Source: Cycas panzhihuaensis (taxonomy: Eukaryota; Plantae; Cycadophyta). Taken from it: a stretch of DNA of 64,000 bases. Positions within the stretch are counted from its first letter, which is position 1. Each line of letters opens with the position of its first letter. Shown piece after piece: positions 1 through 64,000 of the stretch. Location of the stretch: assembly GCA_023213395.1 (NCBI GenBank), contig CM041465.1, positions 237,901,741 to 237,965,740 of the forward strand, written 5' to 3'. A program made the translations under genes and the position numbers. A model generated the notes under the pieces. It was not told the origin of the DNA and ran no database searches. It worked only from the letters and a program-made list of their open reading frames with translations.

Positions 1-3000
1 AATCACCCATGATAGGGGAATCACCCATGATGGCTATGTAATTGTAACTACCTATACTAATAGGGGTAAACCTGACTAGGTTTGGCTCATGGCAAGGCAT
101 AGGTTCTCACTAATGAATGTCGATCTCTTGAAACAAAGGCCCCATGGAAGGGATAGCCTCCTTAGGATCACTATCTTCATCATCGAAGATAGCCTAGCAG
201 GAGGGATGAGAAGTGTGAGATGGCATAGGCTCACAGGCGATAACCTTAACTCATCCTTCATGGACAAATTTAAGTTGCCCCCAATGTAAGGAGCAGATTG
301 CTCCCATTTGGTCAAGCCATAGTTGGCCCAACAAAAGGTTGTACTCCACATTGATATTGAGTACAACAACTTTGATAGAAATGGTCTTCCCTGCTAAGGT
401 GAGGGAAAGGGAGACTATCCCTAAGGGAGACTTCTCAGTCCCATCATACCCTTGGTATTTCTAAGGGACAGACTCAAGAGCTACTATGCCTAGCTCCTTG
501 AGCATGTACATAAGCATAACATTGACTGAGAAGCCATTGTCTACGATGGTCCTCTTTATGATAAAATCAGGGGTGTCAACGGAAATAACAAATGGGTAAT
601 GTAAAAGCTTCTCTTGTTCATTGGGAGATGGCAGATCTTGAGGATCGAATGAGATGATAGGTGGTCCATGGGAGATGGCACCTACTACATGGATAGAAGC
701 ATCTTATTGGCTAAGAGCTTCAAGAAGAAGAGCACGTTACTCAGGATAGCTTCTTAAGACATCCATCAAGGATATCCCCGTGGTAACGGTGTGAAGCTCA
801 TTAATGATAGAGAAGGGCTTCCCCTTCGTGGTAGGTTGGGGAAGCACCCTTTGAAAATCATAACAATTAGGGTACATGGGAATGATCTTGGGAAGTATGG
901 GAATTTCTGAAGGAGGGACCTCTAGAAGAGGATCTGGGTGAGGTGTGGAAGAAGAGGCATCGACGCCTCTTTAGCTGCTTGAGATCAAGTTAGGGTGTGT
1001 AATGGAGTAGTCTCAAGCATCTGAATGACCTTATTTCCCTTGTTTCAGGATCGCAAAGGTGATGGGGTACGTCAATCAGGGGAACCTAAGGAGGAGGATG
1101 AATTCCTTGCACCCTTCCCTTTAGCTTATGAAGGGCAAGGGTTTGGGGATCTTCCTCAGTTTTGGTTGTTCTTTTGTTGGGGGTTATGATCATGTTCCCC
1201 ATATTTGGGGAATAGATCTCTATGGATGGGCTGGTCTAGGTTAGGCCTAGATACCCGTTTAGGGGAAGAGTCATGTTGCAGGGCAGCCCTAAGATGCTAG
1301 GCCCGACACTGCGAATCGTAGTGGAAACACTCCCCATGGATGGAGCACCACTTCTTCTCAAGGGAGGACTTGGGTTTCCTCGCTTGAGAGGACTGGGTGT
1401 TCCCACCCTTAGAAGGAGTAGCTTGGGAAGCCTGGTGGACCAGCTTGTTAGATGTGGGGGATGAAGGAGTTTAGAGCTTGAGCTCCTTCATAGTACATTC
1501 AAATGAATGTATAGCTAAAGTGAGAGGATCTAGGGTCTTCTCGATAGAATGAGAAGAAGACCTAGTGGGTTACTGAGTTTTAGTTTCTCGTGGTGGTGGA
1601 GGTGCCTCACATCATTGTGAGGACTTTAAAGGCTTCTTGAGTTTAGCCTGGATCTCAATGGCCTCAAGTGCCAACCACTTCGCTATGGCAGAGTCACATG
1701 TAGTTGCCCCCATCTTGAGGACTTCTACGTGGACTTTTGGATGAAGGGCATTTACAAAAAGGTCCCTCTTCAATTCCTCAGGTAAAGTCGCCTTGGTGGA
1801 ATGAAAAAGGTTATGGAAACATCTCACAAAGTCACGATTCATTTCATTGTGACCTTATTTAAGAGATAAAAGGGATTTCATCCCACTCTCAAATGGACGA
1901 GCTACATCAAAGTAGTTGACGAATTCATCCATGAGCCGTTGGAATGAAAAAATATAATGCACGGGTAGGCGATAAAACCACTTGAGGGCATCACCTTGAA
2001 GGGATCGTAGAAATAGTTTTATGAGAATGTGGTCATAGGCCCAATAGTCGATGCATGCCATAAAGAAACTACGGGCATGCTCCGTTGGGTCCTACGATGA
2101 AGTCCCATCAAATTTGGTGACTTATGAGGTGATAAGTTGGTTCTTAATGCCTTGATAGATAAGGGGGTTAACCGATAATCCATAAAGGGACGCGCCCTTG
2201 ACTGGACCATAGGGTCAATGAAAGATAGAAATGATGGCTGGCAGGTTTACCCAAATCCTCCTTAGAGGGTTTGGTTCAAAAAGGGATATTATCCTCCCAC
2301 CACTTGGTGAGAAGGCACAAATCCCACATTCGAAGAAACCTACATAGGAGCAGATGGGTGTGATGGACCCATCCCTCCTAGAGGGAATGCTCCTTGTTGG
2401 AAAGGAGCTTGAGGGAAAAGGCCTTGGGAAGGAGTTAGCCCTCCTTGCAAAGACACGATGTGTGGTGCTATATAGGATGATAGAATGGAGAGGTGAGGGA
2501 CCAGATTTTACCCATATGGGTTACTGTGGGTGGCACAACCCTATAAGGATATAAAGGATCCACCCTATAAGCAAGTGAGGAGTTCCCCTTACTGTGCCCC
2601 CATGGTTGAGTAGTATAACTAGGAGGTACATAGAGAGAAGGGTCCCTAAGTTGGTATTGGGAGTGTGTGGAGATAGACCCCGCGTGACTAGAAGTAGGGG
2701 GACACATGGATCCCCTAGGTCTAGTAGGCAGTGGATAAATGATAGTGGGAGGAGGACTAGTCGTTTGACTAGACGGGGTATGCTCAACCCAAGTTGAGAA
2801 GAAGATATGCTCTGAGTGGCCCCCAAGGATCATACACCATGGGGCGCAGAAGATGAGATGAGAAGTAAGCTCATCATGGTTAAGGAAGCTGAATGAGATA
2901 AGCGAGGTGAGGAAGACATCGAAGAAGAAAGCACAATGCTTCGCAAGACGTTCTCAAACCACTTGGGGTGTTGTTGGAGATGGGCAGCTTGGAAACATTG

Positions 3001-3420
3001 GCTTAAGGCTTCTACTATATCAACGGGAGGGGTATCCGCCTTATCGTAAGAGGTAGAAGGAGTCTCATATGAAATGGACCCTGTAGGATGATCCTCATAA
3101 GAATCACCATGGTGGTGGTGAAACTCCAAAGGAGATGAAGTCTCTACTTTGTGAGTAGAGGAATGATGAGATTGGGGGTGTTGTTGGTCACCCCGATAAT
3201 AGATGGGATCTTCGCTTCCTTGGGCAGACCCTTGGAAGGAATTAGGTGGCTCAAGGGAATCAGACTCATAAGCATGATATGCCCAATCTGAAAGAGATCC
3301 CTCCATAATCAAATTAGGATCTGATGTAGGAAGGGAATGATATGAGGGTTCTTCCAACAATGGAGGTATACCTCATAAGCGACGTGAGAATCATTACATG
3401 CAAGTCCTACCTCTATGCTA
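1..3420 (-). pseudogene. gag-pol: degenerate gag-pol (gag capsid, CHHC zinc knuckle, aspartic protease)
   Basis: ORF fragments 1612-2210 are retrotransposon gag-like. WCSIHGECFHYDSQC (CX2HX4HX4C) at ~1300-1345. IKRTIVDNGFSVNVM protease motif at ~515-560. Many stops and frameshifts; start approximate. Confidence 0.85.
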
Positions 3421-3540
3421 GAAGAAAGAAGAAATAAGGTAGTGCACACATTGGGGCTGCCCAACAAGACTAAAAGGGAAAGCTACCAAGAGGTAGTAAC
3501 ATCAACAAGAAAGGGAGAAAGACTAATTCCCTTACTGGCG

Positions 3541-3560
3541 AGTCCCCAATATGGTTGCCA
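3541..3560 (-). promoter_or_regulatory. primer-binding site, tRNA-Arg type
   Basis: Minus strand reads TGGCAACCATATTGGGGACT, 1 nt after the LTR-terminal CA. It resembles the TGGCGAC...TGGGGA PBS of Tat/Ogre elements. Confidence 0.75.
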
Positions 3561-3561
3561 G

Positions 3562-6500
3562 TGGAATCATGTCTATGGGACATTAACTACACCTAATTAG
3601 GATTAAGTTGGTCAATGGAAGGCTCCAGAGTAAAAGGGTCAATCCAACAAGTGAAGGGAAATACCCACATAGGGTGTCCGTGTGTCGAAACATAAGTTCA
3701 GGACCCACAAATAGTGCACAAGTTCCCTCTAGGTAACTTAGTTTGGTTTTGGGGTAGTGCAAGCAAAGGATATCCTTGATTTCCTGAGTAACCTTATAAT
3801 GTAGGTCTTCCCACCCTTGGATGATTGGAAGGGAAGGGAAAGACCCAACGAGAAGATGGATCCTTGCGAATGATGAAGGAATATGGATAGGATGTATGTA
3901 GGTAAGTGGTGCGGGAGGTACACACTCATAAGGGTGGTGTTGGTTAACCATATCATGCGCAGGACCAACCCAAGGCGGAAAGGTATTGGGATTTTTAAGT
4001 TGGTATGAGTGTGATGGGGTTAGAGGAGGAGGTCTTAGAGGATGAATCCTCCTTGAACTAACCCGCCTAAAGTGAGTTTAGAGGAGAAAAGAACGATGGC
4101 AGGAGTAGTTCCCACCATCCTATGTGTGAAGGAGTCTAACTTCTATGTGCAACAATGAAATGGTGTATAATCTATTACGTATGTAAACAAGAGATAAATG
4201 AAGTACATGTATATATAAGACAACAAATCTACTTTCTCTCATTTCCTCTCTAATATAAACCCTCACTCTCTTTTCACTTTAAACAAAGGGAAAGGGAAAG
4301 AGAGAGGCAAATCAATCTAACACACAAAATGTGTAGCAGTGATGCAAACCCTGGGAGGTCGTATATAATCAAATAGAAAGAGGAAAAGGGATGTCTTCTA
4401 TCTTGTGCTCTTTTTTAAAATGCAAGCTAGTGTGCACATGTAAAAGAATGGTACAAGTCGATTCCCTTTTATCTTTTCCTTTTATGTTCTTATCATGCAA
4501 ACATACAAACTTAAAAGATAAGAAGAGAAAAGATCTATAAAAGGGAGGCGGCATACCTGGAAAATGGTGTGGCTAAAGCGAAGTCACCATCTTGCACCAC
4601 ACCCACTTCTTCTTTTCCTTCTCCCAAGATAAGGGCAGTGTAGGGCCTTTCTTACCTTCCTTAAAGCAAAAGAAAGAAAGCAAGAAAGGCAAATAAAAAG
4701 GAACTATGCTAAAAGCTAAAATAACCAAGGAAAAGGAAAGCAAAGAAACATACCTAGATTATAGTGGTTCGTCCTTCTCCATGAATGATGTGGTAAACCT
4801 GCAATCACAAAGGTTTTCTACCCTTGTCTAAGGGCTACTAGAGTGCTAATTAAATATATATATATATATATGTAGCTGTAAAATGCTAAGAATGTTGTAA
4901 GTTAAATCACTTCAAGTCAAGCAAACTTCCAACTAAAGAATAACTCCAAATCTCCTCAAAGACAATAATACAAGACAAGGGATGCAGACAGTTAGCCTCA
5001 GAATGGCTAACCCTCTAACAAGTGCATCTCCAAACTACCTCTAGGAATAGGAAACAATAGGTTGGGATAGCCTGATGGTAACAAATAATAAGAGAGACAA
5101 ACATCATGAGGTTTGCAAATATCATTTATGTTGCAAGCATTTCTATATGCAACAATTTGTAACCTTGATCAAGCCAAGACCCAAGGTGGATATGAGACAC
5201 TACTCGAGGCTAGAAAATCTACCCAAGTGAGGCACTCAGTCCTAGAAATAATGCAGCAAGGGGCTGTATACGCTGATATCCAATACTGCCCTACTTTTGG
5301 AAGCTCCTTGGTAGCTCAAGAAAGGCATGAGTGGAGGAGAGGAAAGAGGATAAGGGAGTTGCCCTTGAGGAGAAGGCCTAGTTGGGTATGAAACTTGCCT
5401 TGGCTCCTTTCTCTCACTCTTTGAGGACCTCTCCTTGTAGCCTCCTTGGAGAAACTATAAGAGGGTAGGAAGATGATATAGACAGAAAGAAAGGAACAGA
5501 GGGATTGCCTCCTATATGTACTGGAAAGCTAGAAAAAGAAAGATATTCCAAATGATCTAATCTCTTTTAAAAATGTTTAAAAGGAACAAAATGGAGCAAA
5601 CATGATATGATACCTACTGGACTGGATTAGAGATAGGTCTGCCTAAGAAATTAGTAGAAAATGACAGATCTATGGTGCTTATAGGTAGATTCTTGGAAGA
5701 GCAATGAAACCTGGAGACAAACTTGTTGAAACTCATTGATAGGGTGTGGAGGTGACACTTGGAGTGTATCCTTACTAGGAGAAGGTTGATGGCAAGCCTG
5801 CTACTGCAGATCTAAGTTGGAGAGGGTACATCTCAGGATGGAGCATAGGGAACTCAGGTGTTGCAAGGCATTCCTACAGAAAACTACCTATGAAAGAAGG
5901 AGAAGAGAGGAGAGTAGGTGGAAGAAGAGATGGAAAATGAAGCTCTTTTGGGCTTTATACCTAACCTTAGCTTGAATGGATGATTAGGGTTAGGCTAGGA
6001 CTTGAGGGGTGTCTAAGCCATATGATAATTTCAAGAAAAAAATAAAAATTACCATGACAAATTAAAAAAAATATCTTACGATAGTCACCTCGTGGTAAAC
6101 TTCATGGTATCATGAAGTTTACTGTGGTACGATGACATTTGTTGCAGTGTGGTGACAGAGGTAAAATTGACATAAAAATAGATGCCTAGGAGCCCTAAGG
6201 GAGGATACCCCAAGCCTAGGAGGGGTTGGCCCTCTATCCATATGGCTGGGGACAGTTATATGAAGAGGATGACCTAAACTGGATGGGGTACCAAAGTGGT
6301 AAGGTTCCCAGGAAACCAGTAACTAGAATAGGGATGTACCAATCACACTTAGCGGGGTGCTAAGGGTTGCGATGTCACAACGGGGTGTGAACAGATCACA
6401 CAGGTTGAGTGATGCTTAAGATAACATGGAGGTGCATAGGAGGGTTATGGAGTTCCATGGGGATGCATGTCTCATAGATCATCATAGGTTAAAAGAGTAT

Positions 6501-6677
6501 CAAGCATTATGATCAAGCAATAGATGCAAAATAATCACTCAAATGTATCAATCAGCCATGCAATAAAAGGATGCTTCAATTTACCTTTCTATAGAAGTAA
6601 CAAGGCAAAATCTAGAAGCACACATGTACTCACCTGAGTCAACTTGCCAAGAACCCATTCCCAGTAGCTGGGAAACA
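3562..6677 (-). repeat. 5' LTR of element A (3116 bp)
   Basis: Minus strand starts TGTTTCCCAGCTACTGGGAATGG and ends CATAGACATGATTCCA. Both termini are homologous to the LTRs at 11629-14912 and 58975-61683. Confidence 0.85.
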
Positions 6678-7499
6678 AAAAGTTTTTAAAGAAGTTTTAC
6701 ATGTGATCCTCTCCACTCCTAAGCAGAATGGTCACACACCTCTCTCACTCTAAACTAAGCCTAAACTACCACACTAAACTTGTCATTACTCTTTCTAGTC
6801 AAGGGTTTAATGATCATTTAGAGTGGCCTTCCATCCTATGGATTTTATTATCGATTTTATATATTTTCATCTCCTTTCTGAGGGAGACCCTTCCTTTTCC
6901 GAGTTGGGTAAGCAAACCTCCTTTGCTTTTGAGCATGGAGTTGCTTCCCAACCTAGGTCCTTCTATTTGGGTACTCGTACCCCTCATTGGTGCTTCCTTT
7001 ACATACCCATCATACTCCGTTTGAGGAACATATGTGGCACTCCTCTCTAGCCTCATAAGTAACCATCATCTGTATATGTAATGTGTGTGTGCATTTAGTA
7101 TGATTATAGCATCACATGAAAGGAAGCACGTGAGTACCACCTACATATAAAACAATAAAAAACATAACATATTAATCAAATCAAACATATCTAAGTGCAT
7201 AGTCCCTTATGTATCTGTGCATCCACATCCATATATGCTCATGTCCATCCATCTTTATATATCATATAGATAAGTACACTACACAACAAAGAAAGTAATA
7301 ACATCATAGGCATATAATAGCATCATCATGCATCAAAATGGGGTACCAATGGGCCCTCTATTTATATATATATATAATCATATGGTACATCCTCTAAGCA
7401 ATATGCCTCAAGAAGCCAGAATCCTTATAAGGAGGAGTACAATCATACATCTACATGTGGTGAAACCTCCTTAGAGGATCAAAGCTTTCCTATCAAAAT

Positions 7500-9980
7500 A
7501 TATAATATACAAAATCCCTAGATGATATGTCCTTAGGGAGTGTCATCCCCTCATCTGCTAGATCCCTCATTACGGGACCACATCCCTCCTAGGCTCCTTT
7601 GGCACTGCTACAAGGTCCCCACCTCACTCTTCTCATCCTTGGGCCTCCTCTGGGTCACCATGGTCATGTGCATCCTATTGTGTGACAACCTGGTTGCTAT
7701 TTGGTTGACCAACTAGTCATACTGGTCCTGGAGGTAATCCCTATCAGTTGTGAGGTGGTCACACTTCCTCTCTACCCCATGGAGTCTCTCCTCCAGCACA
7801 ACAAATTGGACCTGACTCCTAGTGTTGCTTCCTTCTCCTCCTAGCTAGGCCTCCAACACTCATATCTGGCCTTGTAGAGTGTCCCTCTCCACCATCAACC
7901 GGTCTCTCTCTACCTGTATACCATCCTAGGCATCCTATAGTTAGCTAACCCTCATGTAGAGCTCCTAGGGCTCTACTGCCCATATGTCCCTAGCCTAAAT
8001 CAAAGGGGTGAATGCAACTATGTGTGGCCCCATTGATCGAGGCTCCTCACTCTCTAAAATGGGAGTCCCTCCTTATAGACTTGTGGGAATAACTCATGGA
8101 CTACTGCCTCTAACAACCTCACCGTCTCAACATCTCTTGCTAAACCATGTATGTCATATGTTAGTCTAAGGGTATATAGAAGCATCAAAATATAAGCATG
8201 ATCATCTAGAAAAGTAGTGAATGATCAAATAAAAGCTGGAGTCAAGGGAGAGTCTCACCTCCTGGGATGACTAGTTCCTCTTCTCGGATGAACTCCTCCC
8301 CCATGACAGCTCCCTCTACTATCACCTCTACCTCCTCAACCCTTGGCACTACCTCCTCGCCTACCCCATAGGCTGTTGGGGCGTCTCTCCATCTACTCCC
8401 TCCTTTCTAGGGATCTCTTAGTGTTATGTAGCTATCGTTACCTCTGTCACTGCTACCATAGCCATAACTACTACCAAAAATCTACTTGCAGCTCCCTCTC
8501 CCCCTGCCAGTCCTGGTGGTCCTCCCTCTCCTCTTGCTAGCTCAGATGGCCCTACTTTGTCTTTTCCATCACCACTATACTTATCACTTCCCTCATCAGG
8601 CTCATCCCCTAGCTCTCCTTCCTCGTTATCACTCTCTTAGTAGATTGCTTAATATAGGTCTACTATATAGTCTATAAGGGTAAGGAGATCCAACGATGTG
8701 GTTACCATGAAATACCTCACATATACCTAGTATTTAGTACCCTTGAATCTGGTTTTCCATTAGTGAACTATTGGAGCCTTAGCCAATATGGGATGAGGTC
8801 CTCTTGGTGGTACCACTGCCTTGAAGTGATAAAAAAACTAGCACTGGAGCAACATGTAATATGAAAAGCTTCCTCTCCTAGCTACTCTGATCTGGTCAAG
8901 CTATGCTACTATGTTAGCTACTATTAAAGTAGCCCAGTCAAACCTCTCCCTAGCCTCACACTGCCTGATCATCACCATCTAGCCTTTGGGAATGTCCTTA
9001 TAATTTTATTTCTGGGATATCTAGAACAGAATAACTAATGTGATGAGCTTCCTCACTTGAGGAACTCTAGAAAGTACCATAGCCTGAATCAATACTCCTC
9101 ATTGATCCCATTAGCTCCTCCCTATAAACAACTTGGTTGCTTCCTTATGAGTAGCATCAGTTCTAGGTAGAGTGCCCAGTAAAGCTAGTGCACCTCTAGC
9201 TGGCACCCCCAAAATCCTTCAAATATCCCTAGGTGTGATAATAATGTCCTCCACCTATAAGAGATCAAACATGTGCCTCCTCCTATCCTAATAGGACACA
9301 ATGTCAACCAGTACTCACTGATCTGATGTATACTGTGGGGTCTTGATCACCTTTAGTAGCCCATAATACTGCAGAGTGGTCCTCTCCTATCTGGTCATCG
9401 TTTCTATAAATCTCATCATTACCATCCCTATGTTCTCATGGTTGTCAACCATAAGAATAGACTATAAACCCTGAAACATCAGTTAAAAACCCATTTGCAC
9501 CTCACTGCTCTGTATCATCCCTCCCTTTAGATGGTTGGAGCTCCCTTAAATAAGGCAACCATCTAATCTATCCATTTTTATTCTTTTTTTCCTTAGGTAG
9601 ACTCTGCCCCATATCAATATTTATAGTACCATAGATATTCATGTGGGTCCTATTGAGAAATTTTGTGCTCTTGGCGAGCCCTGTCATAAACTTTGTGACA
9701 CCATGACAAATGTCATGGGGCTACGAGTAGCCCCCTCTAAAAAGTGAGGGTGGCCCTAAAAATCTAAATTTTTTGTCTAAAGTAGACCTAGCTTAGTCCA
9801 CTGGGACTAGGGCTACCTAATGCCCTAGTGCCCCACCTCCTTAGGCCTTTGATGAGCTCCATGGGATTCCCATGGCCCTTATGGGTCCTAAAACTCGTAA
9901 AAAAGGATATTAACTAGAAACAACAAAATGGAAAGGTTAAGGTATGATCCACTCATTAGATCTAATCTGATTACATCCAT
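7500..9980 (-). pseudogene. spliced Plant Mobile Domain (PMD) gene with acidic tract and coiled-coil tail, element B
   Basis: Exon 1 at 9957-9980 (MDVIRLDL). Exon 2 starts at 9461: SILMVDNHENIG...LVDIVSY*DRRRHMFDLL*VEDIIITPRDI*RILGVP, matching the PMD W..E.H.FHLP.GE.TITL.DV..ILG.P pattern. Probable second intron at ~8150-8257. Many stops; 3' end approximate. Confidence 0.8.
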
Positions 9981-10709
9981 CTCATTATCCTGGTCCTAAC
10001 AGATGTCTCCTCACTCTAATCCAATGATTGAATCTCCTGGTATGTGCTCTCGTAGGGTGGTAAAGCCTTATTGCTCAGAAGGGAGGGTTCTAAATCTCTC
10101 AAGGGGCCCACAAAAATGAAACCTATTTTTGCCCTTTTGCCCTTTTTTATTCACAGAGCCTCCCTGAGCATCATATATGTTTCCTTCAATGTGATAACCC
10201 TTAGGATCAGTTTTTTGTCCTTATCCTCTTTGTCTTCAGGGTCTGACCCCTATTCTACTCCTATAACTCCCTTTTAACCTTTTTTTGGCATATTTATAAT
10301 TGACCCCTCCAACTCCGTGGAGGCCCTTCCATCTTATTTTTCATGTTGCTCTGAAACATGCCTATGTTTATACTCCTTTGGCTTATTTCAACATCCTGGA
10401 TCTATTTTTACCATCTGTTTGAGCCTTTGAGGCTCCCAAGGAAAGATCCTCCTCCCTTCTAGGGCTTTGTTGGCCCCTCTATGACCCCTAGGGTTGTTGA
10501 AAGAGCACATTTACTAGTTCTTTTATGCCTTTCTATTGGGAAAACCTTCCTCAAGCCTAGTAGCCTACATCCATGGTTATCCTATCCCCTCATGACTAAT
10601 ATATCTAGTCCTTCTAAGCTATTATAGCCCTATTGCTACCTTTCTCTCTACCTCAACACTACTATTGCCACTCCTTTTATGATCTAATCTAAACTCCTTT
10701 ATTCTCACC

Positions 10710-11132
10710 ATGGTATTGCTCATTTTCACTGATGGTGGTAGTCATGGCAATCCTAGACCTTCTACAGCTGCATGGATCCTTCGTAATCCCTCCAAAAATG
10801 ACTACATATACTCTGGAGTCTATCTAGCTGAGGTTACAAATAACGAGGCTAAATAGACAACTATTATTAAAGCCCTTACTGATGCACTCTGCTTTTACCA
10901 TGCCCCCATCATCCTCTATTATGACTCCCAGATCATCGTATCAAAACTAACCCAGGTTTACTAGGTGCGTTGCTCATGATTGAGATCCCTTGCTTCGAAT
11001 GCCAGGTCCTTATTATCTCTCTTTTCCTCTATAGATGTTCAACGCATTCCCTATGATCTGAATGCTGAGGTGGATAGCCTCATTTGTTGCATCCTTGACT
11101 GCCATATTCCCCTCATAAATGACCCTTCATAG
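10710..11132 (+). pseudogene. free-standing archaeal-type RNase H (aRH), element B
   Basis: MVLLIFTDGGSHGNPRPSTAAWIL...TNNEAK*...DSQ...LNAEVDSL. 141 codons from ATG to TAG with internal stops; collinear with ORF 62093-62584. Confidence 0.85.
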
Positions 11133-13441
11133 GTAACCTAATAGGTTGGCTTATCATCCAGACATTTGGATTATCCTTCTTTTTCATTGTGATTATCCTC
11201 ACACCTCCTAAAGTAGGCCACTAATGAGGTAAAACTATGGTGACCACAGCTTTGATCCTTCACTCTACCTTTGTACCTCTTGTGTCATGATGCTTCTATA
11301 CATTGAATTTCTATATGCATAGATTTTTTGTTCACATCTACTTATTGATTGTGTCCACCACCCTACATAGCACTCACATTGCATCTGTGGGTAATGGGGG
11401 CACCCCCCTTATTCTCCCATTCTTTTATGTTACATTCTTGGGTAATGTATGGGTAGCCCCTACACTGTCCTATTTCCTTCCTTGTTCATGTGATCTATTG
11501 TGACATTCCCCACTCCTCTTAGACAATGACATACTTGCATTGATAGACGATACCCACTCTTTTATATTAATAGCATTTGCCATTATCATATGCTCCTAAG
11601 TGACAAGGCTCTGCTACCAAGGAGACAATGTTTCCTAGTTATTGGGAATGGACATGGACAACACTTTTTAGGTAAGCATAGGTATACGTATGTACCCTTT
11701 GCCCTATTCACTTTATGGTGTGGTGAGATGCTTTATGGTTTTATTGGTATGACATTATTACATGGGATGTTTTGATGCCTGATCGACTTGCCTACTTTGT
11801 GCCTGTGACTGTGATCTAGCCTATGACGACTTAGGACCATGGTCTTATGGCACTACATATCTCCAAAAAACACCTCCTAGCACTTTTGGGTACTTGCAGA
11901 CCCCCACAACTCACTTTGACTCACTTTTGGCCTTTTACATGGTCCCTAAGGTATCCTTTTTTCTTATTTACCCATTTGCATATTTTTGCGTCCTTATTGG
12001 GGACTCATTTTTCCATATTTTTGCATAGTTAGGAGGCCCCACTACTGCCTAGAGGCCCTTAGAGACCCTTAGAGACCCTTACTAGTCTAGTAAACCCTAT
12101 TCTTGCACCCTAAGACTAATCTTTTTGGGGATTTCTTAGGTATTTTTTAATTTTTTTCTTATGTTTCTCCTACACCATGATAATATTTGCACTACCACAT
12201 CAATAATTGTCATATTGTGAAGTTTTCCATATGACAATTATCCATAGACTATTGCGGCAAGATAATGGCCAGTTTTGTATTTATTATAAAACTGACATAT
12301 GGTAGAGTGCTCTTTCCTATCTAGACCAAACTTTAATCACTCTAAAACCCTAATTAGGACATAAAAACCCAGTTTTGAATTCATTTGGTCTCTCTCACGA
12401 ATAAAAAGTACCTTTCTTCTCATACTTTCACTCTTTCCTTATTTTCCAAGCTCAGCAAAGAAAAAACCCTAATTTATACATCTAAACTAGATCTTTCTCA
12501 ATAGGTTTCTCTTCCCTTGAGCTTGGCCAAGCAACAATATTAAGATCCCAAAGCTTCAAGGTCTTCCTTCTCCTCCAAAGGAGCCTTTCTTCACCCTAGA
12601 AGTAGGGTTCTCAGCTCTCCATGCTTGGTCTATGAGATAACACTTGGTTTGTCTAATTTTTATGGCCAAAAATAGGTCTTTTTCTACTGCTCTTCCTTTA
12701 GCAAGTTTATTCCATTAGCTTCATCTCTTATTATATGGTTTGGCACATATTTTTACTCCACTTTTGATAGCCAAAGGGAGGTAAAACCTTCTTTTCCTCA
12801 TTGGTTCTCACCCTTAAACCTTTGGATCCCCTTTAGCTAATAGTTGGATGGATTTAAGACACGTATAAGAAGGGAAATATGAGAAAATGGTTGGAGTTTA
12901 AGATCCTAACACCATATCCTCAAGGGCAACCCCCTACTTCTCAAGGTTTCCTACACTATATCCACTCTACAAGATAGGGTATCCCCTTAGGCGTGGGTCT
13001 TACTCTTAATTGTAGTATTTGTAGCACTTGCAATACTTGCATTTAGCTAATATATGTATGATTTATCAATAATCTTTATGATTTGTCCCTTCCTTCCATA
13101 ACATTTACATTTTTTGCATGTTTTACAAACTTTGCAACATTTGCAACTTTTACAACATTTAGAATTTCTTGCAAGTTGTTTTGATTTCAAGTTACTTGAA
13201 GCTCTTGATTTCTATCTAATCTATCTATGTAGTATTCAAGAATATAGTAGGTGACTCACTTATGAGAGCTATCTATTCTAAGGCTACCTCCTTATTCACC
13301 CTTAAATCCCTTTTTTTCCCATACATCTTTTATGAGACATTGTCATGTATAAGGGAAAAATCACATATTGTTTCATTTCTTTCTTTTAGGATACAAAGTA
13401 AACTTCATGTCCACTTTGATAAGGCAAATACACACACCATT

Positions 13442-13443
<2 letters not shown>

Positions 13444-13486
<43 letters not shown>
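13444..13486. repeat. (AT)n microsatellite
   Basis: Direct inspection. Confidence 0.97.
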
Positions 13487-13489
<3 letters not shown>

Positions 13490-13787
13490 GCACTTGTTAG
13501 TTGTTAAAAAGTTTCACTTAGACAAAAGGTAAGGCTTCTTCCAAGCAAGCAAGATTGCATCACCATAAAGAGGTACGTCTCTTCTTTTGGGTATTTATTT
13601 TTCTTTGGCTTCTCTTTTCAAGTTTCTTGTTGTGTAAACACTTTAGGTAAGGTAAAGGAACCCCTCTCATAGCTTCATCTATGACACCCATCATGACTTG
13701 GAGAGTGAAACTACAAACAAGGGAAAAGGTGAGGAGAATAGTGTGGCACCTCACTAACTAGTATACTTCTTGGTGCACCCCTTATAA

Positions 13788-13790
<3 letters not shown>

Positions 13791-13837
<47 letters not shown>
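13791..13837. repeat. (TC)n microsatellite
   Basis: Direct inspection. Confidence 0.97.
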
Positions 13838-13841
<4 letters not shown>

Positions 13842-14912
13842 GTCTACCCCCCTTTTCCTAAATGAAAATTTCTTATGCTTGAATGAGGATTGTAGCCTAT
13901 CATTTGCATGTTTACACTCACAGGAAGGAAACATAAGAGGAATACACATATCTTGCATTCTTGTTTCCTATTTTTCCCCTTCCATGTAGAAATTACAAAG
14001 GCATCCTTTGTCTCCCTTATTTGAATGTGCATAGGAAAGTGGTGTGAATAGGTACATCCCCTTTTTCCTTTCTAGGAAATAAGAGTAAACCAACTAAAGA
14101 ACTTTCCCTCCCTTATCATTGTCCTTTTGCATTTCGCATGCATGCATGTGCACAAGGGTTAGGTTAGGAAAGTGCAATTTGATTGAAAGTATCTTCTTTC
14201 TTTGCACCAAAAGAAAAGCTTGCATAAATCATTTTTGTCTTTTCTCTCTCTTACCCCCCCCTTTTCCCCTTAAATCATTCTTCTTTTGATAAAGAAAAAA
14301 GAGTGAGGTTAAGAGAGAGTCTTGTTATTTATTTACATTCTTTTTCCAAAACTAATATCTTCGTCTCTTTACCACTCCATCCCATAGTTGGAATAAAGGG
14401 TATAATCTAAACTCTTAGCATAGTTGAATAAACCTTACATTTATCTCAAACCCTAAATACACACCCTTTAGGCAACCCTAAACACAATCTTCTAATAATC
14501 TTATCCTTCAGATTTGGTTCCTATGTGCATCAAATCTCCTTTTGCCTCTTAACCAACTACTTATTTTCCTTGCTTTTTAGGTTCCCATTTCATAGGGAAC
14601 TATCCTTTACCCCTGGCCTCCTCTCTGGAAGAGGGTATTTCCTCTCCTTCCTTTCACCATTAGGATAGGAGAGCTCTCCCTTAGGCTACTCAATAAATCG
14701 AGGATGCCCTTGCCCAATCTAGATCCTAAAAGGTCTTCACCCAAAGGGAAGGTCTTAAGCACTATCTGTGGGTCCCCGAACCTACGTTCCAATGCACAGA
14801 CACCTTTTGAGGGTGACATGTCCTCTCTTTTAAGACCTTTAAGCCCCTAATTTAGTTGTAGCATTGGCTTAGGTGTCCTTACCTTTAGTGGCCTCCTAGA
14901 GGCACGCTTCCA

Positions 14913-17900
14913 TCAGCTAGAAAATCTTAATAATTAGACTCCTTGGACATATCTCAAGATATAAGTTAATTGCTAACTTAGCAGTGACCACATCAAGTTG
15001 GCACTTTCTCCCACCAAGCTCAATAGCCTCAACAACACCATCAACCTCTATAGCCTCAATCACAAAGAAATCAATAATATAGACCAAATGTCACCTACTT
15101 ATGCTCCCTACAAAAAGGCCACTTAGCTGTTGAATATAGGGGGAGGTAAGATGACCTTTAAATATTATAGAATTAGGGGGGATAATCATATGGATTTACC
15201 TTCCAATATGGAGCCCTATATTATCAATAAAGATCACCCCACTACCAATAAGGAGGAACCAATTTTTAATAAAGAGGACCATGCCCTCAACAAAGAGCCC
15301 CTTATCCATAATAAGGAGGCCCTATTCCTTAATAAGGAGCCCCTTATCTACAACAAGGTGGCCCTATTTTTCAATAAGAAGCCTCTTACCTCCAATAAGG
15401 AGGGCCTATTTCTTAACAACATGACCTTATCTATCCATAAGGAGGGCTATCATACGAATAACTAGGCTAATTCTATTAACATAATTGGAACCAAAGACTA
15501 AATTAGAATCAATGTTAGTAGAATAGGTAGCAGTTCTCACCTAGGAATCAAAGGACCAACCCTAATACTAAGTAAAGAAGCCATGTGGTAAATACTCTTA
15601 ATACCTCCTCTTAAAACTTATTCTTTGCAATATTATCATCTTCGCACAATGATAGCTCTTGGATACTTGACTCAGGTTCCACTCACCACATGACTAAAAT
15701 AGAAGATATATTCGAGGAAACATATCTAATTAACATATAAACAATCATATTTGGAGATAACCTAACACATGATGTAACTAAAATTGGAAGGGCCCCAATA
15801 GTTTTGAAAGACTCTAAAATAAGGCATCATATCAATAACATATTCCTAGTTCTAGGTATAAAAATAAATATGCTTTTTGTCAACCAAATTGACAAGTAGA
15901 ATCTAGATGTCCTCTTTAGCTAAGGTATCTACACCATTACCAATCATATAACTGGACATCTTATAGAAACAAGACATAAATATAATGGCTTGTACAAGCT
16001 TGATGGTTTTATTCTAGCCACTAATCCACCAACAGAATCATGCTCAATGGCTCAAAATATCCATCTTAATAAAGGTAAGGATATCATAGTAGAGGACCAA
16101 CCTTATGTCTAAGAACTGAGTGAATGCTCTCATAATAATAGGAGATCTATCTCAAATAGAACTAGAAACTAGTTATGATATCAACACCTTGGTCGCCTGA
16201 ATATGCAGAGTTAAACCTTATGCCTAGGCTCCATATAGTGCATGGAATTTCTAAGATCAAGAGAAATAGATGCATTTGTGAGGCATGCTTAGTGAGAAAA
16301 CAATAAAGATAAAAGTTCCCATCTAGGAATGCATGAAGAGCCTCCAAACCATTAGAGTTGGTCCAATCAAATATTTGTGGGCCTATGTCAGTTCAATCCC
16401 TCAATGGTAGTCTATTTTCCATGACTTTCATAAATGACTATTCTAGGAAAGTATGGGTTTATTTCCTAAGGAATAAGTATCAATCCCTTGAAAAATTCAA
16501 GGAGTTTAAAGTTGAGGTAGAAAATGAAAGTGGAATGATTATCAAGAACCTTAGATTAAATAATGGAGGGGAGTATATTTTGAATCAATTCATCAATTTC
16601 TGTAAATAACATGGCATCAAATGTCAATTCTTTAGCATGTCACATACCTCAATAGAATGGGATAGTCAAGAGAATGATCCAAACATTAGTGAATAAAGAT
16701 AAAGCCATGTTGAGTAGAGCCAACCTTGCTATAAGATTTTGGGATGATGCCATCATGATTTCTACCTATCTCACTAATTGAAGTCCTACTATTGCTGTTA
16801 GAAACATCGCTCGTGAGGAGGCTTAGATAGAACTTAAACTAATAGTTGCACATTTAAAAACATTTAGATGCATAGCATACAAAAATGTTCCAAAGGAGAA
16901 TAGAAAGAAACTAGATAACAAGAGCCTTAAGTACATATTTCTTGGCTATATACTTAGTTGTAAAGCCTACAAGGTACTTGACATTACTGGGAACCAAGCC
17001 TACACCATTCGAGATGTCATTTTTGTTGAAGATACTTAGGACCTAGGCCCATCAAAACTTTAGTATGTAGCAGAAGATGATGTTCATACACTTAAAGTAC
17101 CTCTTGCATTAATTTTGGAGCTACTAACACCTACATCTTCCTATACACAAGGTTTATCTTTAGCCCTAATAGCTTCAATGACTATATTAGATGCAAGTAA
17201 CTCACTACCATATATTTTAGTTGATGAACTTTAGGTGGAAGCCATTAGTATTCAACCACCTCCCAAGTGGGTTCAACAATTATTAAAGGATGCTCCTCCT
17301 TCTCTAATAGCTACCAATAGGCCATCAAAGATGAGACACTCCACCAACTTTATCCTAATGACATGTGTCTTAGAAATCCATGATCCTTCCATATTTGATG
17401 AGTTAGTCAAAGACCAAATATGGAAAGTATCCATGGACAAGGAGATAAACTCCATCCCTAAAATAAAACTTAGAAGCTAACAAAAGTACATAGAAAAAAG
17501 CTAATTAATTATCATTGGCTATATAAAACCAAGTTTTATACAGATAGTACCATCAAATGTCATAAAGCTTGTCTTGTTTTAAAAGATTTTAAATAGTGGA
17601 AAGGAATAGACTATGATAAGACCTTTATACCAGTAACTAACATGACCATATTTCGTTTGATGATGTCACTAGTAGCCCAATTCAACTAGCTAGTCTACCA
17701 AATGGATATGAAGAGTGTTTTCCTTAATGGAGAGCTCATAGAAGAGGTTTTCTTGAAGCAACCTCCTAGCTATATTGTTCCAAGAAAAGAACACTTAGTT
17801 TGCAAGCTTAAGAAAGCCTTGTATAGATCAAGCAAGCATGACATACCTAGTATGTAAAGATTGATGTTTTCCTCACTTAGCATGGATTCTATCATTCACC

Positions 17901-19215
17901 CTCTAACATATACTTGTATATTTGAGTTAGAGAAAACTTGATCACTATCATTGTTCTTTATGTGGATGATCTAGCAATCACAAGTAATAATACCAAAGGC
18001 ATAGCTTGGCTACATTCTAAATTATTTCCTTGGAATTAAAATTTAGAAAGAATCGAGCTACATATTTTTATCTCAACCAAAATATGCCAACAAACTCTTG
18101 CGAAGATTTAGGATGATAGATTGTAAGCCAGTACCAATTCTTATTGAAATAGGAACCAAGCTAAACCGAGATGAGGAAGGCAAACCATTTCATCCCACCT
18201 TGTATTGATAGTTAGTTAAGGGTCTCATGTACCTCATCCATACTTGCTTATATATTTCTTATGTAGTTTGGATATGTTCCAAGTATATGTTAAAGCCCAA
18301 ATCATCCCATTAGAAATCCATAACTAGGATTCTCAAAAAAATTTATGGCACATATTAGTTTAGACATAACTACAACCAAATTGAATCTTCTATCTTGAAA
18401 GGACACATAGATGTTGATTAGGCAGGTTTCTAAGATACACTCCACTAAACTTTAAAATATCATTTTGATATAGATTCAATTGTAATCTCTTAGAATTGTA
18501 AGAAGCAGCCAAATGTTTCTCTTTTAACTACTAAAGTTGAAGACAAAGTAATTTTCCATGCCACTATATAGTTGATTTGGCTCAGAAAGATTATCGACAA
18601 GCTTGGACTTTAATAAACTACACCCACAATTCTTTATTGTAATAATCAGAGCATATTTAAGATGATGAAGAATCCAATTTTCCATGCTAGAACCAAGTAC
18701 ATAGAGGTCCACCATCACTTCATCCATGAGCATGTTCAAAACAAAGAAGCAGATACCATTTATTAACCAACTAAGGACTAGTTGCAGATATATTCACTAA
18801 AACACTTAGAAAACGAAAGTTTGAATGGTTTTGACACAACCTCGATATTAGATGTAATGAAACTATCATTAAGGGAGGTTGTTAAAACTTGTAATGACCC
18901 CTCATTACATTGTAAATATTTACATACATATGTATTATATGTATATTTGTGTACCATAGGTGATCCCTCTTTATAATTTAATTATATTGTAACGGTGCAA
19001 TAGGTCTTCCACCTTTTTTGATATGTCAAACAATGAGATTGATATAAAATACCCATGGAATACTTATGAACTAAGGTCCACACATTACCTTTGTATATTA
19101 AAAAGTCAATTGATGTGGAAGCTTTGTTAAAATAGAGTTGTATAGTGTAATAAATTTGTGTGTAGCCATTTGTTCATTGCATTCGCTCATTTGTACTCTA
19201 TTATTTGATATTTCA
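14913..19215 (+). mobile_element. degenerate Ty1/copia LTR retrotransposon (gag end, PR, IN, RT, RH, PPT, 3' LTR); 5' part displaced by element B
   Basis: Decayed zinc knuckle at ~15090-15140. LELVQSNICGPM...FINDYSRKVWVYF integrase at 16350-16610. QMDMKSVFLNG at ~17700, LYVDDL at ~17955, RTKYIEVHHHFI and QLxDIFTK-like RNase H motifs at ~18690-18800. PPT AAGGGAGG at 18871-18878, LTR TGTTAA from 18880; LTR end ~19215 approximate. Confidence 0.88.
15218..15460 (+). repeat. 21-bp coding minisatellite in copia gag (~11 units)
   Basis: Units like CAATAAGGAGGCCCTATTCCT. They read QQGGPxx/QQGAPYL once CAA>TAA changes are reversed. Confidence 0.8.
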
Positions 19216-19802
19216 TTTTCTTTAGTATGCTTTATTACTAATTACATGTAGATATTAGATCCTAAAGCTATTCTCACATGGCCTAAACTACTAACTATGC
19301 TTTGGCATGAGCCTTAACTAGCAACCTTTCTCTAATATAAGCTTAAACCACCAAACCCCACACTGAAATGAGCCTAAACTACTCCAATCTATGAGGTCTG
19401 GCATCCCCTACTAGGGGAATGGCCCCAAAACATTCCCATTCTTTTCTCACTCTTAAATGATCCTAAACTATCTTCATCTTAAAGATAGTCACCTTCTCAT
19501 AAGGCACCTCTCTAAAACCCATCTCCTACCATTCCTGACCGGTGATGAGATCAACCCCATAATGGGGCCATGGGACTCCTCCATGAGTATAAACTAGTAG
19601 TTAATCACATGACATTATTTCATGTGGATAATATGTGTGTACTTAGTATGTGAGCTATGATGCCATACACAAGAGTAAATATCAAGCTAAACATACATGA
19701 AATAAGCACATATACACATGGGAATAATGAAACATACAAAGATATATCCACTAAACAAGTACACCAAGGATACAAAAGAATGATGGGGTATAAATTCATC
19801 CC

Positions 19803-19855
<53 letters not shown>

Positions 19856-19879
19856 ATATGTGTGTGTGTACACACACAT

Positions 19880-19959
<80 letters not shown>

Positions 19960-19995
19960 ATGTGTGTGTGTGTATGTATCTGTGTGTGTGTGTAT

Positions 19996-20026
<31 letters not shown>

Positions 20027-20028
20027 TA

Positions 20029-20064
<36 letters not shown>

Positions 20065-20106
20065 TATATACATAGATACATACATATATATATATATACA
20101 TACATA

Positions 20107-20142
<36 letters not shown>

Positions 20143-20159
20143 CATATATATATACATAT

Positions 20160-20223
<64 letters not shown>

Positions 20224-20224
20224 G

Positions 20225-20298
<74 letters not shown>
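19803..20298. repeat. ~500-bp compound microsatellite (TA/TG/CA/TATG/GA)
   Basis: Direct inspection. It generates the spurious YI/IY ORFs at 19620-20460. Confidence 0.97.
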
Positions 20299-20300
<2 letters not shown>

Positions 20301-20449
20301 CTCACACATACACAAAAAGATAAAGTACAATGTGGATATAGGTGCAACATGCCATGAGGAAGGTAGAATCCTTATAAGGGTGTACAATCGCCTAATAAAA
20401 ACCAGTATATGCATAACCCCCGTATCCCTAGAGGGCCAACTTTTCTTTA

Positions 20450-22733
20450 CAAAAATATAATCCCTCCTATACCCTTAGGGTCTACTATATTTGAACTATG
20501 GTCTCCTCCTCTTTGAGGTTCATATATACCCAACACTCCTTGGCCACTATGAAGGCTTGGACTTACTCCCCTCATCTTGTAAATGACCCTTGTCCCTCTG
20601 ACATCATAATGTCATCATTGTGGTATGGATCCTAAATGAATGGGCTTCCATCTACCCCACCAACTGATCATACCTAGACTAGAGTTGGTCCCTCTCCTCT
20701 CAACCCTCTAGAAGCCATGTCTCAAGGATGGCAATCTATATCTCTACCCTATGATGTATCTATAAAAGAGCTACTATAACTAGGGGCATGTCCCCCCTTC
20801 CTTGTACCTCTAACTCCCTAATCTAAATCTGTAGCTAGACCCACTCTACGTGTAGCTAGTGACTCTCCACTTAGAAGTGGCCCCTCTCAGTAAAAAATGG
20901 ATCCCTCTCCAACTAAAGCTCATGGACCTTGACTACCCATATCTCCCTTGCCCTTAATAGGGGGATAAATACTATGGTATAAGGATGTACCAATATCAAT
21001 TCTCCACTATCAATTATTAGAAGTTGGCCATATGCATGCACCATAGGGAAAAGCTTAGCAACAACCCAACCAATGAGCTCTACTACAAGGCCCTCTCCTA
21101 CTAAGAAAAATAAGTTTATATGCTAATAATGAGTCCATAAAAAAAAATTAGCATATAACCTAATAATATAAAATTGAAATGGACTGAAATTAAATATGAC
21201 AACATAAATACCTCTCTAAGGAGCCTCTTCAAGATGGCCTACCTCCTTCTCCTCCACACTAACACCACATGCCTCCTTATCACTGCTAGCCTCTAACTCC
21301 TCCTCACCTTTGATTGCCTCATCTCCATCCTCCTCCTCTTTAACCCTCATTATTATCCCTATTATGTCTCCCTCACTCTCCTTGTCACTTACTAATGGAC
21401 ACCCTAATAAGGATGCTTCACATAATTATCTAGGTTCAACAACTCTAAGGAGATCATATCCACTGACCATTTGACCTACTCTGGCTATCCCAAGATCTGA
21501 AAGCATGATGACCACCTATGTATAAGAGACCCACTTAGTTCTACTAGTTATAACCCTACAATAGGTCCCACTCCATAGAAGTGGTCAAAGAACCAATACT
21601 ATAGGATGGAATAGTAAGAAAATCCACCATGCCCTACCACCTGAATTTGATCCAGTTGGACTTGGATGCTGGACACTATAAGGGCTACCCAATATAGCCT
21701 CTACTTATCCTTGCATTGGTGTATAGCACCTATCTAGCCCTCAAGTACCTCACAATAATTCTACTACTAGGATATTTGAAATAAAATAGTAAATATAATA
21801 AGTTTCCTCATATGAGGAATAACCATTGTCATGATTTTCCTCACAGTGTCTCTGCAATGATCCCAATATCCCCTACCATAAAAGTACCTCGTTGTTGCCT
21901 AATGTGCATCCTTAGTGTTAAGTAAGACCCCCAGCTTAGGAGGCACCCCTCTCATTAGTAGCCCCAAAATCCTTTGAACATTATTGACAGTGACGGTAAC
22001 ATCCCTTATACTAGGGAGATGGAAAACCTACCTCTTATGGTCCTAATGGGATATGATATCCATAATGAGGGCCTGATCTAATATGTACTAATGCATCATC
22101 ACCACCCTCAAAATCCCACATCTCCTTAGCACCTCTTGGCCATGAGTAGTCATTAGATCAACTAGGTCTAACATGGATGTACCTATATTCTCATGATTAT
22201 CAATCACAATAACAACCTAAAATAACATGTAAATAATCCCACATGTTAGTCATTAGAGCCTAATATCTACCTACTATTGACCAATAATCCAAAGGACTAA
22301 AATTAATAAATATTTTAAGAAAAAAATAATTTTTTTTAAATAATCATTCTATACCATAGATATATTAGTGGTACTATAAATATATCTTTATTACTGTAAA
22401 TATTATTGTGGTACCATAGGAATTTTCTAGGACATTTTGAAATATTGTTGTAAGCTTTGCAATATCATAAACTTTATTGCGGTATATAATATACCACCTA
22501 CAAACTATAAAAAATCAAAATAAATAATTCTTTCTGGGCATCAGAATTGGCCCATCAAGACTAAGGTATAAAAATGCCCTGGTCTAACCCAAAATGGGCC
22601 CCAATAGGTTCCATTTCGCCTCATTTTACCTAAATGGGCATAACTCAATTATAAAAAATATACTTTATAAAAAAATAAAAAATAGAAAAAATAGAGTAGT
22701 TCCACTTATTGAGTTTGAATGCATGATGGTCAT
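20450..22733 (-). pseudogene. spliced PMD gene, element C
   Basis: Exon 1 at 22710-22733 (MTIMHSNS). Exon 2 starts at 22216: VVIVIDNHENIG...ALIMDIISH*DHKR*VFHLPSIRDVTVTVNNVQRILGL. Followed by an acidic tract and a coiled-coil-like tail; 3' end approximate. Confidence 0.8.
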
Positions 22734-25469
22734 GATGATCATATAGTCCCTACAACTCTATCTACTCAATAATTTGATGGTTAGATCTCTTACAGTGAGC
22801 TCCAAAAGGTAAAGGAAAATGAGATGGCAAAGAAAGATTTCTTAAAACTCTACATTGAATGTTGAAAATAAATTAAAATTTCTTAAGAAGCCAAAATATA
22901 TAGAAGGGCCCACCCGCCTTATATGGCACATGATTCACCTCACAGACCTTTCCTTTGGATTGCACTATTGACATAGCTACCATGGCATCATTATTACGCT
23001 CACTAGAGCTAATAACCCTTTTTGTTCCCAGATCCCCCGCCCTCCCCCCTTTTTTTTGTTGCCATTTAATGTATGTTTCACCAAAATTAGACCCTTGATT
23101 AACTCTTATATGTTTTTATTATTTTACTTATTTGATCATGGGTGTGTTACTTGTAAATGGAACTATATTTTATGTTGAATAGGTGTAATGAGACATGTTT
23201 ACTAATTCTATATAATTTTTGTGAAATTTTATCTTGGTTTTGGAAATGATTAATGTTTGGATGATGATGAATGCATTTTATAACTTCCATATATTAATGA
23301 ATGAAATTATAACATTAAAATCTTTCCCTAATCCATTCCAATCTACTTTATCCTTTGAAACACCTTCTTTATTGTCATCTTTCCTCTTGATTCTTATACT
23401 TTGACTATTGTTTTTTTATGTTTTTTGGGCTTGTGTTTAATTTATCACTTCCTTTTGGTTACTTTTTATCTAATAAAGTCTTTTTACTTCAATTTTTGGC
23501 AATACTTTGAGTTTCTTTTTTTAAGTTTATCTATCAAAATTTCATTATCTTTTTAATATTACCAAAAACATGACTGATCATATTTTATGTAGAAAGTTAC
23601 ATTTTTTGTTCTACATAAAATGTGATCGATCATGTTTTATATAGAAAATTATATTTTTGGCTATTATGCATATAAATTTATTACTGAAATGTGTCATTTG
23701 TTCTCTATCTTTCATATGATCTTGTCTATATTTTATGGTAACTCCTTCTTTCTCACCCAAAAACCCCTAAAACTATTTAGAATTCATCAGAGAATTTTGG
23801 TTATATCTTTTGGGTGAGTGAGAGTAAAAAAGAGAGAATTAAGAGAGAAAAGAGATTGGAGTTCTCAAAGCTTAGATTGTTTTACTGAAATCTAATTTCC
23901 AAAGGCTTGTTGAGCTATCCTATCACCTACAAAATCTCAATCCAAGCTCCAATAACTCTTTCAATAAGTGTGGTAATACTCTTCTACCATATCTTTTTAG
24001 TTTATGAAAGATTCTTTTTACTTATATTATGCCTATTATATCTTTCTCTCTTCTTCTTGGTTGTGGCTTATTTATTTCTAGTCTTGGTGGTTGTTTTCCT
24101 TAGAAAGATATAGGCTAAAAGGTTAGCCCTTTATGGGATCTATAGGAGTTAGGTATTAAGAAGAGAGCTTTCCTCTTCTTGATAATATGTAGCTCTTCTC
24201 CCCCCATTCTCCATATCATCCCTAACTCTTTTGAAGATAATGTTGGTCTCATTCTCCTAGTTTTGGTGATAGTTCTTTTGTTCTTCTTAGTTTTTTCCTT
24301 TCTTACTACATATTTCAAGGGAAAAATTGGAGAAAGATTGGTCAACAAAGGGAAGACTACTATCTTGAGGTAGACATATGGTTGTAAATTTAAGGAATTC
24401 TTATGGTTATGAGATATATTTTCCTTGATTCTCTTCTTTCTCCTCCTTTCTTGAAAGATTCTTAGTTAAGAAAAGTAAAGGAAATAAACTTTGTATGATA
24501 ATGTTTACTTTTTTCTTTCCTAGGAGATAGATTGAATTCATGAATTTTTATAGTTGCATGTTGATATAATTATCATGAAATCTTTCAATGCTCTTAACCT
24601 TGCCTATTGAGTCAATTTCATGCATTGTGCTTATGCTTATTTACTAGATCTACACCTTGCATGATATCTTTCATGAGCTACTTTAAGGATTTTTGAGCTT
24701 GCATGTTGAGAATTCATTTGCATGTTATAGTTGTTTGGTTTACCTCCTTTATTTGAAGTCTTTTCTACTATTGAAAGTTGTAAAAATCCATCAAGTATCA
24801 TATATTTAAATGGAAATAACTTAAAAGGAGCCTTACACCATCTCATGCTTCATCTTCCAGGTATGTATGAATGGCCTTTTTTATAAATTTTACTTTATAT
24901 TTAAATTACAAGCTTGTTTGAAGTTGTTGAAGGTAGTTTTATCTTTATCTTAGGTAAGATTCTTTTTCTTTTAAAAAAATAAGTAAAAAAAGAAATTGCA
25001 TGTCATTCCATCTTTCTTCATTGAATTTGAAGAGTAATTTACCTTTTGATTTATTAGTCTTTTGGTTACTTTTGCAAGTGTATCATCTTGGGGTTGTTTG
25101 TTTTGACCTTTCCTATAATTGAATAAACCTAGAATGTTTAAAAATATAAGAAAAGAGATAGTAACAAACTAAAAAATAATACAAAAAATATTGTTAGTGT
25201 AACTTCAAACTTAGACCTTCTCTACTTGATTGTGTAGGCTAGCATATTCCTTCACTAAGTGCTACTTACATATCCTAGCCTATTATCTTTTAAAAATCAT
25301 GTTTATCTACATAACATAATCAAGTAGAAACTCCTCCTTAGGATTTAGACAAAGTTAGATCTATAGTTCCTATAGGTTGACCAATCTCCTAATATTTGAT
25401 AGAAATGGAAGAAATACAAGGTCATTGAGAGGTAATCAACCTAGACCAATTCCTAAATAACCATCTTTT

Positions 25470-25486
25470 TAGTGACCATACTGGGA
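25470..25486 (+). promoter_or_regulatory. degenerate tRNA-Arg-type PBS
   Basis: TAGTGACCATACTGGGA, homologous to the PBS of element A and followed by gag. Confidence 0.6.
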
Positions 25487-25524
25487 GTTGCCTTTTGTTT
25501 TTGCTGGTCATACACTCTTAAACA

Positions 25525-27840
25525 ATGGAAATAAGTCTTTCATCTCAAGTAAGAAGGTTGTTAAGCCTTCAAGGTTTTCCACTAGACTTTAAACTTCAAC
25601 ATGAGCATCCTACTCAAGAAGTTTTATCTACTTATGAGCATCCTTCTGAGAAACAAACTTATGATACCTATGTGTATGTACCTAAAGAATCAAACCAACT
25701 ATATGAAGTACAAAGGTATCCTGAAATACCCTCCCAATTTATTACTACTACTTCCCTACCTATCTCTTATTCTATTTAAGAAAAGACTCCTAATATTCAA
25801 GTACATTCATCCTACCTTGATCTAGCTCTTATGAGAGTTTCTTCTCCTCTCTATATTCTTAGTTATGATGACCCTTTCTATCCTAACACTTATACCATGA
25901 CTATTTCTCCTCACCATTATCAATTCAATCCACTTTCTAAGGAATATAAATCAATGTAAGATGAGCCTTCTGGAACTCCTAATGTGACTCAACCCCTTTA
26001 CCATTTTATCCTTCCACTCTAAGACCACCTTCTTCTCCTCACAAAGAACTAAGAGATAATAGATCTATTCATTCATAATATTATCCTTCACTTCACTTAT
26101 CATAAAACCAAAATTATCCTCCTTTAGTTTCATCTTGCACACAGGAGAGACCTTTTGAATCACTCACCCAAGGGAATCTTATTTCTTCCCTTGCTCTTAT
26201 TTCCTATTATTTTGGTCCATCAACTTCAATACTTAGACCAACTCCTTTATATTTAGAAAATCCTACTTCTATGCAATATGCTTCTATCCCCTCCTAGACT
26301 CATTAACAAGTGCTTGTACATATGATTATTCCTCAATGGGTTAGGCTTTCTCCTCCTTCTCTTAGACCAAATAATCTTATTCCATCATTTAATCCTAAAT
26401 CTAACCTTCAAACTAATCATCCTCAGGTTACTTCTACTCAATTCCAGGCTGCTTTAATAGTTAATCCTTCTTCATTATCTCATATTCATAGACCATTCCC
26501 TTAATATACTACTACTTATAATTTTAATCCCATATTCCCTTAAGTTCTTATACCTCAAAATAATTCTACAATTAATCTAGTAGCAAGGTTTAACCCTACT
26601 CAACCCCTTCCAACCTATCTTACTTCCTTTGAATAATAACTTACTCCTTCTTTAGTCCCTAAACCTTCATCCTTGCATCAATGTCTTATAATATTGAGAC
26701 CAAGGAAACCTTTCCTGGATTATATGAAGTATCCTTTCCCATAGGAAGTCCTATTATCTCCAATGCCTCTTTTTTTAACCTAATCTTCCTAAATTTTTAG
26801 GTAAATACTCTCAAGATCCAACATCCTATATACAAGCATTTGTGCTTGTATATATAGAGTTTATACCATATGGTTATGTCATGATGTGATTGTTCTTTAA
26901 GTCATTTTAAGGTGATGCTTTGAAGTGGTTTTATCATCTTCCCTATGCTTCTATATTATCTTTTCAATGGTTGGTTGACTCCTTTATTAACTATTTTGAT
27001 GTAGCTAAACCATTTAAATCTAGTATTAAATCACTATTGACTATCAAATAGAATCATGATGAAACTTCAAGAGATTTTGTGAGAAGATTTTAAGATTAGG
27101 TTCATGATTATCACTCTTAATTAGACTCCAATCTTCTCTTTGACTTATTTACTAATGCTTTGAGACCTCATGTCCATATTGAGGTACTCAAACTAGTTCC
27201 TTAAACATATGAGGAAGCTATTGATTGATGCCTTGCTTTAGAGACCTTTAAAATCCAAGCAGGTATTAAGAAAATTAGTAAATCAATTCCTTCAAAAGAA
27301 TTAGTTCAAGCATGAAAGTCATCTTATTCAGAACCAACTTATGATTATTTAACTTCCTTGATCAAGTCGTTAGAGCATATAATCAATACCAAATTGTGCA
27401 TTGATGACACTGTTTCTAATCCTCTTAGTAAACAAGAAGTTAAAGAAATCCATCTTATTGAAGGAAGAAATTGTTAGAATCCCCACGCATCTCCTCCTTT
27501 TATTAAGAAGACCAAATTGTGTTCTTATTACCAGATTGGTGTTTATAATAGAAATCAATGCTACATTATGCAAGCAATGAGCCAAGGCCTTTTATATAAA
27601 ATAATCAAGTTTCTAAATCTACTCAAGACCAATTGATTCATAAAGACCCATTGCCCGAACATAAACTGTAAAAGATAAAGATAAATTTAAAGGTAAAACA
27701 AAGCAAGTGGAAAGTGATGAAGATGAAAGTGTAAAACCTAATTCAACTAGGAAACTAGTTATTTCTTCTAATCCCCTATCAAAGAATATTAATAGTTAAA
27801 CTTGCCCATCTCCTAAGGGTGGAGAGACTAAGAGGACCAT
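25525..27840 (+). pseudogene. gag: degenerate Tat gag (segment E), truncated before protease
   Basis: 26700-27270 is collinear with gag of element A (PRKPFLDY; GDALKWFYHLP; LFTNALRPHVHIEVLK). The upstream part is P/S-rich; ends approximate. Confidence 0.8.
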
Positions 27841-27849
27841 CAATATGGG

Positions 27850-28315
27850 GCAGACTATAAAAAGTTTAGGTGTTTTTACTATAAAATGACTATAATTTTA
27901 TAGTTTCAATCTATTCTTGTGAAGTACTTACTTATATGCAAGAAAGAGAAGATAGTTTACAAGATCATTCATATATTAGTTGTTTTAAGGAGGTAATCTT
28001 GGCATTTTATTTTTTTGCATCTTTCTTTAAATTTGGTAATTTTTGTTTCTCTTTTTTCTATCATAAAGTCTTTTAACAGGTAGAAATACTACTGAAATTC
28101 TTTTAGGAGCAGTAAGTATTAGCTATATTTTTCCTTGTCACACCAAAATCATCATGGTTCATTGGGAAAATGCATGCACTACTTCATCTAGCTTATACCT
28201 AGGTACACTTCAACGTATTTATTTTCTTATTATGTTTATTATATTTCAAAAGAAAAAAAAAAAAGAAATAAACTAACAAAAAAGAAAGAAAGAAAAGGGA
28301 AAGAAGTTCTTTAAC

Positions 28316-28358
<43 letters not shown>

Positions 28359-28965
28359 CCCCTCTCATTTTCTTCATCCTAAAAAAAAAGGGAAGAGGAA
28401 AGAAGACAAAAGAGAAAGAAGAAAGAGACTTGCATTTATCTTACCCTTATATCTAGCAAAGAAAAGGAAGAAAAGAAATAGTTACACTTCTTTTTCTTTA
28501 TTTACACATGTATTGCATAATTAGGTAGAGAGTTAAAACAACCCCTCACTACCTAGTTATGAGCCCAATACATGAGGAGAGACCTTATTATCGCAAGTCT
28601 TAAATCTACAAGGGTAAATTATCAACTTCACTAAGGGTAGGCTAGGTGCATCCATTCAAAGAAAAAGAGCATTTAGCTATATTTAGGAGTATGCTATACT
28701 TCCTAATTTTCTATAGGCTCACTTAAAACTAAATTTGAATGCCCCTTCTCTAATGCACATGCACACTCTCTTGATGCCCTTAGTTTTGACTCCTTCTATA
28801 AGGCCATTTAATGATTTCCCCTTGTAATCATGGTCACCTAGCATATAGATACCTATCATTGGTGTCATAGGGTCTGTTCACCTTCGTAGAGGTACCCCAC
28901 CTTAGGCCCTTCATTATTTGGAAAAAGGGTAATCATCCTAAGGTACTAATTAAATAGACTATTCA
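27850..28965 (+). repeat. partial LTR-like repeat, includes (TC)n at 28321-28354
   Basis: 28490-28620 aligns with 45335-45470. It ends TAGACTATTCA, similar to the Tat LTR terminus. Confidence 0.5.
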
Positions 28966-30287
28966 ATATCTCCTCGCTTGATAACTCCTTATTGATGGGT
29001 CTTCTACTTTCAACTGAAGAATTCCTAATTTGGCCATGACTTCCTGAGTTTTATCATTGATTTCTTGAAGAAGTTTTTCATAGTCTTCCTCTTAACATTT
29101 ATTCTTAAGATTTATAAAGTCTCTATCAAAGGTAAATTTTCCATTGTAGCCATTCTAGTACTCAAGCCACTACCTCATAATTCATTTGTCAAAGAATATA
29201 AGGAGCTTTTTTTATAAGAGTTCCCACTAAATCTAATGAGGCCTCTTAGAGGCCCATGGACAAACCTTTTTACCAAAATATGTATCAATAATTAGATAAA
29301 ATGTATAGTTTATTATTTTAATAATTTTAAAACATGCTTCAACCTTATCTAGATATAATATAGATTATACTTATCCCTCCTTAATAAACATAAAGATATT
29401 TAATTCTATTATTAAATATTAGCTTCAAATAATAATTACTGAATAAGATTAAATAGTAGCCTAAAATGATGGCCTCTAAATTAGAATTCTAATTCTTTAG
29501 ATGAAATTGAATTATGATACCTAGAGCAAAAGTTATAACCCTTTTAAGTTGGGTTTGATTAGGATTTTTGGGGATTATAACATCTCTTACTAAAACATTG
29601 ATAAATTCTCTCTCTAATATCTAATAGATCTAAAATTACTTTCAATAAAAGTAGACACCAAGATATACAGATTAAAAAAAAAGAAATTAAGGTAAACCAG
29701 ATACTTATACCCAACATAATAGCTATTCAAAGTTGCAATAATAGATTTTAGGCCCTAAAGACAATTATGGACAACAGGTCAAAACTAAATTCCCAACAAG
29801 TTTCATAATTCCACTCTAAAACCTATGGTATAACCACTTAAAATTTGTAAAATAGACTTGGTTGACTTAATTTTATGATTATTTTTCTAAAATTCTTCTA
29901 TTTATACTCTAAAAATATGGCCTCTTGATATATCAAAAATAGGGCTCTAATACCACTTGAAGTGATCTTAAATTAGATCTGCTTCCATAAACATAAAAGA
30001 GAGCTAAAATGAAAGATAAATAAGAAAAATTTCCCCTCATACTAAGTACTAAATAAAATTAGAATTAACTAAAACATAAAACTTTTAAAATAAGTTAGGA
30101 GTCTTCTCTATTTATAGGTGCCAATATGGCTCCACATTAAAAAATAAATAACTTCAATAATAATATTAATAATAAAATACTAACTTCTTAATATAAAAAT
30201 TGATTTCATATTAATTCAAAGTATCACTCCTTAATAACAACAACAACAACAATAATAATAATAAAACTAACTTTTAATAAGATACCA
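28966..30287 (-). mobile_element. 5' fragment of an LTR retrotransposon with tRNA-Met PBS
   Basis: PBS TGGTATTAGAGC (minus, 29944-29955). Putative LTR at ~29958-30287 with CCTATAAATAG at ~30109-30119. Gag-like decayed frame at ~28966-29178. Superfamily not determinable. Confidence 0.55.
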
Positions 30288-30894
30288 ATTCCTCCTCAAT
30301 GGAATAGAATCACTACACATTACCTTCAAGTAAATGGGCAAATTGAGCCATTCAACAAAACTTTAATTTTGATTCTAAAGAAGATGGTTACCAAGTCTCA
30401 ATAAGATTAACGCTTACAATTATATCCTTCCTTATTGGCTTATAGCATGTCCATTTAGAATACTATAGGTATAACTCCCTTCTCCTTAGTCTAAAGGTCG
30501 CAAATCATCCTTCCACTCAAAATAGAGATACCATCTCTAAGGTTGTTTTTAAAGGGTTTTATTGAGAAGGAATACCATTGCCAAGCATGCCTTCTCAACT
30601 TAGAAGCTTTGGATGAAACGTGGCTTATAGCTTATCATATGAACCTCAAGTAAAAAACTAAATCTTAGAAGGCCCATGATAAGAATTTGTGACCTAGGCA
30701 ATTCACCCCCAAGGATAAAATCCTAAATCTTGAGTACCTTCATGAACATCTCTAAAAGTTTTAGTACCAAATAGGTTGTACCTTTTATCATGCTTTAAAG
30801 TCTAACTAATAGTGCATATTACATTGCCACACTAGAGGGTCTTAAGTTTGAGAAGGATGTTAATGAGAAGATTCTCAAAAAGTTTTATAATTGA
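30288..30894 (+). pseudogene. pol: gypsy integrase core and pol C-terminus
   Basis: HYLQVNGQIEPFNKTLILILKKMV; LLAY...TPFSLV; ILPLKIEIPSLR; VNEKILKKFYN*. Confidence 0.85.
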
Positions 30895-31949
30895 TCTTAC
30901 GCTCATTAGGAGCATTATTTCTCTAGTAAGAGCCTAAACTACCAAGGTGCTCTGAAATAGGCCTAAACTACTTTATTCCTATCATGTTCCATGCCTACTA
31001 TGATATAGCATTCTTCTGTGTCTATCATAACACTTATCGCTATATCGAGAGTGATATTTTTCTCCCTTAAGTAGCCTTGATGGGGGCACTGTGCTCCCTT
31101 GTGAGAATAAATTGGACCTTACTCCATTATGAGTATAAATTATCAATTATAAATACTATTCCCAAAAATACAAAACAACTATAAAATAAGAAAGTAAACC
31201 AAAAAAATAGGAGAGAAACTTTCTTTTCTTTATTATTTATATAAACCCTTTCTCTTTTTACTCTACCTTTAAATGAACCTAAAATATGATCAAGAAGTAT
31301 CCTATCTCTATGCCCATTGGTCACCCTAAAGTCTCATGTCTATGAGGGCATCTCAAGCTTCGACCAAAGCCAAAACTACTAACTCACTCTAAAAAAAGTA
31401 TAAATTACACGACTCTTTCATATTTCAGGCCTATTATGACATGCTAGTTGCATGTACCTATCATGACACTAAATGCTCCATCGTGAGCTATTTTCCCCCT
31501 TGGGTAGCCCCATGGGACATGGGACTCCTCCATGAGTTTAAACTAGTACATAGACTCTAGCAAAAGTATAAAGTATTGCTTATTGATCATGTCTCTAAGG
31601 TGCTACAAACAGATTTGTTAAGTTATCAAGTAATTTTATGAGTGTTATGTGTGTACCATGATACTGTCCATAAGATAAAGCTAAACAAGTATGTATAAAA
31701 TTAATAGCTCAAACACAAGCATGATATGATCAACATGCACATAAAGCTAAACACAGATATAAATCAAAGTGTGGAAGCTTTAGTTGGATCCCATATATAC
31801 ATCATCAAAAATATATATGTATAATAATATTTCAAGGGAATTGATATCCCTATAGGGGTGTATAATCACCCAATATACCACATACTACATACACCCTAAC
31901 CCCTACAGGTCTGTCTTACTTCTCCTAAAATCAATGATATAATATGAGT

Positions 31950-33600
31950 ACAAATATAACTATGGTCTAACTCCCTCTCTTATAGCCACTCTCTCTATAG
32001 AATCTTTGAGCTCTCTCCCAGTGTTGTAACTCTCAAATATTAGGAAGGCCTTGCCTAGTTGCCCTCATCTTAGGCTCTTTATTATGATGTAGCCATATGA
32101 GTTTGGGATTGACTCTTGGATGACCTCTCTACTAATTGGTCTACTAGTTTATCATACTGAGTCTATAGTTGGTCCCTCTCTCATATCATACCTACTAATT
32201 ATGACTATAAATTTGTGATCTGTGTCTGTACCCTAGGGATTACCTACAAAGGGAACATAGCTACTAGGATCCTTGATCCTACCTAACCACCTGTAGCTCT
32301 CTAAGGCAATCTTATAGATCACTATGCTCTATTGACCCTAACACTATATCCCTTATTTCAAGGGCAAGTATGACTATGTGAGGGTGAGCAATGATGGGCT
32401 CATTAGTGTTTATCATAGGAGACTAGCCTTCCATATACACCATTATAAATAAATAATTAAGAATCTAGTAGATAAATTCAAGGGAAATCCCTCCATCTAT
32501 AATAAATCCCAAGCCCATGATAAGTAACTATGATGAAATATAAATTATCAGTTAATCAAAACTTTCTAGGTATAAAATCATGGTGCAAAAGTAAAAAAGG
32601 TTAGGATAAGAACTATACCATCATTGTGATCCTCCTCCCCAAAGTCCACTATTTTTAAATCCTCACCACCCTAAACACCTCCCTTCGCATCTACCTCATC
32701 AATAGGCTTACTTTCTCCATCTCCATCCTTGCCATTAGTTTCTAGATTTGGTTCATTGACATTAGAGTTTCATCAAATCCCTGCATAAGGGTTGATTATA
32801 TAATCATCAATGCTAAGCCTATCCAATAATGTCACATAAACCATCCTACTCCCTTATTTAAGAGCCCTGAGGATCCTAAATCAAGTGGACCACTTATTTA
32901 CTAGTGGGTCCCTATCATCCATAGGCTAAGGGCCTACCCTTAGGCCCATTCCCCTAAATATGTCAAATAACCAACACTATAATAGGGTGGAGTATAAAAA
33001 TCCTTTGTGGGATGCTACCCTAATCTAACTCAATTGTATCCTAACATTTACTATTATCAATGTGCCCTAATCTAATCTCTCACAAACCTCACATCATTGC
33101 ACAACATTTAACTAGTTCCTTAGGATCTCATTATAGTTTTGATGATGCAATATCCAAAATAAGTTCACATAGATGATGAGTTTCTAGACACATGGGATCT
33201 CAAAACTCATCATCCCCTTAACACTCCCTCTACATCTTTCCTTATACCCATGCCTATAAAATAATGTTACTGCTACTTATTGGGCATCATCTATGCTAAG
33301 AATGGTGCCTAATTTGGGTGGTGATCTTATGTAAGGAACTTACAACATCTATCTTATATCCCTTAGAGTAATCATGACATCCCTAATCAATGGTAACTAA
33401 AAATTTTAATACTAGAAATCCTAATGATATATAATATCAATCAGAAGAGCTCAATCTATGATGAACTACCTTAATGAAATGATCTTATGCAACCTAAAAT
33501 ATTTGAAGACATCCCTATTCTTATCATTGATCATGTTAGCGAGGACCAACATAGTTGAACCTATGTTTTCCCTTTTGTTAATTGTAGTGATTAGTTGAAC
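31950..33600 (-). pseudogene. PMD gene remnant, element D
   Basis: INKRENIGSTML...ALLIDIIYH*...LPLIRDVMITLRDIR*...PPKLGTI, collinear with the other three copies; ends approximate. Confidence 0.72.
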
Positions 33601-34416
33601 ATCAAATAAAAATATATTAGACAAATGAATAATACCATATTCACACCAATAAGGCATCAAACACATAGTAAACAACCCTAAACTAATCAATCTATTAGGA
33701 TAAATATCAAAATTTATGAATTACAAACTATCCTACAAATTTTCTTATCTATCCTATAATAGAACAAGGTATCCTATAATGTTCTTTATGGTATCGCTCT
33801 ATTTCTTTATGATACCACAAAGAATAATAGATCTATACCATGAAGATTTGCACACCATATAAAAATATAAATTTTGTAATAAAACTTTAGAAATTCACAT
33901 TTTAGATCAAAATGACCCATTAAAAATGACTAGGATGATAAACTACCCTAGTCCAGCCTTAAATAGAGCTTTTATCAGACTATGTATATATATATGTATG
34001 TATGTAGATATAGATATAGATAGATAGATAACCAAAAAAAAACTATAAATTTGTAAATTTATATATTCACCTCTTACTACCTTCTTAACATTTAGGGTAA
34101 GTCATATATTTACTTTGTTTCCACCTATGGTTTATAGTTTGAGTCTAGACTTATGGGTTGTTTAGGACCTTTAAATCTAAATATTTAAGTCTATTGTGGC
34201 CTCAATCATGATCAAAACCTACTCATCATTTTGAGAACCAAAATAAACCATGGAAACTTGTTATAATAGTAGTACTAAGCTGCCCATGGGATCCATGTTT
34301 GATCTATCTTTATAATCAAAGTGTATATATAAACATAAGCCCTAATGATGTTAGTTGATTCCTGCTCCATTCTTTTCATTTATCTATTTATTTTTGAGTT
34401 GTTATTTCATTTCTAC

Positions 34417-34822
34417 ATGGTATTAATCATCCATTATTGATGGGGGTAGACATGGGAATCATGGCCCTTCTACTACAACTTAAACCATCTAAGACCATTT
34501 AGGACACATCTTGATTTGCTCTAAGATCTACCTACCTATAATAACTAATAATAAAGTCAACTATATCACTATCATTAAGGCCTTAACCTATGCATTACAA
34601 GTTCACCATGGTTCCATTGTGTTATTTACTGACTCCCAACTTATTATCTTCTAGCTCACCTAAGTCTACCAAGTTCACTACCCCAAGTTATATGCCCTTA
34701 CTAATCAATCTTGGCTTCTTTTATCCTAATTATCTATAGTATCAATCTAACATGCCCAATTGGGACATAACATTGAGATAGATTAGTTAGTTACCTTCAT
34801 CCTTAAGCATTGCCTACCATAA
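34417..34822 (+). pseudogene. free-standing aRH remnant, element D; C-terminal half duplicated at ~34920-35190
   Basis: ATGGTATT start as in B; IIDGGRHGNHGPS, TNNKVNY, FTDSQL motifs; frameshift and stops. Confidence 0.8.
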
Positions 34823-37800
34823 GTAGGTGATTCTCCTCAAGGCCATCAAGCCCCCTAATAAAACTAGGCCCATATGCCACACATTCCATCTGCCTTATTA
34901 TCATCTTTAAAAGGCAAGTTTACCATTGTCCCATCATATTACTTACTAACTCCTAGCTTGTTATGTTCTAGTTCACTCAAGGCTACCAAGTCCACTACCC
35001 TAAGTTATGTGCCCTTGATAATCAAGCTAGATTGCTTTAATCCCAATTTTCTGTAGTATCAAACTAATATGTCCAATGGGGACATAACATTTACGTAGAC
35101 TAGTTTGTTACTTTTATCCTTGAGTATTACCTACCATACATAGGTGGGTAATTATCCTTAGGGCCATTAAGTCCCCTAATAAAACTAAGCCTACAAGCCC
35201 CAAAAACTAGCCTCCCTATTGTCAACTCTAAGGAGCACTCACTAAAGATGTTAAACTATGATGATAACCCTACGCTATCAAGTCCACAAGCAAGGTCAAG
35301 ATAATGTACCAACTTCCTCTTTACTCTTATAAGACCCTAAATGTCTACTCTTACTTCAACATAAAGGCAAAATACATTGTAAATTTATAAATTTATACAT
35401 ATCTTAGCCTAACTATAGCTTTCCAAAAGGGGGTATCTCCCTTATGGCATTCATAACTTTGTCTCTTTTCATTTGTATTATTCTTATTTATTACCCTTTT
35501 GAAAAATCAACCAAAAAATATTAAAACATTATAAAATAATAAAAAAATCTAAAAATATTATAAGATAATAGGAAACCAAAAATAAGAAAATTATAAAATT
35601 AAAAATGTAAAAAATATGGATCTAAGATGATCCCAAGTCCTTTGAAAGATGATCGTTAACGAGGTTAAACTGTAGTGATTATCTTTGAATTTTGGGTCTT
35701 TACATCCTGGAATTTGAGGTACCCCTTCTTTTACCTAAGTAATGTAGCTCTCTAGACTAAATCTTTAGCTACCATGCATAACCTTTTTTTGCTACTAAGA
35801 TAATCCCTTAATTACCAAAGACTACTTTAAGAAATAGCCACTAAGGAGGATAAATTATAGTGGCCCCATTTGTGTTCATATAGGTTTATCATAACCACAA
35901 GCTCGCTTTGCTTCGATTAGGTTACCAACCAATATTCTTCCTTAGTTAACGCATCTCTAAAATTCTTATCGATGAGGGTAAACTAAGGGCAATATTCTCT
36001 AACCACCTACTAATGAGGCTAAACTATAGTAGAATGCCTCTCCCTTTCATGTTTAAAGGACCATTGTAAGTCTAACTAGGGTATTATTAACCATCTTATA
36101 ATTATCATCTAAAGAGGTTTTATTACTAGGGGACAAGTGTTTCTCACAATCTGGGGACATCATGGATATCATATCAATATGTAACTAAAGGTATATACTC
36201 CCCTTTTAACTTAGATTAGTGTATTTTAGAGTAGTTATTTTATGAGCATATGCGTTGATCTCTTGGATGAGTATGATTGTCATTTATTATTGATGATTTC
36301 AACCATGGTCCATGGCTTTATTCTTATCCCTTTGAGCATGATGAGTTAAGAATAGTACCTTTGTAAGATATATTTCATCTTTCTCTTACTTTGTTAGCAT
36401 CCTTCTCCTTCTTAGCTTACTTTGTCAAACTTGTTTTCCTTTGTTTTAATATATATTTCATATTTTTCTTCTTATCTCACTAAGTTTATTGACTTTTTTT
36501 CCCTATTTCCTATTATACCAAACTGATTTATAATTTACTTGATCAATTTTTATAAAGAAATATTAAAAAAAAACTAGAGCTTCATGTTACCATAAAACAT
36601 CTTTATGGTACTACTTCAAACTTCATGGTATGACTCTCTTCAGTTGTAAAAATTTTTAATCTTGTATTTGGCTATGCATTAATGGTACTTAAATGTAGGC
36701 CTCATTTATGTCTCCATCAAAACCATGGATGGCCAATGGGTTTTGATGAAACCATGGGCTAATAAATATCTAATCCCATTATTTTCCTCTAAAACCATGG
36801 GCTTTTGCCCATGGTTTCTCCCAAACCAATGGGATTGAAACCATGGACCTAGCCCCTTACCTTCATCTATTTATAGCTTCTTTTTTTTTCATTGGAAAGA
36901 GAGGTTGAGTGGTAAGTTATTTGAGTTACCTTTTTGTTATTAGATTGTCACTAGATTACCTGATTTGACTCAATCCCCTTCACTAGCTTCTATTCTTGGC
37001 TCTAAGGTTGATTGTTTAATAGTGTTGGAGTATTTATTGGATAAAGGTGATAATCATTATCATCCCTCCATCCTTTAAAATGAGGCAATCCCCCCATAAA
37101 TCCATAATTTTCACCCTTCTTCCAAGATTTACCTTAATTACTTTTTTTGCCTTTTCATGCCAATTTGTTGCTTTAATTTTTACTTGCTTTCTTTTGCTCA
37201 TTTCAACTCCTTGGTATGTTAGTGTCTTATAGACTAATAGTGTCCTAGTACTACTTATTTAGTCTCTAAAATAAGTGGACAAGATGTCATTTTTTAGGCC
37301 CATTTCCTACCTGCTATTAGTTCTTTTGCATGCTGGTTAATTTCACTTATTGGATATCTTTTCCATCTATTTTTATTGCAATAGTTTGGTGTATGTTATT
37401 AACTCTTATAAGTGTTGGAGCTCTATAGTGTTATTATAGGTTTTAAAGTGTGTGGAGTGAATTGGACATCCTCCTCCCGTTCCTCCCTCTCCATCATCTT
37501 CCTATCAGACTTTGGTGCTTACTGCATAGTTATTATGCTATCAAAATTCCACCAAAAAAGATCATAATATAGATTACTACCAAAGTGCTTTCACTGTAAA
37601 TTTTAAGCATTTTTATTTTCCATACAAGTTTTTTTTCATCATAACTTAATCTAGCAAGTAGAAATGCTACTAGATTTTGTTTAGAAAAATTGATTTTGAT
37701 AATAGATATCGGTCTAACCCTTATTAAGTCTTATTGGTGATTTGATGAGCTATGATTTGACTTAAAAAAGGGTAAAACTAGTTTTTTGAATGTATCCTAC

Positions 37801-38264
37801 TAAGTATTTTCCCATAAATCCTATGTTTCTAGTTTTATTTACAAAATAAAAAATCTTTTAAATCATCATTTTGATTCATAGTTTTACTTTGAAAAGGAAG
37901 TGCTTAGGAAAAAATAATCTGCTTGCATGCTTGAACATTGTTATTTATCCTTCTTCACCCTTTCTTATAGATTTTTTTTTAACAAGAAAAGCAAAAAAGG
38001 GGGATTAGAAAGAAATTTTATTATTTTATTACATTTCTCATATTGCATTTCTATTTCTATTTTGCTTTGGAATGTGCTTTCTGAGAGTCCTAATGAAGGA
38101 GAGGATTGTACTTATTATAAGTTCTTGAATCTATGGGATAATATTTTATCTTCATTAGTCAGGTTATTCGCTCTTTTCATTTAATCAAAGTTACATGTTA
38201 GTTGCATTAAGTATGTGTTATGTTTGCTCCTTTAGTCTCTTTTAAGGTAGGGTCCTTCTTTTCA

Positions 38265-40500
38265 CCAAAGAGTGAGGGCAATTATCTTTTTACCCAAGTG
38301 TCATTGTCAAATGAGAGAGGTTCTCTTGTGCCTTTAGGTGTTGAATCTCTTATCTATATTCCAAATAGGCAGTTGAAGGGAGCTTACCCTCTCCACATAC
38401 TAATGTATGGGGCACCCTCATAGAGCTTGAGGTTTATTGTAACCAAATGTGGAACTATTGGACCACTCACATTCAAGTGAGAGCTACTACTAGTATTAAT
38501 AATTCCCCATTAACTTATCCACAAGTGGATCTATATTATGGTCTTAATTTCTTCAAACTTCTTACTCTAGCAATCATTTCCTTGTCTTTGTAGATCGATT
38601 TCTTCACTTTTAGGTCAAATAGGAGTCTAAGTTAGAATAGGTTAGTTAGCCTAAGGGGTTTAGCTATATAGGATAGATATGTAGTGATGTATAAGTTATA
38701 GGCATTCATGCTTGATCGACCCCCTCGCATTGACAAGGATTTTTGTATGTTAATTGGTCATTCCAAAGGCATTAGTTGTAGTTTGATTGATTTTGATTGA
38801 AGTTGTTGTTAGTTTACTTTTAATTCATTTTTCTCAATTAATGCATGTCTATTTCATCTACCTATCTACACCACATCTTTTGTTTCATTAATTAGTTGTA
38901 ATTAGTCTTTACTTTTCTCTTTTTTAATTTCATCTTATCTTGGCATGTTACATATACCTACACATTTCCCTTAGAGTATCTAGTCAAGTACCATATCATA
39001 CCCCCTATATTTACATACAAGAGATGTATGAGTGCCCCAATGGGGGGTGTATGTTCATACCCTTCCTTACTTAGGTCCCCAACACCCTTTAAGCCTACTC
39101 TAAGATCATGATCTGCACGTCCTTCTCCCTCCTCTCCCTTTCTATTTATTTGCATTCAACATTTACATTATATTATTGCTTGTGTGTTCTCTTATAAGTA
39201 GGTTGAGAAAAATGAAGGATAATAAACTTATTGCAAGACCTTGAATTTGTGGGGTTAAAAGCTTGATTCTAGTATAATCTTCTTTGCTACTTTTACTTAA
39301 TATAAATTTCATATGGATGCATTATATCATATTGTTATATGCTCATATAGTTTATGTTAAGTAGGGATTTGTCTCCCTAACAAAGGGGGCTATATTATTT
39401 CTACCCTAATTTCATCACCAAATGAGAGGAATAGTCTTGTGTCTTAGGTTAGTCAAGTCTTTTAGTCTATCTTTTGAATGGTCCAATGGAGAGAAGCTAT
39501 CCCTACTATTTACTCATACATGTGGTTTAAAGAGTTAAGTGAACTCTATTCATTCCATTAAAAGTAGTTCCATCTATCTTATTCACCTCTTAGGAACTTG
39601 AGACTCATTGGAGAAAATTGTGGGAAATGTTAAATTAGCTCACACTCATATGAGATGGGTTATTAGTATTAACAAGTTCTTACTATATTATCCACGAGTA
39701 GATATATTCTATAGTATTGAATCCTTTAGGTTTCTTGCTCTAATTGGTCATTTCTTTTTATTTCTAAATTAAGTCCATCACTTAGGGATGTTTAGTCATG
39801 TTGAGTTAAGATAGTTTATTCTCTTAGGAGAGATAGTTATACAAGGATAGGTAAGAACATTGATTGCATCGATGATTAGGACACATGTGCCCTAGAAGAC
39901 CTCTTAGATTTTGAGAGCTTTTATTAGGTGATGTTTGGTCCTCTCAAGTATATATGTTATTAATTTAGAATTAATTTTATTTATTTTCTTATATTAGATT
40001 AGATAACTTTCTTCTTTCTCTTTTATATATTATTGCCTTATCATCTACTTGCTTGTATCTTTGTGTATTGAATTTGCTATTTTTCTATTATTCTTAAGCA
40101 ATTACCCCCTTATTCCTTAAGCATGAGTACAAATCTAGTTTTCCTCTAGATTAGGATTGTCCTTTTGTCCCCACAACACATGTTTACGAGGTGCACAAGT
40201 GACCATGAATGAGAGTTTGAGATTATCCCTTCATGTTTGTTCTTTTTCCCTACATCAATTGATAAGTTATCTTTTGACCTCCCATTCTCATCTATCATCA
40301 TTCAATATCAATTCTCCCTTATTCTTTCATATATTTATAAATATTAAATTGTAAGCATAATGAAATAATATGTTATTTAATTGAAGTGTGTACTAGTTTG
40401 TAAACTTGACATTTTGGGTTCTCACATGAGGTAAGCATGTTTTATAAATGCGTACACTTTCTATATAATAGATAAAGATTGGTTATTCTTCCACTAGGTC
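38265..40500 (+). repeat. two diverged ~1.1-kb tandem units (LTR-like)
   Basis: 38265-38340 aligns with 39381-39450, and 38461-38660 aligns with 39635-39830. Right end approximate. Confidence 0.55.
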
Positions 40501-43202
40501 TATTACACTTCATTTATGCACATACTTAATCTTTTATGTCTTCATTACCTTATCTTTACTTCACCTCATATTTATAAATAGGATATTGAGCTTAGTTATA
40601 TTTCTAATATTTGCTATTAGAATTCATAATTTATTTTTCCAACATTTCTCTCTTTCATTTGGAATCACATTCATATCTAGATTATAGACATTCTAATGAG
40701 GACAATCTAAAAAAATTATGAAGAATTTTATTAGTAATAAATTATTTGTTACTATGGTATGTTTAGATAAAAATATATAAGTACAATTTCACTTTAGCTA
40801 AAAATTAATTTTCTATAAGAGTCTTCCTTTGTTTAAAAATTGAGATGAGAATTAAGTAGCTACTATAATAGTCCATGGCAATTTGCTATTTATTATTTGA
40901 TATATAGAGGGAGAGAAGTCATTCTTAGTGTGACATTAACACCTTCAAATACTTTTAAATAAGACATATTTATGGTGTTTATTTATCTTCTTTGTAAATA
41001 TTTATTCTTTAATAAAATATGACTATTATGTCCCTTAGGTTCACTTTAATTATTCTAATTTACTTATGCTTGATATTTCTTTTATGTAGTCAATGAATAT
41101 TTACATTTCATATAAATAAGCTACTAGAATTAACCCTAATGTAGAATAAAAGGAACTTGCTTTTATATGCTTATATCTCTTTGTTTTGTACCTACAAAAC
41201 CCTTAAACTTAGAAGTAAGATATGCCAAAAGCATGGCACCTTGAGATACTCAAATAAATTCCTATAGACTAATGGGGACTAAGGTTAGTTATCCTATTCC
41301 TTATTTACCCATCTAAGATTTTTGTTAGTTACATTGATCAAGCCCTTAAATATTTATTTTTATACTTATTATTTATGATTAAGTCTAGCCACACTTACCA
41401 TATTATAATCACTACTAATAATTATGAACTTTGATTTTATAACAAATTTCTATAAGCTAGTTCTTAATGACTTTACTTGCTTAGACTATTGAATGAATTA
41501 GATTCATTTTTATTAATAAAAAAGGAGGATGTCTGGTTCATTTTAATAAGAGATTTATTTTAGTCATTTTCTTGATTTCTTTTGAAGAATTAAAATAAAG
41601 ATATATTTGTTCAACTTAATCTTTATTTAAAAGAAGATAAAAGGAATAGTAAGTTTATAATAGTTTCCTAGTACTAGGTAAAATTACTATGATAGCCTAA
41701 TAATCATCTATTTTTTGGGTGAAATGTTAGTTATATATGGTTAAGTCACACTTAATGTATCATATCAATTAATGATAATTATAAAAAATTGAATAAGCAT
41801 AAGAATAATAATAACTATGTTAATAAACCAAAAAAGGGTCAATAAGAAATGGAAGAGTGCTACAAATTAAAGTTATTATTAGAGTTAAAAACAATGAAGA
41901 TAATTAACTAGACAATTATTATGGTATGGTAGGGACAATAGATGTTATTATGACCATGGACTAAACTTAGAGACATGGATTAAAGAAATTAAGCCTATAA
42001 AGAGGCAAGTTTTATGTGTTTTATTAAATCATATGGGGAAATCTCTCTCTCTCTCTCTCTTGATATATATATATAGATAGATAGATAAATAGACACTTAA
42101 GAAGTAGCAATGTCATATCAATTTACATATAAAGGATAAGATATCAAATTAGTACCATATGTATATGGGTTATGATTAAATTAGCATGTTGATATATTAT
42201 TGTTGTAATATATGTGAATAAAGGAGTTGTTGACACATAATATATTTATAGAGATGGTTCTTATCCTTATGGCATTAAATAGTTGTGTTAGAGAAAGAGG
42301 ATATAAAATGATATTCACCTTTATAGTATTAAATAATTTATATTTTAATTTTGTACTAATGCCAAAGGTTCATCTTAGCATACTATTCTATGGAATTCCT
42401 CCAAACTATTCTATATAATCATGTATTATACTATATACTTGGAGATGATATTTATGGTTGTCATAAGTATGTGCTATTATGATCAATACTACATATCTAA
42501 AAATAAGACACATTCAATTATAGGCCCCAATACATTAACTTTAATAGAATAAAAAAGAATACTATGTAATATAATACTATTTAATTTTTAATTCCATAAG
42601 TATTAAGAATAATTATATAAGAGTCAATTTATGTAGTATTTATTTTGCATCTTTTGGGAATGAGATTGGATACATAGGCAAACAAGTAAGTATAGGTATG
42701 CACTTCAACCCTTGTTACTCCTTATTGGTTTATATTTAAGTTTATATGGTTGATATATTCTTATTTGCTTGCTTGTCTATTTATCTGTGCTTCTCTTTTT
42801 TGTCGATGATGAGCAGAACCTTGGTCCATGGCTATTTAGTCCACCCATCAGTCTCCCTATGTTGGAAATGGTGCTTCTCCTTTTACTTGTAACTTGTTTC
42901 CTTGTCATTTTTTTTACCTTATTTTTTCCCATTGGGCCATATTTTTACCTCTCTACCACTTGATGTTAATTATTACTACCTCCAAGACTTGCAATCTGTG
43001 AGTTTATCATAATTGCATGATGAAATTAATGAGAAAAATAGATTTTGTTGCTTACCACTCTGATTGTTACTTATAACATTGCTACCACAAACTACTTTAC
43101 AATACTGCAAACATATTCATGGTATCATAAATATATTTATGGTATAATTATTGCTAACCTAAATTCAAGATTTATCATGATAGTTAACCCATTAATGCTA
43201 AT

Positions 43203-44203
43203 TGTTAGGCTTGGGTAGGTCGCATCAGCCCCAAGTCAACTCATGTTAGTGTTAAGAGGCCCAACATGCCTAAATCCTCTCAATTTTTACTTCTTCTAAG
43301 AAAATCCCTCAAACCATGAGTAACACTTATGGCTTTTAGTTGATGGTTTTCCCCATATTATGGGTAGAAAACCACCAACCCTCTACCCTAATTTTATCTA
43401 TAAAATCCTCTCATTTTTTTAAAAGAGAGGAGGAGATATTTTTGATAGTAATACCATGTCGTTATTCTACCAAATTTTCTATAGAAATTTGGTACTTAAT
43501 GCATGTTGCTAGAATCTATTGAAAGATTAGAAGCATAGATTGTTAGATAATGTGACAACAATGTTTTGGAGGCTAAAAGTTTGACAAGTTGGTAGTGCGG
43601 TTGCCCCCCCCCCCCAAACTTCCTCAGGGGGTTCCAATGGAGGCGGGAGCCCCTGTTGGTAGGGGGGTGCAGGGGGCATTGGAATGTCCCCCACAAAGAG
43701 GGGGTTCGAGGGTGATAGCCCCTAACCTAAAAAGCTAACACTGAAAAGCATACTAAATTGTAAAGAGAATCAAGGTCGTTTGCTAAAAATACCCTAGATT
43801 CTATGGTCGAGATTTGTGCCTTGTATGACTCTCTCATATAGCCCAATTTAGGGTGTTGTTTCATTATGTTGATGGTGTTTGATGTATTGGATGTACTATG
43901 AGGACTTGGGTGGCTGGTTATTGTTGTTGTGAGCATTCTACTACAGATTGTGTATATTTCTCCACTTATTGATAATAAAGATCAATACCTTTCTTGCATG
44001 GATGTTTCCCTAGCACACTACTAGGGATTTCCCATGTTATATTGGGTGTATGTGTGATGCTTGGCTTTCTTATTCATTTTATTATATTATCTCTGGTTTA
44101 AGGACTTGCATGTTAAATTTTAGTTTTGATTCATGTAACTAGTTACAAAATAGTTTAGATATTGGTGGTAGTTTCAGGTTATTAAGACCTTGTCTTCTCA
44201 ACA
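43203..44203 (+). repeat. probable solo LTR (~1 kb)
   Basis: TGTT...AACA termini, TATAAAA at ~43399, a GC-rich GGGG/CCCC block and a U5-like GGATGTTTCCC...GGGATTTCCC. The flanks match only 3/5 (CTAAT/CAGAT). Confidence 0.45.
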
Positions 44204-44399
44204 CAGATACCAAGCAATTTAGGAATCCTTGGAAGAGAATAGTTACTACCATTAGCCATATATTCTCTCAAGTAAGGTATGGTTAATCCATTTATAGTTA
44301 CTATGGTTAGTCCCTTCATCTTTTATTTTATACCATTTCCATGCCATGCTTGTATAGGTAAATGGTAGGAGTAGCTAGTAAGCTCCCTTTGGTTTGGTT

Positions 44400-45760
44400 T
44401 CATGATTTTCCCTCATTTATTTAGTATATATTTCCTTATTTCTCCATTCACTTATTTCTTAATTCATTGTTTTGAAAGTTACAAGATTAGGGAGGCTACC
44501 CAAGTACACTTAAGAGCCCTTAATACATTAGGGGATGGTATCCATTCTAAGGCACCTCAACCCAACCTACTCCATTTTTGTCTCATATATTAGGATTTAT
44601 ATTTTTAATGCTTGGAGTATTTATTTTTTATGAGGCATATATGATTGAATCATTTGATTCTCTTATAGACTTGTCCTACTTGTATGCTACTAATGTGCAT
44701 GTAGGAAAAGGGAAGGAGTTTATGAGATTTGCAACCTAGAAATTGCTACTTAAGTAACTTGAAGCAACTTAAACATTAACTGCCACTTCATAGAGGTAAA
44801 GTGTTACTTTATTTTTGTTCTTTCCTTAAATATTTATCTTTGTTACACTCTTTTCTTCATCATAGACCCATTCGACAAGCATAAATGTAGTTAATTTTTC
44901 TTAGAATTTCTCTTGTAGTACAATGTCCCTTATTTGATCTTCTTAAGAGTGATCTTGGTGCTTTAAAGAGAGGATTTATGCTACTATGACTATTATCCCA
45001 CTAGGTATGCCCTTGAAATTTAAGATATTACTTGAATTTCTTTTAAACAAAAAATAAAGAGAAAAGGAAAGCATGTAGAGTTACTTTGTTTCTCTCTTCC
45101 CTTCAAAAAGAAAAAGGGGGAAAAAAAACCAATATAAAGAAAAAGGAAAAAGACATTATAGTTTGCATCCCTATCTCTTTTTTTCCCTTTTTTTCTCTCT
45201 TCCTCTTTATTAACAAAAAACAAAGAGAACAATAGAAAAGAGATTAGGCTTGCATCCTTACCCCTCTTCCTCACCCCCCCCCCACCCCCCCAAAAAAAAA
45301 AAAGAGAAGGTAGTTATGTTCTTTTTTTGCCTTCTTTTTCAATTTGTACATGTATTGCATTACAAAGGCAAGGAGTTGAATCGAATGTTTTTCTTGCCTT
45401 ATTATGAACCCAAGGTGTAAGGAGGCATCATGTTGTCACAAGTCCTAAATATGCAAGGGAAAATACCATAAGAGTTAGCATTAGTGAACCAATTATATTA
45501 ATGTAAAGGAAAGATTCATTAAGTTTACATTAGGTCTTGTGATTTTGGCAACACCACTATAAACTAACCCCCACATGCATGAATCTCACTTATCCTACAC
45601 TTAGATTAGTCTCTTAGGTAGGAAACACTGACTCCCTTACTCTCGCACTCAAGAAGCACACAAACACTCAAAGTTGATGTCATTAGATTTGCTTACACAC
45701 ATGGAGATCCCACACCCTAGGTCTCATGTTATAGTCTTGAGGTATAGCTATCTAATAGCC
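44400..45760 (+). repeat. partial LTR-like repeat related to 27850-28965
   Basis: Local alignment around ACATGTATTGCAT...CAAGTC.TAAAT; boundaries approximate. Confidence 0.45.
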
Positions 45761-46893
45761 CTATCCTTTTAGCGCATTTTAGTATTTATTTTTTTCATGA
45801 GTCCTTTTCTTTTCTTATTAAAATAAATGCTCCTATGAATTAAAAATATTATAAATAATTTATGATAAAATAAATAAGGGAGAGAGCATCATCTCCTCTA
45901 TTCTCATGGATAATATAAACACAAAAACCCATAAAGAATATATAAAAGTACATAATTATTATATCATTATATAGACCAAATTATGCTAAATTTGTTTCTA
46001 GTTATTATTGGCTTGAAGAGAATCTACATAATACCCCTATCATCACCTCTCTTATTCAGTGGATCTTCCTTTACTTTCCAACTCTTACAATCAAATGGTT
46101 CAAAGTTTATAAGGGCATTAACCTACATTCTCTTCTATTCTTTAATGTTTAACTACCCTGGTTGAGTTACATCTAAGATATTAATATTAATCTTTATAAA
46201 GGTGGAGATGTCCACTTCATTATATGGGGTAGCTATTTCTTGAATTGCATCATCCTTTAGACTTGTGTCATTATTTCTCCCCTACCAGTATAAGATCCCC
46301 TCCTCTAAATGGACTCTTGACATACTATAAGAAGTTGAGCTCCAAGATCTACTTATATCTTTTACATTCACATAGTTATCTATAATGCATAAATATACAA
46401 CATAAATAAATCCATTTCATTAATAAACATAACCTTTGGATCTTTATTTTTAAATAAAACAACATTTCTAAAAATTCAATATAGTATAAAATCTCAATTT
46501 GGAGAATATCCATGCTTGCAAAAAATGTAAGAAAATATCACATTGTCCAAAAGTAGGGTTGCATTCCATCCAATGCTATTAGACAACTCTAGTTATACAA
46601 ATCATCATAGTTAATTCCATAATGTCTTAGCAAGTGGGAATCATTAAAAAAAGTGAAATAATGTTTTTGATTAGGCATAGAATATAAATATGATGTCAAT
46701 TTAACCAATTTTAACTAACCTATATTTAATCACAAGGCCATTATAGTAAATTAATCATTCAAAGAATGCTTTTTTGGGTTTGACTAGGGCCTACTACAAC
46801 CTTTGAAACCTCCTTAATGATAATTGCCTATCGTATTTAATATTCCAAATCTTATTTAGCCTATGAGCTATTTACTCACCTTAATCAAGTAGC

Positions 46894-46896
<3 letters not shown>

Positions 46897-46984
<88 letters not shown>
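46897..46984. repeat. (TC)n(TA)n microsatellite
   Basis: Direct inspection. Confidence 0.97.
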
Positions 46985-46986
<2 letters not shown>

Positions 46987-46989
46987 AAA

Positions 46990-49900
46990 TTAATAAATTA
47001 TTAGACCGATACTAATCCTAATCTTTCCACCATTTTAGGTAACTCATCATGGCTAGGTTAGGAATTAACATGGCCAAGTAATAGTTTTAAATCTCTTCAA
47101 TTACAAATATATCAAATAATTTAAGGTTTAGTTTTTATTTAACCATATTTTAAGGCTTACACCAACCTCTAATCTTATCAAATAACTAATTCATATATTC
47201 TAACCTTTTTTTGGTTTTGATCTATTAGCCTTAAATGATAGGACTTGACCTAAATAATATTATAATGATTATAAGATACAACTACATATAATGAGTAATA
47301 AATGATAAGGCTTTTCATGGATTATCCACCTAAAAGTTTAATAAATCTTTACACTCCTCCCATGCCCTCTAAATAGATTTAAAGATATGATAGCCTACCA
47401 TTTTAATTATAGTTAGAGAAATTAAGGCAATGCATATAGTTAGAGAGAAGCCACTAAGTTAATAAGTTTTAATTTAGGCCACATTGTTTCTAACTAAGAT
47501 CTTCCAAACCTCTTCCCCCTAAATAACCCTAATAAGCCACTTAACATCTTTATAATTTAACATCAATAAGATAATATCCTCCATTATCTTTCCCACTACA
47601 AAATATCTACTAGTTAATAAGGCTAAAGTAGTTTTTACCTTCTCTAAGAGACCATAAGAAGGTTATGAGAAATCTTACTAACTTCTCATATGTAGAATTA
47701 GATGGATATTAATATGAGGAATAATAGATATGGATTATGATAATGACCTTGGAATAAAATTGATACCTACTACCTAATGCAATCCATTTTAATGACTAGT
47801 AGGTAAGTTTTTTTTATAACTTGTTAACCACAAATTCCCATATGTTAGATAAGGAAATGCCAAAGTTAAATAGAATGCTTAGAAATCTAAATACCTTCCC
47901 TAGATTAATCTAAGATGAATCAAAATCACTCAACTAATTGTTCACGTTTTTTAGAGAATAAAGATAGTATTTTATCTTACTATATAAAATTTTGGAGCTA
48001 AATTAAAGAAAAATGGTTTGAATTACATTAAAAGCCTACTTAATTTATTCTAACATAGCCTCAATTATAATAAATAAGCCATTTGCAAACTATCCATTAA
48101 ATGTTTATTTATGAATGTCCTACATAGAGTAATTCATCTAAAGTAGCCCTATTTAACTTGATCTTGTAACAAATATCCTAATGCATATGTTGCAAGCATA
48201 AATAATGAAGAATCTAGTAGGCAACATTATTAAATAGAGCACTCCAAATGCACTAAGTTATTAGATGGACCATTAAGGGATATATATGTAAAGACTTCTT
48301 TAGACAAAATTTGCACCATTCTTATAAACCTTTTCCAAAACCTAGAGCCTCTAATATTCTAAAGATAAAGGGCCACTCCACATGGCTACCAACTTTTCCA
48401 AAGTCTAATTTCATCAAAATGATATTCTAGCATGAAATTTTTACCTATCCCATACCTTCCTACATAGTTATGATATTATCTAAAATGCACTAGCATTTAA
48501 TAAAACCTTTATCTTTTGGCCTTATGACTTCAAGAAAAATATATTTAATACTTTTGGCTAAGGCTTTAGCTAAAATTTTATAAGAGACATTTAGGAAAGT
48601 AATTAGCTTATATCTTATAATTAGTTTTGGGCTCATGCCCCTTTAGAATGAGTTTAATATAACCATGCTTTATTTTACTACCTAATAATCATATCTCTAC
48701 TACTTCCTTATAAAACCAGAGAAGTATTAGAATAGTGTAACTCTAAGTGATCTTATAGAATTTGTGTGAGAATCTGTCAAGTCCTAAGCCATTCTCATTT
48801 TATATCTCATCTAATGCCACTATAATCTCTTTCAATTTAATTGGTGCATCACACATATCCCCTTAAGTATAACTAATTTTACTAGGAAATGCCATAAGGA
48901 ATCTATCAAGGGTATCGTCTAATTCTAATTATGGGGATTAAACCTTAAAGACCCTCTCATAATAGGATAAGAATTTGTTAACTATCTAATCTTAGGGAAT
49001 AGTCCTCCCTCTTGATGTTTTCAAGCTTTTAGTATCTTTTATTATATGCTTTTTCCTTAATACATGAAAGAAAAAAGAATTAAACATCTATAACTTTCTT
49101 TTATGTAGTGGACCCTTGCCCTCATATGCATATACTTACTCTTTCAAATCATTGCAACCTTAATCTCATGTAATATTTGAGCTATCTACTTCTAAAGGGA
49201 TTAAATAAATAGATTAGTTTCAAGCTTAAGCCTAATGGTTACTAACCTTTGGCTATTAGCATTCTTAGCTCTTCTCCTAATAAACGTAACTTGCTTACCA
49301 CATCCTTTAAGAAAAAGTGTTATCATGTTGATGCCCTCTTTATACCAAATAATCCATTTCTTTTATCCTTATGAAATAGAACTAGATGTCATACCTACTT
49401 TATACTATACAAATAAATAGAAAAATATAAATGAGAGGTGTTGAATTTAAAGGAAGACCTCTAGATGGGAGATTTTTACTTCCCCAAAAAGAAGACAAAA
49501 TTTACAAGGTAATAAACTAACAACATTATCTCAGCCCAAACATGAACTAATTTCCTATTCCTATGAATAACCTAGAAATAGTTGTCATTAGATATCATAA
49601 TATAGTCTCATCTTTCTCAAATCCTATCATGCTTTTCTTGTAGATTGATCCATGTGAATTATGCATTATAGCCCTTAAACTTCTTAGTGGTATTGGAATT
49701 ATATAATAATACCTTAATTTTCAAGGTCAACTAAGTAAGCTTCTCCTCATGGTTTTATTTAAAAGGATTCTCATAAATTTTATCAAAGGAAGATTTAATC
49801 ATATTAAAATATCTATCTATTATATACAAGGCTTTTGGTAAGTTGCATTGACTTAATCCCACAACTTTCACCTCTTAGTTATGCGATTAAGGGCAAAAAT

Positions 49901-50134
49901 ATTAACAACTTCTTGAATTGAACATTATATTTGGAGAAGAACCCAAACACACATGTTCCTTAGGTCCACCCTAGAAGATATAATCTTATCACTAAGTAAG
50001 GGACTAACTAATATTATAGAAAACCCCCCTTCCTCTCACTACATGTGGCATTAAACTAGATATATGTTGGTATTATAGATAAATTATATAATAAAAAAGA
50101 ACACAATAATTTTTAAGTAGAATTAGTATACCCC
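46990..50134 (-). mobile_element. decayed L1-type LINE ORF2 (AP endonuclease and reverse transcriptase)
   Basis: Minus strand: VNIFALN (NIYAPN-like, ~49900), FTWIN (~49650), LITFLNVSYKILAKALAK (~48555-48610), KLDFGK...VEW (~48380-48412), QFANG (FADD-like, ~48085). Ends approximate. Confidence 0.82.
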
Positions 50135-51248
50135 TGATATATTTCATTCATTACTCTTCTAATCGTAGTATATTAACATTACATTATAAATATAATTAAT
50201 CATGTAATGACTAATGAGTGGTTGATTGCATACATGTAACTTACATTAGAGGTGACTCCCCTTAATCAACTCACTAATTAATAAATTACATAATGAATAT
50301 AAAATAAATATTCTATTAATAATATTCTAACACTCCCCTTTAATATTTGCATCATTAATCCTAACACCTAACCCATCCCTAAAGTTTTAGAATTTATCCC
50401 ACGTTAGAGGTTTAGTGAGGATGTTTACTAATTGTTCTTATGTAGGCCTATAAATGAGATGGATATTACCATTTTAGATTAGTTCCTTTATGGAATGATG
50501 ATGTACTTTGATATGCTTGGTGTGTATATGAAATAATAGATTTATGGTTAGCTTTAGTGTACTATGATCATTATAGTATAATATTGTTGCATCCTCCTAA
50601 TGTAGACCTATATCACTTATAATTTTAAGGTTACTATAATTGTATCCTTGACTCATCTTTAATTAAGAAAGTATAATGTTTACTTTCTTCTTGCTACTTT
50701 ATGTTATATATGTTAAACTTAAACTGAAATAGTAGCCAAATATAAACCTTTTATTATTCATGCATCCTACCTAATCTAAATCTTATAGTTGATAAGCTCA
50801 AAGTTTTTGTAATGAATAAACTCCAATCTATACTATAATATCTACAAAAGTATCTAAAAAATCATTTTAGAGGGTAACTGGTGACTCTATTATGATATCA
50901 ACATGAATCTAAAAATGATGTCAATAGTGAATGAAATATCTAATCTAGTTGTAGTTTGATAAATAAGACTACTAACTAACTTTCTAAGCAAAGTGTAATC
51001 TATTAATTTGTCATTATTATTATAAGTCATGAGATTTTCTCCCATATTCATGAGGACTAATGCAAGCTTATTGTCTTACATTCTAAATTTCTTTAAAATC
51101 TCTCAAATAAATTTAGCTTATGAAATAAAGACTTTTCTAAGCCTTTGTTAAACTTTTATTCCAAGGAAGTATTAAAGTATGCTAAGATATATCATCTCAA
51201 AATGCTTCATCAAAACTTACTTTAAAATAGATCATTACTAGTAATTAG
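50135..51248 (-). mobile_element. old Ty1/copia element: 3' LTR (~50135-50332), PPT, RNase H, RT C-terminal half
   Basis: PPT AAGGGGAG then TGTTAG on the minus strand at 50332. QLVNILTKPL and TKHIKVHHH RNase H motifs. The RT frame continues at 58896-58974. Confidence 0.8.
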
Positions 51249-51660
51249 TGTGAGAAAAGAGTCACATATACAGTGTTAACAGGATCTATATATGCAAGAA
51301 ATAACAAGAAATAACACTGCACAGGTACACATTAATTGACAAGTGGAAAACCCCTTTCGGGGAAGAAAAACCACCTCCTAAATCTAATTTATTAATAAAG
51401 AATAAACACCATGCTACAAAACCACCATCAACTAAAACCAGCCTTTAAATAGGCATTTAGACAACCCTCCTAGATTCTTGGAACGATCTCCATGAATCTA
51501 GGAGATGATCGTTGGAATGCAGTTCCACATTTTAATGACCTTCCATAAATTAATAAAATAAACCTAAGTTTAAACATTATAATCACTTAAATTACATATT
51601 AAACATGTGACTAAATAATGACATAAAAGAAACATAAAGTTTACATTATGTCATCTAATA
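51249..51660 (-). repeat. 3' LTR (412 bp)
   Basis: Direct repeat of 58477-58895. Manual alignment gives ~25 substitutions (mostly transitions) plus 10- and 17-bp indels. PPT TAAAGGGGGA adjacent at 51661-51670. Confidence 0.96.
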
Positions 51661-51739
51661 TCCCCCTTTAATATAAACTTTTATACTGGAGAGAAAAAAA
51701 GAGCTTCATCACGGTGATCCCCCTTTGATGGAGACTTCT

Positions 51740-54700
51740 TTTATCTACAACAAATCTCTAAGATTTAAAAACTTTGCTTCAGTTAAAGACTTCGTAAAAA
51801 TGTCGCTAATCAGAATCATGGACAATAAGACAAAGAAACAAGATTATCAGTAACTAAATTACGAATAAAATGCTGATGTAATTCAATATGCTTAGTCCTA
51901 AAATAAGAAACTAGATTTGTTTCTATAGTAATTGCACCTTGATTATCAACTTTAATTTTAATGGAAGAGTTTAGAGACAAACCAATTTTATTTAGTAAAT
52001 ATTTTAGCTAAAGTGCTTCTTTACCAGCTTCAACAAGTGCACGATATTCCACTTCAGTTGTGGATAAAGCAAGTGCCTACATTTTCTTACTGGACCAAGT
52101 AATAGGTGAGGAATCTATAAAAAATACATAACCTGAAGTAGATTTATGATCAGTTATATCACCTACCCAATCAATATCAGTATATCTAATTAACGTTAGT
52201 GGTTTATTACAAAAATTATAAGTTAGACCATAAAACATAGTATACTTTAGATATCATAAGATACGTTTAGTGGCTTTCCAATGAGATTCATATGGTTGTT
52301 GCATATAATGAGAACATAAAGCAACAGCATAAGAAATGTTAGGGTGGGTGTGAGTTAGATAAATAAGACTACCAATTAGTTGTCTAGATAGTGTAGGGTC
52401 ACAAAGAGGTGATGAACAATCAGTAGATAGCTTAACTTCTGCTTATAATGGATTAGATACAGGTTTAGCATTTTCCATGTTAAACCACTGAATTAAACCT
52501 AGAATATACTTAGGTTAAGATATTGTTGAATTTGAATGATTTTGATAAACTTGTAAACCAAGGAAGTAATGTAATAGACCTAAATCGGTCATTTCAAATT
52601 TGTTCATTAAAGTATATTTTAGATGATGAATATTATGAGTTGATGATCCAGTAATGATAATGTTATTAACATAGAGGATTAAAATAGTAAGATTTTCTTT
52701 TCCATGTTTAAAATAAAGATTTGGATCACTAATACATCTAGTGTATCTAATGTGAATTAAATAATCGTCTACTTTAGTATACCAAGCTTGAGGAGCTTGT
52801 TTTAAACTGTAAATAGATTTTTTAAGTTTGCAAACTAAATTAGGATTTTCAATAAATCCAGGTGGCTGTGACATATAGATCTCTTCTTTGAGATCACCAT
52901 TCAAGAAAGCACTCTTAACATCCATTTGGTGGATTTACCAATTAAACTTGGCTGTAAGAGCAATAATTATCTTGATTGTGTTCATCTTTGCAACAGGGGC
53001 AAAGGTTTCATTATAATCAATGCCATCTATTTGTGAAAATCCTTTTGCAATAAGGTGAGCTTTATATTTTTCAATTGTGCCTGTTGAGCTATATTTAGTC
53101 CTATAGACCCATTTACAGTCGACGACATTTTTCCCAAGTGGGAGAGGAACAAGATCCCAGGTTGAATTTTTAATTAAGGTATCAAATTCAGTCTGCATAG
53201 CATCCTACCATACAGGATTGTTACTAGCTTGTTTAAATGTTTTAGGATCATTATTATCTATTATTTTTGCCATTAAGGTAAAATTAACATGTAGTTTTTA
53301 TGCACGTGTGTATCTGGTATTAGTAGGATTACCTACATCAGATTCAGCATCAGCAAGCATTTTTGTTGCCCAAACAGGTTGCTTATGAGTAACTATATCT
53401 GAAGATGCAGGTTGATTTGATGTACTAGCCTGAAGGGAATGATATGTTTCTATGGGTTCGAATAGAGTCCAATTTTGGACTTGAGTTGATGAAGATTCTA
53501 TAACTTCTGAGTCAACTTGTTTATCAAAAGGGTCAACTAAATAAGTGTTGGTTAACAAATTTTTAACAGGAAGTTCTATATAAGTAGATGTTGAAGAAGA
53601 TCCTTCTTCATCAAATATTATGTCACACAAAATAGAAATTTGATGCGTGACTGGATCTAAGAGTCTATAAGCTTTACTCTCTTTGCTATATCCAACGAAG
53701 ATGTATTTTTGACTTGTTTTGTCTAATTTTTAACGTTTTTCATGAGGGATGTGTCCCCACGCAATATTGTTAAAGATTCATAAATGATTGACAGATGGTT
53801 TTCTTCCAGACTATTTTTGTTCTAGAATAACATTCTGTAAACATTTACTAGGTAAATGATTTAATAAATAGTTAGAGTAGTTAATTACTTCTGCCCATAA
53901 TTTTAAATCTAGATTCTTTGCATGTAACATGCAACGAGTCATCTCAACCAGAGTACGGTTTTTGCATTCAGTAACACCATTTTGTTAAGGTGTATATGCA
54001 ACAAAATGTTGGAACTGAATTCTGTGTGATTTACAGAAAGAAGAAAATTTCCACTTAAATATTCCTTAGCATTATCAGATCAAAATATTTTGATTTTTGA
54101 ATTTGATGGATTTTCAACTAATGTTTTATATTCAACAAAAATGTCAAACACTTAACTACGTGTTTTGAGCATGTAAACCCAATATTTTCTTGAATAATCA
54201 TCTATAAATGTAACTAAATAACGAGAACCTAAGTATGATGTTACATGGAAGGGTCCACATATGTCAAAGTAGATAAGTTTAAGTGGAGTAGTTACTCTGA
54301 ATTGAGTTTTATTTGGAAATGGATCCATGTGTTGTTTGCCTATCACACAAGCTTCACAAACACCATAAATAGTGTTTAAGAGTGGTAGACCATGAACCAT
54401 TTCATGCTTTTTTAAATATTGCAGTTTGCCATAACTTGTATGGCCAAATCATGCATGCCAAAGTTTGTTGACTGAGTCAGATTTGGTAATAAAGGTACTA
54501 AAAGATTTTGTTTTATTATTTTGAAGACTTGTTAGACTATAGAGACCTATATTATGATCAACAGGTCCTGAGGCAATACATCTGAATTTGTTTAATAGTT
54601 CCTTAATGATAAATTTATTTTTCTAGAATTCGACAACAAGGTCTTTCTAATAGATTTGATAGACTAAGAGTAGGTTTGGTAACAAACCAGGTACGTAAAA

Positions 54701-55943
54701 GACATCCTTAATTGAACCATCTTTTAAGATAACGTCACCTGATCCTTTGACTTTAAGTTGATTACCACTTTTGAAAGAAATCTCTTCTTCAAAGTTTGCA
54801 TTAGATTGATAAGTAGTTAAATTTTTCTAGTGTCCAGTCATGTGATGGGACGCACCAGAGTCAAGGATCCACTGTGGTGGTTAATTTAAAGGGGCAATAA
54901 ATGCAGAAGCTGTTGCTGCTAAAGAGCAATTATGAGATTGACGATTTTAGGTTTGTGATTGAGAATGGGATTGAAAATAGTATTGAGGTTTATTTTGCAA
55001 TCCCTTAGAAGCTTTCCATGCTTCTGAAGCTATTCTACTTCTATAGACATCAATAGTATGACCTCTTTATGACAATAGGTATAACTAGTGTTCTGAGAAG
55101 AAGTTGCATTGTTCTTATTATGAAAGAATTGATTGGAAGTATTTTGATGTTTAGTTAGACCAGAATATTTAATATTGTTTTGTGAATTAGACGATGAACC
55201 TCTATAAGGTTTCTGAAACTTTAGATTACTATGAAAATTGTTCTGTTATTTATTTTTAAATTGTGGCTTAGTTTTGGAAAACAAAACCTGTGAAGGATCT
55301 TTTAATGCGCTTGTTTGAATTAACATTGTCTGATGTTCAATCAACTGGTTTGTCAACTGATTAAATGTTATACGTGGGTTGCCAACTTGTTGTCTAGTAA
55401 TTTTGTAGAGATTAAAGTGTTTTAGTAGTTTATTTACTGCAAGACATATGAGTGTGTCGTCGTCTTTAACATGCGTAGTTATTTTTTCAACATCACCTTC
55501 TTTGGTTTTAGATTTGATGCAGTTATCTAGATCTTTATTAATTAATTAAATTTTAGTTTAAAAATCTACAATATTAGAAAAATCATCAAAAGTAAGGTTA
55601 TATAATTGATGTTCTAGGACAGCCACTTGATGTGTATCAACCTTGTCACATTTTTCTTGCAAGGTTTTCCAGACAGTGGCTAAGTCATCTTTTTCAAAAA
55701 ACTGCCAACTGATTTTTGGTAAGAGTGAGTTTAATATGGTGCCTAAGGCGGCATCTGAGTTCATCAGATATACCATAAGACTCTCAGTAGCATCTATTTT
55801 TGGTTTTTAAAATTCACCTGTCATATATCACCATATCTTTTGCTATTTGACCTGATGGGATATGCGATTCCTCCAATCGGCATAGTTTGAGCCAGTTAAT
55901 ACTGGAATTGGAACGTAGGTGATTGTCCCTAGCATTAATACCA
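51740..55943 (-). pseudogene. gag-pol: copia gag-pol with stops and frameshifts
   Basis: LTGSNYADW gag start; zinc knuckle at ~55040-55090; WILDSGASHHMT at 54838-54873; CEACVIGKQH and FIDDYSRK (IN); [10 protein letters not shown] and LYVNNI (RT); TKHIELHQHFIR and DIFTK (RH). Confidence 0.95.
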
Positions 55944-57277
55944 TATTGGGAGTGTTAAGGTTTGATTGTAGATTGAAGAGTTATAAAGGTGATTGGAAAA
56001 ATAATCACTTAGTGAAAGTGCTTATCATGTTAACATATATAATTCAAGAAGGTATTCTAGTACGCATTAGTTGAATTTAAGATAAAATATCATATGTTTG
56101 TAGACAAATGAATAAATAAACGACCTCTTAAAATATTGCCTTAAGCAGTCCCTTTTGATAAACAATCCTCTTTGATAAATAGTCCCCCTTTGATAAACAA
56201 ATTAGTTGCCCTTACTCTAAACAAATTAAAAGTCCCCCCTTGATTAAAACAATTCTAAAAAAATTCCCTTTAAAAAATGAATGTTTGCTAAAAAAATATT
56301 TAAATTCCAAGAATATGAAATTAAAGCACTTAATTATATGTTGTAATTGATTTAGTTAGATGGATTAAGATGGCAATAACTTTAAACATATCAAACTAAT
56401 TTTTAAGATATTAATTGTCCTTAAATAATTAAGCTTTATTTTTGAAAAAAAAAAGGGTATATAAATGTAAATTAAAAGATATTGAATTTAATATCATAGA
56501 GTTTTAATAATCTAGGTATCAAATATTAAACTGATAATAATAGATGCTACATTTGATCTTAGCTAAAAAACTGAGAAAAGTATATATATAATCTTATAAT
56601 GAGTGTTTTAAAGATTATATATACCTTATATATGATATATAAACAAATAGAAAAATTAGTTGGGGGGGGAATAGTTTGTTTTGATTTTATAAATAAATGT
56701 GATACTATATAAGGGAGGAAAGGATTCTATAATGATTAATTAAATGTCATAGATTAAAGAAATGTTGATTTAGCCTAAGTTGATTATGCTAGATTTTAAA
56801 TAACTTGTTAATGTGATTAAGAAGGTGTTGAGTTGTAAATGAAGGTTATTAGCTTAGTGTACTAAGAGATTAACTTAAAAGGTAATAAGAAAAAAAACAA
56901 AGGGTGGGGTGTAATATTTACCCTAAAATTTGATTAAAAAAGGGTTTTTAAGTAAATGTGATTAAAGGGGTGTAATAAGGGGGAAGGTATCTTGATTAAA
57001 ATATAATAAGGAAGGGAGGGTTTTGATTAAATTTTGTAAATCAAAATGTAATAAGTAGATACTTATGTTAATATTAAGGTATTGAAGAAGGGTTATTAAT
57101 AATAAAAGATAAATATCCTAAGGTTTGATTTAATGTAATACAATACCTTAAAGAATTATAAATGGTAATGTTTAATCAAGAGTTTATAAACCAAATATAA
57201 TTATTCAGGCTCGTGAGGAGTTTATTAATCAAATAATATTTGATTAAAATTAATAACATAAATATGATTAGGTTTAA

Positions 57278-57290
57278 TATATATATATGA

Positions 57291-57379
<89 letters not shown>
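57278..57379. repeat. (TA)n microsatellite in the copia leader
   Basis: Direct inspection. Confidence 0.97.
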
Positions 57380-57380
<1 letters not shown>

Positions 57381-58464
57381 CTTAATAAGGCAGACCCGAT
57401 GAAATTATCTATTTAATAAAACCAAATTATATCTAAATGTTAATTGGGATCTGAGGGGGAAAGGAAAGGAAGAAACCCTACCTAGTGCGTTAGTTCATGA
57501 CGACGCATCTTTGTTTGCAGGCTGGATGACAAAGATGGAGATGGCAATGGCGTTCAACAAGAGACGTTCGAGGCTATCAAGAAGATCGATCCCCATAAGA
57601 GAGTCAATGTCCCGTGGCTTTTGCTTCAACCCCAGAAACTGCCTTCGTCCATCCAAGGATGGTGATTGTGGCGTTGCCGAGCAGAGGCAGCGAAGGAGAG
57701 GGGTTTTATGAGCTCTATCTTCATTTGGTTCTCTGTCTTCACATGAGGTTGAGAGCTCTTGTGCTGAACTGCCCACAATTCCCAAAACAGGGAGAAACGG
57801 AGGACATCAACAAATATTTTGCTAGCCTTTCAAAGGACTTCATTCAGCAGAAGAAAGGGAATTATGAATAAAGCACGGGAGCGAGTTTGCATGAATCTAA
57901 TGCTTCGCCAAGGGTAGGGTAGGGTTTAAGGAATATTAATAAGGAGTGTTGCGTTCATAAGTAAATTAGGTTTTGATATGTTGTTGCTCAGGTTATGTCA
58001 TAAGGGTTATCCTGGAAAAGATAAAGTGCTATTATTACAACAGGCTGGACTATCCTGTATTCTTGAACATTTTGGTATTCAAGATACCACATGATAAGGA
58101 GCTAGAATATAATTCCAAAGGCTGGGCAAACATGACAGTGGAGAGGGAGTTGCGATCAAGTAAGAGGCAGAGAATTGGATCCACAGGTGCAGATGTTTCC
58201 TTTACAAACTCTGATTCATTGGGACAAGCAACTGATCATAAAAAGTAAGAAGTACAGTCAAGACTTGATGATACACCTATGCTAGATTGTATGACACAAG
58301 AATATACTTTCAATAAGGATTCAACAAATGCAGGCAAGAGTGATGGCCGAAAAATACATATTGAGGGTTCTAAGGAGGATAGAAAGGAAAGAGATAACTT
58401 AGGAGGATATCATAGCGATGCAAAAGGAGAAGAAGATGGGGTGCAATGATGGCTCTAATGAGAA

Positions 58465-58476
58465 GCTCTGATACCA
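58465..58476 (-). promoter_or_regulatory. PBS, tRNA-iMet
   Basis: TGGTATCAGAGC on the minus strand immediately after the 5' LTR. Confidence 0.95.
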
Positions 58477-58895
58477 TGTGAGAAAAGAGGCACATGTACA
58501 GCGTTAACAGGATCTACATATGCAAGAAATAACACTACACAGGTACACATTAATTGATAGGTGGAAAACCCCTTCTGGGGAAGAAAAACCATCTCCTAAA
58601 TCTAATTTATTAATAAAGAATAAATACCATGCTACAAAACCACCATCAACCAAAACTAGCCTTTAAATAGGCATTTGGATAGCCCTTTTAGATTCTTGGA
58701 ACCATCTCCATGAATCTATGAGATGAATAAATACTAAGGAGATTCGTTGGAATGCAGTTCTACATTTCAATGACCATCCATAAATTAATGAAATAAACCT
58801 AAGTTTAAACATTATAATTACTTAAATTACATATTAAACATGTGACTAAATAATGACATAAAAGAAACATAAAGTTTACATTATGTCATCTAATA
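58477..58895 (-). repeat. 5' LTR (419 bp)
   Basis: Direct repeat of 51249-51660. Confidence 0.96.
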
Positions 58896-58974
58896 ATTAG
58901 CAAATCATTAATATATAAGATTAGAAAGGTTACAAATATATTCTAGAGATTATATATAGGCTTGAGTTAGTTAG
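58896..58974 (-). pseudogene. RT fragment of the old copia (YxDD region)
   Basis: Joining across the TSD to 51243 restores FLILYINDLLITSND. Confidence 0.8.
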
Positions 58975-61683
58975 TGGACGCGCGTCTATGGGATAGCCAC
59001 TTAACTAAATAGGTATGGTAAGAGCAGGTGATAATATGATCGAGAAAGAGACCTATAAGTAGGGTAATTACCACGCAGGGTGCCCCATACGCCAGAGTGC
59101 GAGTTCGGGACCTACAATGGAATGTAGCTACCTAAGGGTGATCCCCCCACTTCAAATAAGAGGTGAGGAGGCGCAGGGTTAGCCTGGGTTGACATAAAGG
59201 AAGGATCTTCCCACCCTTGGATGGCCAGAAAGGGAAGGAGAGGAGACTTTGAGGGTTTCCCTAGAGCAACGGGAAACAAAGAAGGATAGGCAAGTAAGCG
59301 GCCTATGAACAGGGTCACCTTGGTTACCCAGCGAAGCGATGAACCAAGGGAAAATAAGAGGGATGACCCAAGAAGGTGGGTCAAGGTATGCCTAAGCAAA
59401 CTAACCAAATACACAAAGGACAAAGGGAAAAGGAAGCTTGCATGACAAAGGAGGGAAAAGGTGAAAGGGGCAATTCCTAAGACCTTTTCTTATGAGTAAA
59501 GGAGATGCATGTAATGAAATAAATAAAGCATGAACCAAAAGCAAAGTTAATTTTCCCTTTTAATTTCCAATGAGTTCATTACTACTTATGTAAAGGAAAT
59601 TCAAAAGGAAAGAGTGGATAAGGGAGAGCGGAAGCGTGTACCTGGGCCAGAAGCATGTCGTGATGATGGCGCTCCCAAGGGACACCCAAACTACTCCACA
59701 AGGCACGGCGGTCGTGAAGCGTCGTGGCGGATCGGAATAAGGGGCTCCCTTACCTTCCCCAGAAAAATACTAAAGTATAAAACCAAGGAAAGAAAGAGAC
59801 CAAATACTAACAATAAATGGAGTATGAAAGTACAACATGCATGGAAGCACTTACCGGTAAAGGGATAAATGAAGAAAGGTCCTTTGCACTTTCTAAACAC
59901 CTGCAAGTAGACGGCAACCTCCCCCTTCCTAGAGAAAGGGTACTAACATGCAATGACAAGATCCTAACAATACATGTCTATGTAATACAAATATAAACTT
60001 AAACACGTATATGTTAGCATCAACACAATGATGATAATATGTAAAGGAGGACAACCAAAGTAAAAGGAAAGTAACCGGTAAGCCTCGAAATGGCCCACCT
60101 CCCGCAAAGAACAACACCAACCTCCCCCCAAGGCCACAAGGCAGTGAGGGCAAGGCCAAGAAGGATGGCTGAAAATAGTAGCAAGGGAGTTGAGAGGAGC
60201 CAAAGAAGACCTACGGCAAGCCGGGGTGCTATGAAGAGCAAACCGGGCTGCCGGGAAGAGAGTTGGGCAAAGAACGAGCGGTCGGGACTTATATGAGTTG
60301 CCCGGACCTAAGTACAAGCCCTCAAACTAATACTGCAATGTGTGACAGTGCTGATTTCAGCGGCTAAGGAAGGCCCAACAAACCCTTATTTGAGTGCCAA
60401 GGATAGCACGAGGCAAGAGGGAAGGTTTAGGGGGATTAAAGCCGTTTGAGGAGCGTGGAAGGTGGTGCGGAATCCACCCAGCTCTCTCCCAAACCCTATG
60501 TCAACCCTCTGTGTCGCTACCTTGAGCAACAAACGCAGGCAAGGAGGCACTATAATAGGAGTAAAAGAGTCCAATATAAAGAGGAAAATAACCCTCACAA
60601 AGACAAGCAAGATAGGGCATCAATTGCATAAGAAAAATAACTTAAATAAATGAATACCTGAGAGGAAGAGGAGAGGTGCTTGCCTCAGCCAAGGGCTGGT
60701 AAGGAGGGGTTGAGAAATCAGCCCAAAAACTATGGTGTAGCAAGTTTGGGACCCTGCTAATGGAGTTGGAGGGAAAACACCTGCACTTGGAATGCTTAAT
60801 GGCTGCCCGGGGTAAGAATCCACTGAAATCTCTCCAAGGGGCCCTCTCCAAGGTGCATGAGGGGCTGGGAAGATGTCCTAGCCACACCAAAGGAGAGCTA
60901 GGCACCAGAGGAGAGATGCAGGTCCTGTAGCAGCAGCAGGGTAGCGGAGAATAGCAGAGCACAGCGTGATCTCCTTGAGAAGCAATCCAAAAAGTGAGCA
61001 AAAAGTCCTCAAAAATGAGTAAGTCATGACTTAAGTACCCAACCCAAACCCTAAAGCGAGAGATTAGGGCGTGGCTGAGAGTGAGTTAAGTCATGAGACA
61101 TGTGGCAATTTCACAATAAATGCGAAATTGCCACAGCAGATTTTTAAAAAATAAATTAGAACAGTCATACCGCTGTAAAATCTGTGGTACCGCGGATTTT
61201 CCAGCGGTACCACGAAAATCGTGGTGATATTCGCTCAGATGTAAAACCAGGCCCAGCTAGCCAGTCTAGGCTGGGGGCAGATGATAAAAAGAGCTAATAG
61301 AGGGCTGAGACACCTACCTAGGGGTAAACAAGCTAACAAACAGGTCCAAAGGAGCAAAAATAGGGCTCAAATGGTGTGGCAAGTCAACCAAATGATGACA
61401 GGTCATCACACGGGCAGAGGTGGCACAAGCCAAGTGGATCTTGGAGTGAGGGGGGGCAGAATGCAGGAAGTGGGGTGGCCACTAGGGTGCCACACTTGCT
61501 GGGAGTGTGCCCCTGCTATAGTCGTCATAGGCTAAAATAAGTGTAGACGAGGGCAAAGTCATCTACAAAGCCACAAACATGCAGACATACAAGTAAACAC
61601 TCATCAAAAGAAAGTGATGACAAAGCGAGAAACATACCCATTTCACCGAGCCGCACAGATCCATTCCTGGAAGCTGGGAAACA
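58975..61683 (-). repeat. 3' LTR of element F (2709 bp)
   Basis: Minus strand starts TGTTTCCCAGCTTCCAGGAATGG and ends CATAGACGCGCGTCCA. Confidence 0.85.
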
Positions 61684-62092
61684 CTGCCACCTTGGCAGCA
61701 GAGCCTTGCCACTTGGAAGCCTGGTGCGATGGCAATGCCGCAACACAATCACAAGAGTACATGTGTATATAGATATATCAATCAAGATTATAACAATAGG
61801 CAAGGGCACCGACAAGTGTCATGGCAGAATGCGTGGATACAAATGTAGCAGTGGAGACAACATAGGGGCTGCCTATGAGCCACCTGGGAATCGACTAGAG
61901 AAATAAGAAAGGCAAGGGGGCTGCCCCCACCACAAAAGATACAGAAGGATATGCATAACTAAATAAAGAGTAAACACGGGGTAGGTGCCATAGTTTTACC
62001 TCATTAGCAGCTAAGTTTTGGAGGTGTGAATGGGTCACAAAGCAAAGTGTAGGACAACCTGGGGCTTGGGCGACAGGGCAGCCAGACAAGCC

Positions 62093-62512
62093 TCAGGGAT
62101 GGTCAGCAAGGAGTAGAAGGCGACGCTCAAGGATGAGGTGAATGAGACTATCTACCTCGGCATTGAGGGCCCAAGGGATATGCTGGATATCGACAGAAGA
62201 GAAGTGAGCCAGGAGAGATCTAGTGGCAGAAGCAAGAGTCCTCAAGTGAGGGCATCGCACCTGGTAAACCTGGGTAAGATGAGACACCACAACTTGAGAG
62301 TCACAAAGCAAAACGATGGATCCACAATGGAAACAGAGAGCATCAGTAAGGGCTTCAATCATAGCTATATATTCGGCTTCGTTGTTAGTAGCCTCTGGGA
62401 GGAAGATCCCAGAGTGAAGGAGATCGTGTCCAAAAGGGCTACGGAGAATCCATGCAGCAGCAGAAGGTCCAGGGTTATCAAGCGCTCCGCCAAGAAAGAT
62501 GTAGATGGACAT
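62093..62512 (-). CDS. stand-alone archaeal-type ribonuclease H (RNase HI-like), 139 aa from the internal ATG
   Basis: Open frame (track ORF 62093-62584): NPGPSAAAWIL, TNNEAEY, DSQVV, HIPWALNAEVDSL. The ATG at 62512 corresponds approximately to the starts in B and D. Confidence 0.88.
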   Translation of the reverse strand: MSIYIFLGGALDNPGPSAAAWILRSPFGHDLLHSGIFLPEATNNEAEYIAMIEALTDALCFHCGSIVLLCDSQVVVSHLTQVYQVRCPHLRTLASATRSLLAHFSSVDIQHIPWALNAEVDSLIHLILERRLLLLADHP

Positions 62513-63030
62513 GGGTAACACAAAAGTCTTGATAGTCAATCGATAATGAAAGCAATACTCAAAAGGCAAGTAGAAAATAGCCATGAAGGATAGGAGGTCC
62601 TAGCAATGAGGTTACCCAGGGCGAGAGCAAGTAGTCCAATCACCAGCAGAGAGTGGTCAGAGGAAAAAGCCTCCTAGGACACCAAAAGGTCGCTTTGGAA
62701 AGCGAAACATGCCCCCGGGCGGGGAGCATTCCCTTTGGGGACCCCAAGAGTGAGAAAGGACTGCGGAAACAAGTCCAGGGTGATGAAACGAGCCAAATGA
62801 GTATAAACTCGGGTATGCACAGGAGTGGCACGCAAAACGAGACAAAAGAGCCCAAGAAAAAAGTGTAAAAATGAGGCACCATAAATGCACCTGCGAGAAA
62901 GTGTAAAAAGGGTGTCAAGAGAGCATAACAGGCGACAGGGCTAGAAGGCAAAGACAATCAGGGAAACAGGACAGTCCCAACGGCTGTCACAGAGCTCAAA
63001 ACGGAAGAAGTACCCGTTGGGGCCCCCACC

Positions 63031-63037
63031 TATATAA
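63031..63037 (+). promoter_or_regulatory. candidate TATA box of the PMD gene
   Basis: CCTATATAAGG, ~165 bp upstream of the exon-1 ATG at 63198. Position-based inference only. Confidence 0.45.
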
Positions 63038-63197
63038 GGAAATCGAATGGAAAATAGATTCATTTTCACCGGCTCTCGTGAGAAACCAGAGCCATTCCCT
63101 TACGCAGTAGAGTGCCACCTAACTTCGGAGGCATGCAGGGAGAGATCAGATCGTTGGATCGAAGATCAGAGAGAGCCAGCGGGATCAGCAGGACGAG

Positions 63198-64000
63198 ATG
63201 GCGATGGCGAGACCGGATCTAGTGAGTGGATGTCACTGAACCCAACCCATTTCGAAGTTTGAATTTCATTGGTTTTTTTGTAATTTTTGTGTGGTTTTAG
63301 TGCCCCTTATGGGCAATCAAAGGCCTCTCAGAGTCTGAATTGAACCCAGAAAGAGGCGGGGACCTAGGCACTAGGGAGCCCTTGTCCCGATGGGCCCCAC
63401 GAGGTCCACCAGAAGAATTTTTTTTTGTTTTTCAGGGCGAAAATCCCCCCTTTTAGGGGATTGCCATTTGTACCACGGTAATGATCATGGTACTGCGATC
63501 ATTACCGCAGGACCCACCCTGAACTTAGCAATACCGCTAAGTTCAGTGCGGTACAAAGCCAAGCAAGCAGAAAAAAGGGCAAAAGGGCCCAAAGAGCCCC
63601 AAATCACAGGCAGAGAGAGTTTTGAGAGAGTAAGGAGTGTTAATAACTGACATAAAGCTAACTTTGATCGTTTTTTATGTGGATAGGCTGTCATCATGGC
63701 GGATAACCGCGAGAACGTAGGTATGGCCATGTTGAGCTATATGGAGATGGCATCATAGGAGGACAGGGAGATCCTACAAAGGTGTGGCCTATACAAGGCC
63801 CTCAAGACACCCCAGTATGCATCAGATCAGAGGTTGCTAGTTGATATAGTATCCCATTGGGATAGGAGGAGACATGTGTTCCATCTACCGCAGGTAGGTG
63901 ATGTGATGGTCACGCCGAGAGATATACGGTGGATACTAGGAGTACCGACGACAGGGAGGCCGGTGAGACTGGGGACACTGCCTAACACCGAGGCAGCACA
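63198..64000 (+). pseudogene. spliced PMD gene, element F (exon 1 63198-63221, intron 63222-63686, exon 2 from 63687; one TAG at 63756)
   Basis: MAMARPDL|AVIMADNRENVG...LLVDIVSHWDRERHVFHLPQVGDVMVTPRDIRWILGVPTTGRPV. GTGAGT donor, CTAAC branch-like site, TAG acceptor, phase 0. Confidence 0.85.

Follow-up and report, generated by a model that had tools for sequence, protein, structure and literature searches.

Three copies of an LTR retrotransposon in the window (the whole 64-kb stretch of DNA analysed here), labelled B, D and F, end in the same order of parts: an antisense PMD gene, a free-standing ORF of ~140 codons for an additional archaeal-type RNase H (aRH), a PPT-like tract and the 3′ LTR. 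We regard these elements as a variant of TatIII (structure #3), a class assignment drawn from their aRH and PMD traits. Our preferred reading, held tentatively, is that they are TatIII-type Ty3/gypsy elements in which the PMD gene would be spliced and driven by its own promoter, and aRH would be made from a spliced, LTR-driven RNA that skips the PMD gene. The layout bears on a published question, how aRH works from a separate ORF once the native RNase H (RH) has decayed (PMC10508981). The locus and its relatives offer two exclusive answers, a spliced env-like RNA or a divergent promoter, and the exact junctions that they predict can be searched for in existing RNA data.

Elements in the window and their 3′ ends

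Old LTR retrotransposons lie nested in the window, and the parts that define the ends of the family are as follows.

A, 137–6677, minus strand: 5′ half of another member of the family, with the 5′ LTR from 6677 to ~3553
A, 3548, minus strand: PBS-like site, followed by decayed gag and protease
B, 11629–14990, plus strand: 3′ LTR (far end placed by eye)
D, 30312–30894, plus strand: C-terminal part of the integrase, with its own stop at about 30894
D, 36127–36145, plus strand: PPT-like tract and start of the 3′ LTR (36138)
F, 58960–61683, minus strand: 3′ LTR, ~2.7 kb (far end placed by eye)
F, 59753: sense donor-like motif in the LTR
F, 61684–61694, minus strand: PPT-like tract directly before the 3′ LTR

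The initial annotation had placed the PMD and aRH genes between pol and the 3′ LTR; the 3′ LTR was recovered in F, B and D, and pol in D only. Behind aRH, a purine-rich PPT-like tract is followed by a common motif starting with TG in F (61683), B (11629) and D (36138); it lies some 0.4 kb from aRH in F, 0.5 kb in B and 1.3 kb in D. In A, about 3.1 kb of LTR precedes the PBS-like site, gag and protease, and its homology to B and F begins exactly at the post-PPT motif. The LTR start is therefore set downstream of aRH, and a location of the cassette inside a giant LTR or upstream of gag is ruled out on the same ground. Another PPT-like motif in D, at ~31080, was rejected as an LTR start, with no LTR homology behind it.

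The integrase of D (30312–30888) matched the polyprotein of a related locus, L002, by tblastn (1e-14), and gave no match in Pfam, PDB or a word-index protein search. Its stop lies 3.5 kb upstream of aRH on the same strand, with the PMD gene between them. D is the only one of the three aRH-bearing copies in which pol or integrase is visible; the pol of F lies beyond the window, that of B is missing, and neither RT nor native RH of the F-type family was found within the 64-kb window. The decayed PBS-like motifs at 3548 (minus strand) and 25470 (plus strand) resemble what we take to be a tRNA-Arg site, and no complete element is present in the window.

Over 2.1 kb, a stretch that takes in the spacer between the two genes, B and F align colinearly at 58% identity. 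The family of F is abundant: in each of three DNA runs, 92,395 to 105,387 contigs matched F at no less than 80%, with 30 of 30 bins covered (these are contig counts, in which depth gives no copy number).

A fourth element, C, has the PMD gene and, as the initial annotation had stated, no aRH, a finding borne out by an RNase H profile search of the window. That aRH of C might have been moved to 37–50 kb by a nested insertion was considered and rejected, the same search finding no RNase H there. The homology of C to the B/F spacer ends near 23100; beyond it come the PBS-like site (25470) and gag sequence akin to that of A (23100–27700), a layout that either a nested insertion or a deletion of aRH may explain. 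An LTR-like start at 42641 is a weak match.

Several other repeats occupy the window. A Copia-like element on the minus strand (51249–58895; ~430-nt LTRs, 88% identical) adjoins the end of the F 3′ LTR, and a decayed copia-like element on the plus strand at ~15000–19300, similar to 50325–54360, contains an ORF with a repeated NKEP-type peptide (15151–15465). Just past the 3′ end of the C PMD gene lies a compound (TA)n/(CA)n microsatellite of about 750 nt (19650–20400), which yields several spurious long ORFs. Two diverged direct copies (59%, about 800 nt) of a further sequence lie at 38092–40048.

The antisense PMD gene and the free-standing aRH ORF

The two genes and the spacer between them comprise the following features.

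F, 63198–63221, plus strand: predicted PMD exon 1, ATG plus seven codons
F, 63222–63686, plus strand: predicted phase-0 intron 1, 465 nt, GT..AG, proposed from conservation
F, 63687–64000, plus strand: PMD exon 2, truncated where the window ends, with a stop codon at 63756
B, 7560–9980, minus strand: decayed PMD gene, its last exon with weak coiled-coil matches
B, minus strand, predicted PMD parts: exon 1 at 9980–9957, intron at 9956–9462, exon 2 at 9461–8259, intron at 8258–8140
C, 20450–22733, minus strand: decayed PMD gene in which both introns are again predicted (22709–22217 and 21211–21101), with no aRH behind it
D, 31950–34077, minus strand: decayed PMD gene with a donor-like site at 34077 and predicted intron 2 at 32618–32528
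F, 62513–63197, no strand: non-coding spacer between the start codons, 56% colinear with the B spacer, with no codon periodicity
F, 62802–62807, plus strand: TATA motif facing PMD, in a conserved block
F, 63031–63037, plus strand: another TATA-like motif, 167 nt upstream of the exon-1 ATG and not kept in B
F, 62093–62512, minus strand: aRH ORF, 139 aa, open, with an upstream in-frame ATG at 62584
B, 10710–11132, plus strand: aRH pseudogene, 140 codons, three stops, first Asp at residue 8
D, 34417–34840 (end approximate), plus strand: aRH pseudogene, eight stops and one frameshift

An antisense PMD gene beside a separate sense aRH ORF with its own ATG had been proposed for B, D and F, and RVT_3 and tblastn matches confirm it. 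The PMD genes of B, C and D lie on the strand opposite to that of aRH and match F by tblastn (7e-25, 6e-19 and 5e-10). The Pfam evidence for the PMD itself is partial: the match of F (1.2e-6, 28.4 vs 34.9 bits) falls below the curated cut-off, its domain being truncated, as do those of the PMDs of P0002 and L001, and no Pfam PMD match was obtained in B, C or D (0/3). The window PMD matches the PMD of L001, and a word-index protein search with PMD returned one relative.

The gene likely contains introns, to judge from the conservation of its predicted splice sites. The donor-like site of intron 1 occupies one alignment column in all four copies, its GT intact in F and D and its first base changed from G to A in B and C. 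The acceptor AG stands three codons before the same position in three of the four copies, and a second GT..AG intron of 91–119 nt is predicted in B, C and D. An ATG 24 nt before the donor is in frame with exon 2 in F, B (9980) and C (22733), and the Met at the start of exon 2 is missing in C and D. D has no in-frame ATG at the expected place of exon 1, and its intron-1 acceptor is decayed. Short inverted motifs lie in those introns of the window copies that correspond to the predicted PMD intron 1 of L001. Contigs of X24, a run that we guess to be RNA, covered 30 of 30 bins and crossed donor and acceptor unspliced, and none among 15 of the 78 joints matched 63221–63687; this is a mixed, high-copy family, for which such contigs bear neither way and are uninformative on expression. 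An intron-containing antisense gene inside an LTR retroelement is thus predicted, of a kind that ORF-length filters, for example the 250-codon rule of REXdb, would tend to miss.

The predicted first exon also explains the distance given by the initial annotation, which had put the start codons ~0.7 kb apart in B and F. With the ATG that stands 24 nt before the PMD donor, the ATG-to-ATG distance is 686 nt in F and 730 nt in B; the spacing holds only with this 8-codon exon, the PMD domain itself starting about 1.2 kb from the aRH ATG. In D the spacer has roughly half this length, 340 nt separating the donor from the aRH ATG.

The aRH ORF of F matched Pfam RVT_3 at 1.2e-14, and those of B and D, translated with X at the stops, at 8e-10 and 3e-8; this agrees with the RNase HI-like fold anticipated earlier. 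By tblastn, B (57%) and D (43%) are homologues of F. A profile built from 43 of 150 database matches (those of ≤160 aa) found RNase H in the window only in F, B and D, where D has a second, partial copy in tandem; the stretch of D from integrase to PMD contained none. This duplication (34598–35231, 78% identical) covers the 3′ two-thirds of the D aRH plus flank, its second copy of the 3′ part lying at 34915–35231. The best PDB matches of F were 4e19, 3u3g and 3hst, far above E. coli RNase HI, and the first of these is an RNase H1 (7e-18) that we take to be haloarchaeal. A word-index protein search with aRH gave no match, and a search of the ESM Atlas gave generic RVT_3 clusters only.

The aRH frame of F is open, yet the codon for the first catalytic Asp is missing and a Trp stands at the Arg position of the family. 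The first Asp is kept in B, D and the database relative P0022. Every acidic residue of the DEDD set is kept by one window copy or more; none combines all four intact with the Arg, and the aRH-typical Arg is found in none of them. Free-standing RNase HI proteins begin at the position of this ATG: the Asp is residue 8 in B, as it is in 32 of 131 Met-initiated relatives from the database.

Every copy in the window is damaged, with 1 (F), 14 (B), 13 (C) and 18 (D) PMD stops in the stretches counted and CpG depletion rising in the order F (0.56), B (0.15), D (0.06). Codon signal was therefore tested with transversions, which methylation decay does not produce. In aRH, third positions held 28 of 52 transversions (F–B), 42 of 83 (F–D) and 45 of 83 (B–D), with p from 0.002 to 7e-5. 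For PMD, the counts were 30/49, 36/61 and 38/74 against F and 82/150, 80/173 and 93/170 among B, C and D, an enrichment in six of six pairs (p 0.001 or lower); the pairwise tests, for both genes, share copies. Intron 1 (32/98) and the spacer (40/132) showed no enrichment, one non-coding control was also phase-biased (22/50), and codon signal did not reach significance in the last PMD exon (p 0.085 and 0.83). The initial annotation had named a dN/dS near 1 as evidence against its gene pair; among the window copies, pN/pS was 0.31–0.56 in both ORFs versus 0.67–0.92 in six non-coding control frames, with synonymous sites near saturation between B, D and F (pS 0.63–0.70). Judged by these substitution patterns, both ORFs have been under purifying selection across the diverged copies.

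Expression of aRH

A 145-aa stand-alone aRH, P0034 (cluster of 530), led to four loci that represent two elements, L001/L002 and L003/L004, 55–62% identical to each other. In both, pol is followed after 93–121 nt by a separate aRH ORF (35–45% identical to F) and then by an antisense PMD gene, tail-to-tail with aRH. The polyprotein of L002 comprises protease, RT, RH and integrase and terminates ahead of aRH, and the protease and integrase of these relatives are related to those of the window family. Read with what we presume to be the first-Asp motif of native RH, the RH of L002 has Ser at the expected Asp (by eye). This agrees with the decay of native RH reported for separate-aRH elements (PMC10508981). 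A scan of viral contigs gave one weak partial match, L005.

The detachment of aRH from Pol is supported by its own ATG at a homologous place in F, B and D (3/3), by the integrase stop in D and by the lack of codon signal in the spacer. We consider it improbable that aRH is still made with Pol, through a splice from the integrase end that yields a Pol–aRH fusion or through stop-restart translation. Short plant introns have a characteristic size and an AT-rich make-up, and the 93–121-nt, AT-rich (68–69%) spacer between pol and aRH in L002 and L003 would fit one. A fusion would also account for the entry of aRH into the particle, which for a free protein neither a spliced RNA nor a divergent promoter explains, and lineage III has aRH at the Pol C-terminus in the available text of Ustyantsev 2015 (PMC4408406). 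Against a fusion, D and L002 have a similar integrase C-terminal motif and then a stop, inspection by eye found no good in-frame donor before that stop, and the aRH start ATG is kept in all five elements. Leaky scanning of the genomic RNA is likewise unlikely, because D has 90 ATGs on the way from the integrase stop to aRH.

A promoter of its own within the spacer is very likely for the PMD gene, as suggested by a PMD-facing TATA motif common to F and B and by the same layout in L001. The TATA stands in the same context 396 nt (F) and 392 nt (B) before the exon-1 ATG; the conserved block is missing from D. In its layout the L001 PMD gene is like that of F: a palindromic TATA and a short exon precede a predicted 465-nt GT..AG intron, and a second intron follows. 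The L003 PMD has a matching acceptor and second-intron sites. No aRH is found in L001 on the far side of the PMD promoter, and its exon 1 lacks an ATG; the promoter layout is therefore independent of aRH, and aRH in turn has no need of a place behind that promoter. An array of GC-rich short repeats lies inside the predicted intron 1 of L001 (L001:3560–3800). A sigma-70 promoter scan was set aside as not applicable to a plant.

In L002 and L003, the aRH ATG is immediately preceded by a pyrimidine tract and CAG, which close the pol–aRH spacer (L002:5889–5984, L003:3538–3661), against a background of 0.0066 and 0.0035 such sites per nt in these loci, and this apparent 3′ splice site predicts a spliced aRH RNA in elements of the INT–aRH–PMD type. 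A sense donor-like motif lies 1.9–2.0 kb into the LTR in three of four LTR stretches (A, B and F; shuffled mean 0.10–0.15), and none at that distance was found in the D LTR stretch scanned. We favour a spliced LTR-driven RNA for aRH because the relatives show an acceptor at the aRH ATG and the LTR motif is kept in A, B and F. The mechanism of the relatives need not carry over to the window aRH, since a quick tree (48 rows; 107 matches longer than 160 aa left out) does not join the window clade to that of L002 and L003. In this tree F, B, D and P0022 form a group (support 95) with the RNase H of P0008 (142 aa) and P0051 (104 aa) as its sister group (support 98). The LTR donor could instead belong to an ordinary leader intron. 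Another sense donor-like motif occurs about 43 nt into the LTR of A (6633, minus strand) and B (11672, plus strand), with no counterpart in F or D. Acceptor-like sites in the window spacers (4, 3 and 1) are at chance level (4.6, 4.4 and 1.2 in shuffled sequence), and a conserved acceptor there was rejected.

The closest competitor, which we rate a little below the spliced RNA, is that the spacer is a bidirectional promoter, from which a PMD mRNA would run one way and a short unspliced aRH mRNA ending in the 3′ LTR the other. The head-to-head order is kept in three copies near synonymous saturation, AG is missing directly before the aRH ATG in all three (0/3), and the ATG position noted above, with Asp at residue 8, suits a free-standing protein. 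Palindromic TATA-like motifs in F and D can be read both ways, and an internal promoter for an antisense ORF is known in maize Grande (PMC7264820). Against this, the sole TATA conserved between F and B faces PMD, B has none at all facing aRH, and D lacks the conserved block; L001 has the same PMD promoter, palindromic TATA included, with no gene opposite, and C retains PMD with no detectable aRH. The initial annotation had proposed an independently transcribed module with such a promoter. Its independence very likely holds for PMD; a promoter shared with aRH does not find support, no aRH-facing TATA being common to the copies. Nor does functional coupling, in view of relatives that are tail-to-tail and have aRH 93–121 nt behind pol with CAG at its ATG; from this arrangement, the head-to-head order is no obligate module. 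It seems rather less likely than not that a replicative RNase H has turned into an accessory gene under one bidirectional promoter with PMD, so that hybrid cleavage and a chromatin factor would be switched together, apart from gag-pol.

Under the favoured spliced-RNA reading, PMD would be an independent antisense gene with its promoter in the spacer and its introns spliced; these introns would persist through retrotransposition, being antisense to the genomic RNA. aRH would be reached env-style, by joining a donor in the LTR leader to a site before aRH, and the free protein would supply RNase H activity in place of the degenerate native RH domain. The head-to-head order would then be a lineage-specific reshuffle with no co-regulated module. 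That aRH is a dispensable passenger with no role in the replication of the family seems very improbable: C lacks aRH and the open F copy lacks a catalytic codon, as a passenger might, and against this stand the clear codon-position signal in all three pairs and the first Asp kept in B, D and P0022.

Comparison with known elements

The additional archaeal-type RNase H typical of Tat elements is present in the window family (RVT_3 in F, B and D; PDB matches). Of the traits of TatIII, or structure #3, aRH lies downstream of integrase, as shown in D, and in a separate ORF, and an antisense PMD extra ORF occupies the 3′ region in four copies (with a sub-threshold Pfam match). The order described for lineage III in 2015, with aRH at the Pol C-terminus upstream of PMD, is not found here, and the window order is reversed with respect to L001 and L003.

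Structure #3 comprises clusters H (Pinaceae) and I (Cycas, Ginkgo) of Biryukov & Ustyantsev 2023 (PMC10508981) and corresponds, in the available text of PMC6317226, to TatIII of REXdb, with a tRNA-Arg or tRNA-His primer site, a 5-bp TSD and a size of 12.7–17.3 kb. The former paper reports for Pinaceae, Cycas and Ginkgo an aRH that occupies an ORF of its own behind integrase, poses its functioning as a question, places these aRH beside haloarchaeal RNase H in its tree, and gives separate-aRH elements a share of 68% among the Tat elements of one cycad and of about 20% in Pinales. The window elements share the stand-alone aRH ORF after integrase; PMD, the 3.5-kb distance from integrase and the expression route are unmentioned in the text and supplement of PMC10508981 covered here. 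Cluster I elements may already have the head-to-head order, unannotated, the sequences and figures of that paper being outside this comparison.

Lineage III, as far as the accessible part of PMC4408406 describes it, comes from gymnosperms; aRH follows integrase there, and the 3′ end carries an antisense PMD extra ORF. Its aRH differs in being at the Pol C-terminus before PMD, and its PMD lacks a coiled coil, whereas the window family has PMD between integrase and aRH (D), predicted introns and a weak coiled-coil last exon (B). The L001/L002 and L003/L004 elements differ from the window in their INT, aRH, antisense PMD order, tail-to-tail, and in the CAG at the aRH ATG. Gene23 of maize Grande (PMC7264820, in part) resembles the window PMD in being an antisense accessory gene placed between pol and the 3′ LTR under an upstream promoter of its own, and differs in having neither a PMD nor an adjoining stand-alone RNase H; on spliced antisense transcripts, the portion of that review considered here only calls for a search. 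The PMD domain is common to Gypsy PMD-A and host MAIN/MAIL1 PMD-C (PMC5418596), the window match being sub-threshold. In the available section of that paper, Gypsy PMDs form clades apart from MAIN/MAIL1, and silencing function is shown for host PMD-C only.

The initial annotation had left open whether this organisation was already described. The head-to-head order, introns in a Tat PMD gene and an acceptor at the aRH start were not found in the literature, where figures, GitHub sequences and subscription papers (e.g. Steinbauerova 2011) could hold them. The parts are already published, the stand-alone aRH in PMC10508981 and the antisense PMD in the available text of PMC4408406; what is new, relative to these systems, is the head-to-head order, the predicted exon structure of the PMD gene and two testable routes of expression.
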